Part shown: positions 1 through 64,000 of the stretch, piece after piece
How positions within the stretch are numbered: the first letter of the stretch is position 1
Layout of the letters: the number at the start of each line of letters is the position of its first letter
DNA from: an uncultured Ruminococcus sp.
Lineage (GTDB): Bacteria; Bacillota; Clostridia; Oscillospirales; CAG-272
Length of the DNA stretch: 64,000 nt
NCBI GenBank assembly: GCA_964621755.1
Contig: CAZUPI010000004.1
Coordinates: 10,821 to 74,820 of the forward strand
Reading direction: 5' to 3'
Notes under the pieces: model-generated
The model's database searches: none
What the model saw: only the letters and a program-made list of their open reading frames with translations
What the model was told of the DNA's origin: nothing
Translations under genes and position numbers: made by a program

Positions 1-2
1 AC

Positions 3-311
3 CGACGCCGTTTTCCAAAGGAACTCTCCGGCGGTCAGCAGCAGCGGGTGGCGATTGCCCGGGCGATGATTAAAAACCCGAAACTTCTGCTCTGCGACGA
101 GCTGACTGGGGCACTTGACACCAAATCCTCTCGCAGTGTGCTGCAATTCGTGGAAAAGATGAACGACCAATTCGGCACGACGGTAGTAATCATTACGCAT
201 AATGAGACCATTGCCGGTATGGCTGACCGGGTGATTCGTCTGAAGGACGGTCAAATCATAGAAAACTGCAAAAACGAGACGAAAATTCCCGCTGCAGAAC
301 TGATTTTGTAA
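3..311 (+). CDS. ABC transporter ATP-binding protein, C-terminal part (5' end lies outside window)
   Basis: Frame is open from the window edge. Translation ...ELSGGQQQRVAIARAMIKNPKLLLCDELTGALD has the ABC signature LSGGQ and Walker B LLLCDE, plus an ITHN H-loop. An FtsX-type permease starts 13 nt downstream. Confidence 0.85.
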   Translation, partial: RRRFPKELSGGQQQRVAIARAMIKNPKLLLCDELTGALDTKSSRSVLQFVEKMNDQFGTTVVIITHNETIAGMADRVIRLKDGQIIENCKNETKIPAAELIL

Positions 312-323
312 GGGGGCGGCGGG

Positions 324-2549
324 ATGAAGTTGAACAAACGGTATGCCCGGAACATTCGGGAAAATCTCTCCTTCTACATATCCGCCACGGTACTCACCGT
401 CGTGACGCTGCTGTTGTACTTTCTCTTCAACATTGCGGGAAATGCGATTTTGGATTTCAGCGAGGAGTTCTTTGCCCGGAACCGACTGGAAGACGCCCAT
501 TTTTCCACCTACCTCCCGATACCTGACGAGGAGATTGCGGCACTGAAAAAAGAATATGCCCTCACGTTAGAGGCCCAGCATTATATCAATATAGAGACGG
601 ACGGTGTGACCGCGCGGGTTTTTGAACGCACAGAAAACGTGGACCTTTATGAGATTACTGTCGGCCGGAATGTGTCCGAGGACGACGAGATTGTCATATC
701 CGAAGGCTATGCGACGGCGAATAACGTCAATATCGGGGATAAGAGGAAGATAGGAGAACAGGAGTACGAAATCGTCGGGTTTATGCAGCGGCCGGACTAT
801 TTGTACATGCTGGAAAATGAGGACGACTCCTATAAGAACATTTCCACTTTTTATCTTTGCTACATGAGCGACGCAGCCTTTGAAAAACTGAATGCTGTCA
901 GCGTACAGTATCTTGTGCGATACGGGGACGATTCGGACGTGACGGGCTTTCGCCGTGCGGTGCATGAGCAGTATTACATGCGTGCATACAGTGCCGCCGG
1001 AGAGAATCCCCGCATTACCATGGTGGATGAGCAGGCGCGGATGTTTCTTGTAATGTCCTATGTGCTGCTGTGCATCCTGCCGCTCATTGCCGTTGCGCTA
1101 ATCAGCATTATTATCAGCCGCAAGGTCAAGAGCGAGCAGCGCATGATTGGCACGCTTTCGGCGATGGGCTACAAAAAAGGACAGCTCATGCGCCACTATG
1201 CGGGATTTGCTGTCCTGCCGGGATTGGTCGGCGGGATTCTCACTGCCGTACTTGCTAAAATTGGCGCCCAGCCGCTCAGCGAAATGGGTTTGGCAGACTA
1301 TGAACCTATGCGGATTGTGGGACATTTGAATGTGACGGAAGCCGTGCTGGGTGTTGTGATCCCTACGGCGATGTATGTACTGGCGGCGCTTTTATCCGTG
1401 CAAAGGCTGCTCAAAAAGGATACCGTCCTGTTGCTGAACGGCAGCGCTGACGGAGATAAAAAGAAGATGAAGCGTCTCTTTGTCGGGAGGAAGATGTCCT
1501 TCCGCGCGAAGCTGGCCTTCCGCTCCCTGCTCGGCAATCCCGCCCGCAGCTTTGTGGTGCTGCTGGGAGTGTTTCTCGGCTGCTTTATCGTGTTGCTGGG
1601 ACAGGCGTTCTTTGACTCCATCAACCATATGAGCAGTACGGCGGCAGAGGCGATTGGCAGCTTTGAACATGAGTACATCATGGGCGAGCTGCTTGACGAT
1701 AATCCCTACGGCGGCGAAACGATGCTTGTGTCCGCCATGGAAAACGAGAACGGAAAATCCATCTCCATTATCGGTACTTCTTCCGACAACCCCTATCTGA
1801 ATTTAAAGGATAAGGAGGGAGAGCCTGTCGCAATCGACGGCGGATATTATATTACCAGTCTTGCGGAGCTTGTTTTCGGTTGGCACGAGGGTGACCGTGT
1901 GACGGTATATAACCCGCTGTCGCTGGAAAGAAGCGAAATTACCATTTCCGGCGTGATTCAAAATAATGTGCAGAAAAGCATTGTTACCTCCAAAGGCTTT
2001 GCCGCGGAGCTGACAGGACTGGATGAAAACCGCTTCAACTGCATCGTCAGCGATAAGGCGCTTGCCATCCCTGAAGCGAAAATTGCGCAGGAGATTAAAT
2101 CCTCCTCCATCAACGACCAGGTAAAGGCCATGACCGAGCAGATGAATTTCCTGTTGTGGATGATTATCGGACTGGGCGTGATTATTTGCATTGCCGCTGT
2201 ATACGTGGCGGTGAATATGATGGTGACCGAGAGCCGTAACAATATTTCTATGCTCAAAGTGCTGGGATATCGGGATGGTCAGATTAATAAAATCGTCCTG
2301 CGTGCGCATCATATTCTACTGCCCATTGGCATTTTGCTGTCTATCCCCGTCACTTACGCGGTGTGCGGCGCATTTTTCAAAATGATGGTGGATTACGGTG
2401 TGATGCTCATTGATTCCTACGTCTCACCGAAAAGCTATGTGATTGCCATTGCTCTGACCGTTCTGTGCTATTTCGGCTCTCTGTGGCTGCTGCGCCGTAA
2501 GGTGAAGCGTGTCGACATGATTGAAAGTTTGAAGGACAATCGGGAATGA
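324..2549 (+). CDS. ABC transporter permease, FtsX/MacB-like with duplicated FtsX-type membrane domains
   Basis: 741-aa ORF directly after the ATPase. It has an N-terminal TM, large extracytoplasmic loops and two clusters of TM helices (around aa 240-330 and 620-740), as in double-FtsX permeases. Confidence 0.8.
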   Translation: MKLNKRYARNIRENLSFYISATVLTVVTLLLYFLFNIAGNAILDFSEEFFARNRLEDAHFSTYLPIPDEEIAALKKEYALTLEAQHYINIETDGVTARVFERTENVDLYEITVGRNVSEDDEIVISEGYATANNVNIGDKRKIGEQEYEIVGFMQRPDYLYMLENEDDSYKNISTFYLCYMSDAAFEKLNAVSVQYLVRYGDDSDVTGFRRAVHEQYYMRAYSAAGENPRITMVDEQARMFLVMSYVLLCILPLIAVALISIIISRKVKSEQRMIGTLSAMGYKKGQLMRHYAGFAVLPGLVGGILTAVLAKIGAQPLSEMGLADYEPMRIVGHLNVTEAVLGVVIPTAMYVLAALLSVQRLLKKDTVLLLNGSADGDKKKMKRLFVGRKMSFRAKLAFRSLLGNPARSFVVLLGVFLGCFIVLLGQAFFDSINHMSSTAAEAIGSFEHEYIMGELLDDNPYGGETMLVSAMENENGKSISIIGTSSDNPYLNLKDKEGEPVAIDGGYYITSLAELVFGWHEGDRVTVYNPLSLERSEITISGVIQNNVQKSIVTSKGFAAELTGLDENRFNCIVSDKALAIPEAKIAQEIKSSSINDQVKAMTEQMNFLLWMIIGLGVIICIAAVYVAVNMMVTESRNNISMLKVLGYRDGQINKIVLRAHHILLPIGILLSIPVTYAVCGAFFKMMVDYGVMLIDSYVSPKSYVIAIALTVLCYFGSLWLLRRKVKRVDMIESLKDNRE

Positions 2550-2631
2550 GGAGAGACGCTGGGGAACTGGCACGGCGCCGGAAAGACAGAATCGATGAAC
2601 GCAAGTTTTAGAAGAAAAAAGGAGATTTCAT

Positions 2632-3276
2632 ATGGAAGGCAATAGAACACAGGAAGAAATTACCCGTATAGGAAATCCGCGAAAGCCGCAGGGAGACGAG
2701 GGGGAGCAAATGCTCCGGCGTATGAATGACAGTCATGCGGCTCTGACGCAGTGGGCGCTGGATTTTTTCCGCTTTCAAGAAAGCGACCAGGTGCTTGATA
2801 TCGGCTGCGGAGGCGGCGCTACACTGGCGCGGATGGCAAAGCACATCGAAACAGGTCACCTGACCGGCGTCGATTATTCCCCAGTTTCCGTTGCCCTGTC
2901 GCGGGAATGGAATGCCGCCGATATTCACGTTGGCAAAATGGAAATTCTGGAGGCCTCGGTGGAAAGTCTGCCGTTTGAACAGGAGCGGTTTGATAAAATT
3001 ATAACGGTTGAGAGCTTCTATTTTTGGCCGAATCCGGCTGAAAATCTGAAAGAAGTCCTGCGCGTATTGAAAAAGGACGGTGTGTTTTTACTCGCAGCGG
3101 ATATCTACCAAAAAGAAGGCCTCAGCAAGGAGACCATGGAAAATATCCAAAAGTATAGTCTGTTCAATCCTACCCAGCAGGAATTTTGCACCCTGTTTGA
3201 ACAGGCGGGCTTTTCACAGATAAAGCCGCATACCCTAAGTGGAACCGACTGGATTTGCGTGGAGGGAACACGATAA
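2632..3276 (+). CDS. class I SAM-dependent methyltransferase
   Basis: AGGAG RBS precedes the ATG. Motif I VLDIGCGGGA and post-I/II spacing (LTGVDYS, ESFYFW) are typical of Methyltransf_11/25-type enzymes. Confidence 0.8.
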   Translation: MEGNRTQEEITRIGNPRKPQGDEGEQMLRRMNDSHAALTQWALDFFRFQESDQVLDIGCGGGATLARMAKHIETGHLTGVDYSPVSVALSREWNAADIHVGKMEILEASVESLPFEQERFDKIITVESFYFWPNPAENLKEVLRVLKKDGVFLLAADIYQKEGLSKETMENIQKYSLFNPTQQEFCTLFEQAGFSQIKPHTLSGTDWICVEGTR

Positions 3277-3365
3277 TACCGCGCCGAAATCCCCTGGACC
3301 CTGCGGATGTGTTCCGGGCAGAAGTGGCGCTTCGCGGACAGATCGAAAGGTTTGTATGAATTCCA

Positions 3366-4082
3366 TCATCGTGCCTCGGCAGCTTCTTCTTCATAGGCAA
3401 TCGCAATGTAGCCGAGCAAGCCGCCCCAGTGATAGAAATTGTTGCTGTTTGGTTTGTCGCAGCCCCAGCCGTCTGTGCCGTTGTAGTTTTCGTGAACGTC
3501 CATGAGCGGTCCATTCCTTCAGCAAGAGCGCACGGGAGCTTTCCGCCAGCAAGCTTCTTTTCCTTTTCCATTCCATCCTCGCACAGCGCTTCGTAGACGG
3601 GGAAATTCATCGCCGCCCAGAGCTCCTCCGGATTGCAGAGATACCGCGCCGACATGGACTCCTTCTGCCGCTCCGTCACATTCTTTGAAAAAGACTGTAA
3701 AGATTGGTCGGGGAAATTCTGTGGCTGAGCTTGCCTGTGGCGGCGTCACGGTTTTCGAAGATTCCGGCGTCCGGATTCCAAAAGGTCTGCATTGCAGCTT
3801 CGGTTTTATCAAGCCGTTCCTGCAGAACGGGAATTGCCTCCGGATGCCCGGCGATTTCCGCAAGCTCCATCAGACAGCGGCAGTCCTTGATGTAAAGCCT
3901 GGTCAGACCAACGTCGGACAGCAGCATACATTAACCAAAGCGCGGCAAAATAGGTATCCCAGCAGAAAGGACATATTCGCCCCATCCATCGCTCCACGAA
4001 CGGCTGACGGGGGAGCAAATGCGGTCGTGCTCCGGCTCGTAGACCGTATCCCACGCAAGACAGCTCTTCATGGCCTGAAATG
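3366..4082 (-). pseudogene. remnant of a six-hairpin (alpha/alpha)6 glycosidase (GH63/MGH1/trehalase-like), N-terminally truncated with multiple frameshifts
   Basis: Homology-like pieces lie in at least four different minus-strand frames. They read ...AWDTVYEPEHDRI.., FCWDTYFAALWLM, LLSDVGLTRLYIKDCRCLMELAEIAGHPEAIPVLQERLDKTEAAMQTFWNPDAGIFENRD..., TERQKESMSARYLCNPEELW, and my own translation of 3503..3366, [45 protein letters not shown]. No intact ORF exists. Confidence 0.55.
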
Positions 4083-5334
4083 TTATATCAGCTCCGCCTG
4101 TATTTCTGCGGCTGTGATTTCTCTGGGGGTCACGCCTTTTTTTACTGCCAGTGCAGCGGCAATTCCGGCGGCTTCCCCGATTCCCACGCAGATTGGCATG
4201 ACGCGGTAGTTGGAATGCGCTATATGCGTTCCGCTGATATTCCGTCCCGACAGCAGCAGTCCTTCCACGCCTTCGGGGAGAAGACAGCCATAAGGAATGG
4301 TGTAGCCCTTGGGCTGCTTCCACTGGTGCTGAATGCCGGTTGCGTCCAGCCCGGCGCCGGTCAGGTTGTGAACGTCAAAATTGAAGTGCGCGCCCCGGAC
4401 AACCCAATCGTCAAAAACGCGTGCGGTGAGAATGTCGTTTTCGTTCAGTGTGTACGCGCCCTTGAAGTGGCGGGTCTCACGAATGCCCATCAGAGAACCT
4501 GCGCTGATGATGTAGCAGTTCCGGAAGCCGGGGACGTATTCCCGGAGATATGCCACAATTGCGGGCATCTGGGAGCGGCATACCAGCTCAGCTCTGGTCA
4601 GGTCTTCCGCAAGTGTACCGTCGATTTCGGTGCAGTTGGTCATATTGCAGGTGACGATCCCCGGCAGGATAGGGGATATGCTTCTTTGCCACAGCCTGCA
4701 GTTCTCCGGCTGGGGTCTCATATGTAGACTCAAACGAGCCGAGGAAGACCGCGTGCTCCGTATCCACGCCGTCTACCTTGAACATTAGGGTTGCAGGCTG
4801 CATTTTTCCATCGCTCTCCCGTCCTTTGTAATACGGGACCCTGGCGAAGGCGGCAACGTCTCCGTCCCCTGTTCCGTCCACGAATATCTTTGCGGTAAAC
4901 ACACGCCGTCCGCTTTTGCTTTCGGTGATGACGCCTGTGATGCGGTTTTTGTCCATCACGACGCCGCAGACGAACGTGTACAGGAGGACGGTCACTCCTG
5001 CGTCCGCCAGCATCGCAAGATAGACGTCCTTGAGGTTTTCCGGATTGATGGTAGGCGTGATCTTCCCCTTTCTTTCGCCCTCATTCCGGTCTGCCATTGC
5101 CTGAAGCAGTTCGGTATAGAATTTGCTGTGTACCGTGCCGGTGAAATGGCTCATAAGACCCGAAGTCGAGATTCCGCCTACGACGTTGCTCCACTCGAGA
5201 AGCAGAACCCTAGCGCCATGCCGTCCGGCTTGAATAGCGGCGGACACGCCGGCGGGTCCGGAACCCGCAACGATAACGTCATACTCTCCCGCAACGGGAA
5301 GGTCTTTTGCCGGTTCATGAATATAGTTTGTCAT
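4083..5334 (-). pseudogene. FAD-dependent oxidoreductase (FAD_oxidored-type) split by one frameshift
   Basis: The N-part ORF 4588..5334 has the dinucleotide fold YDVIVAGSGPAGVSAAIQAG. The C-part ORF 4083..4733 continues the same family in another frame (..GIRETRHFKGAYTLNENDIL.., GRNISGTHIAHSNYRVMPICVGIGEAAG). The frames switch around 4650-4700, near C4/G4 runs at 4659-4662 and 4672-4675. Confidence 0.7.
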
Positions 5335-5355
5335 GTTGTTTCTCCTTGTAAATCA

Positions 5356-5730
5356 TCACGATTTTATATAATCCTCGCATGCTTGGATGTACGCGAGAAC
5401 GTTTTCAAGCGGTACTTCCGGTTCGAGCAGATGGGTCGGGCATACATAAAGTCCGCCGTGGCTTCCGGCAATATCAAGGTTTTTGAATACTTCACGACGT
5501 ACCTCATCCGGCGTACCGAACGGCATGACCGACTGGATCCCAATGGTTCCGTGAAAACTGAGACGGTCGCCGTATTCCTCGTGAATTCGCGCAAAATCCA
5601 TGCACTCCGGCTGTACCGGGTCGAGAACGTCGACTCCCGCTTCAATTAAATTCGGGATCAGTTCCGTTACGTGTCCGCAGGAATGATAGAAAATCACGAT
5701 TTCCGGGTTGATTGCCCCATGCGGCGTCAA
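5356..5730 (-). pseudogene. C-terminal fragment of a uroporphyrinogen-decarboxylase (URO-D/MtaA-like) family protein
   Basis: Translation ..INPEIVIFYHSCGHVTELIPNLIEAGVDVLDPVQPECMDFARIHEEYGDRLSFHGTIGIQSVMPFGTPDEVRREV..GGLYVCPTHLLEPEVPLENVLAYIQACE matches only the C-terminal third of URO-D family proteins. The N-terminal two thirds are absent. The boundary near 5730 is approximate. Confidence 0.6.
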
Positions 5731-6051
5731 GAGACCACATGCTCCGGAAGTCGCCGGCGCGCCTCGGAGCAAATCCGAAGGTACAGATAATCGCACCGGC
5801 CTCGTCGTTGACGGCAAACAGCCGGAGGGCGTTGTAATGCGTCCCCATGTTCGGGAGAAAGTTGTCTTTGTCATGCTGCGAAGTGCGGTGTGCAGCTTTT
5901 CTTTATCATAAATCTCGCCGATGCCGTTGATGTTCGCGTGCCACTGGGCAAGACACTGGTCAAGAGCGGAGCCGTCGCCAATCTGGTATTTGATTTCCCC
6001 GGATTCGTCGTTCCAGTAGCCGAGCGCATCGGGACCGAATGTTATGTATTC
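5731..6051 (-). pseudogene. internal fragment of a GH116 / GBA2-type beta-glucosidase-like protein, frameshifted
   Basis: My translation of the minus strand from 6051 reads EYITFGPDALGYWNDESGEIKYQIGDGSALDQCLAQWHANINGIGEIYDKEKLHTALRSM. It then continues in another frame as ..NMGTHYNALRLFAVNDEAGAIICTFGF. This fits the pattern DQL.GQW.AN..GLG.I.DKEK...AL.S....NF....R..ALNDEAG..ICT typical of GH116 catalytic domains. There is no start and no remainder of the roughly 800-aa protein. Confidence 0.55.
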
Positions 6052-6079
6052 TTATGTTTGAAATTACTTCGGACTTTCT

Positions 6080-8035
6080 TTATTCAAACATCTTCCGACT
6101 GCCGAATGCGTTGTAGATTTCTTCGAACCAGTTGTTGGTTGTTGGGACCGGGCGGACGGGGATGAAATCGTTGACGGCGGTGATTGCTTTGGAGGTGAGA
6201 AGGAGACGGGTGCGCTGGACTTTGGTGCGGTGGATTTGGTCGATTTCGGGCCGGTTTTCGATGAGGTAGGAGCCGCGTGAGGCGCCGCCGTCGTCGATGT
6301 AGGAAAGAATCGCGGACAGAACTGCACAGCGGGTGACGAGAGTGTCGTAGTTTATGGCGAGCTCTATCAGAGCAGCGTGGTCGGCGGCCCGATTTTTTGT
6401 GAAAAAGGACGAGAGTTCCTGCACGGTTTCGGTGTGGAGCGCGCGGACACCGGCGGGGGAGCGGAGAAAAGCCGCGTATTTGTCATGCAGAAGGGCGCTG
6501 TGTGCGCGTTTCGCAAGGACTTGGGTGCGGTCGAGCCTTACGCCGTCCGGGTCAGTCAGAAGATGCGAATATTTTGTGCATTCGGCGATTTGAGCAGTCA
6601 GGGCGTCTGACAGTATTTCGCCGGACTTTATATCAGGTGACATCGCGCATGCGCGTTCCGCCGCGCGGTAGGAGCCGACCTGCGTAGAATTAAGCGCAGA
6701 GCCGCCCGGTCGTTTGACGCCGAATACACCGCCGCACTCGCCGACCGGATAGAAATCACGGAGGGTGGGATTTTCGTACCAGATGTCGTTTTCGAGACCG
6801 CCGTTCATGTGCTGTGCCGCAACATGGATTTCGAGCATATCCCGCTCAAGGTCGACGCCGTGGTCAAGGCATACGCCATATGCGCGCTCGTTGATGGCGC
6901 GGAGACGCTTGATGGGGGTATCCTGCAGTGCGCCGGAGCTGAAGAGATAGTTGTATACTTCATCGCCCAGAGCTTCAGCGGTCATGGGAAGGTGGTCGAG
7001 GGAGGCGGGATTGCGGCGGAAATCCAGAAATACCCGTCTGCCTGCCATCGTTTCGTTGTATACTGCGATGTCGATAAGGGAGGAGCCCTCGCCGGGGGTC
7101 AGTTTTTCGGGATCGAAGGGCCACTGGTAGCCTTTGCGGAACACCGCTTTTATACTGCATAAAGGGGTGAATATATCGTATAAAAATTCACGTTCAGCTC
7201 CGGCGGAATCGATTGATATATAGCGCGGAATCGCCTGCTGAAACGAACCGGACAGGTTCCAGCGGAACGGTACCGAGGCGATGCCGTACTGGGATTCGGT
7301 CAGGTTTACAGCGGACGCACCGGCAAGAAGGGGGGCGCCGAGGGAGCAATTCTGGCTTTCCGGATAGACGGAGCTGTAGTACAGCGCGGAGGGACCGCCG
7401 GTTGCCCAAATTACGGCGCCGGACAGAAAAACTGTGAGCCCGGCGGGATTGTCAGGGGTAATCTCAGATTGAGAGAGGCAGACGACGCCGCGGGCATGAT
7501 TGTCTTCCGTCAGCACGTGGACCGCACGATAGCCGTCGTAAAGGGGGATTTTTGCGGAAAAACACGCCTTTTCGAGGGCTTCTGTCATGTATTTGGAGGT
7601 ATATGGTCCGCAGGAGGTAGCACGTCCGCGCTCGTCATGGTCGGTTTGGTAGCCGGGATATTCGCCGAAGCGGTCGTGGGGAAAGGGAACACCGAGGGCA
7701 ACCAATCCGAAGAAGGCGCGGAGAGAGCCTGCGGCTTCGGTCAGAGCGAGGTCCCCGTGCATGGAGCCCATAGAAAAGTAATCCTTTGCCATTTCCGCTG
7801 CGCTGTCGCTTTTGTAGGCGGACGTGGATTGTTTATAGTAGGTTTGTTTATCCGACCCGGTGTTGCGGGAGGTTCCCATCATTCGCCCTTCGGTGATGAC
7901 GGCTACCTCAGCGCCCAGCCGGTGTGCGGTCAAAGCGGCATTATATGCAGCCGCGCCGCTTCCGATTACGGCAATTTTGCATAAATATACAGAAACGCGA
8001 GTCCCTGCGACGGTGAGATATTTTTGATTTTTCAT
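6080..8035 (-). CDS. FAD-binding protein, fumarate-reductase/succinate-dehydrogenase-flavoprotein-like (FAD_binding_2 type), stand-alone
   Basis: Intact 651-aa ORF. It has an N-terminal Rossmann motif KIAVIGSGAAAYNAALTA, then EGRMMGTSRNTGSDKQ and ..IWATGGPSALY.. blocks typical of this flavoprotein superfamily. No Fe-S or membrane partner is adjacent. Confidence 0.65.
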   Translation of the reverse strand: MKNQKYLTVAGTRVSVYLCKIAVIGSGAAAYNAALTAHRLGAEVAVITEGRMMGTSRNTGSDKQTYYKQSTSAYKSDSAAEMAKDYFSMGSMHGDLALTEAAGSLRAFFGLVALGVPFPHDRFGEYPGYQTDHDERGRATSCGPYTSKYMTEALEKACFSAKIPLYDGYRAVHVLTEDNHARGVVCLSQSEITPDNPAGLTVFLSGAVIWATGGPSALYYSSVYPESQNCSLGAPLLAGASAVNLTESQYGIASVPFRWNLSGSFQQAIPRYISIDSAGAEREFLYDIFTPLCSIKAVFRKGYQWPFDPEKLTPGEGSSLIDIAVYNETMAGRRVFLDFRRNPASLDHLPMTAEALGDEVYNYLFSSGALQDTPIKRLRAINERAYGVCLDHGVDLERDMLEIHVAAQHMNGGLENDIWYENPTLRDFYPVGECGGVFGVKRPGGSALNSTQVGSYRAAERACAMSPDIKSGEILSDALTAQIAECTKYSHLLTDPDGVRLDRTQVLAKRAHSALLHDKYAAFLRSPAGVRALHTETVQELSSFFTKNRAADHAALIELAINYDTLVTRCAVLSAILSYIDDGGASRGSYLIENRPEIDQIHRTKVQRTRLLLTSKAITAVNDFIPVRPVPTTNNWFEEIYNAFGSRKMFE

Positions 8036-8212
8036 ATTTGTTTGATTGATTCTCCTCGTTTCTGCATCGCTTATTTCGGATATCCTGCGATCGTAGTCAT
8101 TATATCATACCGCTCCCAAAATAGCAAGCCGGGACGCGCAGTTTATAAAAAAGCTGATGCGAGCGCCGTGTCGGACTGTGTAAAATTATAGAAAAATTAA
8201 ATTTTAAATATA

Positions 8213-8241
8213 TTGACATAAGTGACGGGATGTTGTATAAT
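8213..8241 (+). promoter_or_regulatory. sigma-A type promoter (TTGACA-17-TATAAT)
   Basis: TTGACA at 8213-8218, an exactly 17-nt spacer, and TATAAT at 8236-8241. It lies about 48 nt upstream of the 8289 start. Confidence 0.6.
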
Positions 8242-8288
8242 TATAGTGTATAAGAAAAATTTGTAATTCCCATATGAAGGAGACGATT

Positions 8289-9617
8289 ATGAAAAACAGT
8301 GTAAGAAGACTTTCCGCTCTTCTCGCAGCGTTGACAATGGGTTCAGCTTTTGCTGTTACGGCTTCTGCGATAGACACAAATTTCATCAAGGTTTCGGGGT
8401 CTGGCACAACGAGCAGTTCAACGGAATACGCGATTTATGAAAACGGCGGTTACTACTTCAAAGGCTACTACTATATCGACGATGACGCGGTTGTATCAGA
8501 GGCCGCAAAAACAGTCGCATCGACTGGCGAAACAACGTATGTCCTCAAGAATGACAATTCTTGGATCAAGACCGGAACGAGCGGCATCCTGCCGTCCACT
8601 TCCACTTCTACCGTTACCAAAAGTCCTTCGACTGTTTTCGTAACAAAGCCGACTGCAACAAAATCGGTTTCCACCTACAAGAACTATTCCGTCATTAGCG
8701 GCGGCAAGTACTACTCTTACATGGACGCGGAGAGTGAACTCAAAAAGTACTTTGAGAATAACACCTATGCGATGTTCCTGTACGAAGGGGACGAGAGATT
8801 CTTCTGCTCCGATGTATACTTTGTAAGCACCGACAACGACGTTGTATATTATGATTACACCGAGGGCAAACTGGTGGCGAATGAAGCCGGTAACGCATAT
8901 GTTTACGTTTATACAAAGGGCGGCATACCGTTCTTCCGTCTAAACGTGTCTGTTATCCGTACCCTGTCCACGACCAGCAAACCGTCCGTAGTACAGCTCA
9001 TCCCCGATCAATGGCACCTCGACGAAGCGGGCGATACTACCGGCTTCACCATCAAGTGTGACCAGAAATATAATGCCAATGACTTCACCCTCTCCGTTGT
9101 ATACGGCAACGACATCGCGTCCATCGTCAATGGTAAGCTCAAGACCACAGGCTGCGGTCCGATCGTCGTTCGTGTAAGCAACAAGAGATACGGCAATGTG
9201 TACGGCGAAGCGCTCATTTATGTGGGCAAGTATGTTTCTTCGATTTATGACGGCTACTATACCACAACCGGCGGCAAGGTCGTAACAAAGTATTGGGACT
9301 ACGACATTTCCGACCTGTGCAATAGCTATATCGCCGGTTGGATTAAGTCCGATGAAGGTACGTTTATCCCGGTGATTAAAAAGAGCGCTGGCACGGTTGT
9401 CAATGCAGACGGCACCACAAAACAGACCACAGTGGTAAGCTATGAAAATGTGAGCGTAGCGGACCTCATTCGTCAGGCATACGGCGATAAAGAGGAGCTC
9501 GCAACCATCATCACAAAATACAATCTCGCAAAGAACGGCAAAACCGTTGTCAATTCCAGTGATGATTTTGACTACGTGAGATTCATCCTTTCGCAGGCAT
9601 ACAGCTTCGGCAAATAA
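8289..9617 (+). CDS. secreted protein of unknown function (signal peptide, Ser/Thr-rich linker)
   Basis: AAGGAG RBS lies 7 nt before the ATG at 8289 (the ORF-track start 8274 lacks an RBS). The signal peptide reads MKNSVRRLSALLAALTMGSAFAVTASA. A PSTSTSTVTKSPSTVFVTKPTATKS linker follows, and the remainder looks beta-rich. A terminator follows the gene. Confidence 0.6.
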   Translation: MKNSVRRLSALLAALTMGSAFAVTASAIDTNFIKVSGSGTTSSSTEYAIYENGGYYFKGYYYIDDDAVVSEAAKTVASTGETTYVLKNDNSWIKTGTSGILPSTSTSTVTKSPSTVFVTKPTATKSVSTYKNYSVISGGKYYSYMDAESELKKYFENNTYAMFLYEGDERFFCSDVYFVSTDNDVVYYDYTEGKLVANEAGNAYVYVYTKGGIPFFRLNVSVIRTLSTTSKPSVVQLIPDQWHLDEAGDTTGFTIKCDQKYNANDFTLSVVYGNDIASIVNGKLKTTGCGPIVVRVSNKRYGNVYGEALIYVGKYVSSIYDGYYTTTGGKVVTKYWDYDISDLCNSYIAGWIKSDEGTFIPVIKKSAGTVVNADGTTKQTTVVSYENVSVADLIRQAYGDKEELATIITKYNLAKNGKTVVNSSDDFDYVRFILSQAYSFGK

Positions 9618-9641
9618 TAAACGGAAGGAATGCAAAAAAAT

Positions 9642-9672
9642 TACCCGGATGTATTTCCGGGTATCTTTTTTG
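9642..9672 (+). terminator. rho-independent terminator
   Basis: Stem TACCCGGA / TCCGGGTA followed by TCTTTTTTGG, 25 nt after the stop at 9617. Confidence 0.7.
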
Positions 9673-9682
9673 GGAGGAAAAA

Positions 9683-10228
9683 ATGGAACTTTGGGATATT
9701 TACGACATTGACCGTGTGAAGACCGGCCGCACCATGGTGCGCGGGGAAACTTATCCGCCGGACGCGTACCATTTGGTGATACATATCTGCCTTTTTCGTT
9801 CAGATGGAAAGATGCTGGTCCAGCACAGACAGCCGTTCAAGTCCGGATGGTCCAATATGTGGGACGTGACGGTCGGCGGATCGGCGGTTGCAGGAGACAA
9901 CAGCCAGACGGCGGCAGAACGTGAGCTTGCGGAGGAAATCGGATACCATTTTGACTTTGCAGAAAAAGGCGTGCGTCCCGCGCTGTCAGTCAATTTCGAC
10001 CATGGTTTCGACGACATTTATATTATCAAGGAGGATGATGTGGACCTGTCAAAGCTGCACCTGCAATATGAGGAAGTCAAAGAGGTAAAATGGGCGAACA
10101 AGGAAGAAATCTTCGCCATGATTGACGCGGGCGAGTTTATCCCGTATCACCGCTCGTTTATCGAGCTGCTGTTCTACCTGAAAGACTGTGCAAGCAGCAC
10201 AGTGGTAACGGATTTTACAAAAGCATAA
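9683..10228 (+). CDS. NUDIX hydrolase
   Basis: GGGAGG RBS. Nudix box GGSAVAGDNSQTAAERELAEEIG matches GX5EX7REUXEEXGU. Confidence 0.85.
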   Translation: MELWDIYDIDRVKTGRTMVRGETYPPDAYHLVIHICLFRSDGKMLVQHRQPFKSGWSNMWDVTVGGSAVAGDNSQTAAERELAEEIGYHFDFAEKGVRPALSVNFDHGFDDIYIIKEDDVDLSKLHLQYEEVKEVKWANKEEIFAMIDAGEFIPYHRSFIELLFYLKDCASSTVVTDFTKA

Positions 10229-10234
10229 GCGGAC

Positions 10235-10732
10235 TCAATCGCGCTTCTTTTGGTCCATCATTTCGCGCATCAGCGCGCGGCAGCCGTCGGGTACCGCGTC
10301 GCCGAGGTCGCAGCCGTATTTCAAAAGGTCGCGGACGTAGGTCGAGCTGATGGCGGCGCATTCGGGCGCTGTGGGGAGAATTATCGTCTCGACTTCTGGA
10401 GCGAAGCGCTTCATGATAAGGGCGATGTTGTATTCGTAGTCAAAGTCAGACGCCGAGCGCGCCCCGCGGACGATGACCTTCGCCCCAACGAAAGCCGCAG
10501 CATCGCGGGTCAGACCGCTGTATACCATAGCATGAACATGAGGCATACCGTCTATCGCCGCCTCAAGAAGCCTCATACGCTCATCCGGAGTGAAAAGCCC
10601 GCTCTTTTTCTCCGTGTTTGCGAGAATCACGACCCAGATTTCGTCGAACATACTTGCACTGCGCTTAATCAAATCGAGATGACCAGATGTAACGGGGTCA
10701 AAACTGCCCGTGATGATTGCCGTTCTGCTCAT
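10235..10732 (-). CDS. coaD: pantetheine-phosphate adenylyltransferase
   Basis: 165 aa. N-terminal AIITGSFDPVTSGHLDLIKRS carries the (T/H)xGH nucleotidyltransferase motif, and length and order (rsmD-coaD) are as in many Firmicutes. Confidence 0.9.
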   Translation of the reverse strand: MSRTAIITGSFDPVTSGHLDLIKRSASMFDEIWVVILANTEKKSGLFTPDERMRLLEAAIDGMPHVHAMVYSGLTRDAAAFVGAKVIVRGARSASDFDYEYNIALIMKRFAPEVETIILPTAPECAAISSTYVRDLLKYGCDLGDAVPDGCRALMREMMDQKKRD

Positions 10733-11355
10733 GATTGTACTGGGGTCAGCAGGGTAATCCTTGTCCTGCCGTAAAGGGTGGATTTCAAAATCTCGTACTT
10801 CGCGGCGAGCTCCTTTTTCCCACCGAAGACATCGCGGAGCACCAGCTCAGCGGACATATCCTCATCCTTGCGCAGGCGCGTGTATTTCACCGGAATATCG
10901 CAGTCCGTCTCGCAAATGATATATGCGCCGTCCGCATAAAGCCCCGCCTTATGCAGCGCTTCAAGAGATGCAGGCAGAAGTCCGGAATTGTACGGCGGGT
11001 CAAGAAAAACAATATCGTATTTTTCTCGTCCGGCGGCGCCGCGGATGAACGACGAATAGTCGGCCGCGGAAATCCGGCACTTTTCAAAAAGATGGGTCTT
11101 CTTAGCGTTCTCCATGATAATGTCAACAGCGTCGCGCGATTGGTCAATAATCGTTGCACGAGCGGCACCGCGCGACAGAGCCTCAATCGCAAGCTGCCCG
11201 CTTCCGCCGAATAAATCCAGCACCGCGCGCCCTTCAATATCAAACTGTATCATCGAAAACAGCGCTTCCTTTACGCGGTCCGTCGTCGGCCGGGTCGTCT
11301 CGCCTTCAAGAGACGCCAGCTTCGTACCACGCGCACTTCCTGTTATTACTCTCAT
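10729..11355 (-). CDS. rsmD: 16S rRNA (guanine966-N2)-methyltransferase RsmD
   Basis: Starts MRVITGSARGTKL..TRPTTDRVKEALF, then DLFGGSGQLAIEALSRGA and VFLDPPY motifs. It overlaps coaD by 4 nt (ATGA). The start is moved to ATG 11355 because the upstream extension of the ORF track crosses a repeat hairpin. Confidence 0.85.
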   Translation of the reverse strand: MRVITGSARGTKLASLEGETTRPTTDRVKEALFSMIQFDIEGRAVLDLFGGSGQLAIEALSRGAARATIIDQSRDAVDIIMENAKKTHLFEKCRISAADYSSFIRGAAGREKYDIVFLDPPYNSGLLPASLEALHKAGLYADGAYIICETDCDIPVKYTRLRKDEDMSAELVLRDVFGGKKELAAKYEILKSTLYGRTRITLLTPVQS

Positions 11356-11389
11356 AAAAATACCTCTTGGTTGGAATTTTGTTATGTTA

Positions 11390-11502
11390 GGAGGGATTTT
11401 TGAAAAAATCCCTCCCAAAAACCTTTTTCACAAAAAGGGTTGGAGGTCCTCAGAAACCTTTCCTCAAAAGGTCCCTGAGCGGGGGAGAGACCCGCGGGTC
11501 TC
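11390..11502. repeat. cluster of palindromic intergenic hairpins (family member R1 plus neighbours)
   Basis: GGAGGGATTTTT-GA-AAAAATCCCTCC at 11390-11415. AACCTTTTTCACAAAAAGGGTT at 11420-11441. CTCAG..CTGAG imperfect hairpin around 11450-11479. Perfect 16-nt palindrome GAGACCCGCGGGTCTC at 11487-11502. All lie between the uvrC stop and the rsmD start. Confidence 0.7.
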
Positions 11503-11525
11503 GGGGCAGCGCCCATCCCCCTATA

Positions 11526-13409
11526 TCAAATATTTCCTTCATGAAAATGCCGATACACCGCTTCGGCATCTTTTTGCGAGATGCCTTTTACTTCGGCGAG
11601 GGATTCGGGAGAAGCGGTTTTGAGGGCGGCGAAGGATTTAAAATGGCTGGTGAGGGCTTTGGCCTTGGCGGGACCGATACCCGGGATTTTTTCGAGGGAG
11701 GAGGTCCTCATTGTTTTGCGTTTGGCGTTTGTCATATGGCCAATCGTGTAGCGGTGGACTTCCTCTTGAATTCCGTAAATCAGGCGGAAGACGTCCGCTT
11801 GACGGGCGATGTTTACTTCGCCGGCGTCGTCGGTCAGGGTGCGGGTTTTGTGGTGCTCGTCCTTTACCATGCCGAAAACGGGGATTTCAAATCCCGTCTC
11901 CTGCATCAGCTCGCGTATCACGGATACATGGCCCTTACCGCCGTCCAGAAGTATCAGGTCCGGGCACGCTTCCATGGAGTCCCCCTCCACGCCAATGTGG
12001 GTCAGCCGACGTGAGATTGCCTCCCGCATTGCTGCGTAGTCGTCCTGCGTCACTTTCGATTTGATTCCAAACGTCCGATATTCGCTCTTTTTCATCCGCC
12101 CGTCGATTGCCACGACCATTCCGGCTGTGATGTGCTCGTCGCCGAGGTTCGATATGTCGTATGCCTCGATTCGCTCCGGCACCACTTCAAGTTGAAGAAG
12201 AGACGCCAAAGATACCAGCGTTCGCTCATCATTCTTGTCCCGCTTGGCGGCGTTTTCCGAGTGCTTTTCCGCGTCCGTGACCGTCATGTCGCACAGATAT
12301 TTGGACGCGCCTTTTTTCGGAGTCCGCAGAGTGACACGGTGCTCCGCCCGCTCGGATAAATAATCAGACAAAAGTAGGCGGTCGTGCTCCGGAAGCTCGA
12401 ACGACAGCAGAATCTCCGGCGGAATGAACTCGCGCGACTGGTACAGGGACAGGATGAAGGCGGACAGCGGGGAATCCTCGTCGTCCGCTTCCGATACGCC
12501 CGCAATCTCGTCGCTGCCAAAAAGAAAATGCTCGCTGTCGGCAATGTAGCCGCTGCGGATGTAAAATACTGTTGCGCAGTCGCGGAATTTCACGTTTTCA
12601 CCCTCGAAGGACGTCAGGTGCAGCCCAATGACGTCGCACTCAACGTCGGGCGAGCCAACCGCTTTTTGTCTCTCGCCAAGTTTTCGCATAGCTTCGATGG
12701 CGTCACGGCAGCGCGCGGCCTCTTCAAATTCGAGCTCTTCCGCGGCACGGTTCATCTTCTCGGTCAGCTGTGCAATCACGTCGCGCGTGCCGCCGCGGAG
12801 AATGTCCGACGCACGGTCGATGGCCTCTCGGTAGCGTTCATTTTCCACCCGTCCTGTGCAGACGCCCATGCACCGCCCGATTTGATAGTATACGCACGGA
12901 CGTCCGGCTCCGATGTCCTGGGGAAACCGCTTTTTGCAGGTCGGAATGCCAAGGGTTCGCTCAAGCTGTGCGATGACGCCGTACACGGTCTGCGTTGAGG
13001 AGTACGGCCCGAAGTAGAGAGAACCGTCGGGAATGCGCTTGCGGGACATGGAGATTCTCGGCCACTGCGACTTTACGTCAATGCGGATGTACGGATAGGA
13101 TTTCGCGTCCTTAAGACGGATGTTGTATTTCGGGTTGTACTGCTTGATAAGGGAGTTCTCAAGGGCCAGCGCTTCCATCTCCGTGGTGCAGGTGATGAAG
13201 CGGAAATCGTGCACGGACGCCGCCATCTTTGTGGTTTTTGTGTCGTGTGCGCCGTGGAAATACTGCGATACGCGGTCTCGGAGCGAACGTGACTTTCCAA
13301 CGTAAATGACGTGCCCCGCCTCGTTCTGCATGATGTACACCCCAGGAACCCGCGGAAGCGCAGCCGACTTTTCCCGTAAATATTCGATGTTCTTTGATAA
13401 TTCTGGCAT
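11526..13409 (-). CDS. uvrC: excinuclease ABC subunit C
   Basis: 627 aa. It has the GIY-YIG N-terminus (PGVYIMQNEAGHVIYVGKS..L..R), a UVR domain, an endonuclease V-like region and a C-terminal (HhH)2 (LEKIPGIGPAKAKAL). Confidence 0.95.
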   Translation of the reverse strand: MPELSKNIEYLREKSAALPRVPGVYIMQNEAGHVIYVGKSRSLRDRVSQYFHGAHDTKTTKMAASVHDFRFITCTTEMEALALENSLIKQYNPKYNIRLKDAKSYPYIRIDVKSQWPRISMSRKRIPDGSLYFGPYSSTQTVYGVIAQLERTLGIPTCKKRFPQDIGAGRPCVYYQIGRCMGVCTGRVENERYREAIDRASDILRGGTRDVIAQLTEKMNRAAEELEFEEAARCRDAIEAMRKLGERQKAVGSPDVECDVIGLHLTSFEGENVKFRDCATVFYIRSGYIADSEHFLFGSDEIAGVSEADDEDSPLSAFILSLYQSREFIPPEILLSFELPEHDRLLLSDYLSERAEHRVTLRTPKKGASKYLCDMTVTDAEKHSENAAKRDKNDERTLVSLASLLQLEVVPERIEAYDISNLGDEHITAGMVVAIDGRMKKSEYRTFGIKSKVTQDDYAAMREAISRRLTHIGVEGDSMEACPDLILLDGGKGHVSVIRELMQETGFEIPVFGMVKDEHHKTRTLTDDAGEVNIARQADVFRLIYGIQEEVHRYTIGHMTNAKRKTMRTSSLEKIPGIGPAKAKALTSHFKSFAALKTASPESLAEVKGISQKDAEAVYRHFHEGNI

Positions 13410-13541
13410 AATAAAGTAAAGTTTTTGAAAAGAGTGGAATTCGGTTCTGGGTGATGAAACTCACGCACATAACAAATTGAGCGAGGGTGTATGATCCACC
13501 ATCGCTCAGGGTTAGTATAGTTTTACTGGAAATAGGCAGAA

Positions 13542-13805
13542 TTATTCAGTGAAGCCGGTGTCAATGAGGGCTGCGAGACCTTCAAGCGCTTCGGATTCAT
13601 CGTTCCCGTCAGCAATGAGGGTGATGGTCATGCCCTTGACAATACCGAGGGAAAGTACGCCGAGAAGGCTCTTTGCGTTTATTCTGCGGTCATCCTTTTC
13701 AACCCAAATCGAGCTCTTATAAGAATTTGCCTTCTGGATGAAGAATGTAGCCGGTCTTGCGTGCAGACCTACATTATTCTTTATTGTTACATCGCGTGAA
13801 ATCAT
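13542..13805 (-). CDS. ptsH: HPr family phosphocarrier protein
   Basis: GGGAG RBS lies 9 nt before ATG 13805 (the ORF-track start 13820 is a TTG inside the RBS). His15 motif GLHARPA and Ser46 region INAKSLLGVLSLG are present. No other PTS gene is in the window. Confidence 0.85.
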   Translation of the reverse strand: MISRDVTIKNNVGLHARPATFFIQKANSYKSSIWVEKDDRRINAKSLLGVLSLGIVKGMTITLIADGNDESEALEGLAALIDTGFTE

Positions 13806-14086
13806 ATTATTATCTCCCAAATTTTTATATAATTAATTTAATCAGGTAATATGAGGCAAATCCCCACGTCGCGGATGCATATTCATGCTTCTCAATCGTC
13901 ATGGAAGCCATTTTACGAAACAGAAAAATAGCTACACCTCTGAATCTACTTATATTATAACAAATTCTTACGTTTAAATCAATAGTTTTGGATTATTTTT
14001 TAATCGGCATTATCCACAACTTGGTGACAAAAATTGAGCCGATTTTTGAGAAAAATTTTCCTGTGTAAAATTTCTGCGCAGTTTCC

Positions 14087-17000
14087 TCAGTCTTTTTTCA
14101 CGGAGATTGTTACTTTTTCGCCGTTTACGTCCCATTCCTTGGTATATCCCTCGATGGGTTCGAAGGTCAGCGTATCGCAGAGAACGGTCCCTTTCAGCTC
14201 GTCAGAATCGGCACGGAGGATTTCCTCAACCTTTGCGCTGCCGGTCACTGATACGGTGATATGATCGGTTACGACAAAGTCAGCTTCCTTGCGCATGGTC
14301 TGGATTTTGGAGATAACTTCGCGCACGAAGCCTTCACTTATCAGCTCGGGGGTGAGGTTGGTATCAAGGGCGACTGCGACGCCGCCTGCAGCAAGGCTGA
14401 AGTAGCCGGGCTTCTGCTTGACGTCGATGAGAAGGTCGTCACGGGTCAGTTCAACCGGTGTACCGTCGAATTCGAGGCGGAGCATGCCGGTGGATTCGAG
14501 CTCAGACATGGCCTTATTGCCGTCGAATGCTTCATCCTGGAGGGTCGTTCTGATTTTGCCGAGGAGCTTGCCGTACTTCGGTCCGACCGTTTTGAGGTTC
14601 GGCTTGAAGGAGTACGAAGACAGGGCGGACACGTCGGCGGTGAAGCGGACTTCCTTAACGTTCAGCTCGTCGCGGATGACGTCGGAGTAGATTTCGCCGA
14701 GCGCTTTGCCGTTTTCGTCCGCTTTGACGTACATAGCGGACAGCGGCTGACGGTTTTTGATATTCGCACCGTTTCTTGCTGCGCGTCCGAGAACGACGAC
14801 GTCGACGACGGCTTTCATATCGGCTTCGAGCGCCTTGTCAATCATGGATTCGTCCGCGGCGGGATAGGAGCAGAGGTGGACGGATTCCGGCGCATTCTTG
14901 TCGACGGAGCATACGAGGTTGCGGTAGATATCGTCCGCCATGAACGGAATCATCGGAGCGGCCGCTTTTACAATGGTGACGAGCGCGGTGTAAAGGGTCA
15001 TATAAGCGGCGATCTTGTCGTCGGTCATGTCGGTGCCCCAATAGCGTTCGCGGGAGCGGCGGACATACCAGTTCGACAGTTCGTCGACAAATTCGGACAG
15101 CGCCTTCGCGGATTCGGGGATGCGGTAGCCTGCGAGGTGGGCGTCGACGGTCTGGACGGTGGTGTTCAGCACCGAGAGGATATACTTATCCATGACGCTG
15201 AGCTTGCAGTCGGCGAGGGAATATTTGGTCGGGTCAAATGAATCGATATCGGCATAGAGAACGTAGAAGGCGTAGGTATTCCAAAGGGTGCCGAGGAATT
15301 TGCGCTGTCCTTCGGTGACGGCCTTGCCGCTGAATCGGGACGGCAGCCACGGTGCGCTGTTGGTATAGAAATACCATCTGATAGCGTCCGCGCCGTAGGT
15401 GTTCAAGGCATCGAACGGATCAACCGCGTTTCCTTTGGATTTGGACATCTTTTGACCGTTTTCATCCTGCACGTGACCGAGCACGATGACGTTTTTATAC
15501 GGTGCGCAGTCGAACAGGAGGGTGGAGATTGCCATAAGGGAATAGAACCAGCCACGGGTCTGGTCGACCGCCTCGCTGATGAAGTCTGCGGGGAACTGCG
15601 CTTTGAAAAGATCTTCGTTTTCGAAGGGGTAATGGTGCTGTGCGAAGGGCATGGAGCCGGAGTCGAACCAGCAGTCGATGACTTCCGGTACGCGGTGCAT
15701 CTCGCCGCCGCACTTCGGGCACTTTATCGTGACTGCGTCGATATAGGGGCGGTGAAGCTCGATATCGTCGGGGCAGTTATCGGACATTTCCTTCAGCTCC
15801 GCGATGCTTCCGACAGGATGGCGGTGTCCGCAGGAGCATTCCCAAATGTTGAGCGGGGTGCCCCAATAGCGGTTACGGGAGACAGCCCAATCCTGAACGT
15901 TCTCCAGCCAGTCGCCGAAGCGTCCTTTGCCGATGGATTCGGGAATCCAGTTTACGGTATTGTTATTCTTAATAAGGTTGTCGCGGACCTTGGTCATTTC
16001 GATGTACCACGATTCGCGTGCGTAGTAGATCAGAGGAGTGTCGCATCTCCAGCAGTGGGGATATTCATGCTCAAACTTCGGCGCGTCGAACAGTTTGCCC
16101 TGCGCGCGGAGGTCGTCGAGGATGATCGGGTCGGCTTTCTTGACGAAGATGCCTTCGTACGGGGTATCGGCGGTCAGATTGCCCTTTGCGTCGACGAATT
16201 GAACAAACGGGAAGCCGTATTTTTTGCAGACGCGCGCGTCGTCTTCACCGAATGCGGGCGCCATGTGAACGATACCGGTACCGTCGCTCATGGTGACGTA
16301 GTTGTCGCAGGTGACGTAGTGCGCCTTTTTGTTCTGCTTTGCGGCGGCGATTCCGGCGCATTCGAACAGCGGCTCATATTCGCGGTATTCGAGGTCGCGG
16401 CCCGTATATTCCTCGACAATAGTATATGCGGGGGCGTCATCGGTCTTGAGTTTTCCGAGAACGGCGTCGAGAAGGGCTTTTGCCATGTAGTAGGTATAGC
16501 CGTCTGCGGCGTTGACCTTGCAGTAGGTTTCGTCGGGATTGACGCAGAGCGCAAGGTTGGAGGGAAGGGTCCACGGTGTGGTTGTCCACGCGAGGAAGTA
16601 GGCGTCCTCACCTTTTGCTTTGAAGCGGACGACAGCGGAGCGCTCTTTTACGGTTTTATATCCCTGTGCGACCTCCTGAGCGGAGAGGGGGGTACCGCAG
16701 CGCGGGCAGTAGGGAACGATTTTGAATCCCTTATACAGAAGGCCCTTATTCCAGATTTCCTTGAGCGCCCACCATTCGGACTCGATGAAGTTATTGTCAT
16801 AGGTTACATAGGGGTGATCCATATCGGCCCAGAAGCCGACGGCGCCGGAGAAATCCTCCCACATCCCCTTGTATTTCCAGACGGATTTTTTGCACTCGTT
16901 GATGAACGGTTCGAGACCGTACTGTTCGATTTGGTCCTTGCCATCGAGGCCGAGCTTTTTCTCGACTTCGATTTCGACGGGGAGACCGTGGGTATCCCAG

Positions 17001-17251
17001 CCGGCTTTACGCGGAACGTCGCAGCCCTTCATCCAGTGGTAGCGCGGAATCATATCTTTAATGACACGGGTGAGAACGTGACCGATATGCGGCTTACCGT
17101 TTGCGGTCGGGGGGCCGTCGTAGAAGGTGTAACCCGGCCGTCCTTCGCTTAGCTCGAGCTGTTTTTCGAAGATTTTGTTCTCGTTCCAGAACTTCAATAC
17201 TTCGCGTTCGCGCTCAACAAAATTTAAGTTAGTTTGAACTTTATTGTACAT
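14087..17251 (-). CDS. ileS: isoleucine--tRNA ligase (type 2)
   Basis: 1054 aa. HIGH motif PTANGKPHIGHVLTR, KMSKS motif KMSKSKGN, and a zinc-type CPKCGGEM insertion. It is preceded by an Ile T-box leader. Confidence 0.97.
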   Translation of the reverse strand: MYNKVQTNLNFVEREREVLKFWNENKIFEKQLELSEGRPGYTFYDGPPTANGKPHIGHVLTRVIKDMIPRYHWMKGCDVPRKAGWDTHGLPVEIEVEKKLGLDGKDQIEQYGLEPFINECKKSVWKYKGMWEDFSGAVGFWADMDHPYVTYDNNFIESEWWALKEIWNKGLLYKGFKIVPYCPRCGTPLSAQEVAQGYKTVKERSAVVRFKAKGEDAYFLAWTTTPWTLPSNLALCVNPDETYCKVNAADGYTYYMAKALLDAVLGKLKTDDAPAYTIVEEYTGRDLEYREYEPLFECAGIAAAKQNKKAHYVTCDNYVTMSDGTGIVHMAPAFGEDDARVCKKYGFPFVQFVDAKGNLTADTPYEGIFVKKADPIILDDLRAQGKLFDAPKFEHEYPHCWRCDTPLIYYARESWYIEMTKVRDNLIKNNNTVNWIPESIGKGRFGDWLENVQDWAVSRNRYWGTPLNIWECSCGHRHPVGSIAELKEMSDNCPDDIELHRPYIDAVTIKCPKCGGEMHRVPEVIDCWFDSGSMPFAQHHYPFENEDLFKAQFPADFISEAVDQTRGWFYSLMAISTLLFDCAPYKNVIVLGHVQDENGQKMSKSKGNAVDPFDALNTYGADAIRWYFYTNSAPWLPSRFSGKAVTEGQRKFLGTLWNTYAFYVLYADIDSFDPTKYSLADCKLSVMDKYILSVLNTTVQTVDAHLAGYRIPESAKALSEFVDELSNWYVRRSRERYWGTDMTDDKIAAYMTLYTALVTIVKAAAPMIPFMADDIYRNLVCSVDKNAPESVHLCSYPAADESMIDKALEADMKAVVDVVVLGRAARNGANIKNRQPLSAMYVKADENGKALGEIYSDVIRDELNVKEVRFTADVSALSSYSFKPNLKTVGPKYGKLLGKIRTTLQDEAFDGNKAMSELESTGMLRLEFDGTPVELTRDDLLIDVKQKPGYFSLAAGGVAVALDTNLTPELISEGFVREVISKIQTMRKEADFVVTDHITVSVTGSAKVEEILRADSDELKGTVLCDTLTFEPIEGYTKEWDVNGEKVTISVKKD

Positions 17252-17262
17252 AAAAAATTTGT

Positions 17263-17289
17263 TTTTCGGGGAAATGATTTTCCCGAAAA
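17263..17289. repeat. palindromic hairpin (family member R2) between the T-box terminator and the ileS start
   Basis: TTTCGGGGAAA-TGA-TTTTCCCGAAA, an imperfect palindrome. The flanking CCCCTTTCCAAAAA half-site resembles the family core. Confidence 0.5.
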
Positions 17290-17320
17290 CCCCTTTCCAA
17301 AAACATTATGCAGCGTAAAA

Positions 17321-17547
17321 CAAAAAATCCCGGACTTTGTCCGGGACAGAAAAATTCTGCTATACCACTCGCACACATGATACGTCTCCGCAATAACGGT
17401 CGGAATCCGGTATCGGCTACTTCCGGCGTCTGCCGATTTCACCATACGGCTCGGGAATGATTTTCCGCGGGGCATCGTACCGGCTCTCACCAAATCCGGC
17501 TCTCTTGGACTAAAACCTTACGCGTACTCTTTTCCGTCTTTGCCTTT
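17321..17547 (-). promoter_or_regulatory. T-box riboswitch leader, isoleucine-specific (controls ileS)
   Basis: Read on the minus strand: Stem I distal elements AGAGAG..TTTGGTGAGAG. A putative specifier GGAAA-ATC-A (ATC = complement of 17459-17461). T-box-like GCGAGTGGTATAGCAG (17357-17372 region). Terminator GTCCCGGACAAAGTCCGGGATTTTTTG (17348-17321). Confidence 0.75.
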
Positions 17548-17554
17548 GGACTAT

Positions 17555-17583
17555 ATTATATAATATATTGTGCGGTTTGTCAA
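17555..17583 (-). promoter_or_regulatory. sigma-A type promoter for the T-box/ileS transcript
   Basis: Minus strand reads TTGACA (17583-17578), a 17-nt spacer, then TATAAT (17560-17555). Confidence 0.6.
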
Positions 17584-17629
17584 GTGAAAATATTTAAAAA
17601 CCTCGAATCTTTGGACACAGGCGGGAAAG

Positions 17630-17965
17630 TCAGTCCACCACATAGACCGCAAAAGGAGTATTTATCTGTGCAGGATCGGTTTCCATGATCTCTCCGTCAA
17701 AGACGACGCGGATTTCGTCCCCGACCGTTACCTCCGGGAAACCGTCGGCAGCTATCGTTTCGCGGCTGATGAATACCTGACCTCCTACCGACATGCCGGA
17801 TTGACCTTTGTCGGTGCATTCCGCAAGGATGCTGCTGTCGCAAACTTCGAGAACCTTTGCGTTGAAGTAGTCCTGTCCGTTTTCGTCGACCTCGTCTTTT
17901 GCGCAGCAGACGAGAAGCAGCGCAATGACAATCAGTGTGAGCATTAAAGTGAAGATTCTTTTCAT
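17630..17965 (-). CDS. small lipoprotein of unknown function
   Basis: AAGGAGAT RBS before ATG 17965. The signal/lipobox reads MKRIFTLMLTLIVIALLLVCCAKDE. The mature part is about 90 aa and beta-rich. The upstream part of the ORF-track ORF is rejected. Confidence 0.65.
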   Translation of the reverse strand: MKRIFTLMLTLIVIALLLVCCAKDEVDENGQDYFNAKVLEVCDSSILAECTDKGQSGMSVGGQVFISRETIAADGFPEVTVGDEIRVVFDGEIMETDPAQINTPFAVYVVD

Positions 17966-18057
17966 ATGAGATCTCCTTCCGAAAATTATGTTATTTAATA
18001 GACGTTTCCCGTATAGCAAAAGTTCCCCCGCAATAAAATAAATTTTCACCTGATTTA

Positions 18058-18086
18058 TTGACATATCACGGGGAAACTGCTATACT
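18058..18086 (+). promoter_or_regulatory. sigma-A type promoter with extended -10 (TTGACA-17-TGC-TATACT)
   Basis: TTGACA at 18058-18063, a 17-nt spacer ending in TGC, and TATACT at 18081-18086. This gives a leader of about 170 nt before the 18265 start. Confidence 0.5.
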
Positions 18087-18264
18087 TAAAACACATTTAA
18101 AAAGTTTTAGAAAAACGGATCAACCCCGTGACCGAGCGTCCAAATGCCAGCCACCCACAAAGATCCAAGTTCTTTGCGCGGCTTTCTTTCAGGAAAGCGC
18201 GTTCCCTTTTCCATACAATTTGTAAAAACAAAATTCCTATATAACACCAAGGGAGGAAACCAAA

Positions 18265-19248
18265 ATGTTAAAAGTAGCAATGCTCTCGAAGTGGCATGTT
18301 CATGCCGGCGGTTACGCCAACTTCATCAAAAATTGCGGAAAGTGCGAAATTGTAGCCGTATGGGACGATAATACCGCACGCGGCGAGAGCTGGGCGAAGG
18401 AGCTCGGATGCGAATTCATCCCCTGCCTCGATACGCTCCTCGCGAGAGACGATATCCAAGCGGTTATCTGCGACGCACCGACGACAGCGCATCACGATAT
18501 CCTCGTGAAGGCCGCAAGGGCGGGAAAGCACATCTTCACCGAAAAGGCGCTCTGCCCGACAGTTGCCGAATGTCTCGACGTGAAGAAGGCCATTGAGGAA
18601 GCCGGCGTCACCTTCGTTATCAGCTATCCGCAGAGAGGCAGACCGTGCGTACAGTTCGCAAAGCGCATGATAGATGAGGGCGCGTTTGGAGATGTGACCC
18701 TCGTTCGTACCCGTGACGCGCACTCCGGCGTATCCGGAAACTGGCTCCCGGATTATTGGTTCGAAAAGAAGGACGCTGCCGGCGGTGCGATGATGGACCT
18801 CGGCTGCCATCCGATGTATCTGCTCGCTTACTTCCTCGGCAAGCCGAGGAGAGTGACCGGTATGTTCACCTCGCCTTACGGTAAGCCGGTTGACGAGAAC
18901 GCGGTTGCGATCGCAGAGTTCGCGGGCGGCGCGCTCGGCGTAGCAGAAACTGGATTCGACTCTCACAACTCGCCGCAGACCATCGAAATCTACGGCACAA
19001 AAGGCTCGATGATTGCGCACGGGGAGGATGTGCAGTTCTCCAGCCAGAAGCTCGGCGGCATCGTCGGCGGATTCATCAGGCCTGACCTCCCGCACCCGAA
19101 AAAGTCTCCGCTGGAGCAGTTTGTTGATGCGGTTTCCGAAGGCAAAGGCTCACCGGAAGGGCTCGGCATAGACGACGCAATCGCCCTCACAGAGCTTCTC
19201 GAAAACGCTTACAAGGGCGACGAGAGCAATACGATTGTGAAAATATAA
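18265..19248 (+). CDS. Gfo/Idh/MocA family oxidoreductase
   Basis: GGGAGG RBS. 327 aa. The N-terminal NAD-binding fold (MLKVAMLSKWHVHAGGYA) and the EKA...-containing region (HIFTEKALCP) are typical of this family. Confidence 0.8.
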   Translation: MLKVAMLSKWHVHAGGYANFIKNCGKCEIVAVWDDNTARGESWAKELGCEFIPCLDTLLARDDIQAVICDAPTTAHHDILVKAARAGKHIFTEKALCPTVAECLDVKKAIEEAGVTFVISYPQRGRPCVQFAKRMIDEGAFGDVTLVRTRDAHSGVSGNWLPDYWFEKKDAAGGAMMDLGCHPMYLLAYFLGKPRRVTGMFTSPYGKPVDENAVAIAEFAGGALGVAETGFDSHNSPQTIEIYGTKGSMIAHGEDVQFSSQKLGGIVGGFIRPDLPHPKKSPLEQFVDAVSEGKGSPEGLGIDDAIALTELLENAYKGDESNTIVKI

Positions 19249-19262
19249 ATGGGGACGCGAAT

Positions 19263-19291
19263 GGGGGAACCTTTTTGGAAAAGGTTCCCCC
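19263..19291. repeat. palindromic hairpin (family member R3)
   Basis: GGGGGAACCTTTT-TGG-AAAAGGTTCCCCC, a perfect 13-bp stem, 15 nt after the stop at 19248. Confidence 0.75.
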
Positions 19292-19318
19292 AACCCTTTT
19301 CAGACAGGAGGATGGGCG

Positions 19319-19828
19319 ATGATTTTAGAAAAGCTGCTTATGCCCGATGAGATGTACGATACGTTTATGCTGGTGACGCCGGAGCATCTTCTGGCCCTCG
19401 GAAAGCGGTTTATCCTTTGCGATATCGACAACACGCTAGCGACCTATGACGACCCGGCGCCGCCGGATACTGTGGTGCAGTGGTGCGAGAATATGAACCG
19501 GAAGGGGATAACGGTGGCGTTCGTATCGAATAATAACGAGGCTCGGGTGGCGTTGTTCAATCGGAACTTTGGCTATGTGGCGTATGCGAAGGCGCACAAG
19601 CCTTGTACCGGAAAGCTGAAGCGAGCCATGCGTGAGCTCGGCGCGGACAAAGAGACTGCGGTCCTTCTCGGGGACCAGCTGCTGACCGACGCTGCCGCGG
19701 CAAATTCCGCTGGGCTGTACTGTATCATCGTTCCGCCGATAAAGGATAAGACGAGCTTGTTTTTCCGCTTCAAGCGGTGGATTGAAAAGCCATATGTGAA
19801 AAAATTCAAGCAGAAAAAACAAAGGTGA
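19319..19828 (+). CDS. YqeG-family HAD-IIIA phosphatase
   Basis: AGGAGG RBS at 8-nt spacing. HAD motif I CDIDNTL, FVSNN and GDQLLTD motifs, and the 169-aa size match YqeG-type phosphatases. Confidence 0.8.
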   Translation: MILEKLLMPDEMYDTFMLVTPEHLLALGKRFILCDIDNTLATYDDPAPPDTVVQWCENMNRKGITVAFVSNNNEARVALFNRNFGYVAYAKAHKPCTGKLKRAMRELGADKETAVLLGDQLLTDAAAANSAGLYCIIVPPIKDKTSLFFRFKRWIEKPYVKKFKQKKQR

Positions 19829-19858
19829 GGTATTTTGCGGCAATACCTCACCTTTTTT
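19824..19858 (+). terminator. rho-independent terminator overlapping the yqeG-like stop
   Basis: GGTGAGGTATT-TTGCGGC-AATACCTCACC followed by TTTTTT. Confidence 0.8.
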
Positions 19859-19897
19859 ATAAAAAAGTTTTGAAGGGGGTAACGCATCCCCATTCCC

Positions 19898-20974
19898 TCA
19901 TATCTCAATCAATTCCTTCGGGCAGTTTGTCAAGTTTCTCTTGCCGCCTGGGGTGATGAGCACCATGTCTTCGATGCGGCAGCCGTATTTGCCTTCGATG
20001 TAGATACCGGGCTCGACTGTGACGATTTGACCAACCTTCAGCGTGGTATCTCCCATGCCGCCGGACAGACCGGGCTGCTCGTGAATCTCAAGACCGACTC
20101 CGTGACCGAGAGAGTGACCGAAGCATCCCTGATATCCCGCGCCGTCGATGATGTCGCGCGCGACTTTATCCATATCGGCGTTTTTTACACCCTCTGTGAT
20201 GGCGTCGATTGCCGCCAGCTGTGCGGACAGAACGGTGTTGTACAGCTTCTTCATGTCGGCGTCAGCTTTGCCGATGACGATGGTTCTCGTCATATCGGAG
20301 TGATATCCGTTTATCATAGCGCCGTAGTCCATGGTGAGGAAGCCCCTTTCCAGCTTCACCGGACGCGGAACGCCGTGGGGTCTCGAGGAAGCGGAGCCGG
20401 ATACGCAAATCGTGTCAAACGACGGCTTTTCACTGCCGTTCTTCTTCATGTAATATTCCAGCTCGGCTGCAACCTCTGTTTCGGTCATATCGTAGGCGAC
20501 CGTTTTGACGATGTGCTCGAACGCTCCTTCTGCGATGCGCTGTGCGGCCACGATATTCTCTACCTCGTCGTCGGTCTTATAGGAGCGGATATCGGTGAAA
20601 ATACCGCCGATCGGGCAGAATTCCACGCCCATACCGTCCAGCGACTTCTGGATTCGGTTCAGCTCGGCGCAGGTCATGCGGCGGTCTTCGTAGCCAATTG
20701 TTTTTACGCCGCAGTCGCGCACGATTTCGTTCAGCGTCGGCTTGCCGGGCAGGCATACTTCAAAGGATTTGGAGGATTCTGCTTTTGCTGCCTCGATATA
20801 GCGGAAATCGGCGAAAACATACGCCTTTTCCCCCGTGATGACAAGATAGCCGTCCGGATTGTCAAATGCAGACATATAGAGGTGGTTTTCAGCGGAGTTT
20901 ACGTATATCGCGTCAAGACCCATCTCGGACATCTTTTCGCGCAGCGCGGCGAGTCGGGCATCCATTACATTCAT
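19898..20974 (-). CDS. M24 family Xaa-Pro aminopeptidase/dipeptidase
   Basis: 358 aa. It has a creatinase-like N-domain and the pita-bread metal ligand blocks DYGAMINGYHSDMTRT, GHSLGHGVGLEIHE and VTVEPGIY..G.YGCRIED. Confidence 0.85.
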   Translation of the reverse strand: MNVMDARLAALREKMSEMGLDAIYVNSAENHLYMSAFDNPDGYLVITGEKAYVFADFRYIEAAKAESSKSFEVCLPGKPTLNEIVRDCGVKTIGYEDRRMTCAELNRIQKSLDGMGVEFCPIGGIFTDIRSYKTDDEVENIVAAQRIAEGAFEHIVKTVAYDMTETEVAAELEYYMKKNGSEKPSFDTICVSGSASSRPHGVPRPVKLERGFLTMDYGAMINGYHSDMTRTIVIGKADADMKKLYNTVLSAQLAAIDAITEGVKNADMDKVARDIIDGAGYQGCFGHSLGHGVGLEIHEQPGLSGGMGDTTLKVGQIVTVEPGIYIEGKYGCRIEDMVLITPGGKRNLTNCPKELIEI

Positions 20975-21010
20975 AACAGTACTTCCTTATGTATAAAAAT
21001 AATTTCCGGT

Positions 21011-21042
21011 AAATTGAAAGACGGCGAACCTTTCAGTTCGCC
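21011..21042 (-). terminator. putative terminator after tRNA-Val
   Basis: Minus strand reads GGCGAAC-TGAAAG-GTTCGCC followed by GTCTTTCAATTT. The U-tract is modest. Confidence 0.45.
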
Positions 21043-21046
21043 TTCA

Positions 21047-21120
21047 TGGAAACATTGGGGCTCGAACCCAAGACCTCTCGGATGTGAACCGAACGCTCTG
21101 ACCAGCTGAGCTATGCTTCC
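21047..21120 (-). tRNA. tRNA-Val (anticodon CAC)
   Basis: Hand-folded as GGAAGCA TA GCTC AGCTGGTC AGAGC G TTCGG TTCACAT CCGAG AGGTC TTGGG TTCGAGC CCCAA TGTTTCC A. The cloverleaf is intact, the T-loop is GTTCGAG, and no CCA is encoded. Confidence 0.9.
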
Positions 21121-21130
21121 GTCTCCGTAT

Positions 21131-21159
21131 ATTATACCACGAATTTGTCTGTTTGTCTA
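21131..21159 (-). promoter_or_regulatory. sigma-A type promoter for tRNA-Val (TAGACA-17-TGG-TATAAT)
   Basis: Minus strand reads TAGACA (21159-21154), a 17-nt spacer ending in TGG, then TATAAT (21136-21131). The predicted start is only a few nt before the mature tRNA 5' end. Confidence 0.55.
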
Positions 21160-21252
21160 TATCAAATTGAGGAAATTCAAGAAATTTTTTTGCCGATACC
21201 GGATAAATTGTAAAAAGTCAATTAAGATTCGGATAATTCTCCGAAGAACCTC

Positions 21253-21280
21253 TTGTTTTCAGCGGATATCGTTGTATAAT
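21253..21280 (+). promoter_or_regulatory. candidate promoter for the sortase gene (TTGTTT-16-TATAAT)
   Basis: TTGTTT at 21253-21258, a 16-nt spacer, and TATAAT at 21275-21280. The -35 is weaker. Confidence 0.4.
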
Positions 21281-21407
21281 AATATTAAAACGCGAGTTTG
21301 ACACGGCTGAGCGATTAGGGTCCGGACTGACAGAGGAAACTTATGCGGTCCCCTAATCGCTTGCTGTATTGTTTCTCATACATTTCTCCCCTCGGATGGA
21401 GGCATTC

Positions 21408-22493
21408 ATGAATTTTTTGAAAAAAATAAAATTGACGCTTGGCAAGAGAACGGGCGGCGAGGATGATATGGATGGCGAGCTGTTCTTTGATAGCGACCTA
21501 TCTGACGTTCAGAACGGCACATTCCTGAACTCCCTTGACGAGCTGTCAGAAGGAGATATTGAGCTCAATGAAACTGCGGCGCGCACCGCAAAGCTTTCCG
21601 TGCTTGAGATTGTCCGACGCGTGATGTCTTGTTTCTTTCTCGTTGCGTTTATCGTAGGCTGCATCATGCTGGTGCAGAACCTTGCGGCAAGGCGGAAGGG
21701 AGCGGAAATTTACGCACAGCTCGAGCAGGAGTTTTTCTCCACCGGATTCAGCCTCGATTTATCGAACGCCTTCCGTCCCGACGAGGGAGAGGTGAAGTAT
21801 CTCGCCGAGGATAAGGAATCCCCGACCCTTGCGGATATGACCTCCACCCTGAACGACATTGAGTCCTCTTCCGAAACGGATTTCATCCTCCCCGAACAGA
21901 AGGAGTACAACGAGGATCTTGAAAAAATGCGCGCCGGACTCGCGTCTCTGGCGCAGATCAACCCCGATGTGTACGGCTGGATCAGCATAGAAGGAACCGA
22001 AATCAACTATCCGCTCGTGCAGGGAACCGACAACGACTACTACCTCGACCACGCATATACAGGAGATTATCTTCCGGTAGGCTCCATTTTTGTGGATTAC
22101 CGCTGCAACGAGTCCATCACCAAAAACTACAACACTGTCATCTACGGACACAATATCACCTCCGGCTCCATGTTCCACGACGTCTCCAAGTTCTTCCGCG
22201 ACAGCTATTTTGAGAATACCTACATATACATATATACTATGGATGGCATATATGTATATGAGCCGTTCGCCATCTACGAGACCCGATACGACTACAACTA
22301 CTTCAAAACCAGCTTTACCTCAGCGGACGACTTTATCCAGTTCGCAGAGGAGGTGCGCGACAACTCGTCTAAACAAAAGGATGTCTCCTTCACGGGGAAT
22401 GACCGCATTATCACCTTGTCCACTTGTACCAACGGCGCGTATTATGCGCGCTATGCCCTCCACGCAAAATTGATTAAGACGATTGTAGATTGA
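21408..22493 (+). CDS. srtB: class B sortase with N-terminal cytoplasmic extension and TM anchor
   Basis: GGAGG RBS lies 5 nt before ATG 21408. TM segment VMSCFFLVAFIVGCIMLV. Sortase blocks INPDVYGWISIEGTEINYPLVQGTDNDYYL, IYGHN and the catalytic TLSTCT. Confidence 0.8.
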   Translation: MNFLKKIKLTLGKRTGGEDDMDGELFFDSDLSDVQNGTFLNSLDELSEGDIELNETAARTAKLSVLEIVRRVMSCFFLVAFIVGCIMLVQNLAARRKGAEIYAQLEQEFFSTGFSLDLSNAFRPDEGEVKYLAEDKESPTLADMTSTLNDIESSSETDFILPEQKEYNEDLEKMRAGLASLAQINPDVYGWISIEGTEINYPLVQGTDNDYYLDHAYTGDYLPVGSIFVDYRCNESITKNYNTVIYGHNITSGSMFHDVSKFFRDSYFENTYIYIYTMDGIYVYEPFAIYETRYDYNYFKTSFTSADDFIQFAEEVRDNSSKQKDVSFTGNDRIITLSTCTNGAYYARYALHAKLIKTIVD

Positions 22494-22514
22494 TTTATCA
22501 CAAGGACAAACAAC

Positions 22515-23414
22515 ATGACCGATATTTTAAAAATACTTACCTGTCCGGTATGCGCCGCCGACCTGTCACGGGTCGGCGGAAGTCTCAGATGCAATGCCGG
22601 ACATTCCTTTGACATTGCGAGAGCCGGATATGTGAATCTGCTCCCTCCCGGGAAAGAAAAAAACGCGCACACAGGTGACGAGCGCGAGATGGTCCGGGCG
22701 AGAGAGGAGTTTCTCTCACACGGGCACTATGGAAAAATCACGGATACCGCAGCAGAGCTGATAGCCGCGCACGTACGCGCGCCTCATGGCGCCGTCTTCT
22801 GCGATATGGGATGCGGCGAAGGCTATCACACCTGCCGGCTGACGGGACGGCTCGCCGATATCACGGGAGAGCCGGTCCTGTCGCTAGGGTTTGACGCTTC
22901 GAAATACGCGGCGGAACGGGCGGCAAAGCTGGCAGTCCGCACAGGTCTGATGCCGAGGGAGGGCGTAGGCGCTCCCTTCGTCGGGGACGCGGCAGCGTAT
23001 TTTATGCCGGCGAACATTTTTCACCTTCCGGTTGCCGGAGATTCTATCGACGCGGCGGTCAGTATGTTTGCCCCCATTGCGGGAGCTGAAGCCGCGCGTA
23101 TCCTCACAAAGGACGGCATTCTTGTCGTGGTATCGTCCGGAGCGGAGCATCTCATAGAAATGCGGCGGCTGATATACGACGAGGTGCGCATATCAGAGGA
23201 GTTTCCCGTGCCGCCGGACGGATTTTCAGACGTTGGCAGGCATCATCTCAAGTACAGCATCACATTGGACAGTACGGCGTCGCTGCTGTCCCTGTTCGCC
23301 ATGACGCCGTTTTATTACAAGACCACAGAGGCGGGGCGAAACCGGCTTCTCGCACATGAGATGCCGTTCTCCCTGACCGTTGACGTGAACTATTCGATTT
23401 TTAAGGTCGTGTAA
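22515..23414 (+). CDS. rlmA: 23S rRNA (guanine745-N1)-methyltransferase RlmA-like
   Basis: N-terminal zinc ribbon LTCPVCAADLSRVGGSLRCNAGHSFDIARAGYVNLLP is followed by the SAM motif DMGCGEGYH. Confidence 0.8.
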   Translation: MTDILKILTCPVCAADLSRVGGSLRCNAGHSFDIARAGYVNLLPPGKEKNAHTGDEREMVRAREEFLSHGHYGKITDTAAELIAAHVRAPHGAVFCDMGCGEGYHTCRLTGRLADITGEPVLSLGFDASKYAAERAAKLAVRTGLMPREGVGAPFVGDAAAYFMPANIFHLPVAGDSIDAAVSMFAPIAGAEAARILTKDGILVVVSSGAEHLIEMRRLIYDEVRISEEFPVPPDGFSDVGRHHLKYSITLDSTASLLSLFAMTPFYYKTTEAGRNRLLAHEMPFSLTVDVNYSIFKVV

Positions 23415-23417
23415 GCC

Positions 23418-24134
23418 ATGTATCTATCGGTAATCATTCCCATGTATAACGAGCGCTCTGTTGCGGAATCCTGCGTCCGCGCCCTGTCGGCGGAGCTGGA
23501 AGAATCCGGCGAGCGGTACGAAATCCTCTTTTCAGATGACGGCTCTACAGATGGCTGCGGCGATATCGTGAAAAATACGGCGCATGAGCTTGACCTGTCG
23601 CACGGGGAAGTGCGTGTTGTGCGGTCAGAGGAAAACCGCGGCAAAGGACATGCGGTCAAGCTGGGCGTTGCTTCGTCGAGAGGGGACGTCGTGGTATTCA
23701 CCGACTGCGACCTGGCGTACGGTACGCATGCGATTCGCGGGATGGCGGAGCAGATGCAGGCAGACCCCGCAGATTTGCTCATCGGCTCCCGTGCAATCGC
23801 AAAGGACGGCTACGCCGGCTACACCTTCGCCAGAAAGCTTGCGTCAAAAGCTTATCTGAAATTCCTCGCGCTATCGGCAGGCTTTCGCTGCACCGACTCC
23901 CAGTGCGGAATCAAGATGTTTCGCGGCGACGCGGCACGCCTGCTCTTCTCCCAGACCGAGACAGACGGCTGGTCTTTCGACTTTGAGGTCCTCCTTCGCG
24001 CTGAAAAACAGGGCTTTCGCATCAAAGAGTACCCCGTCGCCGTCCTTAACCACCGGGACTCCAAAATCCACCTCTTCCGCGACAGCCTCCGTATGCTGCG
24101 TGACATAAGACGGATAAAGGGCAGGGTGAAGTGA
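23418..24134 (+). CDS. family 2 glycosyltransferase (dolichyl-phosphate hexosyltransferase-like)
   Basis: LSVIIPMYNE start, a DDGSTDG motif, GKGHAV and a TDCDL (DxD-like) motif. 238 aa with no TM segment. Confidence 0.8.
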   Translation: MYLSVIIPMYNERSVAESCVRALSAELEESGERYEILFSDDGSTDGCGDIVKNTAHELDLSHGEVRVVRSEENRGKGHAVKLGVASSRGDVVVFTDCDLAYGTHAIRGMAEQMQADPADLLIGSRAIAKDGYAGYTFARKLASKAYLKFLALSAGFRCTDSQCGIKMFRGDAARLLFSQTETDGWSFDFEVLLRAEKQGFRIKEYPVAVLNHRDSKIHLFRDSLRMLRDIRRIKGRVK

Positions 24135-24180
24135 TGGGGCGTTCTCGTGGGAAACTTTTTTGAAGGGGGCAACCCTTGCG

Positions 24181-25023
24181 TTAAGCGTAAAAATTATGTT
24201 CGCCTATTGTCATGATGAACTGACGGTTTTGGGGTATCCACAGGCTTACAGCGATAGCTTCGTTGAGAAAGTAGAGAATGTCGGTGCTGAGAACCGCATC
24301 TTCTAAGCAGAGCTTGGCGGCGAGGATGGACTCTTCGTTCGGCTCCTGCTGAATCGCGCCGTTGACTGTGGGGGTGAACTGAACCCCGTTATCGTTGTCG
24401 AATATGACATCGTAGATGGTGTCGGGGAATTCATCGGAGCTTACGCGGTTTAGGATGACGTTCCCGACTGCCAGTTTGCCGAGGAGCGGTTCCCCTTGCG
24501 CTTCCGCGTGAATGATTCTTGCTAACCAGTAGACTTCGTCCTCATCGTAGTACTCCTCGCCGGGGACAGCCGCGCTCCGCAACCGTGTCAGGTATGTTGT
24601 GTTGTCCTCGTATTCATATGTGACGTCAAAACCGAACGCTTTTGCCGCTTTTTGCAGCGGGACGAACATGATGTCATTTTCGGTGAATACGCCGTACTGA
24701 CACCATATCATACGCCCGTTCGCTTCGATGTAGAAGGCGTCCTCCAGCGCGCTAAGCTCTAGGGAATCTGTCCGAACGTGGGCGGTATTCTCCGCTTCGT
24801 CCCACCATACCACCGAGTTGTCTGCCATGCACGCAAATTCCCGCAGCGATACGTATGCGGTATCCTTCACGGAAAGAACCGTGCCGTCATATGGGAATCC
24901 ATCTACTACAATGTAGAAGTCCGCGGGCTCGGTCTCGTAGATACATTCGGCGGAAACCGGCGCGGCAAGTGTGAGTGCTACAGCAAGTGCTGCGATAAGT
25001 AAAAGCTTTTCTGTAAATTTCAT
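24181..25023 (-). CDS. SleB-like cell-wall hydrolase with N-terminal copper-amine-oxidase-like (stalk) domain
   Basis: Signal peptide MKFTEKLLLIAALAVALTLAAPVSA. The Hydrolase_2 block reads LARIIHAEAQGEPLLGKLAVGNVILNRVSSDEFPDTIYDVIF..GVQFTP. Confidence 0.8.
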   Translation of the reverse strand: MKFTEKLLLIAALAVALTLAAPVSAECIYETEPADFYIVVDGFPYDGTVLSVKDTAYVSLREFACMADNSVVWWDEAENTAHVRTDSLELSALEDAFYIEANGRMIWCQYGVFTENDIMFVPLQKAAKAFGFDVTYEYEDNTTYLTRLRSAAVPGEEYYDEDEVYWLARIIHAEAQGEPLLGKLAVGNVILNRVSSDEFPDTIYDVIFDNDNGVQFTPTVNGAIQQEPNEESILAAKLCLEDAVLSTDILYFLNEAIAVSLWIPQNRQFIMTIGEHNFYA

Positions 25024-25331
25024 AAATCCTCCGGGTTAAAAAAATCTATAAATTGATGAACCAGACTCTTATTGACAATACAGCAGGCCGCTCCTTCGAC
25101 CATCAGTCGGTTCGATTATATCATATTATCACCAAAATATTAACAGGAAAATAATTCCATGCTAATTTTGGAAAAAATTTCCTTATTTCCTGTAAGGGAC
25201 AATTTTGGATTGAAAAAACGGGAGGATATTATTTTTTACATTATTATATGGATTTTTTGCGCACAATGTAATATAATATTACAGGAAACCCGCGAAACCG
25301 ATATATTTTCCTTGTATGGAGAAAACTACTA

Positions 25332-26840
25332 ATGAAATTCAAGCATATTCCGCCGTTTGCCGCGCTCGTTTTTGCGACGATACTTACGTTTCAGGCGACA
25401 TCGTGCGGTTTTATTATAGTCAATGACATGGCAGCACAGAGTGCCAGTGAGACCGACGCCGCTTCCGAAACCGAGGGAGACGCTGCCGAACCGTTCACCG
25501 GGACGGCATACACGAAGTACGCGGGGGAAGATATGTATACGCAGTCGCGCCGATACTTGGCGGAGCTGCCGGAGCGTGACTATGATGGGGCGGTATTTTT
25601 CATTACCACCCCATCGAAGGACTATATTTCCCCCGACAACACGGATACGACGGTGAATAAACTTGTGGTCGAACGGAACGCCGATGTAGAGGAGCAGTTT
25701 GACGTGACCATTATCACCTCTGTTGTGGAGGCGTCGACTATGCTGTCCGAGCTGACGCAGTGCATCGCGGCGGGCTCGTACTACAGCGATCTTTTGATGA
25801 TACCGGTGTACATGGTTGGGCAGTTCCGCAGCGCCGAGACCCTGATCAACATGCGCACTCTGCCGTTTTTCGATATCGAGCAGCCGTATTTCAATGCTGA
25901 ATCGTCCGACATGACCTCGGGCGGCTACTCGACGTATGGTGTGGCAGGGGACGCGTCGATTGCGCCGTCGTCGTTTTCCGCGGTGTTCATGAACAAGACG
26001 ATACTGGAAGAAGCCGGTGTGGACACGCCGACGATTTATAAGTCGGTGATAGAGGGAACGTGGACATGGGACGACCTACTCGGCTGCGCGGAGGCGGTCA
26101 AGACGATAAACGGCAGCCGTGGGGCAGCGGGGCTGAACGAATACTACACCATCACCGCGCAGAACACGGCTGACAGGCTGCCGGACCTTGTATTCAAATC
26201 GGGCGGCAACAACTACATCCTGGCGGGAAAGCGCACCGTCCCGGCTATCGGGTACTCGGTGAAGTCGTCGCAGGCGACGATGAACGTCCTTGCCTCGATT
26301 TACAACGACAGTCACGCCATAACGGACTCGTCAGCGGGCGCGATAAACTGCTTCTCGGCAGGAGAGTCCGCATTCTTGGTGGATTACCTGTACGTTATGT
26401 CGTGGATGATCAACGCGTCAGCGGACTGGGGCGTTCTTCCGCTGCCGAAGGGTGACGAAAACGACGAGTATCGCACGTTGATATCAAACACAGAGCTGAT
26501 TTTTGCGGTGCCGAAAAATCATACGAACGGTGAGTTCCCGGCAATTATCCTATCTGCGCTGAACGCAGCGTCATACGGCTACATCTATGATGAATACGTC
26601 GACTACCACATGATTCACGTACTTCGCGACAACGATTCCGTCAACATGCTGGACTTGATTCTCGATACAGCATCGTTCGACTTCGCCCTCGCCTTTGGAA
26701 ATGCGTACCCAACCATAGCCGCAGCTACCTACCGCCTCATCCGCGACTGCGCCGCTACAAATAACCTCGCTGATTATTTCACCGACCGGAAGACAACGGC
26801 AACTGAGACGCTGAAAGAATATTTCCCGCTGAAGCCTTAA
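25332..26840 (+). CDS. extracellular solute-binding-protein-like lipoprotein (about 500 aa), orphan
   Basis: Lipobox LTFQATSCG. Overall architecture and blocks (DYDG.., ..ERN..V...F.V.I) are shared with the 35011..36483 paralogue. No permease or ATPase gene is adjacent. Confidence 0.65.
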   Translation: MKFKHIPPFAALVFATILTFQATSCGFIIVNDMAAQSASETDAASETEGDAAEPFTGTAYTKYAGEDMYTQSRRYLAELPERDYDGAVFFITTPSKDYISPDNTDTTVNKLVVERNADVEEQFDVTIITSVVEASTMLSELTQCIAAGSYYSDLLMIPVYMVGQFRSAETLINMRTLPFFDIEQPYFNAESSDMTSGGYSTYGVAGDASIAPSSFSAVFMNKTILEEAGVDTPTIYKSVIEGTWTWDDLLGCAEAVKTINGSRGAAGLNEYYTITAQNTADRLPDLVFKSGGNNYILAGKRTVPAIGYSVKSSQATMNVLASIYNDSHAITDSSAGAINCFSAGESAFLVDYLYVMSWMINASADWGVLPLPKGDENDEYRTLISNTELIFAVPKNHTNGEFPAIILSALNAASYGYIYDEYVDYHMIHVLRDNDSVNMLDLILDTASFDFALAFGNAYPTIAAATYRLIRDCAATNNLADYFTDRKTTATETLKEYFPLKP

Positions 26841-26850
26841 AGAAAAGGAA

Positions 26851-26892
26851 GGCGTTAGGGGAACACTTTTTCAAAAGTGTCCCCCTAACGCC
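26851..26892. repeat. palindromic hairpin (family member R4)
   Basis: GGCGTTAGGGGAACACTTTT-TC-AAAAGTGTCCCCCTAACGCC, a 20-bp stem with one mismatch, 11 nt after the stop at 26840. Confidence 0.8.
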
Positions 26893-26915
26893 TCCACATT
26901 TCGCAGAAAAACATC

Positions 26916-26944
26916 TTGTTAAATCTATTGTTTCGTGATATAAT
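26916..26944 (+). promoter_or_regulatory. sigma-A type promoter for the cytochrome-c cluster (TTGTTA-17-TGA-TATAAT)
   Basis: TTGTTA at 26916-26921, a 17-nt spacer ending in TGA (extended -10), and TATAAT at 26939-26944. It lies about 58 nt upstream of ATG 27002. Confidence 0.55.
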
Positions 26945-27001
26945 GAAAATAAGAATGTATTGTAAAAAGACCAATGGCTAAATTGGAAAAGGTGGAAGCG
27001 C

Positions 27002-27691
27002 ATGAAAAAACGAAAAATTCAGCTCTATGATGCGGTGTGCGCGGCTCTTCTTCTGATAACGTTGTTTTTCCTTGTACTCACCGTGAAGTTTTCCACAGGA
27101 AGTTCGGTCAACTTTAACGGTGCGGTCACGACGGCTGTGCTGGCATTTGGCGGCGTTCTCGCGTTCGGTTCGCTGTTTGCGCGGCGGCTGTCCGGCGGTG
27201 CGGTGAAGAAGACCGGATTTTATCTTGCTCATGCGGGGGTTGTTTTGATTCTTGTGGGATTTGCACTGTTCCAGCTATTCGGAGATACAGTGACTGCGGC
27301 AGTTCCGGTGGGCGGCGACACTTTTTATTCGCAAATCCAGCGGGAATCGGGGGAGATGTGCGACCTTGGCTTCAACTTCCGTGTGGACGATTTTGAAATC
27401 GAGACTTATGAGGATGGTTCGGACAAGCAGTATTATGCGGGTCTGGCCTTTGCGGATGAAGTTACGCTGCGGGTAGACACGTCTGAGTTGTCGGTGAATC
27501 ACACGGTACGCCGCGGCGGGTGGAAAATCTACCTTATGAATTATAGCAGCGGGTACGTAAGTCTGATGTTCCGCCGCGACCCGGGCGAGTATGTTGTGAA
27601 GGCGGGGATTGCAGCGCTGATTGCGGGATGCGTTCTCTCCCTCATCGCCGGAAACGGGGTGCGCAAGAAGGAGGAGAACGCCGATGCGTGA
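27002..27691 (+). CDS. miniature ResB/CcsB-like cytochrome c biogenesis protein
   Basis: 229 aa. TM helices flank a short extracytoplasmic loop. Blocks resembling the ResB family: GFYLAHAGVVLILVGFAL (conserved His in a TM), FNFRVDDFEIETYEDGSDKQYYAGLAF, LSVNHTVRRGGWKIYLMNYS and MFRRDPGEYVVKAGIAALIAG. The stop overlaps the next start (ATGCGTGA). Confidence 0.65.
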   Translation: MKKRKIQLYDAVCAALLLITLFFLVLTVKFSTGSSVNFNGAVTTAVLAFGGVLAFGSLFARRLSGGAVKKTGFYLAHAGVVLILVGFALFQLFGDTVTAAVPVGGDTFYSQIQRESGEMCDLGFNFRVDDFEIETYEDGSDKQYYAGLAFADEVTLRVDTSELSVNHTVRRGGWKIYLMNYSSGYVSLMFRRDPGEYVVKAGIAALIAGCVLSLIAGNGVRKKEENADA

Positions 27692-28457
27692 CGTTATTTT
27701 GCGCGGAATTATTCTTTTGGCCACTCTTTTGTACGGCGGGGCGCTTGTGCTGTATCTGCGGCGGAAGGCCAAAGTCGGCGGTATCGTCTGGATTTTGGCG
27801 GAGGCTTTGTCGGTCGTCCTTGTGGTGAACAATTTTGTGGTCAACGGATACGTGCCGTTTGTGAGCATGTATCAGCTTTTGACCTTTGCGGCGGCGCTTT
27901 TTGGTGTGGTGTATTGTTATATTGCGCGTCTGCGGAATGGAAAATGGGCGGCGCCCTACTTTATCGGGTGTTCGCTCGTGGCGTCGCTTGGGCTGTGCTT
28001 TATGGACATTCACGCGGTATGGCATTTTCCGCCGGCGCTTCGGTCGGTATGGTTCGTTCCCCACATTCTGGCGTACGTGATATCTTACATCATGGCGGCA
28101 GCGGCGTTTGCCATGACGGTCACGAAATTTTTCGCAAAAGGCGAACGAAGAAAACAGCTCGACGGCGGAATTTACGACTGCGTATGCGTACTGTTCCCGT
28201 TCATGTCGATGGGGATGCTGTTCGGCGCGGTATGGGCGAACGAGGTCTGGGGTGCATTCTGGAGCTGGGACATCAAGGAATGCTGGTCCCTTGTGACATG
28301 GCTGACCTTTATGACATGGCTCCACGTCCGCCGCAGTCCCAGATTCTCGAGATTCAAGGACGTCCTCCTCGTCGCCGGATTTGCATTCGTGATTGTGACA
28401 TTCTTTTTTGTGAATCTCATGAATGCGGCGGGGGGATCTATGCATGCGTATAACTGA
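27684..28457 (+). CDS. ccsA: CcsA/ResC-like cytochrome c assembly (haem-handling) protein
   Basis: AGGAGGAG RBS lies 8 nt before ATG 27684. It is polytopic. The WWD haem-handling motif reads WGAFWSWDIKECWSLVTWL, with flanking conserved His in VPHILAYV and WLHVRR. Confidence 0.8.
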   Translation: MRDVILRGIILLATLLYGGALVLYLRRKAKVGGIVWILAEALSVVLVVNNFVVNGYVPFVSMYQLLTFAAALFGVVYCYIARLRNGKWAAPYFIGCSLVASLGLCFMDIHAVWHFPPALRSVWFVPHILAYVISYIMAAAAFAMTVTKFFAKGERRKQLDGGIYDCVCVLFPFMSMGMLFGAVWANEVWGAFWSWDIKECWSLVTWLTFMTWLHVRRSPRFSRFKDVLLVAGFAFVIVTFFFVNLMNAAGGSMHAYN

Positions 28458-28597
28458 GATTTTGGGGAGTGGATGGCGCTGACATTTGGTTTGGGCTCAC
28501 TCTTCAGCCATATGAAATTATGTTCCACCCCATATAAAAGTTTTTAGAGGGGTATAACTTAACGTCTTCCCCAAAATACAACCATCAGGAGAACATT

Positions 28598-30733
28598 ATG
28601 AAATCAAAATGGAAGTTGTTGTTGGCGGCTTTGCTGTTGCCTGTGCTTGCGGCATGCGGCACAGTTGAGCGGTCGGACAACGTTGCGCCTACGCTGGAGG
28701 AGCGGATTGATGCGGAAGAATATATTTCGCCATCGTCCGTTTTTGTGGCGGAGGACGGATTTATTTATGCTGCGGATGAGACTGGCGGGCGGGTATTGAA
28801 GCTGAATCCGGACGGCAGTATTGCGGCGCAGGCTGTGCTTGAAGGCGGCGCGCACTGTATCAGGGTATACGGTGATTCGGTTTACGTCGCGCGGGGAGAG
28901 CTTGACGGGACGTTGGCGGTACTCGATGAAGATTTGCGGTTAACCGGAGAATACATAGTTGGACACACGCCGACGGATATCGAGTTTTCGGAAAGCAGAA
29001 TTTATGTTACGAACCGGTTTTCGAATACGGTTTCGGTAATTGATACGGAGTCGGGAGACATTAGAGAAATCCCTGTTGGGCGGGAGCCCATGGCGGCGGC
29101 GATTGCGAACAACAAGCTGTATGTTGCGTGCCATCTGCCCGATGATGCTGCAAACGCGGATGTTGTCAGTGCGTCGGTTTATGTTATCGATATGGCGACG
29201 GAGGCGGTGCGCACGATTGAGCTTGTCAACGGGACGGGCGGCGTGAAGGATATCGAGGCTGCGCCTGACGGAACAAGACTCTTTGTGTCCGCCGTGATTG
29301 CGCGGTATCAATATCCTACGACCCAGCTTGACGGTGCGTGGATCAACTCGAACGGATTTGCCATCATTGATGCGGAGACTGACGAGTATGTGAACACGAT
29401 TCTTCTCGATGATGTGACGCTCGGGGCGGCGTCCCCGTGGGGCATTGCTTTCGGAGGGGGAAATGTGTACTTTGCGGCGTCGGGGACAAGTGAAATCATC
29501 AGCTTTCCGCTCGACCGGCTGGATTCGCTGCTTGGCTCTGCGGCCTACCGCGGACGGGAGCTTGCGGACGAAATCGGCATTTTGAACAGCATCCGCACCC
29601 GGACCGAGATGCCGGGCGAGGGGGTACGGGATATCATGTATGCGGAGGGCAAGCTCTACTGCACGGAGTACTTCACCGGTGACCTTGCGGTGCTTGATAC
29701 TTCCGATATGACCATTGCCACCTTATCCCTTGGAGAGCAGCCGGAAGCAGATATTGTGCGCCTTGGTGAGACGTTGTGGTATGACGCGACGAAATGCTAT
29801 CAGCAATGGGAGGCTTGTGCGTCCTGCCATCCCGACGGACGTGTGGACGGCTTCAACTGGGACAACCTGAACGATGGCCTCGGTAATCCGAAATCTGCGA
29901 CCTCCATGATGTATACGCACCGCTGTCCGCCGGTTATGACGACGGGCATTCGCGCCAACGCGGAAACTGCGGTCCGTGCCGGCATGAAGTATATTCAGTT
30001 CAACACCATTGACGAGGAGTCCAACTGTGCGATTGATGAATATTTGAAATCCCTTCTTCCGGTCGACTCACCAGCGCTGAACCTCGATGGGACCCTCAGC
30101 GAGGCGGCAGCGGAAGGAAAACTGCTGTTCACGGAATATGGCTGTGTGACTTGTCATCCCGCACCCTTGTACACGGACCTTGAGTATCACACCTCTCCGA
30201 TTCTGGGGGAGGATGGCGGATGGGAAAACCGCGATTTTGTAACGCCGACCCTCGTCGAAGTTTGGAGAAGCGCGCCGTACATGTACAACGGCTCGGCTCT
30301 TACTCTTGAGGATGCGGTGAGACATTTTGTCCCCGAAGGAACTTCGGAGGAGAAGATTGAGAAGCTGGCCGAGTTCGTCCGTTCTATCGGCAGTTCCGGT
30401 GAGATTTACGGGGTCGAGCAGCTTTATTCCGTAGGCGCGGACGGAGGCGAAGTGCAGGGAAGACCTGTGGAATATACGCGTATCAGCGGATTTACCGTTC
30501 GCTGTCAGAGTGAGGATGCGCCCGCGTGCAAAGCAATTCTGACGCTGACGGGAGATGACGGGCAAGTTTCCTATGAGACCAATATCGGAACTGTGCCGTA
30601 CAATACGGCGGTGCGTGTGACCGTTGACGTGGACTTGTATGCACAGCCTGGCGGCGAGGTCCGCCTTGCGCTGGTCGACAAAAAGGGCAATCCGCTGGCG
30701 TCCGAGTACGTTCTGACAGTCAAGGAAAGCTGA
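28598..30733 (+). CDS. lipoprotein: YVTN-type beta-propeller fused to di-haem cytochrome c peroxidase (CCP/MauG)-like domain
   Basis: AGGAGA RBS. Lipobox LLPVLAACG. Propeller repeats include IYVTNRFSNTVSVIDTESG, KLYVACH and RLFVSAV. Two haem-c motifs are present, CASCH and CVTCH. The CCP-like block reads FVTPTLVEVWRSAPYMYNGSALTLEDAVRHF. Confidence 0.75.
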   Translation: MKSKWKLLLAALLLPVLAACGTVERSDNVAPTLEERIDAEEYISPSSVFVAEDGFIYAADETGGRVLKLNPDGSIAAQAVLEGGAHCIRVYGDSVYVARGELDGTLAVLDEDLRLTGEYIVGHTPTDIEFSESRIYVTNRFSNTVSVIDTESGDIREIPVGREPMAAAIANNKLYVACHLPDDAANADVVSASVYVIDMATEAVRTIELVNGTGGVKDIEAAPDGTRLFVSAVIARYQYPTTQLDGAWINSNGFAIIDAETDEYVNTILLDDVTLGAASPWGIAFGGGNVYFAASGTSEIISFPLDRLDSLLGSAAYRGRELADEIGILNSIRTRTEMPGEGVRDIMYAEGKLYCTEYFTGDLAVLDTSDMTIATLSLGEQPEADIVRLGETLWYDATKCYQQWEACASCHPDGRVDGFNWDNLNDGLGNPKSATSMMYTHRCPPVMTTGIRANAETAVRAGMKYIQFNTIDEESNCAIDEYLKSLLPVDSPALNLDGTLSEAAAEGKLLFTEYGCVTCHPAPLYTDLEYHTSPILGEDGGWENRDFVTPTLVEVWRSAPYMYNGSALTLEDAVRHFVPEGTSEEKIEKLAEFVRSIGSSGEIYGVEQLYSVGADGGEVQGRPVEYTRISGFTVRCQSEDAPACKAILTLTGDDGQVSYETNIGTVPYNTAVRVTVDVDLYAQPGGEVRLALVDKKGNPLASEYVLTVKES

Positions 30734-30749
30734 GGAGGGATTCTATATT

Positions 30750-33700
30750 ATGAAGAAAACGATTCAAATTCTGTCCCTTATCCTAACGCTTGCGATGCTC
30801 TGCAGCGCGGTGGTGATTTTTGCGGCAGGTGACAAGCTGTCCTTCTCTTTGTCGAGCGAAGCGGTGCTGGTGAACACCTATGAAGCCGGCGAGAATGCCG
30901 ATGTGATTGGCAGGCTGTATGAGGAAACGCCGTATTATATTGTGGTTCGGCACCGGCAGCTCGGCGCGTCGCATTACGCTTATACAGAAGCGCTCGCGGA
31001 AGACCTCGGTCAGGACAACGCGGACCCGGAGGGCGGGGAAGCGGTCTTCAATCCCGGATCGGAGCTTGTGCTTGTGACAATTGTGAAGGACGGCGACACG
31101 TACTCCACTTATGAAGACGTGCTTCTGTCCTCGAAAAAAGGCGTCATCCGCGACCCGGATGTGTCTGCGGACGGGACCAAAGTCCTGTTTTCGTGGAAGC
31201 AGCAGAGCACGGACGACTATCATCTCTACGAAATGACCCTTCAGAACCGGGAAATCAGGCAGCTCACTTTCGGCTCCGGCGTCGCCGATACCGAAGGAAA
31301 ATACCTGTCGGACGGCTCGATTATTTTCAGCTCCTCAAGGGATATCCAGACTGTGGACTGCTGGATAACTCCCGTATCGAACCTATATAAGTGCAGTGCA
31401 GACGGAACGGATATCATCCGGCTCGGCTACGACCAGGTCCACACCTCTTACCCGACCGTGACCTCGGACGGGCGAATCATCTACACCAGATGGGACTACA
31501 ACGACCGCACGCAGATGTGGATTCAGTCGGTATTCCAGATGTTCGAGGACGGCACCAACCAGACCGAGCTGTATGGCAACAATTCGGATTTCCCGACGTC
31601 TCTTCTGCACACGCGCGAGGTGCCGGGGCATCCGGGACTGTATCTTTCTATCGCCTCCGGACATCACGTTTATCAACACGGCAAACTGGTGCTGATAGAC
31701 ACGTCGGTCGACAGAAACAGCAGCGACGCGGTGGAATTTGTTTTCAGCGACGGCACCCGGAAGGAAAATAGCGTCGACACCTTCGGGCAGTCCGGCAGGC
31801 AGTACAAATACCCTTACGCGTTTTCGGACGACTTGTTCCTCTACTCGGCAGTGGACAATTACACCGGTGTGAGTGCGGAATTTTCCATTTATGCTTATGA
31901 CAGAACGACTGATACGGAGGTTGAGCTGGTGACGGGCACAAAGGGAATCGGCGCATCGCAGATTGTTCCGGTCTACACCCGCGACCTGTTCACCCGCCCC
32001 AGCATGGTCAACTATGCTTCGGAAACCGGAACGTTCTACGTATCAAACGTGTATGAAGGGGAGGCAATGGAGGGCGTTGAAGTCGGCTCCGTGCAGTATT
32101 TGCGGGTTGTTGAGCTGGAATTCCGCTCCTCCGCAATAGGGGCTACGGTCGCAGTTGGCTCGGGCTCCGCTGACCCGTTTTCCCCTATTGCAACGGGAAA
32201 TGGCTCGTGGGACGTCAAAACCGTGCTTGGCGTGGCGCCGGTTGAGGAAGACGGGAGCGCGCTGTTCAAAGCGCCCGCGAATACGCCGCTGTTCTTCCAG
32301 CTGCTCGACGAAAACGGATGCGTCGTTCAAACCATGCGTTCTTGGACGACTCTCATGCCAAACGAGACCTTCTCCTGTGTGGGCTGCCATGAGGATAAAA
32401 ACATCGCTCCCACGGTCAGCGGGACGGTCACCATGGCTATGAAAAAGGGTGTGGTTGAAATCGAACCGGACCTGTGGATGACCGACGAAACGTATGACCC
32501 GTATACGGACGCGGTGGGCTTCTCGTTCCTTGAGGAAGTGCAGCCGATACTGGATAAGAACTGCATCGTCTGCCACTCCGACACCGACGAAGCCTACTCC
32601 CTGATAAGCGCACGCGCGGCAGCAGGATACGACACCACCCCCGCGGACGTTATTCTGGCCGAGGATGCAGTATGGCACTACACGACCACAGCACCAGCCG
32701 CCGACTGGCTGACCGACTTTACACCGGACTCTGCCTCACACGCGCCCTTTGCCGACGGCGAGACCGAGCCATACGAACACAATACCGTGTGGACCTCCGG
32801 GGAGCTTTGGGCGCGGACGACCTTCACCGGTACTGTTTACGACCTCAACAACTCCTCTCTGGCGTTCACGGGACAGCTTTGCGGCAAGGCGGAAATCTAC
32901 CTCAACGGCGCCCTTGTGGCGGAGGTTGAAAACAAGACGTCCGACGTCGTGAGTATTCCGGTGACTGGAGACATGCGAGAGGCATTCCTGTTTGGGGAAA
33001 ATACACTTGCGGTACACGTGACCGACGGCAAGTATTTTACCCTAGGTCTGACCTCTTTGGCGAGTGCAACAGGAGATCAGAAGTACTTTATCAGGCAGTA
33101 CGCATTGTGGGAATATATCAGAGCGAAGGATTTGTCCTATGCTCCCGACGGCTGGATCACGCTTGAAGATGATTCGACCAAATGGCAGACCGGACAGACC
33201 CCGTTCGGAGACCGCACCATTGACGGTATCGGCTATAAAACCGCATGGTCAGGGGCTGCCAACGCAATTTTCATCAGGCGCACGTTTACGGTAGACGATA
33301 TTGAAAAGTTCAAAAACTCGTCTCTTTGGACCAAAATCACGTATGACGACGGCATCAAGCTCTACATCAACGGCAAGCTGCTGTACGAAGACACGGGCTG
33401 GGTCGACAATTACGTCGAGATTGAGCTGTGTAAGGATGCGGCGGAATACCTCGTCGAGGGAGAGAACATCATTGCGATATCCCTCTGCAATACGGCGGGC
33501 GGACGACAGATAGACCTGTCCCTGTACGCATACGAAAGGGAACCGAATCAGGAGGAGGTCGAACCCCTTGACTCGTCCCGCGAATCGGCATTCTCGCTGG
33601 AAAACATCAACGTGGTCGGCTCGCGGCAGAAGAAATACTGGCCCCTGTCCTATCTTGTTCTCACCGGCTCTTATCCCAGCAGTACAAACTGGCTTGCGTC

Positions 33701-34826
33701 ACCGAACGGAGATTATGTGAATTTCCTGTCGTCGATGAGCGGCGCGGAAATCGTCGAGCCGTACTCCTTCGGTTCGTCAAAGAGCAGACTGATTGAGCTT
33801 TTGCGCAGCGGTCACGGAGACCTCACCGAAGAGGAAATCCGCACCATCGCATGTTGGATCGACCTTGTTGTCCCGGCGTACGGCGCATACGACGAGAACG
33901 TGACGTGGAGCGCCAACGACCAGCGCGAATTCGATGAAAAATCGAACAAGCGCGAATATTACGATAACCTGAATAAAGCGGTTATAGACGAAAAAGCAGG
34001 CGTGTATAACAGCGTCGGCGATGTGACGATTGAATTTTTGCGGACAAACGGTACTGTGGCGGCGACGGCGTCCGGTCAGGGCTTTGCGATACTGAACATC
34101 GACGGCACATACGTAGCAAAGGAGAGTGTGAGAATCACGCTTCCGGAGGGTGAAAAATACGTCGCGGTATGCTTGTCGTCCAAGCTGGGCGAGAGCATTG
34201 TATACTGTCCGGATGGGGTATTTGAATACAAATTCCCCACGCAGATGGGAAATATTTATCCGACCGCGCTGGATGATTCGAAGGATACCGTCTACATTGC
34301 CAACGTGATAAGCGCACGGATTCCGACGAAAGACGAGCTGACAGCGTCCCGCAACCTGGCAGAGAACGTGTACGACCTGAAGGATAACGCATCATCTTAT
34401 CCTCACGCGTCGACAAACAGCGTAGCAGACAGCGGCGCGGCGTACTACGAGGCGAGATGCGCCATCGACAGCTTCACAGCGAATACCGGGCATGGCACAT
34501 ATCCCGTTCAGTCATGGGGACCGGAAAAGGACACAATGGCAGACAACTGCCTTACCGTTGACTTTGGCCGGACGGTCAAGCTGGATGCGCTCGAAATCAT
34601 CATTCGCTGCGACTTCCCGCATGACACATGGTTCACTGGCGCCGACGTCACCTTCTCGGACGGGACAACGGAGCACATTGATCTATACAAAACGGAGTCC
34701 GCAATGGTCTTTAACCTGGGCGGCCGCGAAACCACGTCCATCAGGCTCTCCGGCTTCACCACCGCCGGTGATGCTTGGGCGGCAATCACCGAAATCCGTG
34801 CGATTGGGTCTGATATTGTAGAATAA
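30750..34826 (+). CDS. giant secreted multidomain protein: TolB/PD40-like propeller + di-haem (2x CxxCH) hydrazine-synthase-alpha-like region + tandem jelly-roll modules + discoidin (F5/8 type C)-like C-terminus
   Basis: 1358 aa with signal peptide MKKTIQILSLILTLAMLCSAVVIFAAG. PD40-like blocks: DPDVSADGTKVLFSW, YLSDGSIIFSSSR and TSDGRIIYTRWDYNDR. Haem motifs: MRSWTTLMPNETFSCVGCHEDKN and LDKNCIVCHSD. Two similar modules start at WHYTTTAP.. and WEYIRAKD... The C-terminal block reads NCLTVDFGRTVKLDALEIIIRCDF..ITEIRAIG. Confidence 0.7.
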   Translation: MKKTIQILSLILTLAMLCSAVVIFAAGDKLSFSLSSEAVLVNTYEAGENADVIGRLYEETPYYIVVRHRQLGASHYAYTEALAEDLGQDNADPEGGEAVFNPGSELVLVTIVKDGDTYSTYEDVLLSSKKGVIRDPDVSADGTKVLFSWKQQSTDDYHLYEMTLQNREIRQLTFGSGVADTEGKYLSDGSIIFSSSRDIQTVDCWITPVSNLYKCSADGTDIIRLGYDQVHTSYPTVTSDGRIIYTRWDYNDRTQMWIQSVFQMFEDGTNQTELYGNNSDFPTSLLHTREVPGHPGLYLSIASGHHVYQHGKLVLIDTSVDRNSSDAVEFVFSDGTRKENSVDTFGQSGRQYKYPYAFSDDLFLYSAVDNYTGVSAEFSIYAYDRTTDTEVELVTGTKGIGASQIVPVYTRDLFTRPSMVNYASETGTFYVSNVYEGEAMEGVEVGSVQYLRVVELEFRSSAIGATVAVGSGSADPFSPIATGNGSWDVKTVLGVAPVEEDGSALFKAPANTPLFFQLLDENGCVVQTMRSWTTLMPNETFSCVGCHEDKNIAPTVSGTVTMAMKKGVVEIEPDLWMTDETYDPYTDAVGFSFLEEVQPILDKNCIVCHSDTDEAYSLISARAAAGYDTTPADVILAEDAVWHYTTTAPAADWLTDFTPDSASHAPFADGETEPYEHNTVWTSGELWARTTFTGTVYDLNNSSLAFTGQLCGKAEIYLNGALVAEVENKTSDVVSIPVTGDMREAFLFGENTLAVHVTDGKYFTLGLTSLASATGDQKYFIRQYALWEYIRAKDLSYAPDGWITLEDDSTKWQTGQTPFGDRTIDGIGYKTAWSGAANAIFIRRTFTVDDIEKFKNSSLWTKITYDDGIKLYINGKLLYEDTGWVDNYVEIELCKDAAEYLVEGENIIAISLCNTAGGRQIDLSLYAYEREPNQEEVEPLDSSRESAFSLENINVVGSRQKKYWPLSYLVLTGSYPSSTNWLASPNGDYVNFLSSMSGAEIVEPYSFGSSKSRLIELLRSGHGDLTEEEIRTIACWIDLVVPAYGAYDENVTWSANDQREFDEKSNKREYYDNLNKAVIDEKAGVYNSVGDVTIEFLRTNGTVAATASGQGFAILNIDGTYVAKESVRITLPEGEKYVAVCLSSKLGESIVYCPDGVFEYKFPTQMGNIYPTALDDSKDTVYIANVISARIPTKDELTASRNLAENVYDLKDNASSYPHASTNSVADSGAAYYEARCAIDSFTANTGHGTYPVQSWGPEKDTMADNCLTVDFGRTVKLDALEIIIRCDFPHDTWFTGADVTFSDGTTEHIDLYKTESAMVFNLGGRETTSIRLSGFTTAGDAWAAITEIRAIGSDIVE

Positions 34827-34830
34827 TAAT

Positions 34831-34864
34831 ATAGGGGGAAACTTTTCGGAAAGTTTCCCCCTAT
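34831..34864. repeat. palindromic hairpin (family member R5)
   Basis: ATAGGGGGAAACTTT-TCGG-AAAGTTTCCCCCTAT, a perfect 15-bp stem, 5 nt after the stop at 34826. Confidence 0.8.
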
Positions 34865-34891
34865 ATTTTATTTTATTCATGTGAGTTGGCC

Positions 34892-34922
34892 GGGGAGATG
34901 CTTTTTGAAAAAAGCACCTCCC
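34892..34922. repeat. palindromic hairpin (family member R6)
   Basis: GGGGAGATGCTTTTTGAAAAAAGCACCTCCC. It is near-identical to R7 at 37844 and lies between two convergent genes. Confidence 0.7.
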
Positions 34923-35010
34923 GGACCCTTCCGCAAAAACTTTTAAACAAAGTACCCTGATTAAAATTTTAAAAAAGGGTTCGGGTAGAACATATCCCCT
35001 TCAAAAATGA

Positions 35011-36483
35011 TTATCCACCAATTCCCAGTGCTTCGATGGCCTTTTCAATTGTTTTTGAGAAGGAGCGCTCGTATCTGGCAGCGGCGGAGGCGTACTGGCC
35101 GTCTTTTAAGCCGGCGTTATATGCTACGATTGGGGAGCTTACGTTGAAGGCGTAGCTGAGGTCGTAGGCGCGTTTTGTAATGAGGTCTTTGAGGAGCGCG
35201 GCGCTTTCACGGTCGCGGGTACCTTTACCGATTACCGCTTTTTCGATGTAGACGTCGAGCACGTTGTCGTATGTGTCGGCTGCAAGAGCTTCGATGATGG
35301 TCGCCAGACGTTCATCGTTGTCGCAGTCAGAGGGGATGATGATGGTAAACGGATTCTGGATGTATACCATGCCGTCGGTGTTCTCGGCGAGTGACGGGTA
35401 TGCGATGATGCCGTAGTCATCCTCTTTGTCACGAAGGTTACGGAAGTCGCCCATCAGACGGCTGTAGAACAAAACGCTTCCTTCTTTGAAGAGGTTTCTG
35501 GTTTCATCATTTCGTCCGACCAGCGAGTAGTTTGTGTTATTGATGATTTTGTTCATCCAGTCGCCGACCGCCATGACGTTTTCGTCGGTAATATTCAAGA
35601 CATAGGTATTTGCAGACTCATCAAAGACTATCAGACGCAGGTTTGACGAGTACAGGCTCGGCAGGTATTCAAAATCACGGCCCGCCCAGCCGAAAATGTC
35701 GTGGGCTTCGTCCATCTTGCCGTCGCCGTTCTGGTCAACCGCAACTTGAGTCATCATGTTGTACATGGCGTCAAGCGTCCACTTTCCGGCGGTATACAGC
35801 TCGTACGGTGTGTCCGCAATGTTGTTGTCCTCAAGTAAGTCAGCGTTGTAGAAAAGGAGAGCCATTGATTCGTAGTGGTCGAAGCTGATGTCACAGTGTC
35901 CGTAATAGAGCTTGCCGTTGATGGTCAGAGTTTCCTGGGAACCCTTATCCCAATAGGGTTTTGTCAGATCAATCACCGGCATGTCAGAGATTGCCTTCAC
36001 GTAGTTCTGGGATATCAAATCCATACATTCCTGAAGGAGTGCGTAGCCAAATCCGACGTCCCCGGTTCCTGCTGTTACAGAATTTTTGATGAGGCTGACT
36101 GCACCGGTGGTGTTTTCTTCAATTACAACATTGAACTTGTCCATTACACGGACATTTCGGTCATAAATGGCGTCATTGAACGCGTCCCCTGTCAGCTCTT
36201 CCGTTGTGAAAGCGCTGAAATACTCCTCGCTGAGTCCGTTGTTTGCGATGTGCAGCGTCCAGCCGTCGTAGTCGACTGCGGCAATTTCATCTGCATAGTG
36301 GGTTTGACCGTCATCTTCCTCTGCAATTTGGGTCTCGGTGGATGCCGTATCATCGGCAGTGACGGTTGTCGGAACGCTCGTTTTATCTTCAGCGCTGTTT
36401 TCTGTGGAGTCTGAGCATGATGCCGTCATGAGCATGAGCAGAAGCGCTATAAAGATCGCTGTTCCCTTTTTGAAGCTATTCAT
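35011..36483 (-). CDS. extracellular solute-binding-protein-like lipoprotein (about 490 aa), orphan paralogue
   Basis: AGGAGAG RBS before ATG 36483. Lipobox LMLMTASCS. Distant paralogue of 25332..26840 (shared blocks DYDGW, IYDRNVRVMDKFNVVI, PYWDK). No transporter genes are adjacent. Confidence 0.65.
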   Translation of the reverse strand: MNSFKKGTAIFIALLLMLMTASCSDSTENSAEDKTSVPTTVTADDTASTETQIAEEDDGQTHYADEIAAVDYDGWTLHIANNGLSEEYFSAFTTEELTGDAFNDAIYDRNVRVMDKFNVVIEENTTGAVSLIKNSVTAGTGDVGFGYALLQECMDLISQNYVKAISDMPVIDLTKPYWDKGSQETLTINGKLYYGHCDISFDHYESMALLFYNADLLEDNNIADTPYELYTAGKWTLDAMYNMMTQVAVDQNGDGKMDEAHDIFGWAGRDFEYLPSLYSSNLRLIVFDESANTYVLNITDENVMAVGDWMNKIINNTNYSLVGRNDETRNLFKEGSVLFYSRLMGDFRNLRDKEDDYGIIAYPSLAENTDGMVYIQNPFTIIIPSDCDNDERLATIIEALAADTYDNVLDVYIEKAVIGKGTRDRESAALLKDLITKRAYDLSYAFNVSSPIVAYNAGLKDGQYASAAARYERSFSKTIEKAIEALGIGG

Positions 36484-36633
36484 TTTTCTCTCCTGTGTTT
36501 GACCTTTGTTGAAAGATGTCCTAAGTATACCATAATTCCGGAAAATATGCAATATTTTTTTAGAAATGCGACCAATTTACGCGTAAAATTTAAGTAAAGC
36601 TTAAGAAAAACGTACCTTATTTAAAAAAAATTC

Positions 36634-36662
36634 TTGACAAAAGAGGACGACTATGCTATAAA
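36634..36662 (+). promoter_or_regulatory. sigma-A type promoter with extended -10 (TTGACA-17-TGC-TATAAA)
   Basis: TTGACA at 36634-36639, a 17-nt spacer ending in TGC, and TATAAA at 36657-36662. The ORF-track start 36634 is this -35 box. Confidence 0.6.
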
Positions 36663-36720
36663 GGCTCAAAACACCGCACATTCTCTTATATTTATTTTAA
36701 TCCATAAAAGGAGGAGTAAA

Positions 36721-37719
36721 ATGAAAAAGACAATATCCATTGTCATGGCAATGCTTCTTGCAGCGGTGACCGCAGTGTCCGCAGGTGCTGCAACATTTAC
36801 CGACTTTGACTCATATGAAAAGTTTGAAGAAGGTGGAAACCCTGTCTACGCCTTCGAGGACCCCGCAGACTACTGGGACGGCGAATGGAGTGGCGGTGGT
36901 GACAATGGCGACGAGCAGACCACAGAAAACCGGGACGGCGTTGGTTTTATGGGTTCAAAGGGTCTGGTAGTATCTTCGTCCGGGACCGCAAACGTAGGTC
37001 TTTATCTGTTCGCAACAGCTGACAATAAGATCCCGACCGACTATACCGGCGCCGCATACCTGCGCGTATGGTGCGATTTTACAAATATTGAATTTAGAAA
37101 AGCTAATTTCGGTGTGACCGACAGTACATACTCTCTGTTTTCAACCGACGAAGTTGATGGGGCATGGGAGTGCAAATTCTTCTACTCAGAAGATGGCGTC
37201 AACTGGAGCGAGTATCTGCACGGCAGTGACGGATGTTTCGGCGACGCACAGGATTCGGCAATCGCAGGCTTAAAGGGATGGTTCGCATTCCCGGTTGCTG
37301 ACTTCACCATTCGCAGCAATGCAAACTGGGAAGCATACGATGAGCTCACACCGGCTAATATAGCAGATGTAAGCGGCGTATACCTGTTCTGGGACTACTC
37401 TGACAACGGTGATTATGCAGGTCAGACATTCGTGCTGGACAATGTTGAATTTGTTGCGGATTACAAGGTATTCGATTACGCAATAACAGACACGGCGGAA
37501 GAAGCAGCTCCTGCAGAAGAAGCGGCTCCCGTTGAGGAAACTCCTGCAGAAGAGGCGGCTCCTGTTGAAGAAGTGGTAGCTCCTGTAGAGGAAGTTGCAG
37601 CTCCCGTTGAGGAAGTAGTAGTTGCAACAGCGCCGCAGACCTTTGACCTCGGCGTTATCGCAGCAATTTCCGCAGTCGTTTCGGCAGCTGGATTTGCAGT
37701 AAGCAAGAAGAGAAAATAA
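36721..37719 (+). CDS. cell-surface protein: signal peptide, jelly-roll/CBM-like domain, acidic Pro-rich repeat linker, C-terminal hydrophobic anchor with KKRK tail
   Basis: AGGAGG RBS before ATG 36721. Signal peptide MKKTISIVMAMLLAAVTAVSAGA. Linker EEAAPAEEAAPVEETPAEEAAPVEEVVAPVEEVAAPVEEVV. The C-terminus reads TAPQTFDLGVIAAISAVVSAAGFAVSKKRK. Confidence 0.7.
   Translation: MKKTISIVMAMLLAAVTAVSAGAATFTDFDSYEKFEEGGNPVYAFEDPADYWDGEWSGGGDNGDEQTTENRDGVGFMGSKGLVVSSSGTANVGLYLFATADNKIPTDYTGAAYLRVWCDFTNIEFRKANFGVTDSTYSLFSTDEVDGAWECKFFYSEDGVNWSEYLHGSDGCFGDAQDSAIAGLKGWFAFPVADFTIRSNANWEAYDELTPANIADVSGVYLFWDYSDNGDYAGQTFVLDNVEFVADYKVFDYAITDTAEEAAPAEEAAPVEETPAEEAAPVEEVVAPVEEVAAPVEEVVVATAPQTFDLGVIAAISAVVSAAGFAVSKKRK
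37498..37626 (+). repeat. imperfect tandem repeat (15-21-nt units, GAAGAAGCGGCTCCYGTT-like) encoding the (E-E-A/V-A-P-V/A)n linker
   Basis: Seven consecutive related units are visible in the DNA: GAAGAAGCAGCTCCTGCA, GAAGAAGCGGCTCCCGTT, GAGGAAACTCCTGCA, GAAGAGGCGGCTCCTGTT, GAAGAAGTGGTAGCTCCTGTA, GAGGAAGTTGCAGCTCCCGTT, GAGGAAGTAGTAGTT. Confidence 0.8.
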
Positions 37720-37843
37720 AAAAACAAAACACAATGTGTGACTCTGCCGCAGCTTTTTTATCCCTCGTATTCCGCGCCCTAGGTGAGATGGCGGCGGTCT
37801 GCTTAAATATAGCCCAAAATTTATCTTAACGTGAATTGGAGAT

Positions 37844-37875
37844 GGGGAGATGCTGTTTGAGAAAAGCATCTCCCC
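37844..37875. repeat. palindromic hairpin (family member R7)
   Basis: GGGGAGATGCTGTTTGAGAAAAGCATCTCCCC, with an 11-bp perfect outer stem. Confidence 0.75.
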
Positions 37876-37915
37876 GAGCTATTTTATAAACTCAACCCTC
37901 CGCGATGGCGGGGGG

Positions 37916-37944
37916 TTGACAAATCCGTAAGACTGTGGTATAAT
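37916..37944 (+). promoter_or_regulatory. consensus sigma-A promoter with extended -10 (TTGACA-17-TGG-TATAAT) in front of the lysis-type cassette
   Basis: TTGACA at 37916-37921, a 17-nt spacer ending in TGG, and TATAAT at 37939-37944. Confidence 0.65.
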
Positions 37945-38019
37945 GCACCCGATATTTCGTGAACAGATGGGCTTATTAATCATTTGTGGAGAGTTGAATC
38001 AAAAGAGAGGGGGCACCGG

Positions 38020-38217
38020 ATGAGTTACATAACAGAAATCATCATCGCGCTGCTGGCGCTCATTGGGACGATAATCGGAAGCTTTTCCGGCTTCCGGCTG
38101 ACCGCATACCGGGTCGAGCAGCTGGAGAAAAAGGTCGAGATGCACAACAATTTTGCGGCGAAAATCCCGCTCATTGAGGCGCGTGTCGAAAGGCTTGAGA
38201 AAAAGAAGGAGGAATGA
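38020..38217 (+). CDS. small N-terminally anchored coiled-coil membrane protein (BhlA/UviB- or XhlA-like holin accessory type)
   Basis: 65 aa. One TM (MSYITEIIIALLALIGTIIGSFSGF) is followed by a charged helix RVEQLEKKVEMHNNFAAKIPLIEARVERLEKKKEE. The stop lies 1 nt before the next start. Family assignment rests on architecture only. Confidence 0.5.
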   Translation: MSYITEIIIALLALIGTIIGSFSGFRLTAYRVEQLEKKVEMHNNFAAKIPLIEARVERLEKKKEE

Positions 38218-38218
38218 C

Positions 38219-38779
38219 GTGCTGCCGTATCAAGGGGGGACTGTGATGGTGACGAGCCCGTTCGGTTGGCGGACGCTGAACGGAGAGCGGGAATATCACA
38301 AGGGGATTGACCTTGTGGGGACGAACAAGAACATCGTTGCGGTGGAGGGCGGTGTGGTCGGCGTATCGACGATATTCGAACAGGCGACTGACACCACGCT
38401 GACATGGCAATGGGGGAATTACGTCCGCATTGACACAGACAGTGGGCTCAAAATGTACTACTGCCATATGTCGAAGCGCATTGCGGTTGTGGGACAGCGT
38501 GTAAAAGCGGGGGACATCCTCGGCGTGGAGGGGAACACCGGCTACAGCTTGGGTTCGCACTGCCACTTTGAGGTGCGGAATAATGCCGGAGTGTCCCTTG
38601 ACCCGTCTCCTTATTTGGGAATTCCGAACGCAGTGGGAAGTTATCCAGTACAAGTGACGCCGGACTATGCGGCGCTGGTATGCGGGAAATGCGGTCTGGA
38701 GGAGCAGACGAAGGCGTACTTGAATGAGTACACGTATGCGTCCGACTTATGGAGGAAGTTATGGGAAGCAATGCAGTGA
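38219..38779 (+). CDS. M23 family metallopeptidase (candidate endolysin/peptidoglycan endopeptidase)
   Basis: AAGGAGG RBS lies 6 nt before GTG 38219. HxxxD motif EYHKGIDLVG and HxH motif GYSLGSHCHFEVR. No signal peptide and no wall-binding domain. Confidence 0.8.
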   Translation: MLPYQGGTVMVTSPFGWRTLNGEREYHKGIDLVGTNKNIVAVEGGVVGVSTIFEQATDTTLTWQWGNYVRIDTDSGLKMYYCHMSKRIAVVGQRVKAGDILGVEGNTGYSLGSHCHFEVRNNAGVSLDPSPYLGIPNAVGSYPVQVTPDYAALVCGKCGLEEQTKAYLNEYTYASDLWRKLWEAMQ

Positions 38780-38807
38780 AAGAGAACGAAGTTGAGGAGG
38801 ATTTATT

Positions 38808-39044
38808 ATGAAAATCGATTGGAAGCAGAAGCTAATGAGCCGCAAGCTGTGGGCTGCGGTGGTGGGAATCATTGTAGGACTTGCGGCGGCGTTCGGGATT
38901 CAGGAGAATGATTACGCGCAGGTCGCCGGGGTTGTGACGTCGGTGATGTCAGTCCTCGGGTACATCTTCGGCGAGGCGGCCGTGGACAAGGCAAGGCTCG
39001 AAAGCGGAAGCAGCGACTCAAGCACAAATCAGACTGAAGGGTAA
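38808..39044 (+). CDS. phage-type holin-like protein (two TM helices, charged/polar tail)
   Basis: GAGGAGG RBS. 78 aa. The sequence SRKLWAAVVGIIVGLAAAFGI ... VAGVVTSVMSVLGYIFGEAAV is followed by a hydrophilic tail. It sits directly after the peptidase. Confidence 0.6.
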   Translation: MKIDWKQKLMSRKLWAAVVGIIVGLAAAFGIQENDYAQVAGVVTSVMSVLGYIFGEAAVDKARLESGSSDSSTNQTEG

Positions 39045-39050
39045 ACAAAA

Positions 39051-39093
39051 CCGCCCGTTTGACCCTTTCGTCAGGCGGGCGGGAGATTTTTGT
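39051..39093 (+). terminator. rho-independent terminator after the holin-like gene
   Basis: CCGCCCG..TGAC-CCTTTC-GTCA..CGGGCGG followed by GAGATTTTTGTT. Confidence 0.6.
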
Positions 39094-39108
39094 TCACGAA
39101 AAAGATTT

Positions 39109-39147
39109 GGGGAAACTGGGATTTGCTTTGTAAATCCCAGTTTCCCC
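39109..39147. repeat. palindromic hairpin (family-like, R8)
   Basis: GGGGAAACTGGGATTT-GCTTTGT-AAATCCCAGTTTCCCC, a perfect 16-bp stem, 17 nt from the tRNA-Leu 3' end. Confidence 0.8.
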
Positions 39148-39163
39148 AAATTCACAATTATTC

Positions 39164-39247
39164 TGCCGGTAGCGGGGGTCGAACCCGCACGCTGTTGCCA
39201 GCAGCGGATTTTGAGTCCGCCTCGTCTGCCAATTCCAACATACCGGC
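39164..39247 (-). tRNA. tRNA-Leu (anticodon CAA)
   Basis: Minus strand reads GCCGGTATGTTGGAATTGGCAGACGAGGCGGACTCAAAATCCGCTGCTGGCAACAGCGTGCGGGTTCGACCCCCGCTACCGGCA. It has a long variable arm, anticodon loop CTCAAAA and acceptor GCCGGTA/TACCGGC. Confidence 0.9.
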
Positions 39248-39259
39248 TCATGCCACGTT

Positions 39260-39288
39260 ATTATATCATATTGACTGCCAAATTGCAA
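39260..39288 (-). promoter_or_regulatory. sigma-A type promoter for tRNA-Leu (TTGCAA-17-TGA-TATAAT)
   Basis: Minus strand reads TTGCAA (39288-39283), a 17-nt spacer ending in TGA, then TATAAT (39265-39260). Confidence 0.55.
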
Positions 39289-39335
39289 TAGCCTGCAAAA
39301 AAAATTCGTGCAAACATCGCATAATTTTTCATGAG

Positions 39336-39360
39336 CCCCCTCCAAACGCTTTGGAGGGGG
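39336..39360. repeat. palindromic hairpin (R9) after the carD-like gene
   Basis: CCCCCTCCAAA-CGC-TTTGGAGGGGG, a perfect 11-bp stem, 30 nt from the stop at 39390. Confidence 0.75.
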
Positions 39361-39389
39361 ATTGAAACAGTCCTCATATCGGCAAGCAG

Positions 39390-39899
39390 CTACTGCGCTA
39401 ATTTTCCCAACTCTCCCGCTATGTAGCCGTCCACTTCGTCTACCTTGATTCCAAGAACATATGCGATTTCTTCATGAAGCATCCGCTCTGCATCGTTGAA
39501 TAGCTTTTCATCCGTTATGTGGAGTCTTTTCTTCTTCTGACGCAGCGCCTCACGGCGGTTGTGCAGGGTCTTCAAAACCGATGCCATCTTCTCAGGCTCC
39601 CCATTTTGCAGAATTTCATTGTACGCGCTGCGGCGGCGGTTGTCATCTTCAATCCATTCCGATTCCGTCTCCGGGAAGGAGCGAATCAACATGGACACTT
39701 CTTCGCCCGTCATTACCGGACGCATCCTGCCGCACAGAGTGCTGTTGTCCAACGGTACGAAAATGGTCGATGAGCTGTCGTAAACCGGATTCAGAATATA
39801 GTAGTCGCTCGGGTCAGAGTTGAAGCTGTGCCTTTCGATTGCGGAAATGCGGCACACGCCATTGGTCCCATACAATACGGTATCGTTCACTTTATACAT
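39390..39899 (-). CDS. CarD/CdnL-family transcriptional regulator-like protein
   Basis: Start moved to ATG 39899. The N-terminal Tudor-like CarD_CdnL_TRCF block reads MYKVNDTVLYGTNGVCRISAIE...YYILNPVYD..STIFVPLDN. The C-terminal region is helical. Confidence 0.7.
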   Translation of the reverse strand: MYKVNDTVLYGTNGVCRISAIERHSFNSDPSDYYILNPVYDSSSTIFVPLDNSTLCGRMRPVMTGEEVSMLIRSFPETESEWIEDDNRRRSAYNEILQNGEPEKMASVLKTLHNRREALRQKKKRLHITDEKLFNDAERMLHEEIAYVLGIKVDEVDGYIAGELGKLAQ

Positions 39900-40148
39900 A
39901 ATATAATCCCCATGTTCCGGAAAACCGGAACTCATACACGGGAGAAACTTGTATAGTACTCCCGATTTTACCTTTCTTTTTCTTACATTATTATAATACC
40001 ACAAACCGACCATAAAAATCAAATGGTAATGTTTAACAAAATTTTGACGAATAACAGGGGATGCCTACAAGTGAATTTGTATAAAATGACGTAAGTTCTC
40101 AGGGAAAACGTAAAAGTTTTCCTGAACCCCATCAAAAAACGTTGGACT

Positions 40149-40184
40149 AAAAAAAGAAAACCGCCTGAGCGATTGCCCAGACGG
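40149..40184 (-). terminator. rho-independent terminator after tRNA-Gln
   Basis: Minus strand reads CCGTCTG-GGCAATCGCT-CAGGCGG followed by TTTTCTTTTTTT. Confidence 0.65.
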
Positions 40185-40196
40185 GATATCTTTTTA

Positions 40197-40267
40197 CAGC
40201 GGTACAGGGATTCGAACCCCGACATACAGAGTCAGAGTCTGCTGTGCTACCTTTACACAATACCGCT
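40197..40267 (-). tRNA. tRNA-Gln (anticodon CTG)
   Basis: Hand-folded as AGCGGTA TT GTGT AAAGGTA GCAC A GCAGA CTCTGAC TCTGT ATGT CGGGG TTCGAAT CCCTG TACCGCT G. 71 nt, with a few G-U pairs. Confidence 0.8.
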
Positions 40268-40315
40268 ATCTCCAAGAGGGGACTGCTTGTACAGCCGTTC
40301 TCGTTGACGATCATT

Positions 40316-40344
40316 ATTATACCACTGCCGTCCTCATTTGTCAA
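40316..40344 (-). promoter_or_regulatory. consensus sigma-A promoter for tRNA-Gln (TTGACA-17-TGG-TATAAT)
   Basis: Minus strand reads TTGACA (40344-40339), a 17-nt spacer ending in TGG, then TATAAT (40321-40316). Confidence 0.6.
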
Positions 40345-40430
40345 TACTTTTTTTGAAAAAATTCAAAAAATCGGCCGGTTTCTCAAAGCGGCAATCCCAC
40401 CCTATATGAAAAGTTTTTAGGAGGTTTTAG

Positions 40431-40453
40431 GGGGGATTTTTGAAAAATCCCCC
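40431..40453. repeat. palindromic hairpin (family member R10) after ftsH
   Basis: GGGGGATTTTT-G-AAAAATCCCCC, perfect, 12 nt from the ftsH stop. It is flanked by the AAAAGTTTTTAGGAGG half-site at 40409-40425. Confidence 0.8.
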
Positions 40454-40464
40454 TCACGGTTCTC

Positions 40465-42495
40465 TTATTTGTGTTCCTCATCCTTCGGCGGGAACTGGTC
40501 ACGGTGCTTTTCGTGTGCTTCGGCACGGGCGCGCTCTTCTTCGCGCTGCTTTTCAAGCTCCGCAATGTGGCGTGCATGCGCTTCGTTTTCCTCACGGCTG
40601 CGGCGGCGCTTTTCAGCTACCATTTCCTCCAGGTCCTCAATGGTCACGTCAGGCTCGTTCATGGCGCGCACGAACTGCTCTTCTTCCATGATTTCGTTCT
40701 TCATCAGGTACGACGCTACAAAGTGCAGACGGTCGAGGTTCGTCTCAAGAATCGCCTTCGCGTCGGCGTATGCCTTCATGACAATATCCTTGACCTCGCT
40801 GTCGATGATGGAAGCGGTCTCCTCCGAGTAGTTCTTCGTCTGGTTGAAGTCGCGTCCGAGGAAGATCTCGTCGCTCGACGACTCGCTGCCATACAGAATC
40901 GGCCCCAGCTTCTCCGACATACCGTATTTTGTCACCATCTGCCGCGCAATACTGGACGCGCGCTGGATGTCGTTTGATGCACCTGTTGAGATGTCCCCCA
41001 GAATGATCTGCTCGGACACACGACCGCCGAGAAGGGTCACGATCTCATTTTCCATCATGCCGCGGGACATATAGGATTTATCCTCCTTCGGGAACGAGAG
41101 GGTGTAACCGCCCGCACGTCCGCTGGGGATAATCGAGATCTGATGCACCGGCTCGTCTGGCTGACGAACCCACGTTGTGATGGCATGACCTGCCTCGTGG
41201 TATGCGGTCAGCTTCTTTTCCGCCTCGCTGATAACGCGCGACTTCTTCGCCGGTCCCACGATAACCTTAATCATCGCTTCCTCAAGGTCGGTCATGCCGA
41301 TGAGATGCTTGCCTTTGCGTGCTGCGAGAAGAGCTGCCTCATTCAGAAGGTTGGCAAGCTCAGCGCCTGTGAAGCCGACCGTCGTCTTTGCAATTACGGA
41401 GAGGTCAACGTCTGCTTCAAAGGGCTTGTTTTTGGAGTGAACCTTCAGAATATCTTCACGCCCCTTTACGTCAGGCGCGTTCATGGTGATTTGACGGTCG
41501 AAACGTCCCGGACGGAGAAGAGCAGGGTCGAGAATGTCGGGGCGGTTGGTAGCCGCCATGACAATAACGCCCTCGCTGGAGCCGAAACCGTCCATTTCTA
41601 CGAGAATCTGGTTCAGCGTCTGCTCGCGTTCGTCGTGACCGCCGCCCAGTCCTGCTCCGCGGTGACGGCCCACTGCGTCGATTTCATCGATGAAAATGAT
41701 AGCGGCGGGATTTTTCTTCGCGGTATCGAACAGGTCGCGCACACGGGATGCGCCGACGCCGACGTACATTTCGACAAAGTCGGAACCGGAAATGGAGTAG
41801 AACGGAACCCCGGCCTCTCCGGCTACCGCCTTTGCGATAAGGGTCTTACCGGTACCGGGAGGTCCCACCAGCAGAACGCCGTGTGGAATCTTCGCGCCAA
41901 GCTTGGTGAAGTATTCGGGATTGCGCAGGAATTCGACGATTTCCTCCAGCTCCGCCTTTTCTTCATCCGCGCCGGCGACATCTTTAAAGTAAACTTTCGC
42001 TTTGTCGGCGGTGATGAGCTTTGCTTTCGCACGGCCCACCGAATTGATTTTGGAACCCTTGCCGCCTGTGGCCTGGTTCATTACGAACATCCACATAGCA
42101 ATAAGGAGAACGATGACAATGACATAGGGAATGAGGGAAACCCACCACGGGATGTTGTACGGCGGCGGATAGTCGTATGCCGTGATAATGCCCGCTTCGT
42201 GCTGCTCCTCAATGAGCGCGCCGAGGTCATTGATAAACAGGCTGATATCGCGCAGCTGATATGTGACAAAGGCTTCGCCCTCCGTCCCATCCGTGAGAGT
42301 CGCCCGAACAACCATCGTCAGATTATTGTCTTCATCGACCTCGAATTCCTTGACCCGTTCGTTTTTGAAAAGGTCGACAACTTCGCTGTAGATGAGTTTG
42401 TCTTCCGGAATCGAGCTCCAAAGGGAAGCTGTGGCGATAAGAATAATCCCGACAAGAACAATGTAAAATATAGCTATTTTAAAGCCGTTCTTCAT
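40465..42495 (-). CDS. ftsH: ATP-dependent zinc metalloprotease FtsH
   Basis: 676 aa. Two N-terminal TM segments, Walker A GPPGTGKT, Walker [12 protein letters not shown] region and zinc motif HEAGHA. Confidence 0.97.
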
Positions 42496-42529
42496 TATCC
42501 GGTCCTTTCTTGAGTGAATGATTTATATA

Positions 42530-42585
42530 GGGGCTTTGCCCCAAATCCCGATGGAGAGGTTTCAGCATTGCGGAAAACTTTCCGC
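42530..42585. repeat. pair of short palindromic hairpins after hpt (R11)
   Basis: GGGGC-TTT-GCCCC at 42530-42542 and GCGGAAA-AC-TTTCCGC at 42570-42585, followed by the CCAAAAATCTTTTCAAA half-site. Confidence 0.6.
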
Positions 42586-42639
42586 ACTTCCAAAAATCTT
42601 TTCAAACGGGTGCAATTTCTCGCTGGATGAAAGTGCCTG

Positions 42640-43221
42640 TCATCCCTTTTTCTCGTAGACCTCCGGCTTCAGAACCCCGACAAAGGGAAGCGCACGGTAT
42701 TTTTCCGCAAAGTCTAGCCCATAGCCCACTACGAATTCGTCTGGAATGACGCAGCCCACGTAATCGGGCGTGAAGTCCCGGAGTTCGGGATCACGGCGTT
42801 CGGGCTTGTCAAGAAGGGTGCAGGTCTTTACCGAATGCGCACCGTTCAGCTTGAGGTAATCGACAAGATAGGAGAGCGTGTGCCCGCTGTCGATGATGTC
42901 TTCCACGATGACAATGTCGCATTCAGACAGGTCGCTGCGGTGAAGGTCGAGCAGGATGTTGATTTTCCCGGTCGATATGGTGCCGCCTACGTAGGAAGAC
43001 ACCTTCATAAAGTCGATCTCGACCGGAAGGGTTACCTTTTTCATCAGGTCTCCCATGAAGACGACGCTTCCTTTGAGGATGCAGAGCAAGAGCAGACGTG
43101 TGTCGGAATTCTGGTAATCTCGGTCGATTTCTGACGCGATTCTGGTGGTAATAGCATCAATTTCTTCCTGTGATACAAGAATTTTCTCAATATCCTTGCT
43201 CAGTGCGGATGTGTATGGCAT
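42640..43221 (-). CDS. hpt: hypoxanthine phosphoribosyltransferase
   Basis: GGAGG RBS before ATG 43221. PRPP-binding motif IVIVEDIIDSGHTLS. The conserved tilS-hpt-ftsH order is present. Confidence 0.9.
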   Translation of the reverse strand: MPYTSALSKDIEKILVSQEEIDAITTRIASEIDRDYQNSDTRLLLLCILKGSVVFMGDLMKKVTLPVEIDFMKVSSYVGGTISTGKINILLDLHRSDLSECDIVIVEDIIDSGHTLSYLVDYLKLNGAHSVKTCTLLDKPERRDPELRDFTPDYVGCVIPDEFVVGYGLDFAEKYRALPFVGVLKPEVYEKKG

Positions 43222-43274
43222 GAAAATTTCCTCCAATGTTAAGCTGGTATTGTATGGATATATAGAAGATTGGA

Positions 43275-44699
43275 CTACATTTTGAAGTAACACGTGATGT
43301 ACAGGCGGGGACCCGTATCCTTTTTGATGGGAGACACCCCGTCCTTGGGCGGAAATCCCGGAATCCAGATGATTTCTTCCCCGTCGCACAGCAGGGGAAG
43401 GCTGGATTTTTCATCCGCGGTCAGCTTTTTGTCGATGAATAGCTTTTTCACCTTCCGTTTCATGCCGCCGTAGAGATATACATCGCCTGGACGCCTGTAT
43501 CGAATCTGCAATGTATTTATTATTTTATCAAAACAGAAAGTCTTGCATATAAAGAATTTGTAAATATTTTCATTTATTTGCGAGGTTGTTTCCTGTTCAC
43601 TGTGTGAAAATTTGATGATATACCGCTGATTCTCAAAAATATCACCGTCCGCGGGATAGGAGAACGCGGGCCTTCCGTCGTCGACCGTCTCGTCGTGCGG
43701 CAGGTCTTCGCCATCTGCGAACCGGACCGTATGCCGGTCCATAGCAAAGGTTATCTTGCCCGGCAGAGAGCGCGTGGTTTGGGACGCGTCGGAGGTGACC
43801 GCCCGGAGAATTTCGCGGATATGCACTTCTTCTATTGAGGCGCTGCCGTCCTTGGCATGGAGCGCGTTGTCATACAGGAGACGCGCCACGCGGGAGCCAA
43901 TCGCCGGAGAAAGCCCCGCGAGAACTTTGCGTGACAGCGACGTTTCCTCGCCCTGCACATAGCGCCCGGCTTCCCCTGCAAGGTATTCGTCGTCCTGACG
44001 GAGCAGCGTGGTCAGACGGAGGGCGGAGCGCTGCGGACTCTCGCAGATTTTTTCCATCTGCGGGACGATGTTGTGCCGGATGAAGTTCCGTGTATAATCG
44101 GTATCCGCATTGGTTGCATCGGTTACGTACGACACATGGTTTTCTGTGCACCATTGGCGTATTGTACTGCCGCTGTCGCAGAGGAGGGGACGCACATAGC
44201 GGCCGTCGCGTATGGGGTCGATGCCGGACAGACCGTGGGTCCCGCTTCCGCGGAGAAGATGAAAAATCACGGTCTCAAGATTGTCGTCGGCATTGTGAGC
44301 GGTTGCCACAACCGCTAAGTCAGGATTTCCGGTGAGCTCCTTTGAAACTTTGTCAAAAAACGAGTACCGGACGAGGCGCGCCGTTTCCTCAAGCCCGCGT
44401 CCCGACTCCCGCGAGAGCTTTGGAACGTCCTCGCGCAGCACAAAAATAGGAATCCCCAGCTCTTCGCAGGTCTCGCGGCAGAAGGCTTCATCGCGCATGG
44501 CGTCCTCGCCGCGTATCATATGATTCACATGCGCCGCCGCAAGGGATACGCCGTGTGCCGCGCACCACTGCTTCAAAAAGCGGAGCAGGCAGGAGGAATC
44601 CGCGCCGCCGGAGTACGCCGCAATGACAAATCCGGCCCGCAGCATGGGCTTATCGAGATGAAAGCGGGAGATTGTGTCGTCAAAATTCAGGCTGCTCAT
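43275..44699 (-). CDS. tilS: tRNA(Ile)-lysidine synthase
   Basis: PP-loop motif AAYSGGADSSCLL plus a C-terminal TilS substrate-binding region. The start is uncertain: ATG 44699 is chosen, with in-frame ATGs also at 44747 and 44759. Confidence 0.85.
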   Translation of the reverse strand: MSSLNFDDTISRFHLDKPMLRAGFVIAAYSGGADSSCLLRFLKQWCAAHGVSLAAAHVNHMIRGEDAMRDEAFCRETCEELGIPIFVLREDVPKLSRESGRGLEETARLVRYSFFDKVSKELTGNPDLAVVATAHNADDNLETVIFHLLRGSGTHGLSGIDPIRDGRYVRPLLCDSGSTIRQWCTENHVSYVTDATNADTDYTRNFIRHNIVPQMEKICESPQRSALRLTTLLRQDDEYLAGEAGRYVQGEETSLSRKVLAGLSPAIGSRVARLLYDNALHAKDGSASIEEVHIREILRAVTSDASQTTRSLPGKITFAMDRHTVRFADGEDLPHDETVDDGRPAFSYPADGDIFENQRYIIKFSHSEQETTSQINENIYKFFICKTFCFDKIINTLQIRYRRPGDVYLYGGMKRKVKKLFIDKKLTADEKSSLPLLCDGEEIIWIPGFPPKDGVSPIKKDTGPRLYITCYFKM

Positions 44700-44748
44700 C
44701 AAAAGGTTACACTCCCCCAATCGATAGTTTTGGCAAGTTTCGTTCATA

Positions 44749-44985
44749 TCATACAGCATCTGCGGCAGCTTTAAAGGAAAGAATGCCGCACGCCAGATAG
44801 AAGAGAATCCCCGCAAAGATGTATTCTGCCATTTCAGGAAAACTATGGTACAGCCGCATAGCGGACGCAGGGTTCTCCGCCATGTGCAGGACGGCGCGAA
44901 GCAGGTACACGCATCCGCAGAACATCAGCAGCATCAGCACGCGCGTCAGATTATAGAAAATAAATTCGTATGATTTTCTTGACAT
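44749..44985 (-). CDS. small membrane protein of unknown function
   Basis: 78 aa from ATG 44985 (AAGGCGGAA upstream). Two predicted TM helices (VLMLLMFCGCVYLL, YIFAGILFYLACGILSF). No recognisable family. Confidence 0.4.
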   Translation of the reverse strand: MSRKSYEFIFYNLTRVLMLLMFCGCVYLLRAVLHMAENPASAMRLYHSFPEMAEYIFAGILFYLACGILSFKAAADAV

Positions 44986-45168
44986 CGGTTCCGCCTTATT
45001 TATCAAACATTCTACAATAATTATACAATAACCGCATACACGGGTCAACCGGTAATGTAAGGCAGGAACAGCTTTCTATATTATACTACACTCGCGCTAT
45101 ATTTTGCAAGCATTCGAAGAAAAAAATACCAAGTGAAAAGAATCTGTATATACTTTTGCAAATAACGC

Positions 45169-45197
45169 TTGACAAAGAAGGGATATTAAGGTAAAAT
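45169..45197 (+). promoter_or_regulatory. sigma-A type promoter (TTGACA-17-TAAAAT)
   Basis: TTGACA at 45169-45174, a 17-nt spacer, and TAAAAT at 45192-45197. Confidence 0.55.
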
Positions 45198-45275
45198 GGA
45201 CACAACCTATCAGAACATTTTGTCCGTTGACACTCAGAACAGCGGATTTACAATAGAAAGGCAGGTACATACGTA

Positions 45276-46076
45276 ATGAAATTTTCTGCAGCAGGCGGAT
45301 GGTGGGGGCGAGACTGGTATGAAACCGTCGAGCTCGGCGCGAGATACGGCTTTAAGGGCGTGGAACAGCTCAGCTGGCTCGGACTTGACTTCGACCGCGC
45401 GAGAAAAACACTCGAAGAAAACGGTGTAACGTCTACCGCTATCGTAATTCAGTCCGAAAATCCGGAAAATGGCAAGCTTACCGCCTGGGGACATGGCATG
45501 ACATGGGAGGATTCCCGTCAGGCGTTCATCGACTCCTTCAAGGAATCTGTGAAGGCGGCTCATGCGATGAACGTTCCGAATATCATCGCTACCACTGGAA
45601 ACGAGAGATTTGACGTTACACGCGAAGAACAGTTCGATATCTGTGTGGGTACGCTGAAGGAGCTTTCCAAGATTGCCGAAGCGGAAGGCATCATGATTAT
45701 TCTGGAACCTCTGAACGTTCTCGTAAACCACATGGGTTACTTCCTCGTCACAACGGAAGAAGCGGTCCGTATGATTAAAGCGGTTGACAGCCCGAACTGC
45801 AAGATTCTGTTCGATATCTACCATCAGCAGGTCTCTGAAGGAAACGTCATTCGCAACATCACAAACAACATTGACTTGATTGGCCACTTCCATATCGCGG
45901 ATAACCCGGGAAGACAGCAGCCCGGCACCGGCGAACTCAACTATACAAAGATCTTCGAAGCGATCCAGAAGACCGGCTACGACAGATGGCTTGCTTTCGA
46001 ATGCGGCCGTACGGTGGAGGTTCCTGACCTCGTTCGTGACATGCACGTCCTAATAGACCCGTTCTCCGATAAATAA
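45276..46076 (+). CDS. xylose-isomerase-like TIM-barrel protein (hydroxypyruvate isomerase family)
   Basis: 266 aa. Blocks GFKGVE, ILEPLN, GHFHIADNPGR..PGTGELNY and GYDRWLAFE are typical of Hyi/OtnI-like AP_endonuc_2 proteins. The antisense 270-aa ORF is rejected. Confidence 0.75.
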   Translation: MKFSAAGGWWGRDWYETVELGARYGFKGVEQLSWLGLDFDRARKTLEENGVTSTAIVIQSENPENGKLTAWGHGMTWEDSRQAFIDSFKESVKAAHAMNVPNIIATTGNERFDVTREEQFDICVGTLKELSKIAEAEGIMIILEPLNVLVNHMGYFLVTTEEAVRMIKAVDSPNCKILFDIYHQQVSEGNVIRNITNNIDLIGHFHIADNPGRQQPGTGELNYTKIFEAIQKTGYDRWLAFECGRTVEVPDLVRDMHVLIDPFSDK

Positions 46077-46109
46077 AAGCGCTGCATCATCAACTGAATG
46101 TCTATAACA

Positions 46110-46146
46110 ATAACCGGACGCAAGCCCGGTTATGTGTTTTCTTTAA
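46110..46146 (+). terminator. rho-independent terminator
   Basis: ATAACCGG-ACGCAAGC-CCGGTTAT followed by GTGTTTTCTTT. Confidence 0.55.
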
Positions 46147-46227
46147 GACATTGTTTATATTTTATAAATATAAAATTCCATACTGGTTAATTTATTTGGA
46201 GCCCATATATAAATATACATATAAGTA

Positions 46228-48009
46228 ATGAAGAAAATTATTATCATGATTTCAGGACTGGCCGCGGCTTTCCTGCTGGCGGTGTCGGTATCCGCAAATA
46301 CCTATACAGTATCGCCGTACCGCGATACGATCAAAAATTACGATGGCGCTTTTTCCAAAATATATGAGGCCATGACCTCCTTGTCCGAGTTTGTCGACCT
46401 TTCCATGTACAAAATCAGCACGTCGGATATCATACAAATATACAGCGACGTGATCATGTCAAGCCCGGAACTGTTTTACGCGGATAACCGCATCGCGTAT
46501 TTCTATGACCAGCAGGGCAAGGTCACCAAGGTGGAATTTATGTATACGATGTCACAGGAGGAGATAACGGCGGCGTCCGAGACGTACCAGCGGGAGATCG
46601 ACTACATTGTATCGCTGGTGGAACCGACGCTGTCCGAGGCGGAAAAGGCGCTGTTTGTGCACGACTATCTGATAGCCTCTTACTCCTATGACACCGAAGA
46701 AACCAGCTTTGACGCGCTGTCCTTCTTCACAGGCCGCAGCGGCGTTTGTCAGGCGTACTCTCTCGCGTACATGGCGGTGCTTCGGGAACTCGGCATCGAT
46801 GTAGTCATGGTCACAAGCGATGAGATGAATCACGCGTGGAATCTGGTCGAGATCGACGGTCAATGGTACCACGTGGATCTTTCCTTCGACGACCCGTCGC
46901 CGGACAGGCTGGGGCGGGTGCTTCACGAGAATTTTCTGCTCGATGACGACGGAATCAAACAGACTGCCACGCCGCACTACGGTTGGGGAAGCTCTGTGCG
47001 GTGCGGATCCTCGACCTTCCAGAACCGGATTTGGCACGGCGTGACCTCACGGATGATATACCTCGGAGGGCAGTGGTATTACATAGACCCGCAGAGCCTG
47101 TCTCTGGCAGTATCGCAGTTTGACGGCGCGATGCGATCCGATGCGTACCGCTTCCGCGAGAGGTGGTCGACCGTGTACTCGGAAAACGCATACTATGTCG
47201 GCGTATTTTCCGGATTGTCGGAATGCTTGGGCTATTTGTTTGTCAATACTCCTTATGATATCATCATTTACAGCCCGGATAACGGCAGAGCGAACGTGTA
47301 TCTGGAGGGAAACGGAGAGCGGATATTCGGCTCGTCGATTTACAAATACACACTCGAATACTACCTGTCAGAGGTGCCGGATGGAGACACGGGAGTGATC
47401 GAGACGTTCGAAATCACCGGCTTTTCCGAGGAGGACTTCGGAGAACCTCTGCCATTTGACGACGTACTGCGGCTGGACTCGTATTATGCGGCGGTGAAGT
47501 TCGTGTATAGCCGAGGCTTGTTCCAGGGCGTATCGTCGACCAAGTTCGCGCCGGACGCGTATCTGACTCGCGCGATGTTTGTGACGGTGCTCGGCCGCCT
47601 TTGCAATGTGGATGTTTCCCTATATACAAACGTGATGTTTGACGACGTGCAGGATGGGCAGTGGTACAGCCCCTATGTACAGTGGGCGGCGGACGCGGGC
47701 ATCGTCAACGGAATCGGCGGGAACTTGTTCGACCCGATGGGGGAAATCACGCACGAGCAGATGTACAAAATTATCGCGCTGTGCGGAGAATATTTGAATG
47801 CCGGCGTTATGGATACGGAGAACGTGCTGGTGCTGTACGAGGACCGTGAGAAAATTTCCGACTGGGCATTTGACAGTATCGCATACTGCAAGGTCAATTC
47901 TCTGATTGGTGATAAGTTCTCTCAGAAAGTCTATCCCGCGGCGAAGGCAACCCGTGCTGAAACCGCCGATATTATCAGCCGTTTCGCAATCCTGTGCGGA
48001 CAGGCGTAA
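46228..48009 (+). CDS. secreted transglutaminase-like cysteine-protease-fold protein with C-terminal SLH domains
   Basis: Signal peptide. The transglutaminase core reads SGVCQAYSLAYMAVLRELG...NHAWNLVEIDGQWYHVDLSFDD (Cys-His-Asp). Three SLH-like repeats follow (FDDV..YYAAVKFVYSRGLFQG, FDDVQDGQWYSPYVQWAADAGIVNG, ..DWAFDSIAYCKVNSLI). Confidence 0.75.
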   Translation: MKKIIIMISGLAAAFLLAVSVSANTYTVSPYRDTIKNYDGAFSKIYEAMTSLSEFVDLSMYKISTSDIIQIYSDVIMSSPELFYADNRIAYFYDQQGKVTKVEFMYTMSQEEITAASETYQREIDYIVSLVEPTLSEAEKALFVHDYLIASYSYDTEETSFDALSFFTGRSGVCQAYSLAYMAVLRELGIDVVMVTSDEMNHAWNLVEIDGQWYHVDLSFDDPSPDRLGRVLHENFLLDDDGIKQTATPHYGWGSSVRCGSSTFQNRIWHGVTSRMIYLGGQWYYIDPQSLSLAVSQFDGAMRSDAYRFRERWSTVYSENAYYVGVFSGLSECLGYLFVNTPYDIIIYSPDNGRANVYLEGNGERIFGSSIYKYTLEYYLSEVPDGDTGVIETFEITGFSEEDFGEPLPFDDVLRLDSYYAAVKFVYSRGLFQGVSSTKFAPDAYLTRAMFVTVLGRLCNVDVSLYTNVMFDDVQDGQWYSPYVQWAADAGIVNGIGGNLFDPMGEITHEQMYKIIALCGEYLNAGVMDTENVLVLYEDREKISDWAFDSIAYCKVNSLIGDKFSQKVYPAAKATRAETADIISRFAILCGQA

Positions 48010-48047
48010 GGAACCGTAAAAAGTGATAAATTTACAGAGGTAAGGCA

Positions 48048-49307
48048 TTGAAGCTTGTTAAAAAAATATCGATTTTTATATCATTTTTGCTAATGCTTCA
48101 GGTGATGACGGCATGTGCCGCGCCGGAAGCAGACGTGCCATCTGATGAGAGCGATACCGCGTCTGCGGAGGCGGACTCATCCAGAAGCAACCATGAGATT
48201 CTCAGCGATTATGAAAAGATTGAAATTTCCGGAGAACACGACGTGCGAATCCTGTTTGTCAACGCGGGGCGTGCGGATTCCATCATCATCGAGGCGGACG
48301 GGCTGTATTACGTGATTGATACGGGGGAGGTCACCTCGGTACCGAAAATCAACGCCGCGCTGGAGTATATGGATGTGGACAAAATCGAGGCGGTATTTCT
48401 GACGCATTCCGACGACGACCATGTCAGCGGTCTCTCAACGCTGTCAGAACTGTGGGATATCGGCGCGTGCTACACGGCGGCTATCGCAATTGAGATGACG
48501 AAAATCCAGAATATCATAGCGCGGTCCTCCCTAGAGCAGACCATGCTGGAACCGGGTTCCGTTGTCGAGGTGTCGGAGGGGTTGTATTTTGAAGTGCTCG
48601 GTCCGATAGAGTACAATCCCCTTGAAGACAACGACAACTCGTTGGTGCTTCGCATGACGGTAAACGGTGTGACGATACTCTTTGCCGGAGATATGCAGTA
48701 TGACGAAGAAAAAACGCTGATGCGCGCCGGATACGACCTGCGGTGCGATATCCTGAAGGTGGGAAATCACGGCAATAAGGATGCGACCTCCGTATCCTTC
48801 CTGGCGGAAACGTCGCCGGATTACGCAATCATCATCACAGACCGCTCGGTCGACAGCGGTACCGCACACAAAAGCGTGCAAAAGGGACTCAAAGATATAG
48901 GCGCAGAAATATACATCACAGACGAATACGACATCGGCCTCCTCGTCAAAATCTCACACAGCGGAAAAATCAGTTTCGACAATGCCAAAGTCAAGGACGA
49001 GGGAAGCGACGTGGCCTTTGTCTCAATATCCAAAACCGACCAGGCAGCTGTCATCAAAAATTACGGTGATACAGAAGTCGACCTGTCGCGCTGGTTCCTG
49101 ATATCCGAGCGCGGCGGCGAAATATTCATATTCCCCGACGGCGCGGTCATCGCCCCCGGCGCGGAAATCACAGTCGCCTGCACCAGCTACAGAAGTACCA
49201 AAGACTATATATGGAGCGGTGCGAGTGTCTGGAACAAAAGCAAAGACGACCTCGGAATTCTGGTGAATCGCTGTGGGAATATTGTTGATGAGATGGAGAG
49301 TGAGTGA
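48048..49307 (+). CDS. lipoprotein with ComEC-C-terminal-like MBL-fold hydrolase domain and lamin-tail (LTD)-like C-terminal domain
   Basis: TTG start with GAGG 8 nt upstream. Lipobox LQVMTACA. MBL blocks VNAGRADSIIIE, FLTHSDDDHVSG and KVGNHGNKD. The C-terminal part reads VIKNYGDTEVDLSRWFLISERGGEIFIFPDGAVIAPGAEITV. Confidence 0.65.
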   Translation: MKLVKKISIFISFLLMLQVMTACAAPEADVPSDESDTASAEADSSRSNHEILSDYEKIEISGEHDVRILFVNAGRADSIIIEADGLYYVIDTGEVTSVPKINAALEYMDVDKIEAVFLTHSDDDHVSGLSTLSELWDIGACYTAAIAIEMTKIQNIIARSSLEQTMLEPGSVVEVSEGLYFEVLGPIEYNPLEDNDNSLVLRMTVNGVTILFAGDMQYDEEKTLMRAGYDLRCDILKVGNHGNKDATSVSFLAETSPDYAIIITDRSVDSGTAHKSVQKGLKDIGAEIYITDEYDIGLLVKISHSGKISFDNAKVKDEGSDVAFVSISKTDQAAVIKNYGDTEVDLSRWFLISERGGEIFIFPDGAVIAPGAEITVACTSYRSTKDYIWSGASVWNKSKDDLGILVNRCGNIVDEMESE

Positions 49308-49320
49308 TTGGGGGATGCAG

Positions 49321-49348
49321 TGGGGGTACTTTTTCAAAAGTACCCCCA
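49321..49348. repeat. palindromic hairpin (family member R12)
   Basis: TGGGGGTACTTTT-TC-AAAAGTACCCCCA, a perfect 13-bp stem, between convergent stops at 49307 and 49359. Confidence 0.8.
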
Positions 49349-49358
49349 ACGTTTTCCC

Positions 49359-50267
49359 CTATGCCCCCACCATCACCTCATAAATCACATCCGCAATCAA
49401 AGCATGACCGATTTTGTTGGGATGGGGGTCAATGGCGGACAGGTCGAAGGTATCGCCGGAGTCTACGGGGGAGGCATTAATCAGGCGTGCGGCTTTGCCG
49501 TCGAAAGCGGTGTATACGTCAGCGATTTGATAGCCGCATTCATCGGACAGCGAGCGGATGATGTCGTCCATTTGGGAGACGCAGGTGTCGGATAGGGCAG
49601 CGAAGTCAATTGTCATGAGTCCGCCCCAATCGAGCGTGATTTTGACTGCGCCGTAGGGATTGTAGCATGTCATGAAAAGGATTTCGCAGTCCTCGTTGTA
49701 GGAGCGGATTTTGTCTATCAGTATTGGAATGTCGGTTTGCAGGTCATCCAGTCCTGCGACGATGCTTTCGTTGAATTCTTTGAATTTTGCTGTGATGTCG
49801 TCGCTGGTGAAGGAGGTGGACGGATTGGTCTTGAAGTCGTTGTAGTCTCGGATGAAAGAGGTCGCGCTGTATAAAATGTTGTTCGCGCCTATGCTTATGG
49901 AAACATAGTCTGCGGCGGCGAGCTTTTCGGCAATTTGTTCGTTTGCGTCGATATAGGAAATCAAACCGCCGCTCTTTTGCCCGTCTACGCCGAAGTTGCA
50001 CGCCTCACAGAGGATGCCGTCACTTTCGAATTTGTCCGCGATGACCGCTGTGTAGGCTTCAGCGCTCATATTTTCAAGCCCGTATCCGTGTGCGATCGAG
50101 TCGCCAAGAGAAACGTATACAACGCTCTCTGACTCTGAATCGATGTCCGCCGGAATTTCGGTCTCTTCTGCAATCTCCGGTTCTGCTTCGGGCGTATCGT
50201 CTTCGGCACATCCGCTTGCCGCCAAAAGAGTGCAGGCCAGAAGAAGGCATCCGATTATTCTATTCAT
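49359..50267 (-). CDS. SGNH/GDSL-family hydrolase lipoprotein
   Basis: Start moved to ATG 50267. Lipobox LLAASGCA. Block I YVSLGDSIAHGYG, and block V DPHPNKIGH near the C-terminus. Confidence 0.75.
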   Translation of the reverse strand: MNRIIGCLLLACTLLAASGCAEDDTPEAEPEIAEETEIPADIDSESESVVYVSLGDSIAHGYGLENMSAEAYTAVIADKFESDGILCEACNFGVDGQKSGGLISYIDANEQIAEKLAAADYVSISIGANNILYSATSFIRDYNDFKTNPSTSFTSDDITAKFKEFNESIVAGLDDLQTDIPILIDKIRSYNEDCEILFMTCYNPYGAVKITLDWGGLMTIDFAALSDTCVSQMDDIIRSLSDECGYQIADVYTAFDGKAARLINASPVDSGDTFDLSAIDPHPNKIGHALIADVIYEVMVGA

Positions 50268-50287
50268 TTTTATCTTCACGACACACC

Positions 50288-52180
50288 TCATTCTTCGATT
50301 ATAAAATATACGTGGTACGGCTCGCCATGGATTTCGTACAGCGGACGGAACGAGAATCCACCGACGCGCAGTGTGATTCTTCCATCCGTTTCGGCTGCCG
50401 TTACGGCTGCCGGAATGGCGGGAAGGCGCAGATATTCATTCTCTTTGCCGCACGCCGCCATGACAAACGGGCCGTATAGAACCGCTGCCACTTTCATGAC
50501 CGGCGTTTTGTCAAGGGATTCTGCGGTCGCATCAGGCTTTTGGTCGCCGTGATAGTGTGTATTTTTATTCACCATATACGCGTCATATTCGCTGAGCAGG
50601 TCAGGCAGATGTTCAAGACGCGCCGCGTAGGTGAACCTGACGTCAATGACTAAGGACGCGCCGCCCTTGCATTGAACGATCGCATAGCGCCCGCAGGCGT
50701 CCGGGACCGTCCCATCCGTTTGAAAGGGATTTCCCTCCTGCCATGCCGGAATCCGCAGCTTTACTGTCAGGTCCCGTGCACTTGTAATTTCAATCTTTCC
50801 ATAGGGCGCAGGGAATTTCATGTCCATCTTTACGGAGATTCCCTCCATGCGCAAGGTCGAGGGGATGTATTGGTTCACATAAACGGCGTCACCGTCAAGG
50901 AAGTAGATGCAGTCCCCATATTTCACATGGTTTTCCATTCCCGTTCCGTGACAGCAGGTAAAGCTGTGGTAGTCGTCCGTATAGTTCTTTTCCACTCCCG
51001 GACCAATCGGCAGCATATAGGTGACCCCGTTTGTCATATTCTCTGTGACTGCCGGATTCCGCGACGCCAGAATGTGATTTATCAGCCCGCGCTCGATATA
51101 ATCCATATATTCCGCGGTATTCGGCGCATAGGAATACAATTCTCTTGCAATTTTTATCATATTATAAGTCGCGCAGGTCTCGCAGTTGGTGTCCCCTTTG
51201 ATGAAATGCGCCTGCATGTCCGGTTCACGGAAACATTCGCCCTGACCGACTCCGCCGATTGCATACATATGATGCGCGGTCACGATATCAAAGAAGTTTT
51301 TTGCTGCGCGAAGGTAGGACTCCTCCCCGGAGGCGCGATATTCAAGCAGCGCACCCATGATTTGCGGAATATGCTGATTGGCGTGAAGATTTTTTATCGT
51401 ATCGACGCCGTCGGCCAGTCCAGGGAAAATATTTGCGTTGTCAAACATCGCCGCCCCTTCGAGAAACGTCCTGTCTCCCGTAAGAAGCGCAAGTCTCGCA
51501 AGGGATTCGTTCATGCCGCCATATTCTCCGGCGATATACATCTTCCACATCTTCGCACGATGCTCCGCTGTAAGCGGGGACAAACGACCGCATACCCAGC
51601 GTCCGATTCCGATGGCTGCGTCCAGCGCGGGCTCGCTTCCTGCCCGTTCATACGCCTCGATAAACCCAGCAAGCAACTTATGCAGCGTGTAATACGGCGC
51701 CCAGATTTTCGCATACGGTGTGAACTGCTCGAGCAGCGCAAACTGGTCGGGGGAGTACGCGGACAGAAATCCTTCGCCCCACGTGTCCGGATTCCGGCTC
51801 CATTTGGATTGACCGCAGTCGTCGGGGGTGCATGCGGTCACAAAATCCTGCGGCGCACCGTGGGATTTCAGCTGTAATTTCCGCAGTTCTCCTACCATAT
51901 AGTCGAGCTTGTCCTTGTAGATTTTGCCGTTTGTCGCACTGTATGCCAATGACAGCGCGGAAATGAAGTGCCCGGTGGAATGGCCGCGCAGCAGTCCGTC
52001 CGGGGAATCCCATCCGTAAATGGGCTCGCAGTCGGGCGTTTCGCCGAAGGCACGGCGGAAGTTGTACAGCATACGGTCACAATCCAGTGACGCTAAATAT
52101 TTGAGGTCCCCCGCAAAATTTGTGGAGAACGCGTTATCACCTTCGATGGTGACGGCGGAAAGGGGAGGATAATATTTCAT
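50288..52180 (-). CDS. GH127-like (DUF1680, beta-L-arabinofuranosidase family) glycoside hydrolase
   Basis: 630 aa with no signal peptide. The N-terminal blocks (..YLASLDCDRMLYNFRRAFG.., LRGHSTGHFISALSLAY) and the Cys-rich region HSFTCCHGTGMEN resemble the HypBA1 family. Confidence 0.7.
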   Translation of the reverse strand: MKYYPPLSAVTIEGDNAFSTNFAGDLKYLASLDCDRMLYNFRRAFGETPDCEPIYGWDSPDGLLRGHSTGHFISALSLAYSATNGKIYKDKLDYMVGELRKLQLKSHGAPQDFVTACTPDDCGQSKWSRNPDTWGEGFLSAYSPDQFALLEQFTPYAKIWAPYYTLHKLLAGFIEAYERAGSEPALDAAIGIGRWVCGRLSPLTAEHRAKMWKMYIAGEYGGMNESLARLALLTGDRTFLEGAAMFDNANIFPGLADGVDTIKNLHANQHIPQIMGALLEYRASGEESYLRAAKNFFDIVTAHHMYAIGGVGQGECFREPDMQAHFIKGDTNCETCATYNMIKIARELYSYAPNTAEYMDYIERGLINHILASRNPAVTENMTNGVTYMLPIGPGVEKNYTDDYHSFTCCHGTGMENHVKYGDCIYFLDGDAVYVNQYIPSTLRMEGISVKMDMKFPAPYGKIEITSARDLTVKLRIPAWQEGNPFQTDGTVPDACGRYAIVQCKGGASLVIDVRFTYAARLEHLPDLLSEYDAYMVNKNTHYHGDQKPDATAESLDKTPVMKVAAVLYGPFVMAACGKENEYLRLPAIPAAVTAAETDGRITLRVGGFSFRPLYEIHGEPYHVYFIIEE

Positions 52181-52279
52181 TGCACGCTCCTTTCAGATTA
52201 CAATCTTGAATAGAAAAATTATACCATAAGTCAGGGAGATTGTAAAGAGAGGGCTTGACAGGGAAACGTGCGAATGATA

Positions 52280-52308
52280 TTGACTTTATTTCCCGCGTGT
52301 GATAAAAT
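52280..52308 (+). promoter_or_regulatory. sigma-A type promoter with extended -10 (TTGACT-17-TGA-TAAAAT)
   Basis: TTGACT at 52280-52285, a 17-nt spacer ending in TGA, and TAAAAT at 52303-52308. Confidence 0.55.
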
Positions 52309-52407
52309 GAGACACAAGAAACCGCAGATTCTGCGGAAATTGCAAGTTCTGAATTCAAAGTAAGGAGGGTATCTGTTCTGAAAACTTCTGATAAAAAGGG
52401 GACGTTT

Positions 52408-53946
52408 TTGCAGGGAGCGTTCATCCTCACGATTTCTACCGCGTTCGTGAAGCTGGCCGGACTCCTGTTCACCATCCCGATTGCCAATATGCTGCACGGC
52501 GACGGTATGGGTTATTTTTATGCCGCGTACGATATTTATAATATGCTTGCCGTCCTCGCCTCCGCCGGACTTCCGGTGGCCGTGTCGAGAATGGTCAGTG
52601 AAACACTCGTCTCCGGCAATACCGCCGAAGCGGACCGCATCTATAAAGTCTCCGTCCGGATTTTCACCATCATTGGCGCAGTCATCGCCGCCGTCATGTT
52701 CTTCGGCGCGGACCTCCTCGCCGCACTTATCAAAAATCCGAACGCCGGTATGTCCATCCGCGCTCTGTCCGTCACCGCGTTCTGCGCATTCGTGATGTCC
52801 GCCCTCCGCGGCTACTTCCAGGGACATTCCATTATGAAGTATACCGCCGTGTCGCAGGTCATCGAGGCGTTTGCCAAGCTCGTCCTCGGCTGCCTGCTCG
52901 CTTATGTGCTTCTTAAAACCGAATATGAATATATAGGCGGCTCTGCAGGCGCGATTCTCGGCGTGTCCATCGGCGCAGCGCTGGCGGTCTTATACCTGCT
53001 GTTCAATAAGAAACGTATGGACAAGGCCCAAACTCTCTGCGATATGCCCGTGCGTGCCGATAAGGTCATTATCAAGGAACTGTTCAAAATCGCGATTCCC
53101 GTATCCCTCGGCGCATCGGTCATGAGCCTTGTTAACCTCATCGATACGACCGTCATCATGCGCATTCTGCAGGACGGGCTCGGCTATTCTTACGAGCGCG
53201 CAAACTGGCTGTACGGCGTCTTCGGCAACGCAAAAAAGATATTCAATTTTCCCTCTGCGTTTATTGTGCCGTTTTCCGTGAGCATTCTCCCCGTTCTGAC
53301 CGCCGCGTATACCGTGCGCGATAAAGAAGGTGTGCGCAGCAATATGGTGACCTGCTTCAAATACGCCCTCCTGCTCGCTCTTCCGGCAGGGATTGGCATC
53401 TCAGTTCTCTCCGCGCCGATTATGCACATCATCTACTTCAATACGCCCGAGGAGGCGACCGCCGGAACCCCCCTTCTCGCGGTCTACGGTATCGCAGTCA
53501 TCCTGTACGCAGTCGTATCCATCAGCGGCGCTATTCTGCAAGCCTTTGGACACGTGAATCTGCCGCTTATCAGCCTCACAGTCGGCGGGGTCGTAAAATG
53601 TGTGCTCAACGCGGTACTCGTCGGCTTTGCATCTATTAATATCATGGGTGCACCGATTGCAACCTGCGTTTGTTACGTCGTCATGATTGTCATGAACCTC
53701 GTCTTCCTGCGCCCGTACCTGACAGGCTGCACTGCAATTATCGGCAACACGCTGAAAACAGCGGCTGCTTCCCTCATTATGGGCGCCTTTGCTTATTTTG
53801 CATATTCTATCCTTTCCAACCTTCTCGGCATCCGAATCGGCGGCCTTATCGCCATCTGCTGCTCCGTCTTTGTCTACGCCGCCATGATTCTCGTCTTCCG
53901 CGTCGTCACTTTCCGCGAATTGAAATCCATGCTTTCCCGAGGTTGA
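52408..53946 (+). CDS. MOP-superfamily flippase (SpoVB/MurJ-like polysaccharide biosynthesis protein)
   Basis: Polytopic protein of 512 aa or more. The N-terminus (LQGAFILTISTAFVKLAGLLFTIPIANML) is typical of SpoVB-type proteins. The TTG 52408 start has no RBS. An in-frame CTG at 52378 sits 8 nt after AAGGAGGG, so the true start may be 52378. Confidence 0.75.
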   Translation: MQGAFILTISTAFVKLAGLLFTIPIANMLHGDGMGYFYAAYDIYNMLAVLASAGLPVAVSRMVSETLVSGNTAEADRIYKVSVRIFTIIGAVIAAVMFFGADLLAALIKNPNAGMSIRALSVTAFCAFVMSALRGYFQGHSIMKYTAVSQVIEAFAKLVLGCLLAYVLLKTEYEYIGGSAGAILGVSIGAALAVLYLLFNKKRMDKAQTLCDMPVRADKVIIKELFKIAIPVSLGASVMSLVNLIDTTVIMRILQDGLGYSYERANWLYGVFGNAKKIFNFPSAFIVPFSVSILPVLTAAYTVRDKEGVRSNMVTCFKYALLLALPAGIGISVLSAPIMHIIYFNTPEEATAGTPLLAVYGIAVILYAVVSISGAILQAFGHVNLPLISLTVGGVVKCVLNAVLVGFASINIMGAPIATCVCYVVMIVMNLVFLRPYLTGCTAIIGNTLKTAAASLIMGAFAYFAYSILSNLLGIRIGGLIAICCSVFVYAAMILVFRVVTFRELKSMLSRG

Positions 53947-53955
53947 AAAGCCCCC

Positions 53956-54014
53956 TGCCCAAAAGTTTTTGAGGTGGGATTGGAGGGGAACTTTTTGAAG
54001 AAAAGTTCCTTCCC
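53956..54014. repeat. repeat block: 23-nt arm TGCCCAAAAGTTTTTGAGGTGGG plus imperfect family hairpin R13
   Basis: The arm at 53956-53978 recurs inverted at 55844-55867. Hairpin GGAGGGGAACTTTTTGAAGAAAAGTTCCTTCCC lies at 53982-54014. Confidence 0.7.
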
Positions 54015-54050
54015 AACTATCTTGACTTGATAAAATATTGGAGGTAATAT

Positions 54051-55826
54051 ATGAAAACACGTAATGAAATTCCCGCCGAGCTTAAGTGGGATTTTTCGCA
54101 TATCTATAGAACGGCCGAGGACTGGGAGAAAGCCTATGCGGCGTGCGAGGAGATGATTCCGGATGTGGCGTCCGTAAAAGGAACTCTCGCAAAATCAGCG
54201 GAGACGCTGTTTGATGCCTATGAAAAGCTGTATGCGTTCTCGGAAAAATTTGAGCATGTCGCTTGCTACGCGTTTCTCGCAAAATCCGCTGACGGCTCGG
54301 ATACCGACGCGCAGGTCATGACCGACCGCGTGCAGATGCTGGGTGTGAAGTTCAGCGCGGCTGTGGCGTTCTTCGAGCCGGAGCTGATGGACATTCCCGA
54401 GGAGACGCTCACGGAATATTTGCAGTATGAGCCCCTCAAAAAGTATGCGCATATTATCGAGGACGCGACCCGTCTGCGCAGCCATACGCTCGACGAAAAG
54501 AGCGAGGAGCTCCTCGCCAAAGTATCGAAAATCACCGGAATCCCGAGTGACACTTATGATATGTTCACCAATGTGGAAATGGAGCTTCCAAGCATCACCG
54601 ACGAAAACGGAGAGGAAGCGCCGCTGACCTCCGGTACCTTCGGCATGTTCCGCGAATCAAAGGACAGACGGGTCCGCGAAGCTGCGTTTGAGGGCATGTT
54701 CGGCACGTATGGGAAGTATATCAACACATTCGCATGCCTCTACGGCGGAAGCGTGAAGAAGGACAACATGGCCGCCGATATCCGCGGGTATTCGTCCGCT
54801 CGCGCTGCCTCTCTCGCCGGGAGCAATGTGCCCGAGAAGGTTTACGACTCCCTCGTGGAAGCTGTGCACGACGCCATTCCGTCCATGAGCAAGTATCTGA
54901 ACCTGCGTAAGAAGGCGCTCGGACTCGAAACGCTCGATGTGTTTGACCTGTATACCCCCATGGTCGCGGATGTCGACTATCCGATGCCTTATGAAAACGC
55001 CTGCGAACTCGTGAAAAAGGCAGTCGCACCGCTGGGCGAAAAGTACGTGGAGGTGATTGACCGCGCGTACCGCGAAAACTGGATTGACGTTTATGAGACG
55101 CCCGGTAAGGATTCCGGCGCGTTCTCAATGGGCGTGTACGGCGTTCACCCGTATGTCATGCTCAACTATACCGATACGCTCGACGACGCGTTTACGCTTG
55201 CCCATGAGCTGGGACATGCCATGCACTCGTATCTCTCCTCCGGCGCGCGCGACTACGCCAACCATGATTACCACCTCGTCGTAGCTGAGGTCGCCTCAAC
55301 CTGCAATGAGGTCCTGCTGACAAAGTATCTCCTGTCCACCGAGACAGACCCCCGCCGCCGCGCTTATATTCTCAATCACTTCCTGGAGGGATTCCGCACC
55401 ACAGTCTTCCGCCAGACGCTGTTTGCCGAGTTCGAACAGCGCACCCATGAGCTGGAGGCCTCCGGTACCCCGCTTACGTCAAGCTGCCTGTCCGAGCTGT
55501 ACGGCGGTCTTGTAAAGCAGTACTATCCCGACGCAGAGTTCCGTGATGTAGTAAAATATGAGTGGGCCTATATCCCGCATTTCTACCGCGCATTCTATGT
55601 ATACCAGTATGCAACCGGATTCTCAGCCGCTGTGGCCATCGCGTCGAATATCCTTGAAACGGGCGACCCGTCAAGATATCTTGAATTTCTCTCGACCGGC
55701 GGCTCCGATTACCCAATCAACGAGCTGAAAATCGCGGGCGTCGACCTTACGTCCCCTGAGGTTGTCAAAAATGCCATGAAAGTCTTCGAGGAAACCATCG
55801 ATGAACTGGCGGAAATATTAAAATAA
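54051..55826 (+). CDS. pepF: oligoendopeptidase F (M3B)
   Basis: GGAGG RBS. 591 aa. Zinc motif HELGHAMH, and the N-terminal LKWDFSHIY is typical of PepF. Confidence 0.9.
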   Translation: MKTRNEIPAELKWDFSHIYRTAEDWEKAYAACEEMIPDVASVKGTLAKSAETLFDAYEKLYAFSEKFEHVACYAFLAKSADGSDTDAQVMTDRVQMLGVKFSAAVAFFEPELMDIPEETLTEYLQYEPLKKYAHIIEDATRLRSHTLDEKSEELLAKVSKITGIPSDTYDMFTNVEMELPSITDENGEEAPLTSGTFGMFRESKDRRVREAAFEGMFGTYGKYINTFACLYGGSVKKDNMAADIRGYSSARAASLAGSNVPEKVYDSLVEAVHDAIPSMSKYLNLRKKALGLETLDVFDLYTPMVADVDYPMPYENACELVKKAVAPLGEKYVEVIDRAYRENWIDVYETPGKDSGAFSMGVYGVHPYVMLNYTDTLDDAFTLAHELGHAMHSYLSSGARDYANHDYHLVVAEVASTCNEVLLTKYLLSTETDPRRRAYILNHFLEGFRTTVFRQTLFAEFEQRTHELEASGTPLTSSCLSELYGGLVKQYYPDAEFRDVVKYEWAYIPHFYRAFYVYQYATGFSAAVAIASNILETGDPSRYLEFLSTGGSDYPINELKIAGVDLTSPEVVKNAMKVFEETIDELAEILK

Positions 55827-55843
55827 CGCGAGTTTCTCCCAGG

Positions 55844-55867
55844 CCCCACTTCAAAAACTTTTGGGCA
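55844..55867. repeat. inverted copy of the 23-nt arm seen at 53956
   Basis: CCCCACTTCAAAAACTTTTGGGCA is the reverse complement of TGCCCAAAAGTTTTTGAAGTGGGG. It matches the left arm at 22 of 23 positions. Confidence 0.7.
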
Positions 55868-55893
55868 AATCAATATAGATGGAGAAAAATACC

Positions 55894-56610
55894 ATGAAAA
55901 TTACATTCATCGGCACAAGCCACGGTGTGCCTGAGCCGGAGCGCAGATGCAGCAGTGCCATGCTCGAGATTGCCGGCCTCTATTATTTCATCGATATGGG
56001 TACGCAGGCGATTGAGGATCTGCGCCACCGCGGTATCGCAATCGATGATGTGCGGGGGATTTTCATCACCCACTGTCACGGCGACCATACAAACGGCCTG
56101 ATTTCGTTTGTCGACCTCATCAACTGGTACTTCAAGACTGCTGACCCGACCGTCCTTCTGCCCGAGCAGGAAGCCATTGACGCCATGTGCGCGTGGATTG
56201 AAGCAAACGGCACAAAGCTGCGGAATATCCGCTTTGGCGTGGTGCAGGAAGGAGTCGCCTATGATGACGGATTCCTCAAAGTGACCGCAATTCGTACCCA
56301 GCATTGCCGCACCTCGTATGCGTATCTCATCGAAGCGGAAGGGAAAAAGGTCCTTTTCACCGGCGATCTGAAACATCCGACGGTGGACTTCCCGAAAGCG
56401 GCGTTTGAAGAGGAGCTTGACCTTCTCGTCTGTGAATCCGCACACTTTACACCGGCTGCCACCGAAGCTGTGCTTGAGAATGTCAAAGTCAAATGCGTGA
56501 TTCACAATCATATCTCGCCGGTGTGGAACGCCGACCTGCATCAAATGGCAAAAAATAAACATCCATACGAATACCGCCAAGCGTTCGATGGGCTGGAAAT
56601 CACTCTCTAA
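55894..56610 (+). CDS. MBL-fold metallo-hydrolase (RNase Z-like small form)
   Basis: GGAGAA lies 8 nt before ATG 55894. Starts MKITFIGTSHG, then the HCHGDH motif and a C-terminal His. The long antisense ORF 55870..57564 is rejected. Confidence 0.75.
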   Translation: MKITFIGTSHGVPEPERRCSSAMLEIAGLYYFIDMGTQAIEDLRHRGIAIDDVRGIFITHCHGDHTNGLISFVDLINWYFKTADPTVLLPEQEAIDAMCAWIEANGTKLRNIRFGVVQEGVAYDDGFLKVTAIRTQHCRTSYAYLIEAEGKKVLFTGDLKHPTVDFPKAAFEEELDLLVCESAHFTPAATEAVLENVKVKCVIHNHISPVWNADLHQMAKNKHPYEYRQAFDGLEITL

Positions 56611-56625
56611 TGGAGAAACAAAAGA

Positions 56626-57732
56626 ATGGAAGAAAACAGCGTTTTGCGTTATGACCCGTCCGTATTTGTCGTAGGGCATGACTATCAGATTATTTTCCTT
56701 ACCACCACAATGGGATTGGGGTGGATTGAAATTGACGGTGAGCGGTTTACCGATGAGGAATGCGGACTTCTCATGTACGATACCGTACATAAAATTCCGG
56801 TTCCAGGTGAGAAGCTGAACAAGGCCGGACACTATACCGTTGTGTTTGTCGAATATGCGGATAAGAAGCCGTACTTCCCGGAAGGAATCGAAAAGGTTCG
56901 CAAGACCTACAATTTCTATCCGCTGCAGGGCGAAAATTTCCGACTGTTCCAGTTTGCCGATACGCACGCGCGCACGGTGACGCCGGTTGAGACATACCGC
57001 GCGGTCGGGGATTGCGATATCATTCTCCTGAACGGCGATATCAACGAGTGGAGCGACAAGGTCGAGCATTTCTATACCTCGTTTGAATTGTCCGCGAACA
57101 CTGCACACGGCGAGCGTCCGGTGATCTATTCGCGCGGCAACCACGATACGAGAGGGCATGCAGCCCAGCTTCTGCCGAACTATATCCCGACCGCATTCCG
57201 TGACGGCAGACGTGAAACGTTCTATTCCTTCCGGCAAGATTCGCTGTGGGGACTCGTCCTCGACTGCGGCGAAGACAAGTACGACCAGAATGTCGAGTAT
57301 GGCGGAACGGTACTGTTTGAAAACTTCCGCAAACGCGAAACGGCATATCTGGAGTCGCTGATTGCCAATAAGGAAAATGAATATGCTGCAGAGGGCGTAA
57401 AATATAAAATCGCGTTCTGCCACGTGCCGATTACGGAGAAATTCGAGTACCCGTTCGACGTTGCGTCCGATATCTACGAATATTGGATAAAGCTGCTTGA
57501 CGAGATGGGAATCGACCTCCTCTTGTGCGGACACATGCACCGTGCGTACCTGATCCCTCCGCATACCGAAGGAAAAGGCAACGCGGACTTCATGACTGCG
57601 GTACTGTCGATTCCCGCAAAGAAGCGTGAGGACGGCAGCGAGTACTACGTCGGCGGTATCCTCTCAGCAAAAGAGGGAACTCTTGTCGTGAACACCGCGC
57701 CATATGGTGAAAATCTTACTCTTGAAGTATAA
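56626..57732 (+). CDS. metallophosphoesterase
   Basis: GGAGAA RBS. Calcineurin-like blocks FADTHA, LNGDI, RGNHD and CGHMH. Confidence 0.75.
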   Translation: MEENSVLRYDPSVFVVGHDYQIIFLTTTMGLGWIEIDGERFTDEECGLLMYDTVHKIPVPGEKLNKAGHYTVVFVEYADKKPYFPEGIEKVRKTYNFYPLQGENFRLFQFADTHARTVTPVETYRAVGDCDIILLNGDINEWSDKVEHFYTSFELSANTAHGERPVIYSRGNHDTRGHAAQLLPNYIPTAFRDGRRETFYSFRQDSLWGLVLDCGEDKYDQNVEYGGTVLFENFRKRETAYLESLIANKENEYAAEGVKYKIAFCHVPITEKFEYPFDVASDIYEYWIKLLDEMGIDLLLCGHMHRAYLIPPHTEGKGNADFMTAVLSIPAKKREDGSEYYVGGILSAKEGTLVVNTAPYGENLTLEV

Positions 57733-57743
57733 CAAAGTTGGAC

Positions 57744-57775
57744 GGGGAGGGGCTTTTTGAAAAAAGCGCCTCCCC
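57744..57775. repeat. palindromic hairpin (family member R14)
   Basis: GGGGAGGGGCTTTTTGAAAAAAGCGCCTCCCC, an imperfect stem, 12 nt after the stop at 57732. Confidence 0.7.
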
Positions 57776-57868
57776 TTAAAATGCGTGGGAAAAGTTGCTT
57801 CATCTCTCCCCCGCCATCCAGCCTATTTTTATACAACCCTACAAACTTTCTTTAATTTATCGATTTAC

Positions 57869-57897
57869 TTGACTAAAGCGCTAAAGCGTGATATAAT
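57869..57897 (+). promoter_or_regulatory. sigma-A type promoter of the his operon (TTGACT-17-TGA-TATAAT)
   Basis: TTGACT at 57869-57874, a 17-nt spacer ending in TGA, and TATAAT at 57892-57897. Confidence 0.6.
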
Positions 57898-57925
57898 AAA
57901 TAAAATAGTTTTTTGGAAAGGGTTC

Positions 57926-57950
57926 GGGGACCCCTTTTTCCTGAAAAAGG
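57926..57950. repeat. two small overlapping palindromes in the his leader (R15)
   Basis: GGGG-A-CCCC at 57926-57934 overlaps CCTTTTTC-CT-GAAAAAGG at 57933-57950. Confidence 0.5.
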
Positions 57951-57975
57951 CTTTCCCGAGAGATATTCTTATAAA

Positions 57976-59079
57976 ATGACCAACAACATCCTCAGCAAAG
58001 AAGAAAAAGCGATATTTGACCTGCGCGAGCTCTATGAGACGTACGGGTACAAAAAATACAAAATGTCCAAGTTCGAGGAGTATGACCTCTACGCGGAAAA
58101 CCGCAGCTTCCTCGCCGAAGGGAACATCATCACCTTCAACGACACCCACGGCAAGCTCCTCGCCCTCAAACCCGACGTCACTTTGTCGATTGTGAAAAAT
58201 GCCGCGCCGGGCGAGCGTATCAAGGAATACTATAACGAAAACGTATACCGCGCCATCGACGGGGAGTACCGCGAAATCATGCAGGTCGGGCTCGAGTGCA
58301 TAGGGGAATCGGACCTGTACTCCACCTGCGAGGTGATTATGCTCGCGAAAAAAAGCCTCAAGCACATCTCGCCGCACTATATTCTCGACCTCTCAAATGC
58401 CGCATTTGTCGGCGGACTTTTTGAGAACCGCGATATCCCATATGACGTGCGGGAAAAGCTGCTTACCTGCGTATCCGGCAAAAATCCGCATGACCTCATG
58501 CGAATCTGCCGCGACAACGGCGTGGATGACGACACTTGTGCAAAGCTCACCAAGATTTCCGAGACGTACGGCAAAGTAGAATACGTCATCGCAGAGCTGC
58601 GCCCGCTTGCCGAAAATCAAACGATGACCGCCGCCCTCGACGATTTGGAAGCTATCTATAATTTTATGAACGCGGTGGGCGAAAGCGACGGCCTGCGTCT
58701 GGACTTCTCCCTCATCAATGACATGAGCTACTACGATGGTATCATCTTCCGCGGCTACATCGACGGCGTACCACGCGGGATTCTGTCAGGCGGCAGATAC
58801 GATAAGCTGCTCTCGAAAATGGGAAAGCATACCGGTGCGGTCGGCTTTGCGATTTACATGAATACGCTCGATTTGTATTTTGAGGATAAGGCCGAATACG
58901 ACGTGGATATCCTCATCACCTACGACGACGGCGCAGACCTTGCCGCTCTGACGCGGACCGTGAAAATGCTGACCGGCGGCGGACGGAGCGTCAGAGTGCA
59001 GAAAAACGGAGACGGCGCCGTAAAATGCCGCGAACATTTCAGATACGGAGACGGGGGACTTGAAATTGCAGAGACTTAA
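57976..59079 (+). CDS. hisZ: ATP phosphoribosyltransferase regulatory subunit
   Basis: HisRS-like paralogue lacking an anticodon-binding domain (LRELYETYGYKKYKMSKFEEYDLY..., ALKPDVTLSI). It lies directly upstream of a short-form hisG. Start moved to ATG 57976. Confidence 0.85.
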   Translation: MTNNILSKEEKAIFDLRELYETYGYKKYKMSKFEEYDLYAENRSFLAEGNIITFNDTHGKLLALKPDVTLSIVKNAAPGERIKEYYNENVYRAIDGEYREIMQVGLECIGESDLYSTCEVIMLAKKSLKHISPHYILDLSNAAFVGGLFENRDIPYDVREKLLTCVSGKNPHDLMRICRDNGVDDDTCAKLTKISETYGKVEYVIAELRPLAENQTMTAALDDLEAIYNFMNAVGESDGLRLDFSLINDMSYYDGIIFRGYIDGVPRGILSGGRYDKLLSKMGKHTGAVGFAIYMNTLDLYFEDKAEYDVDILITYDDGADLAALTRTVKMLTGGGRSVRVQKNGDGAVKCREHFRYGDGGLEIAET

Positions 59080-59701
59080 CATTGCTTTGCCGAAGGGAAG
59101 ACTCGGCGAAAAGGCATATCATATGCTGGAGGGGCTCGGCTACGGCTGCCCCAGTATGACCGACGGCACGAGAAAATTGATTTTTGAGGACGATGCGGGC
59201 ATCACCCGTTATTTCTGGGTCAAACCGTCCGATGTGGATATCTACGTGGAACGGGGCGCTGCCGATATCGGCGTCGTCGGACGCGATATCCTGCTCGAGC
59301 ATACGCCGGATGTGTATGAGCTCCTCGACGTGGGGTTCGGAAAATGCAGAATGTGCGTGGCCGGCGTCGTCGGATGTGACGCAAATCCCAACCGTACTCT
59401 CCGCGTCGCAACGAAATTCCCGAACATCGCAAGGGCGTATTACGCTGCGAAAAGCCGGGAAATCGAAATCATCAAGCTGAGCGGTTCGATTGAGCTTGCG
59501 CCGATTCTCGGACTGTCGGACGTCATCGTCGACATCGTAGAAACCGGCTCGACCCTCAGGGAAAACAATCTTGAGGTGAAGGATACCATATGCGATATCA
59601 GCGCGAGACTGATTGTGAATAAGGCGGCGTACCGCTTCAAAAACGAAGAGGTGCGCGGACTTATCGAAAAAATAAACGCTTTATCGAGGACAGAAAAATG
59701 A
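59060..59701 (+). CDS. hisG: ATP phosphoribosyltransferase, short form
   Basis: Blocks LNIALPKGRL, DIGVVGRDIL and TGSTLREN. The TTG start overlaps the end of hisZ by 20 nt (alternative TTG at 59066). Confidence 0.9.
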   Translation: MKLQRLNIALPKGRLGEKAYHMLEGLGYGCPSMTDGTRKLIFEDDAGITRYFWVKPSDVDIYVERGAADIGVVGRDILLEHTPDVYELLDVGFGKCRMCVAGVVGCDANPNRTLRVATKFPNIARAYYAAKSREIEIIKLSGSIELAPILGLSDVIVDIVETGSTLRENNLEVKDTICDISARLIVNKAAYRFKNEEVRGLIEKINALSRTEK

Positions 59702-60972
59702 TTAAAACTTACAATATAAAAGATATCCCGGTTCAGGAAATCCTGCGCCGTGAAGAAAATACAGTCGACGTGTCAGGCATCGTTGCGGAGGTCATCGAAA
59801 ACGTCCGTAAAAACGGAGACGCAGCATTGGCGGAGTACACCGAAAAATTTGATAAGGTCAAGCTGGACTCCCTCATCGTAAGCAGCGCGGAAATCGAAGA
59901 AGCTGTAGCCTCCCTCGACGAGGCGTTTCTGAATATCCTCCGGGATGCAGCGGCAAATATTGAGAAATTTCACAAATGTCAGCTCAGACAGGGCTTTGCC
60001 CTCACCGACAAGCCGGGCGTTATTCTCGGACAGCGCATCACCCCGATTGAAAAGGTCGGCGTGTACGTTCCGGGCGGAAGCGCACCCCTGCCGTCATCGG
60101 TGCTCATGAATGTGATTCCGGCCAAAATCGCAGGCGTTCCGTTTATCGCGATGGCTACCCCGCCGGGACGGGACGGAAAAATCAATCCGGCAATCCTCGC
60201 GGCGGCAAAGGTCGCGGGCGTGGACGTTATCTACAAAATGGGCGGCTCCCAGGCGATTGCGGCGTTTGCCTACGGCACGGAGACCGTAACCGCTGTCCAC
60301 AAAATCGTCGGACCGGGCAATGCGTTTGTGGCAGAGGCAAAGCGTCAAGTGTTCGGAAAAGTCGGAATCGATATGATTGCCGGTCCGAGCGAAATCATCG
60401 TCCTCGCCGACGGCTCCTGCGACCCGGTAATCGTGGCTGCCGATATGCTGTCACAGGCGGAGCATGACCGTCTTGCCTCCGCGATTCTCGTCACAGATTC
60501 AGCAGAACTCGCCGCCGCCGTCTCGGATGAGTTGGAAGTACAGCTCAAAAAGCTGGAGCGTGAGGAAATCGCCCGCGCTTCCATTGACACGTATGGGAAA
60601 ATCATCCTGACCGATACGTTCATGTCGGCTGTCGACATGGTGAACGAGATCGCACCTGAGCACCTAGAGCTGATGTGCGATGACCCGTTTGCGGTACTGC
60701 CCGAAATCAAGAACGCAGGCTCCATTTTCCTCGGGAAGAACTGCCCCGAGCCCCTGGGCGATTATTTTGCAGGCACAAACCACGTCCTGCCCACCTCAGG
60801 GACCGCGAAGTTCTCAAGCCCCCTGTCAGTCGACGATTTTATCAAGAAATCCTCCTACATTTATTATACAAAATCCGCGCTGGAAGCCGAAGCATGGCGG
60901 GTGAACGAATTTGCAAAGCGTGAAGGACTCACCGCTCACGCGAGAAGCGCAGTCGTGAGATTCGACAAATAA
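59698..60972 (+). CDS. hisD: histidinol dehydrogenase
   Basis: 424 aa. Blocks GPGNAFVAEAKR, IAGPSE and AEHD. The ATG overlaps the hisG stop (ATGA). Confidence 0.95.
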   Translation: MIKTYNIKDIPVQEILRREENTVDVSGIVAEVIENVRKNGDAALAEYTEKFDKVKLDSLIVSSAEIEEAVASLDEAFLNILRDAAANIEKFHKCQLRQGFALTDKPGVILGQRITPIEKVGVYVPGGSAPLPSSVLMNVIPAKIAGVPFIAMATPPGRDGKINPAILAAAKVAGVDVIYKMGGSQAIAAFAYGTETVTAVHKIVGPGNAFVAEAKRQVFGKVGIDMIAGPSEIIVLADGSCDPVIVAADMLSQAEHDRLASAILVTDSAELAAAVSDELEVQLKKLEREEIARASIDTYGKIILTDTFMSAVDMVNEIAPEHLELMCDDPFAVLPEIKNAGSIFLGKNCPEPLGDYFAGTNHVLPTSGTAKFSSPLSVDDFIKKSSYIYYTKSALEAEAWRVNEFAKREGLTAHARSAVVRFDK

Positions 60973-60984
60973 CCGGAGCCGAAC

Positions 60985-62046
60985 ATGAGCAGATTTTTAG
61001 ATTCAAAATTCGTGCCGCTGGAGGCGTATGTCCCGGGGGAACAGCCGCGCGATAAAAAATATATCAAGCTGAACACCAACGAATCTCCGTTCCCGCCGTG
61101 CCCCGCCGTCATAGGTGCGATAAACGGCGACGCGGCAGCGGATTTACGTCTATACTCCGATCCAACGTCAAACGAAGTGAAGCGCGCCATTGCGGCGTTC
61201 TACAAAACGACCCCAGACCGCGTGTTCGTGTCGAACGGCTCTGACGAGTCGCTGAATTTCCTGTTTATGGCGTTTTCCGAGCATGGCGCGGCGTTTGCAG
61301 ATATTACATACGGATTTTATCAGGTGTTCGCCGACCTGTACGGCAAAAAAACAACTATCGTCCCGCTCGAGCCGGACTTCGCACTCGATCCGGAAAAACT
61401 GCGCGCGACAACAGAAACCCTCTTTATCGCCAATCCCAACGCGCCAACCGGCATTTACCTGTTGCCGGACGTCATAGAAAGCATCGTTTGCGCCAATCCC
61501 GACCGCCTCGTCGTGGTAGATGAAGCCTATATCGACTTCGGCGGGAAATCGGTCGTGCCGCTGACAGAGAAATATCAAAATCTCGCAGTCGTCCAGACCT
61601 ATTCAAAATCCAGACAGCTCGCGGGCGCGAGACTCGGCTTCACCATCGCATGTCCCGAAATCATCGCGGGACTTGAGAAAATCAAATATTCCACAAATCC
61701 ATATAACGTCAACCGCCTCACGCAGCTCTGCGGCGTACTCGCCATGGAGGACCGAAACTACTTCGATAAAACAAGGGACATGATTATCGAAAACCGCGAG
61801 TATACCAAATCCGAGCTGAAAAAACGCGGCTTCAAGATGACCGATTCTATGACAAACTTCCTTTTCGCCGCGCCTGACGGAATGTCCGGCGGGGACTATT
61901 ATGAAGCGCTCCGCACCCACGGCATTCTCGTGCGCCACTTTAATGGCGTGCGGACGGCGGATTACGTCCGTATCACCATAGGCTCGCGCGCGGAAATGGA
62001 TGCCCTTCTCACCGCGACCGACGAAATCTTAACAAACGCGAGGTAA
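60985..62046 (+). CDS. hisC: histidinol-phosphate aminotransferase
   Basis: 353 aa. NTNESPFPP block and the PLP-lysine block YSKSRQLAGARLG. Confidence 0.9.
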   Translation: MSRFLDSKFVPLEAYVPGEQPRDKKYIKLNTNESPFPPCPAVIGAINGDAAADLRLYSDPTSNEVKRAIAAFYKTTPDRVFVSNGSDESLNFLFMAFSEHGAAFADITYGFYQVFADLYGKKTTIVPLEPDFALDPEKLRATTETLFIANPNAPTGIYLLPDVIESIVCANPDRLVVVDEAYIDFGGKSVVPLTEKYQNLAVVQTYSKSRQLAGARLGFTIACPEIIAGLEKIKYSTNPYNVNRLTQLCGVLAMEDRNYFDKTRDMIIENREYTKSELKKRGFKMTDSMTNFLFAAPDGMSGGDYYEALRTHGILVRHFNGVRTADYVRITIGSRAEMDALLTATDEILTNAR

Positions 62047-62049
62047 ACC

Positions 62050-62640
62050 ATGGCACGCATTGCTGAAATCACCAGAAATACTGCGGAAACCCAGATATCC
62101 CTGACGTTGAACCTCGACGGCGTAGGGAAATCGGACATCAAAACCGGGTGCGGCTTTCTCGACCATATGCTGACCCTGTTCGCGAAGCACGGCAGATTCG
62201 ACCTCACCGTATCCTGCGCCGGCGATACCTACGTTGACTATCACCACACTGTGGAAGATATTGGAATTGCGCTCGGGGAGGCTTTCGGGAAAGCGGTCGG
62301 AGACAAACGCGGCATCACGCGTTACGCCGACATCATTTTGCCGATGGACGAGTCACTGATTTTGTCGGCAGTCGACGTGTCAGGCCGCGCACACCTCACC
62401 TACGATGTCGTGGTACCGACAGAAAAGGTAGGCGACTTTGATACCGAGCTTGCAAAGGAATTCTGGCTGGGCTTCATCCGCTCCTCCAACATCACGCTTC
62501 ACATCCGCAAACTGTCCGGCGAAAATTCGCACCACATTCTCGAAGGCACCTTTAAAGCTGTTTCCCGCGTCCTCTCCAAAGCTGTCGCCATCGAGGAAAA
62601 GTACGCCGACGAAATTCCCTCGACAAAGGGAATCCTGTAG
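62050..62640 (+). CDS. hisB: imidazoleglycerol-phosphate dehydratase
   Basis: 196 aa. Blocks RNTAETQI, GFLDHML, D.HHTVEDIGIALG and NSHHILE. Confidence 0.95.
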   Translation: MARIAEITRNTAETQISLTLNLDGVGKSDIKTGCGFLDHMLTLFAKHGRFDLTVSCAGDTYVDYHHTVEDIGIALGEAFGKAVGDKRGITRYADIILPMDESLILSAVDVSGRAHLTYDVVVPTEKVGDFDTELAKEFWLGFIRSSNITLHIRKLSGENSHHILEGTFKAVSRVLSKAVAIEEKYADEIPSTKGIL

Positions 62641-62685
62641 GGGAGGACAATAAAATAGTCAAGATAACATAGAAAGGGACTATTC

Positions 62686-63303
62686 ATGATTGCTATTGTT
62701 GATTACGGAGTGGGGAATATTTTCTCGCTCTGCTGCTCGTTTGGATATATTGGGGCGGACGCGGAACTGACGGCGGACGCGGAGACGATACGACGGGCGG
62801 ATCGGGTGGTTTTGCCCGGCGTCGGCGCATTCGGAGACGCTGCGCTGAAGCTGCGCGAGTCCGGACTTTGGGATACGGTGGTCGAGGAGAGCGCACGCAA
62901 ACCTTTGCTCGGGATTTGCCTGGGGATGCAGCTTCTGCTTGAGCGCAGTTATGAGTATGGCGAGCACCGCGGACTTGGTCTGGTGAAGGGCGCTGTCGTG
63001 CCGATAGCCGACGTCATTCCGGAAACCTATAAAGTCCCGCATATCGGCTGGAACGCCCTGCATTTCCCGAAGGATAAAGCGAAATCCCCGATTTTCGCCA
63101 ATACAAATGAGGGCGACCACGTATATTTTGTCCATTCGTATTACGCCTCGGACTGCGCGGACAGCGTTATCGCTTCAGCGGAATACGGCGCGGAGCTGAC
63201 CGCAGCGGTCAGTGATAACCGGTACGTCTACGGCGTGCAGTTCCATCCGGAAAAGAGCGGCGAGGTCGGACTTGATATCCTGCGCGCGTTCGCTAAACTT
63301 TGA
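62686..63303 (+). CDS. hisH: imidazole glycerol phosphate synthase, glutaminase subunit
   Basis: Starts MIAIVDYGVGN, then LPGVGAFG, GICLGMQLL (catalytic Cys) and FHPEKS. Confidence 0.95.
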   Translation: MIAIVDYGVGNIFSLCCSFGYIGADAELTADAETIRRADRVVLPGVGAFGDAALKLRESGLWDTVVEESARKPLLGICLGMQLLLERSYEYGEHRGLGLVKGAVVPIADVIPETYKVPHIGWNALHFPKDKAKSPIFANTNEGDHVYFVHSYYASDCADSVIASAEYGAELTAAVSDNRYVYGVQFHPEKSGEVGLDILRAFAKL

Positions 63304-63323
63304 TTTTGGGGGTCAAAACAAAA

Positions 63324-64000
63324 ATGAAAATTTTTCCTGCCATAGATATGTCTGAGGGATGCGCTGTCCGCTTGCTGAAGGGGGATTACCACCAGAAAAC
63401 CATCTACTCAGACGACCCCGTCTCGGTTGCCAAAGGATTCCGGCAAGCCGGCGGGGAAATTCTCCATCTTGTTGACCTCGACGGTGCAAAAGCCGGTTAT
63501 GCCGCAGCTTATGATATCGTGAAGAAAATTGCCGCGGAATCCGGCATGTTTGTCGAAATCGGCGGCGGCATCCGCAATGCGGAGACCATCCATCAATACC
63601 TTTCCGCCGGCGTCGGACGGGTGATTCTCGGGACTGCCGCTCTTCGTGACCGCGCGTTCCTTGAGGAGATGCTCCGCTTATACGGCGAAAAAATCGCGGT
63701 CGGCGTGGATATCAAAAACGGAAACGTCGCGGTGCAGGGGTGGACCGAGGACGACGGCGTCAAATATGCGGATTTTCTCGACTACCTCGACGGAATCGGC
63801 GTGAAGACCGTCATCTGTACCGATGTGTCAAAGGACGGCGCTATGCAAGGGACGAACAGACAGCTCTACCGTGAGCTTGCCGCAAAATATTCCTTCCAAG
63901 TCGTCGCGTCCGGCGGCGTGTCGACCATTGACGACATAAAAGCGCTTGCATCCATGAACCTTTATGGTGCAATCGTCGGAAAGGCGCTGTACACAGGAGC
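63324..64000 (+). CDS. hisA: 1-(5-phosphoribosyl)-5-[(5-phosphoribosylamino)methylideneamino]imidazole-4-carboxamide isomerase (3' end outside window)
   Basis: This ORF is not in the ORF track because no stop lies in the window. My translation from ATG 63324 reads MKIFPAIDMSEGCAVRLLKGDYHQKTIYSDDPVSVAKGFRQAGGEILHLVDLDGAKAG..., typical of HisA. Confidence 0.85.
   Translation, partial: MKIFPAIDMSEGCAVRLLKGDYHQKTIYSDDPVSVAKGFRQAGGEILHLVDLDGAKAGYAAAYDIVKKIAAESGMFVEIGGGIRNAETIHQYLSAGVGRVILGTAALRDRAFLEEMLRLYGEKIAVGVDIKNGNVAVQGWTEDDGVKYADFLDYLDGIGVKTVICTDVSKDGAMQGTNRQLYRELAAKYSFQVVASGGVSTIDDIKALASMNLYGAIVGKALYTG

Follow-up and report, generated by a model that had tools for sequence, protein, structure and literature searches.

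A probable operon of gut Clostridia joining a System II cytochrome-c maturase pair to a distant relative of hydrazine synthase

Layout of the locus

Four co-directional genes lie on the + strand between a promoter-like site at 26916-26944 and a terminator hairpin at 34828-34867 of the window, by which we mean the whole 64-kb stretch of DNA that was analysed (Table 1). This is the arrangement given in a preliminary description of the same DNA, which had placed four genes behind a promoter-like site and ahead of a strong hairpin, with the start of gene 2 overlapping the preceding stop; all four open reading frames, the site and the hairpin were recovered. The promoter-like site, with 10 of 12 matches, is the best on the + strand in 26500-35200 and is a match to consensus only. 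Gene 2 is read here from the ATG at 27684, behind a GGAGG, so that its start overlaps the stop of gene 1 (27689-27691); the mechanical ORF start is the TTG at 27621. The spacer between genes 2 and 3 folds into a long hairpin (MFE -35 kcal/mol), with the 10-bp inverted repeat ATTTTGGGGA/TCCCCAAAAT closing it. It matched no Rfam family, and neither the window nor 87 loci contain a second copy. It is missing in close relatives, where, at 72% identity, only ~15 bp separate the two genes.

Table 1. Coordinates of the features at the locus
Feature	Coordinates	Strand	Remarks
Promoter-like site, sigma-70-type	26916..26944	+	TTGTTA, 17 nt, TATAAT, TG-extended -10; upstream of gene 1
Gene 1, mini-ResB/CcsB-like membrane protein, 229 aa	27002..27691	+	
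Gene 2, CcsA-like haem-handling subunit	27684..28457	+	
WWD haem-binding motif of gene 2	28248..28286	+	Direct reading of sequence
Spacer between genes 2 and 3, 140 bp	28458..28597		
Gene 3, lipoprotein, homologue of fused hydrazine synthase (HZS) beta-gamma, 711 aa	28598..30733	+	
Lipoprotein signal peptide, lipobox L-A-A-C (Cys20)	28598..28657	+	Direct reading of sequence
HZS-beta-like seven-bladed YVTN beta-propeller, residues ~40-380	28715..29737	+	
Invariant blade-6 insertion loop R-Y-x-Y-P-T-T-Q-L-D-G-x-W-I-N, residues 236-252	29303..29353	+	Equivalent of HZS-beta alpha-gamma tunnel loop
HZS-gamma-like / CCP-MauG-like di-haem domain, residues ~383-596	29744..30385	+	
CASCH, C407-H411, HZS haem gamma-I equivalent	29816..29830	+	Invariant 46/46; aligns to gamma C102-H106
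CVTCH, C516-H520, HZS haem gamma-II equivalent	30143..30157	+	Invariant; aligns to gamma C225-H229
C-terminal beta-sandwich domain, residues ~604-707	30407..30718	+	AF2 all-beta, pLDDT 85-95
Gene 4, HZS-alpha-like di-haem protein, secreted, 1358 aa; galactose-binding-like modules both inserted and appended	30750..34826	+	
Sec-type signal peptide, ~26 residues	30750..30827	+	Hydrophobic; direct reading of sequence
TolB/PD40-like beta-propeller, residues ~103-445	31056..32084	+	hhalign to HZS-alpha propeller; TIGR02800 TolB 2e-10
HZS_alpha middle domain, residues 446-548, haem motif 1 at end	32085..32393	+	PF18582
CVGCH, C543-H547, HZS haem alpha-I equivalent	32376..32390	+	Invariant 42/42; aligns to alpha C583-H587
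CIVCH, C605-H609, in EVQPILDKNCIVCH, HZS haem alpha-II equivalent	32562..32576	+	>=90% conserved
Two galactose-binding-like jelly-roll modules, residues ~661-929, inside haem alpha-II domain	32730..33536	+	
Helical segment, residues ~954-1082	33609..33995	+	Colinear alignment of LTEEEIRTIACWIDLV to HZS-alpha
DUF7402 / F5-8-type-C-like module, C-terminal, residues 1225-1334	34422..34751	+	Pfam DUF7402 E 0.013
Intrinsic-terminator-like hairpin, operon end	34828..34867	+	18-bp stem then T-run; bidirectional

The maturase pair and the haem-attachment motifs

Sequence comparison supports genes 1 and 2 as a System II (ResB/CcsB plus CcsA) maturase pair, as the preliminary description had proposed. 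Namely, gene 1 matches Pfam ResB with an E-value of 1.3e-23 and 84 bits (cutoff 24.6), over profile positions 147-266 of 486 only, and gene 2 matches Pfam Cytochrom_C_asm with 2.7e-25 and 89.7 bits (cutoff 29.9), both far above the cutoffs; gene 2 also matches TIGR03144 CcsB (8e-37, below the equivalog cutoff). The four canonical System II histidines are kept. In gene 1 this is H77, which is transmembrane and, together with G79, invariant in the 51 members of the family (median length ~270 aa); in gene 2 these are H127, H214 and H254, with conservation of at least 95% in ~50 homologues. The WWD motif noticed earlier in gene 2, WGAFWSWDIKECW, is present and conserved, with W189, W193, D196, K198, E199 and W201 kept at 95% or above in 53 homologues. 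The pair would represent a dedicated, miniaturised System II cytochrome-c synthetase, which would export haem and, at the outer face of the membrane, join it to the CxxCH sites, four in all, of genes 3 and 4.

The two CxxCH motifs previously counted in each of the large proteins are exactly two in both, CASCH at residue 407 and CVTCH at 516 in gene 3, and CVGCH at 543 and CIVCH at 605 in gene 4; no other de-nested ORF of 80 aa or longer in the 64-kb window contains the motif. Since exactly two motifs are also found in 119/119 beta-gamma-like homologues starting with Met, in 111 of 120 alpha-like homologues and in 123 of 138 more distant alpha-like representatives, they are not there by chance.

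Relationship of genes 3 and 4 to hydrazine synthase

As judged from sequence and structural models, gene 3 is the fused beta-gamma subunit and gene 4 the alpha subunit of an HZS-like complex, a distant relative of the anammox enzyme. The NCBIfam hydrazine_BC, gamma, beta and alpha models all match proteins of the cluster, the first three matching gene 3 at 1.6e-19, 6e-14 and 1.4e-11, all far below their cutoffs. Phmmer and profile searches of the two proteins reach chains A, B and C of 5C2V, gene 3 finding 5c2v_C at 1.9e-11 and 5c2v_B at 3.5e-11, and gene 4 finding 5c2v_A at 3.5e-7 with the single sequence and at 2e-13 with a profile. In hhalign comparisons, whose targets were genuine anammox HZS subunits, gene 3 reaches probabilities of 99.4-99.6%. 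What is more, in Foldseek searches with AF2 models (pLDDT 83) the top PDB matches, 5c2v_B and 5c2v_A, lead generic propellers by 6 and 12 orders of magnitude. At the sequence level the resemblance to HZS is low, with 17-31% identity. The preliminary description had suggested HZS_alpha and CCP_MauG as models to search with, and both match (gene 4 at 2.5e-32; gene 3 with 25.9 bits, cutoff 25.6); the HZS-like beta-gamma/alpha complex itself had escaped it.

Gene 3 (AF2 pLDDT 83.4) carries the N-terminal lipobox of the lipoprotein it was said to be; a lipobox is found in 38 of 119 homologues, the rest having different N-terminal anchors. Its residues 1-366 align end to end with HZS-beta 4-375 (hhalign E 3.9e-21, probability 99.4%), and its propeller has 5c2v_B as top Foldseek match (E 4.1e-18, TM 0.82 normalised to target) and matches the TIGR02276 YVTN repeat at 6e-19. 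Residues 236-252 align to HZS-beta ...PKNWLPVCEAENGQVF..., the loop that enters the alpha-gamma tunnel. In other words, the motif most conserved in the family, with Y237, P240, T241, Q243, D245, W248, I249 and N252 as invariant columns, sits at the position of the HZS-beta tunnel loop; residues 238-247 are modelled with pLDDT under 50, as one would expect of a partner-dependent loop. Residues 387-594 align to HZS-gamma 82-350 (probability 99.6%, E 3.5e-24), and the di-haem profile matches HZS-gamma at 7.9e-23 as against 5e-13 for the best classical CCP. The C-terminal beta-sandwich lies past the end of this alignment and is absent from anammox HZS-gamma.

Gene 4, earlier described as secreted, has a hydrophobic N-terminal signal peptide, and a hydrophobic run of at least 12 residues opens 119 of its 120 homologues. 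Residues 103-610 align to HZS-alpha 83-690 over 458 columns (hhalign probability 99.2%, E 1e-19), and the top Foldseek match of the model is 5c2v_A (E 3.9e-23, 677 columns). No part of the cassette is better conserved than the propeller (identity 49-62%, versus 39-49% for beta-gamma), its invariant polar residues including R247-W-D-Y-x-D-R253, D228-Q-V-H231, H305-H306 and D203-C204. The middle domain covers PF18582 completely (positions 1-98 of 98; 111.7 bits, cutoff 26.6), and the CIVCH region aligns to HZS-alpha DIQPILDAKCAMCH (C685-H689). The second haem domain is broken by a ~330-residue insertion, consisting of the two jelly-roll modules and flanking sequence; both modules are beta-sandwiches in the AF2 model, with weak Pfam matches to BetaGal_ABD2 and GH2_N2 and profile matches to the 9-O-acetylesterase 7kmm, the rhamnosidase 3w5m and the N-terminal domain of the GH2 3gm8. 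The helical segment that follows probably completes the haem alpha-II domain, and the evidence here is suggestive only: LTEEEIRTIACWIDLV (1025-1040) is colinear with HZS-alpha LTQDERYAIVEWIDLG (776-791), just past the distal His772, and the isolated segment gives an hhalign P of 4.4e-4 (probability 34%), as against 0.28 for the reversed control. The nearly invariant H1022 is a candidate distal ligand. Further on, beyond the insertion, gene 4 has a DUF7402/discoidin-like module; DUF7402 and F5_F8_type_C are clear in gene 4 homologues, distant alpha-like proteins included. Some relatives carry dockerins.

Hydrazine synthase itself was considered and rejected, since the residues that set HZS haems gamma-I and alpha-I apart are missing. 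Namely, gammaCys165 and gammaAsp168 are deleted in gene 3 and gammaHis144 aligns to the variable T448, while in gene 4 alphaTyr591 is without a counterpart and alphaCys303 aligns to N278.

Occurrence and possible function

The cassette is conserved in uncultured gut and rumen Clostridia, all related loci coming from MAGs of Oscillospiraceae, Lachnospiraceae, Acutalibacteraceae or Christensenellaceae, in keeping with the Clostridia-type Gram-positive host first proposed. Among GTDB species-representative loci, alpha directly follows beta-gamma in 60 of the 60 with room downstream, CcsA directly precedes the client pair in 50 of the 57 with room upstream, and a maturase is missing within 10 kb in 6/57; this adjacency bears out the earlier view of a maturase module dedicated to two di-haem clients. 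The respiratory partner that had been noted as absent nearby is indeed absent from the 64-kb window, and no cytochrome, quinol-linked or thiol-reductant genes are among the 25 most frequent families of the 145 immediate neighbours at 62 loci, where AraC-type regulators are the only recurrent neighbours. The same SleB-like, SBP and CarD genes flank the cassette in relatives at 72-80% identity (flanking genes are otherwise variable among loci) and GC content is uniform; the segment is native, as claimed before. The part of that claim which drew on repeats is unsupported: the half-site AAAAGTTTTTAGAGGGG, described as host repeat grammar, is not a repeated host element, because the window contains it a single time, even when 2 mismatches are tolerated.

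We consider it highly probable that the locus forms a single operon serving two functions, a dedicated System II maturation and an HZS-like complex. From analogy with 5C2V only, we infer that genes 3 and 4 would assemble on the cell surface as a tetra-haem enzyme, in which the gamma-I-type and alpha-I-type haems would be distinct active sites, joined through an internal tunnel. Gene 3 would contribute a lipid-anchored protein in which an HZS-beta-type seven-bladed propeller is fused to an HZS-gamma-type (CCP/MauG-like) di-haem domain, and gene 4 a secreted HZS-alpha-type subunit with propeller, middle domain bearing haem 1, and second haem domain. On the same analogy, the invariant beta-loop 236-252 may reach into the alpha/gamma tunnel, and the gamma-II and alpha-II haems may relay electrons.

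As to chemistry, we put forward tentatively, and regard as rather doubtful, that this two-site, tunnel-linked haem enzyme acts on small reactive N/O species (H2O2, NO, nitrite or hydroxylamine) at the cell surface. A small diffusible N/O species would be activated at the CCP-like gamma-I haem, and the product or oxidising equivalents would move on to the alpha-I haem beneath the alpha propeller for conversion of a second substrate there. The functions proposed in the preliminary description, peroxide handling and redox chemistry on a polysaccharide surface, are likewise conjectures. Speaking against N/O chemistry, neither genes nor regulators of N-oxide or peroxide stress recur among the same 145 neighbours of 62 loci. 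What is more, alpha-like relatives from other bacteria occur in glycan-utilisation loci on their own, with no beta-gamma gene, and therefore the alpha core may have an activity of its own, possibly a carbohydrate-related one. Under the N/O reading, the sugar-binding-like modules would only position the enzyme on glycans of the cell wall, the host or plants, as would the dockerins in some relatives.

If the assignment holds, a miniature cytochrome-c maturation machine and its four-haem client enzyme are packed into one operon as a self-contained cassette, and hundreds of fermentative gut species would carry a surface-anchored four-haem HZS relative that is without the HZS catalytic residues. 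HZS-like pairs outside anammox bacteria were reportedly described in December 2025, the present Gram-positive clade not being included. This clade is distinctive for its dedicated maturase and for the ~330-residue insertion in the second haem domain.

Layout of the operon and its maturase pair

The four genes of the cassette encode a minimal System II cytochrome c synthetase (a mini-ResB/CcsB, gene 1, and a CcsA, gene 2) together with a two-protein, four-haem, extracytoplasmic homologue of anammox hydrazine synthase (HZS), in which gene 3 corresponds to fused beta and gamma subunits and gene 4 to the alpha subunit, and they make up a self-contained operon. The co-directional reading frames lie on the plus strand exactly where the preliminary description had placed them, and the promoter-like site and the terminator hairpin that it had named were both found (Table). 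Judging by these signals, which are at the consensus level, genes 1-4 would be transcribed as one unit, from a promoter of their own to a terminator of their own. Counting motifs also bore out the claim that each of the two large proteins carries exactly two CxxCH motifs; across the 64 kb of the window, the other de-nested open reading frames (80 aa or longer) have none.

Table. Positions of the four cassette genes and of the putative transcription signals at their borders
Feature	Position	Strand	Description
Gene 1	27002-27691	+	229 aa open reading frame
Gene 2	27684-28457	+	best start ATG 27684, preceded by GGAGG, overlapping the stop of gene 1
Gene 3	28598-30733	+	711 aa, N-terminal lipobox LAAC
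Gene 4	30750-34826	+	1358 aa, N-terminal signal peptide
Promoter-like site	26916-26944		sigma-70-like, TG-extended; consensus level
Terminator-like hairpin	34828-34867		18-bp stem; consensus level

The ResB/CcsA assignment of genes 1 and 2, likewise made in the preliminary description, is upheld by Pfam searches well above the respective cutoffs. Namely, gene 1 scores 84 bits against ResB (cutoff 24.6), with a match covering profile positions 147-266 of 486 only, and gene 2 scores 89.7 bits against Cytochrom_C_asm (cutoff 29.9) and reaches an E value of 8e-37 against the TIGR03144 CcsB model. The residues of the WWD motif of gene 2, WGAFWSWDIKECW, are at least 95% conserved in approximately 50 homologues from related loci, and the same is true of each of four histidines: H77 in gene 1, H127 before the WWD motif of gene 2, and H214 and H254 after it. 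This is the four-histidine pattern of canonical System II synthetases, to which CcsB contributes one residue and CcsA the other three, and in which two are transmembrane and two, flanking WWD, lie on the periplasmic side; genes 1 and 2 match it in sequence.

The pair thus resembles System II (ResB/CcsB plus ResC/CcsA) in its two membrane proteins, its WWD domain and its four essential histidines; here the two reading frames overlap, while in Helicobacter the pair is fused as CcsBA. What sets it apart from System II is, in part, the truncated ResB-like partner. In particular, at 229 aa (family median approximately 270 aa) gene 1 does not have the large extracytoplasmic domain of full-length ResB/CcsB proteins and, because its match is confined to a short stretch of the Pfam model, most of the canonical domain must be missing. 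Since the protein is short across its family, we regard it as a miniaturised variant, one that could define a minimal System II synthetase. A further difference is that no ccdA/resA-type thiol reductant is encoded in the operon; thioredoxin/DsbD-type families are also absent from the 25 most frequent families among 145 neighbours of cassette loci. A cytochrome c maturation system appears here to be kept solely for one enzyme.

Relation to hydrazine synthase

To our knowledge, HZS was long thought to be without relatives. Gene 4 nevertheless matches Pfam HZS_alpha over the full length of the model (2.5e-32) and NCBIfam hydrazine_alpha at 2.5e-13, while gene 3 matches the NCBIfam hydrazine_BC, gamma and beta models at 1.6e-19, 6e-14 and 1.4e-11, respectively. 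Against PDB sequences, gene 4 finds chain A of 5C2V, the HZS of Kuenenia stuttgartiensis, at 3.5e-7 with a match at both haem motifs (2e-13 with the family profile), and gene 3 finds chains C (gamma) and B (beta) at 1.9e-11 and 3.5e-11, the family profiles reaching 7.9e-23 for gamma and 4.6e-24 for beta, as opposed to just 5e-13 for the best classical di-haem peroxidase. In profile-profile comparisons, residues 103-610 of gene 4 align to HZS-alpha 83-690 (probability 99.2%, E 1e-19), the beta-like residues 1-366 of gene 3 to HZS-beta 4-375 (99.4%, E 3.9e-21) and its gamma-like residues 387-594 to HZS-gamma 82-350 (99.6%, E 3.5e-24), so that homologues of all three subunits are encoded together. 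AlphaFold2 models built on the family alignments point the same way: among PDB structures, the predicted fold of gene 3 (pLDDT 83.4) comes closest to 5c2v_B (E 4.1e-18; TM 0.82, target-normalised) and that of gene 4 (pLDDT 83.3) to 5c2v_A (E 3.9e-23, 677 aligned columns), and the 5C2V matches run ahead of those to generic propellers by 6 and 12 orders of magnitude, respectively. Of the profiles that the preliminary description had proposed for searching, HZS_alpha is matched strongly by gene 4, as given, and CCP_MauG barely above cutoff by gene 3 (25.9 bits versus 25.6).

For the comparison of individual residues, anammox hzs loci were taken from metagenome contigs, with the Kuenenia genes represented by one of them (L088); these contigs encode a 65-aa fragment of Kuenenia HZS-alpha at 100% identity, and the published residue numbers were verified on the translations (alpha C303, H587, Y591 and H772; gamma C102, H106, H144, C165 and D168). 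The haem motifs of gene 3, CASCH (C407) and CVTCH (C516), align to gamma 102 and 225, and those of gene 4, CVGCH (C543) and CIVCH (C605), to alpha 583 and 685, being equivalent to haems gamma-I, gamma-II, alpha-I and alpha-II. With anammox HZS the system therefore shares subunits homologous over essentially their full lengths, the order of beta and gamma before alpha, and two haems each in gamma and alpha. It also shares the loop of beta blade 6: the motif R236-Y-x-Y-P-T-T-Q-L-D-G-x-W-I-N, the most conserved of the whole Clostridial family, appears to correspond to the blade-6 insertion loop of HZS-beta, with Q243 and D245 opposite the two Glu of the HZS-beta motif CEAEN, either of which may be betaGlu253, the conserved Glu of a Mg site, since the translated beta numbering is offset from the published one. 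In 5C2V, the HZS-beta loop extends into the tunnel that links the two active sites (Dietl et al. 2015, as reported in PMC12758564).

The segment of alpha-II that bears the distal histidine (H1022 ... WIDL) is probably kept as well. Namely, LTEEEIRTIACWIDLV (gene 4, 1025-1040) pairs colinearly with the residues that follow His772 of HZS-alpha, the distal ligand of its bis-His haem alpha-II, a weak match (P 4.4e-4, probability 34%; reversed control 0.28), and a phmmer search of segment 940-1075 against the PDB gave no meaningful match to HZS-alpha. By this match the nearly invariant H1022, three residues ahead of LTEEEIRTIACWIDLV, becomes a candidate for the sixth ligand of the second alpha haem. 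If this match holds, approximately 330 residues are inserted within the alpha-II haem domain relative to anammox HZS, including two galactose-binding-like jelly rolls at approximately 661-929; gene 4 also has a DUF7402/discoidin-like module. Other departures from the anammox enzyme are the absence of a 34-residue HZS-gamma insert, additional modules at the C-terminus of alpha, a beta-sandwich in beta-gamma, anchoring as a Gram-positive lipoprotein rather than residence inside the anammoxosome, and the private System II maturase. The fusion of beta and gamma, on the other hand, is found in Ca. Scalindua too (PMC12758564).

Could the complex nonetheless be a genuine hydrazine synthase, carrying out anammox-type N-N bond formation in Clostridia? 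Three homologous subunits, four haems and the beta/gamma-then-alpha order of anammox bacteria speak for it, but the residues characteristic of the two HZS active sites do not. In particular, gammaCys165, the third thioether, and gammaAsp168 fall inside an 8-residue deletion of gene 3; gammaHis144 falls on T448, whose column is variable and directly follows the invariant M447; alphaCys303, which forms the Zn site with His587, aligns to N278 of gene 4; and the axial ligand alphaTyr591 has no equivalent Tyr after CVGCH, where CVGCHEDKN is followed by an alignment gap and variable columns. What is more, the NCBIfam equivalog models give 48.9 (alpha), 44.1 (beta), 51.7 (gamma) and 69.5 bits (BC), against cutoffs of 800, 560, 625 and 1250. 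Finally, genes for hydrazine dehydrogenase or for HAO-type octahaem proteins are absent from the window, from the annotated neighbourhoods and from the recurrent neighbours, whereas genuine hzs loci have multihaem neighbours; the hosts here are gut and rumen Clostridia MAGs. We therefore rejected a true hydrazine synthase, a reading that we regard as scarcely credible: as judged from the alignments, the complex of genes 3 and 4 is not one, because the residues specific to haems gamma-I and alpha-I are absent.

Proteins of this general kind have been described recently. Pairs of HZS homologues, assigned to clades I-IV, occur in RefSeq genomes of Planctomycetota, Desulfobacterota, Acidobacteriota and Opitutus; their key HZS residues are not conserved (Hagglund et al., December 2025, PMC12758564). 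Clostridia are absent from the main text of that paper, and its supplementary BLAST table contains, as weak hits, a few Oscillospirales proteins (CAG-272, RGIG1993) with E values of about 1e-14. Like those pairs, the present genes are a co-localised alpha-like gene and a fused beta-gamma-like gene without the HZS catalytic residues. Set against the published descriptions of the clades, the Clostridial branch resembles clade IV in having no FG-GAP/CRTAC1 gene and differs from clades I-III in several respects: beta-gamma precedes alpha rather than following it, there are no extra N-terminal c554-type haems, the gammaHis144 position is not occupied by Trp, and a dedicated mini-CcsB/CcsA lies beside the pair. 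Unlike clades II and III, which are without alpha-II, and clade I, which is without the His (PMC12758564), the Clostridial branch keeps the alpha-II haem together with a probable distal His. Beyond the few distant pairs that PMC12758564 found in cultured Planctomycetota and Desulfobacterota, there is a much larger, previously unanalysed HZS-related branch in Gram-positive gut and rumen fermenters; with its anammox-like gene order and, probably, an alpha-II haem ligated as in HZS, it should be useful for reconstructing the origin of HZS. Our literature searches found nothing that links hydrazine synthase with dockerins. Nor did they find this system under c-type cytochromes, or cytochrome c biogenesis, of gut Clostridia and Oscillospiraceae, or under dockerin-bearing cytochromes in cellulosomes.

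Distribution, neighbourhood and provenance

Among 8000 scored candidates, we counted more than 800 homologues of beta-gamma and more than 2000 of alpha. In a scan of one genome per GTDB species, 170 stretches were confirmed to encode a relative, and the best 80 of these (79 distinct loci) all come from gut, rumen or biogas Clostridia MAGs, including Oscillospiraceae, Acutalibacteraceae, Lachnospiraceae, Christensenellaceae, Ca. Howiella and Faecousia. Within this best set, alpha directly follows beta-gamma in every locus with room downstream (60/60). CcsA lies directly upstream in 50 of the 57 loci with room upstream and elsewhere in the locus in one, and in the remaining six none is found within 10 kb. 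In an uncultured Ruminococcus sp. (L048, CAYXID010000012.1), the ResB/CcsA genes are downstream of alpha rather than upstream, and a second, divergent alpha-like gene (316-4845, minus strand) is present besides the beta-gamma/alpha pair.

The genes flanking the cassette otherwise vary between loci. When 145 genes immediately adjoining the cassette in 62 loci were scanned against Pfam, AraC-type regulators (18) were the sole clearly recurrent family; next came regulators of the MarR and ArsR types, GFO/IDH/MocA oxidoreductases and TIM barrels resembling xylose isomerase. No cytochrome, quinol-linked, thioredoxin/DsbD or haem-uptake family is among the top 25, in agreement with the earlier remark that no respiratory partner is nearby, and neither is any glycoside hydrolase family. 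Some alpha and beta-gamma homologues bear Dockerin_1, Big_2, F5_F8_type_C or GH2_N modules. In the window itself, a GFO/IDH/MocA oxidoreductase (18265-19248), a xylose-isomerase-like TIM barrel (45276-46076) and a GH127 (50288-52180, minus strand) lie 8-16 kb from the cassette, and in other genomes the same families turn up repeatedly next to the cassette or to alpha-like genes.

The alpha-like core extends well beyond the cassette. An exhaustive search with alpha residues 1-640 returned 4939 representative proteins at E<=1e-3, of which 1116 at E<=1e-30 (50%-identity clusters). Exactly two CxxCH motifs are present in 123 of 138 new, distant alpha-like representatives, so the two motifs that the preliminary description noticed in gene 4 are indeed conserved in alpha-like homologues. 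A second tier of proteins, 40-50% identical, carries the core (propeller, middle domain, two CxxCH) after N-terminal DUF1559, Laminin_G_3, PKD or M23 modules and frequently ends in discoidin (F5/8-type-C) or DUF7402 tails. Such HZS_alpha domain-containing proteins (PF18582), from PVC and other bacteria, share the core with gene 4 and differ from it in their N-terminal modules and, in three contexts (loci L115, L116/L117 and L118), in standing alone in sugar-metabolism loci, with neither a beta-gamma gene nor a maturase. Their neighbours there are GH31/NPCBM, GH123, GH127, sulfotransferase, GFO/IDH/MocA, FGGY kinase and glucosamine-6-P-isomerase-like genes, and one of these stand-alone proteins has the N-terminal DUF1559 module.

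Fermentative Clostridia rarely have c-type cytochromes, a fact that could raise the suspicion of an assembly chimera or of a very recent transfer from another phylum. The same suspicion could be drawn from the circumstance that HZS-like proteins have hitherto been discussed for Planctomycetota and Desulfobacterota (PMC12758564). However, the GC content of the cassette (0.53-0.55) is the same as that of its flanks, and in relatives at 72-80% identity the cassette sits between the same SleB-like, SBP and CarD genes as in the window, which argues that it is native to this genome, as the preliminary description had proposed. Together with the occurrence of relatives in 170 species-representative stretches, the best of them all from Clostridia-type MAGs, this makes a foreign or artefactual origin barely conceivable, and synteny and GC content led us to dismiss the chimera.

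By contrast, the half-site of a "repeat grammar" that the same description had adduced for nativeness occurs in a single copy within the window and is not a repeated element. Both borders of the operon carry long, perfectly palindromic, GC-rich hairpins (26848-26895 and 34828-34867) that score as terminators on either strand and share a similar theme, GGGGGA[C/A]ACTTTT...AAAGT[G/T]TCCCCC; their loose likeness is probably where the supposed grammar came from. A third hairpin lies within the operon, where a spacer of 140 bp (28458-28597) separates ccsA from the beta-gamma gene; it is long (-35 kcal/mol) and closed by the 10-bp inverted repeat ATTTTGGGGA/TCCCCAAAAT. The spacer is missing in 72%-identity relatives, which have approximately 15 bp at that place. 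No second copy of it was found in the window or among 87 loci, and it matches no Rfam family. It could be what is left of an insertion, or else a site for attenuation or processing inside the operon.

Two solute-binding lipoproteins of approximately 500 aa, SBP_bac_1 and SBP_bac_8 (25332-26840, plus strand, and 35011-36552, minus strand), bracket the cassette with no adjoining permease genes. Both are retained beside it, at 72-74% identity, in the closest relatives (L008, L016 and L057) and not in distant ones. Further on, 36721-37719 (plus strand) encodes a secreted protein of 332 aa with no Pfam match. Its tail consists of acidic Pro/Glu/Ala repeats (AEEAAPVEE...) and a hydrophobic anchor at the C-terminus, and it recurs in a longer relative found among neighbours from related loci.

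Possible chemistry of the proposed surface complex

By analogy with 5C2V, we propose that the products of genes 3 and 4 would assemble. The gamma-I-type and alpha-I-type haems would each form an active site, a tunnel would connect the two sites, with the invariant beta loop projecting into it, and the remaining two haems would relay electrons. As for what such a complex would do, our tentative guess, which may well be wrong, is that it processes a small reactive nitrogen or oxygen species at the cell surface, the sugar-binding-like modules and dockerins serving for positioning only.

A rather unlikely alternative is a di-haem cytochrome c peroxidase or MauG-type system, in which the gamma-like domain of gene 3 would reduce or use H2O2 and so protect a strict anaerobe at oxic interfaces, with gene 4 as the electron-donating or substrate partner. 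This domain does belong to the two-haem fold class of the CCP/MauG/MbnH/RoxA superfamily: besides the marginal CCP_MauG hit there are weaker matches to MauG, MbnH, RoxA-like and CCP models, and the profile of the C-terminal haem domain reaches solved CCPs at 5e-13 (3o5c). What is more, a MauG-type oxidant-driven reaction needs no external respiratory partner, which fits the absence of partners near the locus. That said, HZS-gamma is much closer than any CCP, and the inter-haem Trp of the FWDGR motif of CCP/MauG is missing from gene 3, which reads V-M-T-T-G-I-R there, with M447 and T449 invariant. The domain also differs from the superfamily in its fusion to a propeller, and a peroxidase role would not account for an alpha-like partner of 1358 aa that is obligatory and brings another two haems; moreover, PerR- and OxyR-type regulators are not recurrent among the neighbours. 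We find it doubtful as well that the complex is a glycan- or plant-cell-wall-directed redox enzyme, one that would assist, by means of its haems, in degrading polysaccharide or lignocellulose and would in some species be part of the cellulosome. The galactose-binding-like and DUF7402/discoidin-like modules of gene 4 would suit such a role, as would the dockerin, Big_2, F5_F8_type_C and GH2_N modules on homologues of both subunits, the AraC, GFO/IDH/MocA and TIM-barrel neighbours, and the distant stand-alone alpha-like proteins among GH31, GH123, GH127 and sulfotransferase genes; RoxA, an extracellular polymer-cleaving member of the CCP/MauG superfamily, provides a precedent. However, co-location with carbohydrate genes is weak evidence, because such genes are very common in these genomes, the binding modules may just tether the enzyme to a surface, and oxidative cleavage of polymers requires O2 or H2O2, both scarce in rumen and colon. 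With AraC alone clearly recurrent and no glycoside hydrolase family in the top 25 of the immediate neighbours, we keep this reading as a rival and not as the lead.

It is less probable still, and in our opinion quite improbable, that the four haems are an outlet for extracellular electron transfer, passing metabolic electrons to external acceptors. Surface-exposed c-type cytochromes with a maturase of their own in a fermenter would be in keeping with such an outlet, and ANME archaea are known to have dockerin-bearing cytochromes (PMC9012536). Against it, just two haems in each very large protein, set in enzyme-like propellers, do not resemble the tight packing of multihaem wires, the 62 loci show neither a membrane-bound dehydrogenase for quinol or NADH nor another cytochrome nearby, and the nearest solved relative is an enzyme rather than a conduit.

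The most far-reaching reading is a long shot: an HZS-derived, tunnel-linked, tetra-haem surface enzyme, in some species attached to cellulosomes via dockerins, with which hundreds of uncultured gut and rumen Clostridia would perform a chemistry new to fermentative Firmicutes. This could be extracellular conversion of N-oxides or hydroxylamine, possibly with N-N or N-O bond chemistry related to an ancestral pre-HZS activity. Alternatively, its haems could drive an oxidative attack on glycans of plants or of the host where conditions are nearly anoxic. The enzyme, predicted to be surface-exposed, is found widely in MAGs from livestock and from the human gut. If it acts on NO, nitrite, hydroxylamine, peroxide or glycans, this would be of consequence for nitrogen metabolism in the rumen, the ecology of oxidative stress or the breakdown of fibre.

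One more feature of the alpha-like protein deserves mention. Cys204 of gene 4 (31359-31361), in the invariant motif T-V-D-C-W, is a lone invariant cysteine in an exported alpha-like propeller; it aligns to a Glu of HZS-alpha and not to alphaCys303 of the Zn site, and it could be a haem ligand or crosslink, or else the ligand of a metal.

What the first reader, a model, noticed from the sequence alone, without database searches (positions are those of the whole stretch)
27002..28457. Miniaturised ResB-like partner translationally coupled to CcsA; no thiol-reduction gene in the cluster
The ResB-like ORF is only 229 aa. It retains a TM-embedded His (FYLAHAGVVLILVG), a short soluble loop, and the C-terminal VNH...G.KIY / DPG...V..G...L..G blocks. 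Canonical ResB/CcsB proteins have a much longer extracytoplasmic domain, from my general knowledge of the family. Its stop and the ccsA start share the sequence ATGCGTGA, with an AGGAGGAG RBS inside the ResB-like coding region. That arrangement implies coupled 1:1 expression. System II normally also needs CcdA/ResA-type reductants, and none is encoded here. A stripped-down CcsB could mark a distinct, minimal System II variant.
Basis: partly seen in the sequence, partly recalled or inferred. Interest (0 to 1): 0.6.

Follow-up and report, generated by a model that had tools for sequence, protein, structure and literature searches.

The report
Minimal haem-attachment pair, gut Clostridia
Two small overlapping membrane-protein genes encode a stripped-down but intact haem-attachment enzyme (System II, ResB/CcsB plus CcsA) that serves the two hydrazine-synthase-like cytochromes next to it, in a gut bacterium that apparently cannot make its own haem; the short ResB form is real, but a similarly short form is already known from Bacteroides.

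Summary
27002-27691 encodes a 229-aa ResB/CcsB (Pfam ResB, 84 bits). Its stop overlaps the ATG of a 257-aa CcsA by 8 nt, with a Shine-Dalgarno site inside resB.

- All four haem-ligand histidines and the WWD motif are invariant in relatives.
- AlphaFold models give 4 TM helices plus a ~100-residue beta cap (ResB) and 8 TM helices (CcsA). Both find H. hepaticus CcsBA as best PDB match.
- The assembly (95.6% complete) has no second ResB or CcsA. It has no CcdA, DsbA/BdbD, DsbB or VKOR, and no ALAD or ferrochelatase.
- The pair serves the two downstream hydrazine-synthase-like dihaem proteins, the only credible c-type cytochromes in the genome. In 151 genomes of the same family, 13 had both ResB and HZS_alpha, 3 had one and 135 had neither.
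- 0 of 32 other ResB-CcsA genomes have ALAD; 26 of 32 lack CcdA.

The claim of a distinct minimal variant is only partly supported:
- The B. thetaiotaomicron CcsBA structure (2026) already has a 27-kDa CcsB without the inserted domain.
- Anammox bacteria have a 257/322-aa pair.
- Within this clade, ResB ranges from 227 to 562 aa with the same CcsA.

The scan noted the same mini pair in another genome (e1-5008508). The four-gene cassette has its own follow-up (e1-3620552).

The parts
26916..26944 (+). Promoter-like site (TTGTTA-17-TATAAT with TG) in front of the four-gene operon. It follows the terminator hairpin 26848-26895 of the upstream gene.
   Evidence: 10 of 12 matches; consensus scan only.
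27002..27691 (+). resB/ccsB, 229 aa. Four TM helices (2-31, 41-60, 67-93, 196-219) and an all-beta extracytoplasmic cap (95-192). TM-His1 is H77.
   Evidence: Pfam ResB at 84 bits. AF2 pLDDT 84.6. Foldseek 7s9y/7s9z TMq 0.65/0.62. H77 invariant in 22 sequences.
27669..27676 (+). Shine-Dalgarno AGGAGGAG for ccsA, inside the resB coding region, 7 nt before the ATG.
   Evidence: Sequence.
27684..27691 (+). ATGCGTGA: the ccsA start and the resB stop overlap by 8 nt (translational coupling).
   Evidence: A stop/start overlap (mostly 4 nt, some 8) is found in nearly all 35 related loci.
27684..28457 (+). ccsA, 257 aa, eight TM helices and no soluble domain. P-His1 is H127, the WWD motif is W184-D196 (WANEVWGAFWSWD), TM-His2 is H214 and P-His2 is H254.
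   Evidence: PF01578 at E 2.3e-25. Aligns to HhCcsBA 686-892 at E 5e-14. Invariant residues in 23 sequences. AF2 pLDDT 88.4. Foldseek 7s9z, then CcmF.
28598..30733 (+). Substrate 1: a 711-aa lipoprotein with a beta-propeller and a CCP/MauG-like dihaem domain (CASCH at 407, CVTCH at 516). It resembles the hydrazine-synthase beta-gamma fusion.
30750..34826 (+). Substrate 2: a 1358-aa secreted protein with a TolB-type propeller, an HZS_alpha middle domain, two CXXCH sites (543, 605) and jelly-roll/discoidin-like modules.
   Evidence: PF18582 at E 2.5e-32. CXXCH positions.
34828..34867 (+). Terminator-like hairpin (18 pairs plus a T tract) that ends the operon.

Best explanation
The two genes encode a complete, minimal two-subunit System II holocytochrome c synthase (CcsB/ResB plus CcsA; 229 + 257 = 486 residues, 12 TM helices and one ~100-residue beta cap).

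They are the first two genes of a four-gene operon and are made in coupled fashion.

Their job is to take haem through the membrane and attach it covalently to the four CXXCH sites of the two hydrazine-synthase-like proteins encoded directly downstream. Haem would pass from the TM site (ResB H77 and CcsA H214) to the outer WWD site (CcsA H127 and H254). The two substrates are Sec-exported to the outer face of the membrane: one is a lipoprotein, the other has a signal peptide.

The short ResB is the insertion-free core of the family. The large domain of canonical ResB proteins is an insertion into one of two loops of the beta cap, and it is dispensable for this task.

No CcdA/ResA arm is needed. 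The cell has no extracytoplasmic disulfide-forming machinery and lives in a reducing gut habitat.

The host lacks ALAD and ferrochelatase, so the haem must be scavenged and imported first.

Shown here: sequence, family and fold membership, ligand conservation, coupling, genomic linkage and co-occurrence, and the absences.

Inferred: catalytic activity, the haem route, 1:1 stoichiometry, and the haem source.
For: Family and fold:
- Pfam ResB at 84 bits and Cytochrom_C_asm at 90 bits.
- Profile hit to BtCcsBA 25vk residues 11-227 (E 1.2e-7) and to HhCcsBA.
- CcsA aligns to HhCcsBA 686-892.
- AF2 models with pLDDT 84.6 and 88.4 find 7s9y/7s9z and CcmF by Foldseek.

Ligands:
- ResB H77 is invariant.
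- CcsA H127, the WWD Trp/Asp residues, H214 and H254 are invariant.

Coupling:
- The 8-nt overlap and the SD site.
- The overlap is conserved in related loci.

Dedicated role:
- The assembly has one ResB and one CcsA.
- The only exported proteins with cytochrome-type CXXCH sites are the two downstream genes.
- CcsA is adjacent in all 37 genome loci. The HZS-like pair follows in most loci that extend far enough, and also in two more distant loci.
- All 5 tested genomes with an unlinked ResB-CcsA (5 of the 7 such loci) have an HZS_alpha protein elsewhere.
- In 151 genomes of the same family: ResB in 15, HZS_alpha in 14, both in 13. The 2 ResB-only cases sit at contig ends.

Insertion-free core:
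- Long relatives differ by a 250-330-aa insert after KIYLMxY.
- Others carry a ~70-aa insert at residues 135/136.

No redox arm:
- No DsbD_TM, DsbB, VKOR, Thioredoxin_4 or DSBA in the assembly.
- 26 of 32 related ResB-CcsA genomes lack CcdA.
- B. subtilis CcdA/ResA are dispensable without BdbCD (PMC3884852).

Haem auxotrophy:
- No ALAD and no ferrochelatase in the own genome.
- ALAD is found in 0 of 32 related ResB-CcsA genomes.
Against:
- Only monomers could be modelled, so the ResB-CcsA interface and haem sites are not tested.
- CcsA scores 127.8 bits against the NCBIfam equivalog TIGR03144, below its 187.6 cut-off, so it is a divergent member.
- The genome is a 132-contig assembly, 95.6% complete. 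Absences of CcdA, Dsb and hem genes are therefore not proof.
- Four of the closest relatives do carry a CcdA plus a membrane CGPC-thioredoxin pair elsewhere.
- Co-occurrence counts come from related genomes and are not independent.
- A haem importer was not identified.
Confidence: 0.8

Rival explanations
1. The synthase is loaded with scavenged haem from the outside face, directly at the WWD/P-His site. The miniaturised pair would then no longer act as a transmembrane haem channel. This would be an adaptation to haem auxotrophy in a cell without an outer membrane.
For: All 33 ResB-CcsA genomes examined lack ALAD, and the own genome also lacks ferrochelatase. The cell is monoderm, so external haem reaches the outer face of the membrane directly. 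Both subunits have lost every accessory domain.
Against: The two membrane-embedded histidines that form the TM haem site in HhCcsBA (His77/His858, PMC3884852) are invariant here: ResB H77 and CcsA H214. That argues the channel is retained. B. thetaiotaomicron lacks an ALAD hit in the control panel, yet it uses a normal CcsBA (PMC13645880).
Confidence: 0.07
2. The pair is a haem exporter or haem-handling device with no synthase role, for example haem detoxification. The neighbouring cytochromes would be matured otherwise or not at all.
For: It is still debated whether System II itself moves haem (PMC3884852). Some loci have ResB-CcsA without an adjacent CXXCH protein (L017, L020, L023, L026, L027, L033, L040).
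Against: The genome has no other cytochrome c maturation system: one PF01578 hit, which would also detect CcmC/CcmF. The WWD motif and both P-His residues are invariant. All 5 tested genomes with unlinked pairs still have an HZS_alpha protein. Co-occurrence is near-perfect in 151 genomes.
Confidence: 0.05
3. The 229-aa ORF is a decayed remnant of a canonical ResB (a deletion derivative on its way to loss), and the cassette is no longer functional in this genome.
For: It is less than half the length of the Pfam ResB model (486 positions), and only positions 147-266 give the best-scoring match. The two congeneric genomes lack the cassette altogether.
Against: More than 100 clusters (at 90% identity) of 200-300 aa share the same architecture, with 22 invariant columns at 30-65% identity. 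All four genes have intact frames. The fold is confidently predicted. The same size is seen in the functional BtCcsB fragment.
Confidence: 0.03

Closest known systems
CcsBA of Bacteroides thetaiotaomicron (cryo-EM of W703C, PDB 25vk; Seifermann et al. 2026, PMC13645880)
   Same: Its CcsB part is the same size and layout. The mini-ResB profile positions 8-223 align to chain residues 11-227 (E 1.2e-7). The released CcsB fragment is 27 kDa and lacks the beta-barrel insertion of H. hepaticus. The host is a gut anaerobe with no ALAD hit in the control panel, and it also has an HZS_alpha-domain protein.
   Different: There the two halves are one gene, cleaved after translation. The CcsA fragment is 50 kDa with a large periplasmic domain, and the whole has 13 TM helices. 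CcdA is present (control). The host is diderm and has six cytochromes c. Here there are two overlapping genes, CcsA is 257 aa with no soluble domain, and there are 12 TM helices in all.
CcsBA of Helicobacter hepaticus (PDB 7S9Y/7S9Z)
   Same: It is the best structural match of both models. It has the same four histidines (His77, His761, His858, His897) and the same WWD motif.
   Different: It is fused and about 940 residues long. It has an extra beta-barrel inserted in the CcsB cap, seen as about 100 extra alignment columns.
ResB-ResC of Bacillus subtilis with CcdA and ResA (canonical Gram-positive System II)
   Same: Two separate subunits in a monoderm, belonging to the same Pfam families.
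   Different: Review tables describe ResB with 'one large periplasmic domain'. From my own knowledge, B. subtilis ResB is 542 aa and ResC 391 aa. It needs CcdA/ResA because BdbCD oxidise the apocytochrome. Here neither the oxidants nor the reductants were found.
Second CcsA-CcsB pair of anammox bacteria (kuste3100, 257 aa, and kuste3101, 322 aa; Ferousi et al. 2013, PMC4222556)
   Same: A short CcsB with 4 TM helices and only the truncated 'VN' motif, next to a 257-aa, 8-TM CcsA. It occurs in the organisms that make true hydrazine synthase.
   Different: The anammox CcsA has a modified WWD motif (WGxxAWGxYFLWDAK). The window's CcsA keeps the near-canonical WANEVWGAFWSWDIKE. A direct relationship was not tested, because the sequences could not be fetched.
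Cluster-dedicated System II synthases (Wolinella NrfI/CcsA1, from my own knowledge; the ccsAB module of the Tenderiales uet cluster, named in scan notes)
   Same: A private ResB/CcsA copy encoded with the cytochromes it serves.
   Different: Those are extra copies beside a housekeeping system, and some serve non-standard haem motifs. Here the pair is the only maturation system in the genome, and the sites are standard CXXCH.

Membership tests
ResB/CcsB (Pfam PF05140), System II | Significant profile match above the curated cut-off | tested here: met
   84 bits against a cut-off of 24.6, E 1.3e-23. Residues 66-182 match profile positions 147-266, plus a second stretch. The same result came from the whole-genome search.
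ResB/CcsB (Pfam PF05140), System II | Four TM helices with an extracytoplasmic domain between TM3 and TM4, N and C termini inside | tested here: met
   AF2 gives helices 2-31, 41-60, 67-93 and 196-219, with a beta domain at 95-192. Basic residues lie at both ends (sequence).
ResB/CcsB (Pfam PF05140), System II | Conserved histidine in the TM helix before the soluble domain (TM-His1) | tested here: met
   H77 is invariant in 22 and 11 sequences. It aligns with the His of BtCcsBA and HhCcsBA.
ResB/CcsB (Pfam PF05140), System II | Fold of the CcsB half of a solved CcsBA | tested here: met
   Foldseek 7s9y at E 4e-9, TMq 0.65; 7s9z at TMq 0.62; then CcmF.
ResB/CcsB (Pfam PF05140), System II | Large (about 250-300 aa) extracytoplasmic domain, as in B. 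subtilis ResB and plastid Ccs1 | tested here: not met
   The cap is about 100 residues. This is not a family-defining trait: BtCcsB lacks the extra domain, and relatives differ only by loop insertions.
ResB/CcsB (Pfam PF05140), System II | CcsB motif VNx(1-4)P, used by Ferousi et al. | tested here: inconclusive
   The window has VNHTV (no Pro). Many orthologues have VNHPV. V165 and N166 are invariant.
CcsA/ResC (Pfam PF01578; NCBIfam TIGR03144) | WWD motif flanked by two external His, plus one TM His | tested here: met
   WANEVWGAFWSWD (184-196), H127, H214 and H254 are all invariant in 23 sequences and align to HhCcsBA.
CcsA/ResC (Pfam PF01578; NCBIfam TIGR03144) | Score above the NCBIfam equivalog cut-off | tested here: not met
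   127.8 bits against 187.6. The Pfam cut-off is met (89.9 against 29.9). This is a divergent subfamily of 248-274 aa with at least 719 clusters.
Complete System II pathway (CcsB, CcsA, CcdA, ResA/CcsX) | CcdA/DsbD-type membrane reductant and an extracytoplasmic thioredoxin | tested here: not met
   No DsbD_TM in the assembly. tblastn with the CcdA and CGPC-thioredoxin of close relatives found no CcdA; the only hit was the cytoplasmic thioredoxin. 26 of 32 related genomes lack CcdA. The assembly is 95.6% complete.
Complete System II pathway (CcsB, CcsA, CcdA, ResA/CcsX) | Covalent haem attachment to CXXCH apocytochromes | not testable with these tools
   This needs expression and haem staining or mass spectrometry.

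The most novel reading that the evidence does not exclude
This clade may be the smallest natural holocytochrome c synthase: two subunits, 486 residues, and in most hosts no thiol-redox helper. It appears to have spread as a self-sufficient 'cytochrome kit' among gut Clostridia that cannot make tetrapyrroles (ALAD not found in any of the 33 genomes examined). If so, c-type cytochrome assembly in a monoderm runs entirely on scavenged haem. The short form might also be related to the short second CcsBA pair of anammox bacteria, which would link a special synthase lineage to hydrazine-synthase-type haem proteins.
Probability: 0.25. Interest if true: 0.65.

Novelty: new member of a known kind. Interest (0 to 1): 0.42.

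Why it matters
- A 486-residue, two-gene synthase with no accessory domains is a convenient minimal model. It can show which parts of CcsBA are needed for haem transport and attachment.
- The natural series of short and long ResB partners with the same CcsA is a ready-made domain-deletion experiment.
- The pair is the only route by which the enigmatic hydrazine-synthase-like proteins of gut Clostridia can receive haem. It is therefore the handle for expressing those proteins heterologously.
- None of the hosts examined has ALAD. The cassette would thus tie an extracellular haem enzyme to haem scavenging in the herbivore gut.
- The short-ResB observation by itself is not a new kind of system.

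Tried and rejected
1. A longer canonical ResB or a second CcsA elsewhere in the genome: none found.
2. A wrong start, or a longer ORF hidden by a frameshift: the frame is open for only 241 codons, and the upstream DNA holds a terminator and a promoter-like site.
3. P0067 and P0072 (492 and 525 aa) as natural ResB-CcsA fusions that could serve as a complex model: they are long ResBs with an inserted domain, not fusions.
4. A complex prediction: the structure tool folds single chains of window or locus proteins only. I did not hand in an artificial fusion.
5. The flanking SBP-type lipoproteins as haem-delivery partners. One directly follows ccsA in L023, L026 and L033. However, only 8 of 37 loci have one nearby, and the genome holds 20 or more paralogues. 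I treat the adjacency as incidental.
6. Recent transfer judged from base composition: the cassette is 54.7% GC against 51-53% in the flanks, so there is no signal.
7. Other candidate cytochromes: a 134-aa TM protein with a zinc-ribbon tail (C58) and a 484-aa Cys-rich surface protein (C48). Both have zinc-ribbon-like CxxC pairs and are not cytochrome domains.
9. Literature search for a prior description of this Clostridial pair: nothing found in the held library.
10. Direction of change (loss or gain of the insert) and origin of the module: not resolved, because no outgroup sequences could be fetched.
Full report
**What is there.**
The window is C4:10821-74820 of a 2.63-Mb, 132-contig assembly that is 95.6% complete. 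ORF 27002-27691 (+) encodes 229 aa. The frame that follows encodes a CcsA-type protein.

The sequence ATGCGTGA at 27684-27691 holds the ccsA ATG and the resB TGA, an 8-nt overlap. AGGAGGAG lies at 27669-27676, 7 nt before that ATG. The ORF lister begins the ccsA frame at a TTG (27621), but 22 homologues start at the position of the ATG.

A promoter-like site (26916-26944) follows the terminator of the upstream gene. A strong hairpin (34828-34867) follows the fourth gene. The four genes therefore form one operon-like unit.

**Family and fold.**
- The 229-aa protein matches Pfam ResB at 84 bits against a cut-off of 24.6. The 257-aa protein matches Cytochrom_C_asm at 90 bits.
- CcsA scores below the NCBIfam CcsA equivalog cut-off, 127.8 against 187.6 bits.
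- A profile of 22 short ResB proteins finds two solved structures:
  - 25vk, an 828-residue CcsBA: profile 8-223 aligns to chain 11-227, E 1.2e-7.
  - H. hepaticus CcsBA 7s9y: profile 119-222 aligns to chain 229-329.
- CcsA aligns to HhCcsBA 686-892 at E 5e-14.
- The ResB AlphaFold2 model has pLDDT 84.6, four TM helices and an all-beta domain at 95-192.
- The CcsA model has pLDDT 88.4, eight TM helices and no soluble domain.
- Foldseek returns HhCcsBA first for both models, then CcmF.
- The residues that bind haem in HhCcsBA (His77/His858 in the membrane, His761/His897 outside; PMC3884852) correspond to ResB H77 and to CcsA H214, H127 and H254.
- All four histidines, and the WWD tryptophans and aspartate, are invariant across relatives at 30-76% identity.

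**What 'miniaturised' means.**
Aligning the 229-aa protein with longer relatives shows it is the insertion-free core of the family.
- Proteins of 484-562 aa (L023, L026, L033, P0067, P0072) carry 250-330 extra residues between KIYLMxYxxG (residues 175-186) and VxLxF+xDPGE (187-196).
- Others (L042, P0069) carry about 70 residues at positions 135/136.
- The exhaustive profile search agrees. Of its best 150 hits, most are 215-300 aa. Full-length single-stretch matches are about 215-260 aa. Two-stretch matches break near profile positions 137 or 183.

The short form is thus common and diverse in metagenomes, not a one-off. NCBI already names these proteins 'cytochrome c biogenesis protein ResB' and 'CcsA'.

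**Precedent.**
- I take 25vk to be the cryo-EM structure of B. thetaiotaomicron CcsBA (PMC13645880), from the molecule name and chain length. The paper reports a 27-kDa CcsB fragment. [quoted passage not shown]
- Ferousi et al. (PMC4222556) list a second anammox pair: a CcsA of 257 aa with a CcsB of 322 aa, which has 4 TM helices and a truncated VN motif.
- A short CcsB is therefore a known architecture.
- What differs here is that both partners are at their minimum and are separate genes. The total is 486 residues and 12 TM helices, against 828 residues and 13 helices in B. thetaiotaomicron.

**What it serves.**
- The genome has one ResB and one CcsA/CcmC/CcmF-type gene.
- The only proteins with two CXXCH sites and an export signal are the two genes downstream:
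  - a 711-aa lipoprotein (propeller plus CCP/MauG-like dihaem domain);
  - a 1358-aa protein with an HZS_alpha domain.
- In 37 loci from herbivore-gut Clostridia MAGs, ccsA always follows resB. Named taxa include Oscillospiraceae, Acutalibacteraceae and Lachnospiraceae.
- The two HZS-like genes follow in most loci that extend far enough, and in two more distant loci.
- Seven loci lack them. All five of those genomes that I tested have an HZS_alpha protein elsewhere, including one with a 552-aa ResB.
- In a sample of 151 genomes of the window's own family, ResB was found in 15, HZS_alpha in 14 and both in 13. The two ResB-only hits lie at contig ends.
- Both other species of the genus lack the cassette. 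Their synteny with the window stops right after the upstream SBP gene.
- Base composition gives no sign of recent transfer.

**Redox arm.**
- The operon has no thiol-reduction gene.
- The assembly has no DsbD_TM/CcdA. Its only thioredoxin-like hit is a 116-aa cytoplasmic WCGPC protein.
- It also has no DsbB, VKOR, BdbD-type (Thioredoxin_4) or DSBA family member.
- In B. subtilis, ResA and CcdA are not needed when BdbC/BdbD are absent or when a reductant is supplied (PMC3884852). The absence here is therefore expected rather than puzzling.
- It is not universal in the clade. Six of 32 related ResB-CcsA genomes have CcdA, and four of those are the closest relatives.
- In the two relatives I fetched, CcdA sits beside a membrane-anchored CGPC thioredoxin, away from the cassette.

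**Haem supply.**
- The assembly has no ALAD and no ferrochelatase.
- ALAD was found in none of the 32 related ResB-CcsA genomes.
- With the usual caution for MAGs, these hosts cannot make tetrapyrroles and must scavenge haem.
- The invariant TM histidines argue that haem still passes through the synthase from the cytoplasm, so an importer is implied. I did not identify one.

**Verdict.**
This is a real, minimal, coupled CcsB-CcsA synthase, it is the only one in the genome, and it has no reductant arm.
- The shortness of ResB is not a new kind of System II. ResB length varies within the clade without change of partner or substrate.
- I file it as a new member of a known kind. It has two features worth follow-up: it is the private synthase of the HZS-like cassette, and its hosts look like haem auxotrophs.
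- The cassette as a whole was already followed up in this scan (e1-3620552). The same mini pair was noted on another genome (e1-5008508).

**Limits.**
- No complex model.
- MAG-level absences are not proof.
- Genome counts come from related genomes and are not independent.

Noticed in passing
Whole genome G000 and genomes G001-G033 (hosts of loci L008-L044): ALAD (HemB) was found in none of the 33 genomes that carry this ResB-CcsA pair. The own genome also lacks ferrochelatase. The hosts of this c-type cytochrome cassette therefore look like haem auxotrophs.
   Followed up: partly
L045:2016-3360 (-) and L046:265-1617 (+): Close relatives (G009, G006) encode a CcdA (217-221 aa) directly beside a membrane-anchored CGPC thioredoxin (223-229 aa), far from the cassette. 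The own genome has no counterpart. The region next to the conserved MATE gene (C26:31151-32548) holds other genes.
   Followed up: partly
L048:4187-8671: One homologue of the large HZS_alpha-like subunit carries a Dockerin_1 domain and F5/8 type C modules. This hints that the enzyme can be attached to a cellulosome-type scaffold.
   Followed up: no
L017:11627-16192; L027:256-3459; L040:2244-4295: In loci where ResB-CcsA is not followed by the HZS-like pair, large secreted proteins without any CXXCH sit next to it. Two of them share only the C-terminal discoidin-like region of the 1358-aa protein (31-37% identity).
   Followed up: no
window 25332-26840; L023:6287-7600, L026:12251-13543, L033:12309-13601: An SBP_bac_1-type lipoprotein lies just upstream of the cassette here, and directly after ccsA in three loci with long ResB. 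The genome has 20 or more paralogues and only 8 of 37 loci show one nearby, so the adjacency is probably incidental.
   Followed up: yes
window 26847 onward compared with L053 and L054: Synteny with the two congeneric genomes ends exactly after the SBP gene at 26846. In G082 the next conserved block corresponds to window 52363-55820. The cassette therefore lies at the edge of a variable region of about 25 kb.
   Followed up: partly
The genome search control panel: B. thetaiotaomicron is the only one of the 14 control genomes with an HZS_alpha-domain hit. It also has a short-CcsB CcsBA and no ALAD hit. A Bacteroidota link for the cassette is possible but was not tested.
   Followed up: no

Follow-up and report, generated by a model that had tools for sequence, protein, structure and literature searches.

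A hydrazine synthase-like gene pair with its own haem lyase in an uncultured gut Clostridia bacterium

Hydrazine synthase (HZS) of anammox bacteria has long been seen as an enzyme without relatives. It is made of HzsBC and HzsA (PDB 5C2V), in which a seven-bladed propeller is followed by a di-haem domain resembling cytochrome c peroxidase (CCP), the partner protein combines a propeller, an HZS_alpha middle domain and two haem motifs, and the beta-gamma genes precede the alpha gene. A form with fused beta and gamma subunits occurs in Ca. Scalindua. Loop 245-260 of HZS beta approaches the inter-haem tunnel (PMC12607021), while gamma Cys165 provides a third thioether bond to haem gamma-I and gamma Asp168 is the distal proton donor (PMC12758564, PMC12607021). 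Distant homologues were reported only in late 2025, when Hagglund et al. (December 2025; PMC12758564) described non-anammox HZS homologues computationally and assigned them to clades I-IV. Those in the main text come from diderm environmental bacteria of the Planctomycetota, Desulfobacterota, Acidobacteriota and Verrucomicrobiota, and alpha-subunit hits from Clostridia (Oscillospirales CAG-272) appear in a supplementary table only (PMC12758564). The homologues have a fused beta-gamma protein encoded beside an alpha-like protein and keep the two C-terminal haem motifs, and their HZS key residues are lost. Clades I-III have the alpha gene upstream, an FG-GAP/CRTAC1 gene and a Trp at the position of gamma His144, which is equated with the inter-haem Trp of CCP (Trp94) and MauG (Trp93), and clade I carries eight extra haems (PMC12758564).

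Here we describe an HZS-like locus in a 64-kb stretch of DNA (the window) from a gut Clostridia genome of 2.63 Mb that is 95.6% complete (Table 1). Four genes, in the order short ResB, CcsA, beta-gamma-like lipoprotein and HZS-alpha-like protein of 1358 aa, correspond exactly to the span between a promoter-like and a terminator-like site. The third gene had been read in a first-pass annotation as a propeller fused to a CCP/MauG-like di-haem domain, an architecture taken to be uncharacterised in Firmicutes. The architecture is not without precedent, as fused beta-gamma-like genes co-localised with alpha-like genes have been reported outside anammox bacteria (PMC12758564), and the annotation missed the operon with its HZS-alpha-like partner and dedicated CcsBA.

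Table 1. Genes, domains and sites of the HZS-like locus, numbered along the window
Feature	Position	Strand	Remark
Bidirectional stem-loop, 20-bp	26848-26895		Closes upstream SBP gene; precedes promoter-like site
Promoter-like site before operon	26916..26944	+	TTGTTA-17-TATAAT, 10/12 matches, extended TG; consensus match only
Short ResB/CcsB-like haem-handling membrane protein, 229 aa	27002..27691	+	
CcsA/ResC haem lyase	27684..28457	+	Likely ATG 27684 behind AAGGAGG, overlapping ResB stop
HZS beta-gamma-like di-haem lipoprotein, 711 aa	28598..30733	+	
Signal peptide with lipobox VLAAC; Cys20 predicted lipidation site	28598..28657	+	Read from sequence
Seven-bladed YVTN propeller, aa ~40-378	28715..29731	+	Homologous to HZS beta
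Conserved propeller hairpin loop, aa 237-252	29306..29353	+	Aligns with HZS beta loop 245-260
Di-haem domain, aa 383-597	29744..30388	+	Homologous to HZS gamma, more distantly to CCP/MauG
CxxCH no. 1, CASCH, aa 407-411	29816..29830	+	Proposed catalytic haem site
CxxCH no. 2, CVTCH, aa 516-520	30143..30157	+	Proposed electron-relay haem
C-terminal beta-sandwich, aa 600-711	30395..30730	+	AF2 strands 604-707
HZS-alpha-like partner, 1358 aa	30750..34826	+	
HZS_alpha middle domain, aa 446-548	32085..32393	+	Ends in CVGCH 543-547 (nt 32376-32390)
Second CxxCH of alpha-like protein, CIVCH, aa 605-609	32562..32576	+	
Bidirectional terminator-like stem-loop, 18 bp + T run	34828..34867		Directly after alpha-like stop codon

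All the sequence strings singled out in the first-pass annotation are present in the beta-gamma-like protein: LLPVLAACG (residues 13-21), IYVTNRFSNTVSVIDTESG (135-153), KLYVACHLPDD (173-183), RLFVSAVIARY (227-237), GNVYFAASGTSEI (288-300), KLYCTEYFTGDLAVLD (352-367) and FVTPTL...VRHF (547-577). The N-terminus, MKSKWKLLLAALLLPVLAA-C20, fits the lipobox pattern [LVI][ASTVI][GAS]C, and throughout the close clade a Cys at about residue 17-22 directly follows a hydrophobic segment, so the members of this clade are probably all lipoproteins. Both observations agree with the suggested anchor on the outer face of the membrane, where lipidation is predicted. The suggested lack of a periplasm is likewise supported: no Omp85 was found in the 95.6% complete genome, a sortase is encoded within the window, and the nearest and same-genus records are labelled Eubacteriales or Clostridia.

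The propeller, also part of the first reading, scores 67.7 bits with the NCBIfam YVTN repeat (cut-off 27.85), and in the AF2 model of the 711-aa protein (pLDDT 83, pTM 0.86) 28 strands form seven four-stranded blades at residues 45-377. It aligns with residues 15-349 of 5c2v_B in profile comparison (E 2e-24), and 5c2v_B is the top match of a fold search with Foldseek (E 1.4e-17, TM 0.81). The conserved hairpin loop is common to this propeller and HZS beta, and its residues Y237, P240, T241, Q243, D245, W248 and N252 do not vary among 120 homologues; pLDDT is low at residues 238-246, the counterpart of HZS beta Glu253 is Q243 or D245 depending on the numbering offset, and the fusion protein P0214 has Gln in place of D245.

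Neither CxxCH motif is lost in orthologues, both being 100% conserved in the 120 homologues down to 43% identity. This conservation, the YVTN score and the AF2 blades indicate that the motifs and the repeats are more than chance occurrences. The di-haem domain is visible as a helical domain in the AF2 model, with low confidence in the invariant haem-1 loops (418-453). Much of the first reading of this domain stands, namely the architecture, the fold and the C-terminal conserved block, but its best relatives are HZS subunits and CCPs are weaker matches. A phmmer search gave E values of 3.5e-11 for HZS beta and 1.9e-11 for HZS gamma, and in profile comparison the full-length beta match and the gamma match (5c2v_C against the beta-gamma-like family, E 3e-23) contrast with 1e-12 or weaker for any CCP. 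When the di-haem domain was used alone, 5c2v_C matched at E 9e-14 versus 5.7e-06 for the best CCP. CCP matches are confined to the second haem domain, whereas the first is covered by HZS gamma alone, with which it has the WD..DG.G..K block flanking the first CxxCH in common; the second CxxCH aligns with the second haem motif of both HZS gamma and CCPs. The best PDB matches are 5c2v_C for the gamma-like part and 5c2v_B, over its full length, for the beta-like part. By conservation, H441, M447, M463 and H531 are candidate axial ligands, and H531 is not diagnostic because it is conserved in CCPs too.

In addition to its signal peptide and two CxxCH motifs, the alpha-like protein contains a propeller resembling TolB/PD40, the HZS_alpha middle domain, a C-terminal discoidin-like domain and two weak galactose-binding-like domains. 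These carbohydrate-binding-like accessory domains are below Pfam threshold here, and F5_F8_type_C is above its cut-off in a relative. The HZS_alpha match itself (Pfam PF18582) is strong, at 2.5e-32 and 111.7 bits versus a gathering threshold of 26.6. The protein matches 5c2v_A in profile comparison (E 3e-34) and most closely in Foldseek (E 9e-26 over 692 columns), where TolB follows at 2e-11, and its CIVCH motif is invariant in 36 alpha-like sequences and aligns with the second haem motif of HZS alpha. Both large proteins have their best matches in sequence and fold among HZS subunits, and the locus belongs to the HZS-like superfamily: an HZS-beta-type propeller is fused to an HZS-gamma-type di-haem domain, with an adjacent alpha-like gene. 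It differs from HZS in that identity in structural alignments is about 16-18%, in its predicted lipid anchor on a monoderm surface instead of a place in the anammoxosome lumen, in an additional beta-sandwich at its C-terminus and a lectin-like extension (about 700 aa) on the alpha-like partner, and in that no hydrazine dehydrogenase, nitrite reductase or other cytochrome was found in this 95.6% complete genome.

About 30 Clostridia loci, some with as little as 43% identity, keep the order ResB, CcsA, beta-gamma-like and alpha-like, and the short ResB gene lies upstream of the beta-gamma/alpha pair in at least 16. Nothing else is conserved alongside these genes in the Clostridia loci compared, be it a CAZyme or a membrane quinol- or NADH-linked partner, and a comparison of 23 Clostridia loci revealed no conserved electron donor or additional partner in the vicinity. 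The flanking SBP lipoprotein genes were rejected as members of the system because the stem-loops separate them from it and their conservation extends to the four closest loci only. In Clostridia a two-haem alpha-like protein always accompanies the beta-gamma-like protein, either as its partner or in fusion with it. Four CxxCH motifs occur in each of the single polypeptides P0178 and P0214, in which an HZS_alpha domain is followed by the propeller and then the di-haem domain, and such natural fusions support a contact between the alpha-like protein and the propeller. Akkermansia and some other relatives have no alpha-like gene within 8 kb of the beta-gamma-like gene, which suggests that the beta-gamma-like part may also act alone.

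A survey of the fusion across phyla, as the first-pass annotation had proposed, found a family of at least 429 clusters at 50% identity. It is concentrated in herbivore-gut Clostridia, Planctomycetota, Verrucomicrobiota including Akkermansia, Lentisphaerota, Kiritimatiellota, Hydrogenedentota and Bacteroidota. The Clostridial clade is a branch of its own with 99% SH-aLRT support. Unlike clades I-III, it has the beta-gamma gene upstream, a dedicated short ResB and CcsA, Met/Thr in place of the Trp, attachment by lipobox, dockerin or signal anchor, and genomes apparently unable to make haem. Type I dockerins were found in the relatives P0070 (30.8 bits) and P0142 (38.3 bits), and PKD, Laminin_G_3, Calx-beta and F5/8 type C domains also occur among relatives.

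The first two genes of the operon resemble cytochrome c maturation System II (CcsBA/ResBC) in the WWD motif and flanking His residues of CcsA and in the His at a transmembrane segment start of ResB. Two features set them apart: ResB is shortened to 229 aa, and CcsBA shares an operon with what appear to be its only two substrates. The short ResB has four predicted transmembrane segments, with His77 at the start of the third, and matches Pfam ResB at 1.3e-23 over profile positions 147-266 of 486. The longest ORF of CcsA starts at TTG 27621 and, numbered from there, its WGAFWSWD motif is flanked by His148 and His235. CcsA matches Pfam Cytochrom_C_asm (2.7e-25) and NCBIfam ccsB (8e-37; score 127, under the equivalog cut-off of 187.6), and it is the sole Cytochrom_C_asm gene in the 95.6% complete genome. 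An ORF-level screen of the 2.63-Mb genome for two or more CxxCH motifs plus a signal peptide found no further protein, and the beta-gamma-like and alpha-like proteins are the only plausible c-type cytochromes of this 95.6% complete genome. Two other candidates, C48 (484 aa) and C58 (134 aa), were rejected because their motifs lie in zinc-ribbon-like CxxC...CxxC contexts; a genome-wide count of the CxxCH DNA pattern was no higher than that of a reversed-pattern control and hence uninformative. ALAD, ferrochelatase and cytochrome bd were not found in the 95.6% complete genome, nor ALAD in two other carriers of the gene cluster. Literature searches on Oscillospiraceae, cytochrome c and haem auxotrophy, and on Akkermansia, CCP and propeller, found nothing relevant.

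We propose that the beta-gamma-like lipoprotein is a subunit of an HZS-like, extracytoplasmic four-haem enzyme, a reading to which we assign a probability of roughly 70%. The cell probably imports haem, as ALAD and ferrochelatase appear to be missing, and CcsBA would export it and attach it to both proteins outside the membrane. By analogy with HZS, the lipid-anchored propeller would dock the alpha-like partner; the fusion proteins and the conserved loop 237-252 lend indirect support to such a complex with an inter-haem tunnel. Haem 1 of the gamma-like domain (His411) may bind a small oxidant or an N/O-oxide, with haem 2 (His520) as a possible electron relay, and the invariant propeller loop could gate a route leading to the His-ligated haem in the alpha-like subunit. 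The lectin-like C-terminal domains of this subunit may tether the enzyme to a polymeric substrate or present such a substrate. Judging from its key residues, the chemistry is not hydrazine synthesis. As to the reaction, the leading candidate, though less likely than not, is peroxidase chemistry at the cell surface or an oxidation there that is driven by peroxide or another oxidant; reduction of a small molecule such as NO or hydroxylamine is less probable, and electron transfer only is doubtful.

The alternative that survives best, which we regard as unlikely yet worth weighing, is an oxidative enzyme of the cell surface or cellulosome, in which a MauG/RoxA-like high-valent haem would modify a polymer, be it a glycan, a glycoprotein or a plant-wall phenolic, to which the alpha-like protein binds through its lectin-like domains. 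The dockerin, PKD, Laminin_G_3, Calx-beta and F5/8 type C domains of relatives, the concentration of the family in glycan-degrading lineages and a weak RoxA-like match are all in line with it, and such an enzyme would require no external electron donor. This evidence is purely circumstantial, however. The habitat is largely anoxic, the lectin-like domains encoded in the window score under Pfam thresholds, and a CAZyme is not conserved beside the operon. To our knowledge, polymer oxidation by an HZS-like enzyme is without precedent.

The first-pass annotation itself favoured a surface-tethered CCP-like enzyme with the propeller as a platform. In the form of a classical di-haem CCP or MauG-type enzyme, serving an anaerobe as an H2O2 scavenger with the propeller for docking only, this reading now appears rather improbable. 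Gut anaerobes do meet peroxide, and the protein shares with the CCP/MauG/MbnH/RoxA family (PF03150) the two-domain di-haem fold and, in the second haem domain, a match to CCP structures that includes the TPTL...PY..G..TLE.AV block; residues T549/P550, which resemble a Ca site, are near-invariant in the 120 homologues. The domain HMM searches proposed in that annotation did return CCP_MauG, at a marginal 25.9 bits versus a gathering threshold of 25.6 for the whole protein, with no single stretch passing. HZS gamma is nevertheless a far better match and alone spans the first haem domain, and neither the propeller fusion nor the pairing with an alpha-like protein, which has no exception in Clostridia, belongs to classical CCP or MauG. 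The residues conserved in CCP and MauG point the same way. In CCP structures the Met of the AVxxM segment is an axial ligand; aligned with 3o5c_A (EEAVNTM) and 1iqc_A (LEQAVETM), the protein has Phe577 at this position, which is Tyr in MauG. The position of gamma His144 is occupied by Thr448 (Val/Thr in the family), beside the invariant Met447, in an alignment that is uncertain by about one residue, and through this indirect mapping the inter-haem Trp of CCP and MauG is replaced by Thr/Val. The two CxxCH motifs fit the first reading, but the Met/Tyr ligand and the inter-haem Trp are not conserved, and the protein is therefore probably not a classical CCP or MauG. A cytochrome c, quinol-linked or other small cytochrome donor is also not evident in the 95.6% complete genome.

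It is very unlikely that the four haems form only a wire, as in a surface conduit or terminal reductase of extracellular electron transfer. The haem proteins are surface-exposed in a monoderm and appear to be the cell's only cytochromes, and ApbE flavin transferases are encoded in the genome. Four haems are, however, few for about 2000 residues, the operon has no conserved membrane partner linked to quinol or NADH, and haem alpha-II of HZS is too far from the other haems for efficient electron transfer (PMC12607021). Moreover, non-haem loops are heavily conserved, which points to catalysis.

Two further readings are highly improbable. A genuine hydrazine synthase, or another N-N-bond-forming enzyme with anammox-type chemistry in a gut Firmicute, would agree with the subunit architecture, the beta-gamma-then-alpha order and the best structural matches of both proteins, but was rejected because of five key residues and the curated cut-offs. 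The NCBIfam scores are far under the cut-offs for hydrazine_BC (the best match, 69.5 versus 1250), hydrazine_gamma (51.7 versus 625), hydrazine_beta (44.1 versus 560) and, on the neighbouring protein, hydrazine_alpha (48.9 versus 800). The family profile has a gap where 5c2v_C has the LDRVCGRDPGF segment with gamma Cys165 and Asp168, Thr/Val takes the place of gamma His144, alpha Tyr591 (the proximal ligand; chain residue 564) corresponds to Asn551 within the conserved CHEDKN, and alpha Cys303 (Zn site with His587; chain residue 276) aligns with Asn278. No other multihaem protein able to oxidise hydrazine, such as hydrazine dehydrogenase or an octahaem protein of the HAO type, was found in the 95.6% complete genome, and the same conclusion was reached for other non-anammox homologues (PMC12758564). 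A BtuG-like propeller capturing a tetrapyrrole (corrinoid or haem) at the surface would suit an organism that must scavenge haem, and BtuG1 and BtuG2 are among the sequence and fold matches of the propeller, but this similarity is of the generic YncE/YVTN type, HZS beta is much better (TM 0.81 versus 0.59, with a full-length profile alignment), and the invariant CxxCH motifs, CcsBA and the alpha-like partner would be left unexplained.

A bolder and speculative extension, to which we give little weight, is that gut Clostridia auxotrophic for haem, and by extension also Akkermansia and numerous glycan degraders of the PVC group, carry a surface HZS-like two-site enzyme for an undescribed two-step reaction of small molecules, ancestral to anammox HZS. 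Possibly, NO, a nitrite-derived species or peroxide would be reduced at the gamma-like haem, and the gated tunnel would couple this step to a reaction at the alpha-like haem in which a second substrate takes part in a condensation or is oxidised. Were this so, extracellular haem chemistry in the gut would gain a new class, and anammox HZS would have evolved from an ancestor of this functional type; a mere peroxidase variant would be of modest interest. The compact, self-sufficient version of haem lyase, beta-gamma-like and alpha-like proteins occurs across uncultured animal-gut Clostridia. With four genes and no competing cytochromes, the locus offers a simple context for the ancestral function of the HZS-like superfamily, and it points to a use of scavenged haem and an extracellular redox activity that have gone unrecognised in the gut microbiota.

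Distant relatives of the beta-gamma-like protein are attached by a lipobox, a signal anchor or a dockerin. The C-terminal beta-sandwich has no Pfam match, and it appears to be specific to the Clostridial clade, as matches to non-Clostridial relatives end near residue 597.

Our comparisons show that the operon codes for a haem lyase and for two exported proteins with two haem sites each, which are structural homologues of the beta-gamma and alpha parts of hydrazine synthase (HZS), the enzyme of anammox bacteria. The first of these, the beta-gamma-like protein, is the ORF in which the first-pass annotation had read a lipoprotein with a propeller and a domain like that of di-haem cytochrome c peroxidase (CCP). 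This ORF is present, all strings quoted from it are found (residues 13-21, 135-153, 173-183, 227-237, 288-300, 352-367 and 547-577), and its two CxxCH motifs are located at 407-411 (haem 1, His411) and 516-520 (haem 2, His520). All 120 homologues compared, the most distant at 43% identity, retain both motifs. The pattern is real, and chance is excluded. The claimed lipobox also holds: MKSKWKLLLAALLLPVLAA-C20 at the N-terminus has the canonical form of a lipoprotein signal. Members of the close clade all have a Cys directly behind the hydrophobic segment. Farther relatives have a lipobox or a signal anchor, and P0070 has a type I dockerin (30.8 bits; gathering score 22.9). Type I dockerin, PKD, Laminin_G_3, Calx-beta and CarboxypepD_reg domains are found among the relatives P0070, P0142, P0169 and P0204, and these accessory domains suggest display at the cell surface or of the cellulosome type.

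The assignment of the di-haem domain to the CCP family survives only in part: the Pfam CCP_MauG match is marginal (25.9 bits vs. 25.6), and no single stretch passes. In NCBIfam, the hydrazine-synthase beta-gamma fusion subunit ranks first, ahead of hydrazine_gamma and hydrazine_beta; the scores of all these models are far under their cut-offs. The PDB sequence search finds gamma (E 1.9e-11) and beta (E 3.5e-11) of the Kuenenia HZS structure 5C2V, while the best CCP is at 1e-4. The family profile aligns with HZS beta over its whole length (E 2e-24) and with HZS gamma at E 3e-23, whereas CCPs reach no better than 1e-12 and are confined to the second haem domain; for the di-haem domain alone, the values are 9e-14 for HZS gamma vs. 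6e-6 for CCP. The AF2 model, built with 50 homologues as input (pLDDT 83, pTM 0.86), has 28 strands that form seven four-stranded blades (residues 45-377), then a helical di-haem domain and, at the C-terminus, a beta-sandwich (604-707), and its top Foldseek match is 5c2v_B (E 1.4e-17, TM 0.81).

The alpha-like protein contains the Pfam HZS_alpha middle domain well over threshold (2.5e-32) and two CxxCH motifs. In a profile comparison, it aligns with HZS alpha (E 3e-34) through propeller, middle domain and the two haem motifs alike. When residues 1-660 were modelled with AF2, the best structural match was 5c2v_A (E 9e-26, 692 columns), with TolB second at 2e-11. The C-terminal 700 residues match galactose-binding-like and discoidin-like domains weakly, and F5_F8_type_C is over its cut-off in a relative. 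Natural fusions occur among the library representatives: P0178 (1440 aa) and P0214 (1336 aa) are single polypeptides with four CxxCH motifs each, in which an alpha-like part, consisting of a PD40 propeller and an HZS_alpha domain, precedes a beta-gamma-like part. By the Rosetta-stone argument, these fusions indicate that the window's two proteins probably act as one complex, as in HZS.

Features of the operon and its flanks (window positions)
Feature	Position	Strand	Details
Solute-binding protein	25332-26840	+	lipoprotein, ~500 aa
Stem-loop	26848-26895		strong
Promoter-like site	26916-26944		predicted from sequence
Short ResB-like protein	27002-27691		229 aa; 4 TM; His77 at start of a TM segment
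CcsA	likely start ATG 27684		AAGGAGG ahead; overlaps ResB stop; WWD motif and flanking His
Beta-gamma-like protein	28598-30733	+	711 aa
Alpha-like protein	30750-34826	+	1358 aa; next ORF after beta-gamma-like gene
Stem-loop	34828-34867		strong
Solute-binding protein	35011-36552	-	lipoprotein, ~500 aa

The promoter-like site and the stem-loops bracket exactly four genes, first those for ResB and CcsA, then the beta-gamma-like and lastly the alpha-like gene, and this order recurs in ~30 Clostridia loci, the most distant at 43% identity. When the flanking ORFs were all clustered, no fifth conserved gene emerged. The ResB-like protein of the window is cut down, with a small external domain of ~100 aa, and the short form is kept across Clostridial loci (229-314 aa). 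The two solute-binding proteins that flank the operon are paralogous; their genes lie beyond the stem-loops, and none but the closest relatives keep them there. Loci of other phyla mostly have the alpha-like gene upstream of the beta-gamma-like gene, or have none within 8 kb. G125, a complete 4.8-Mb Clostridia-class genome that may be that of a cultured organism and in which ALAD is present, encodes a CcsBA-like protein of 663 aa, an alpha-like protein of 704 aa and a beta-gamma-like protein of 870 aa, in that order (L091, 5213-11992). Beta-gamma-like genes with 38-39% identity are also found in Akkermansia sp. and Akkermansia muciniphila MAGs (L060, 8001-9788; L062, 3636-5423), with ResB and CcsA downstream in L060 and no alpha-like gene within the fetched flanks of either locus.

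The cluster is patchy, occurring in 4 of the 399 genomes sampled from the class, the window's own counted, and in 4 of 24 congeners. The wider family covers at least 564 species genomes and 429 clusters at 50% identity (E 1e-30 or better), including Planctomycetota, Verrucomicrobiota (Akkermansia among them), Lentisphaerota, Kiritimatiellota, Hydrogenedentota, Acidobacteriota, Nitrospirota and Bacteroidota. A maximum-likelihood tree was built from 81 proteins; its midpoint root serves the drawing alone, and it names no donor. One branch of this tree, with 99% SH-aLRT support, separates the 27 Bacillota sequences from all others. Families are intermixed inside this group, a pattern suggestive of transfer between gut Clostridia.

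The roles of the key residues of HZS gamma are taken from PMC12758564 and PMC12607021. Profile alignment to HZS gamma reveals that the insert with gamma Cys165 and Asp168 is absent from the beta-gamma-like family and that gamma His144 is replaced by Thr448, beside the invariant Met447; at the aligned positions of the alpha-like protein, Asn551 stands for alpha Tyr591 and Asn278 for alpha Cys303. Judged from these alignments, the pair lacks the defining features of HZS catalysis, and the predicted reaction is not hydrazine synthesis. Features that define CCP/MauG enzymes are, by alignment of the di-haem domain, also missing from the beta-gamma-like protein: Phe577 occupies the position of the AVxxM Met, which we take to be the axial ligand in CCP structures, and the inter-haem Trp of CCP/MauG is not present. 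Common to HZS gamma and the beta-gamma-like protein are the haem-1 surroundings (W421 D422 ... D426 G427. G429 .. K432). A propeller hairpin loop (237-252) is shared with HZS beta (245-260), where it approaches the HZS tunnel (PMC12607021); its Y237, P240, T241, Q243, D245, W248 and N252 are invariant in 120 homologues. Cys400 (nt 29795-29797), seven residues ahead of the first CxxCH, is 98% conserved, whereas HZS gamma has Ser at this position; it may provide an extra haem link or a disulphide link.

The source genome (G000) is a 2.63-Mb draft, 95.6% complete, in which the window is C4:10821-74820 and from which gene absences are read. An ORF screen of this draft found no other ORF with at least two CxxCH motifs and a signal peptide; the two remaining CxxCH ORFs were rejected as cytochromes, their contexts being zinc-ribbon-like. 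The operon's own Cytochrom_C_asm gene is the single copy, and ALAD, ferrochelatase, cytochrome bd and Omp85 were not found in the draft. Nor was ALAD found in the carriers G436 and G055 (93% and 97% completeness). The source organism looks like a haem auxotroph in which the two HZS-like cytochromes are the only evident haem proteins. A sortase gene lies inside the window, a same-genus record is labelled Eubacteriales, and the nearest homologues come from gut MAGs of goat, deer and sheep. With this genome context, the host is a monoderm gut Clostridium that seems to take up haem for these two proteins only.

We propose that imported haem would be exported and then attached by CcsBA, and that the lipid-anchored propeller may dock the alpha-like partner. 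Haem 1 would be the catalytic site and haem 2 a relay, the loop may gate passage toward the alpha-like haem, and the alpha-like protein may use its lectin-like domains to tether or present a polymeric substrate. No electron donor conserved with the operon was found among the flanking ORFs of the Clostridia loci, which slightly favours oxidant-driven chemistry, with peroxide for example, over a reductase role.

Non-anammox pairs of beta-gamma-like and alpha-like genes, and the loss of key residues in non-anammox HZS homologues, were described by Hagglund et al. (December 2025; PMC12758564), where Clostridial alpha hits appear in a supplementary table only. New here are the monoderm Clostridial clade with its anammox-like gene order, the short ResB plus CcsA embedded in the operon, attachment through lipid, signal anchor or dockerin, the alpha-beta-gamma fusions and the haem-auxotroph context. 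Among the control genomes, that of Bacteroides thetaiotaomicron has the Pfam HZS_alpha domain above its cut-off; WP_011109257.1 (844 aa) is an HzsA hit in the supplement of PMC12758564.
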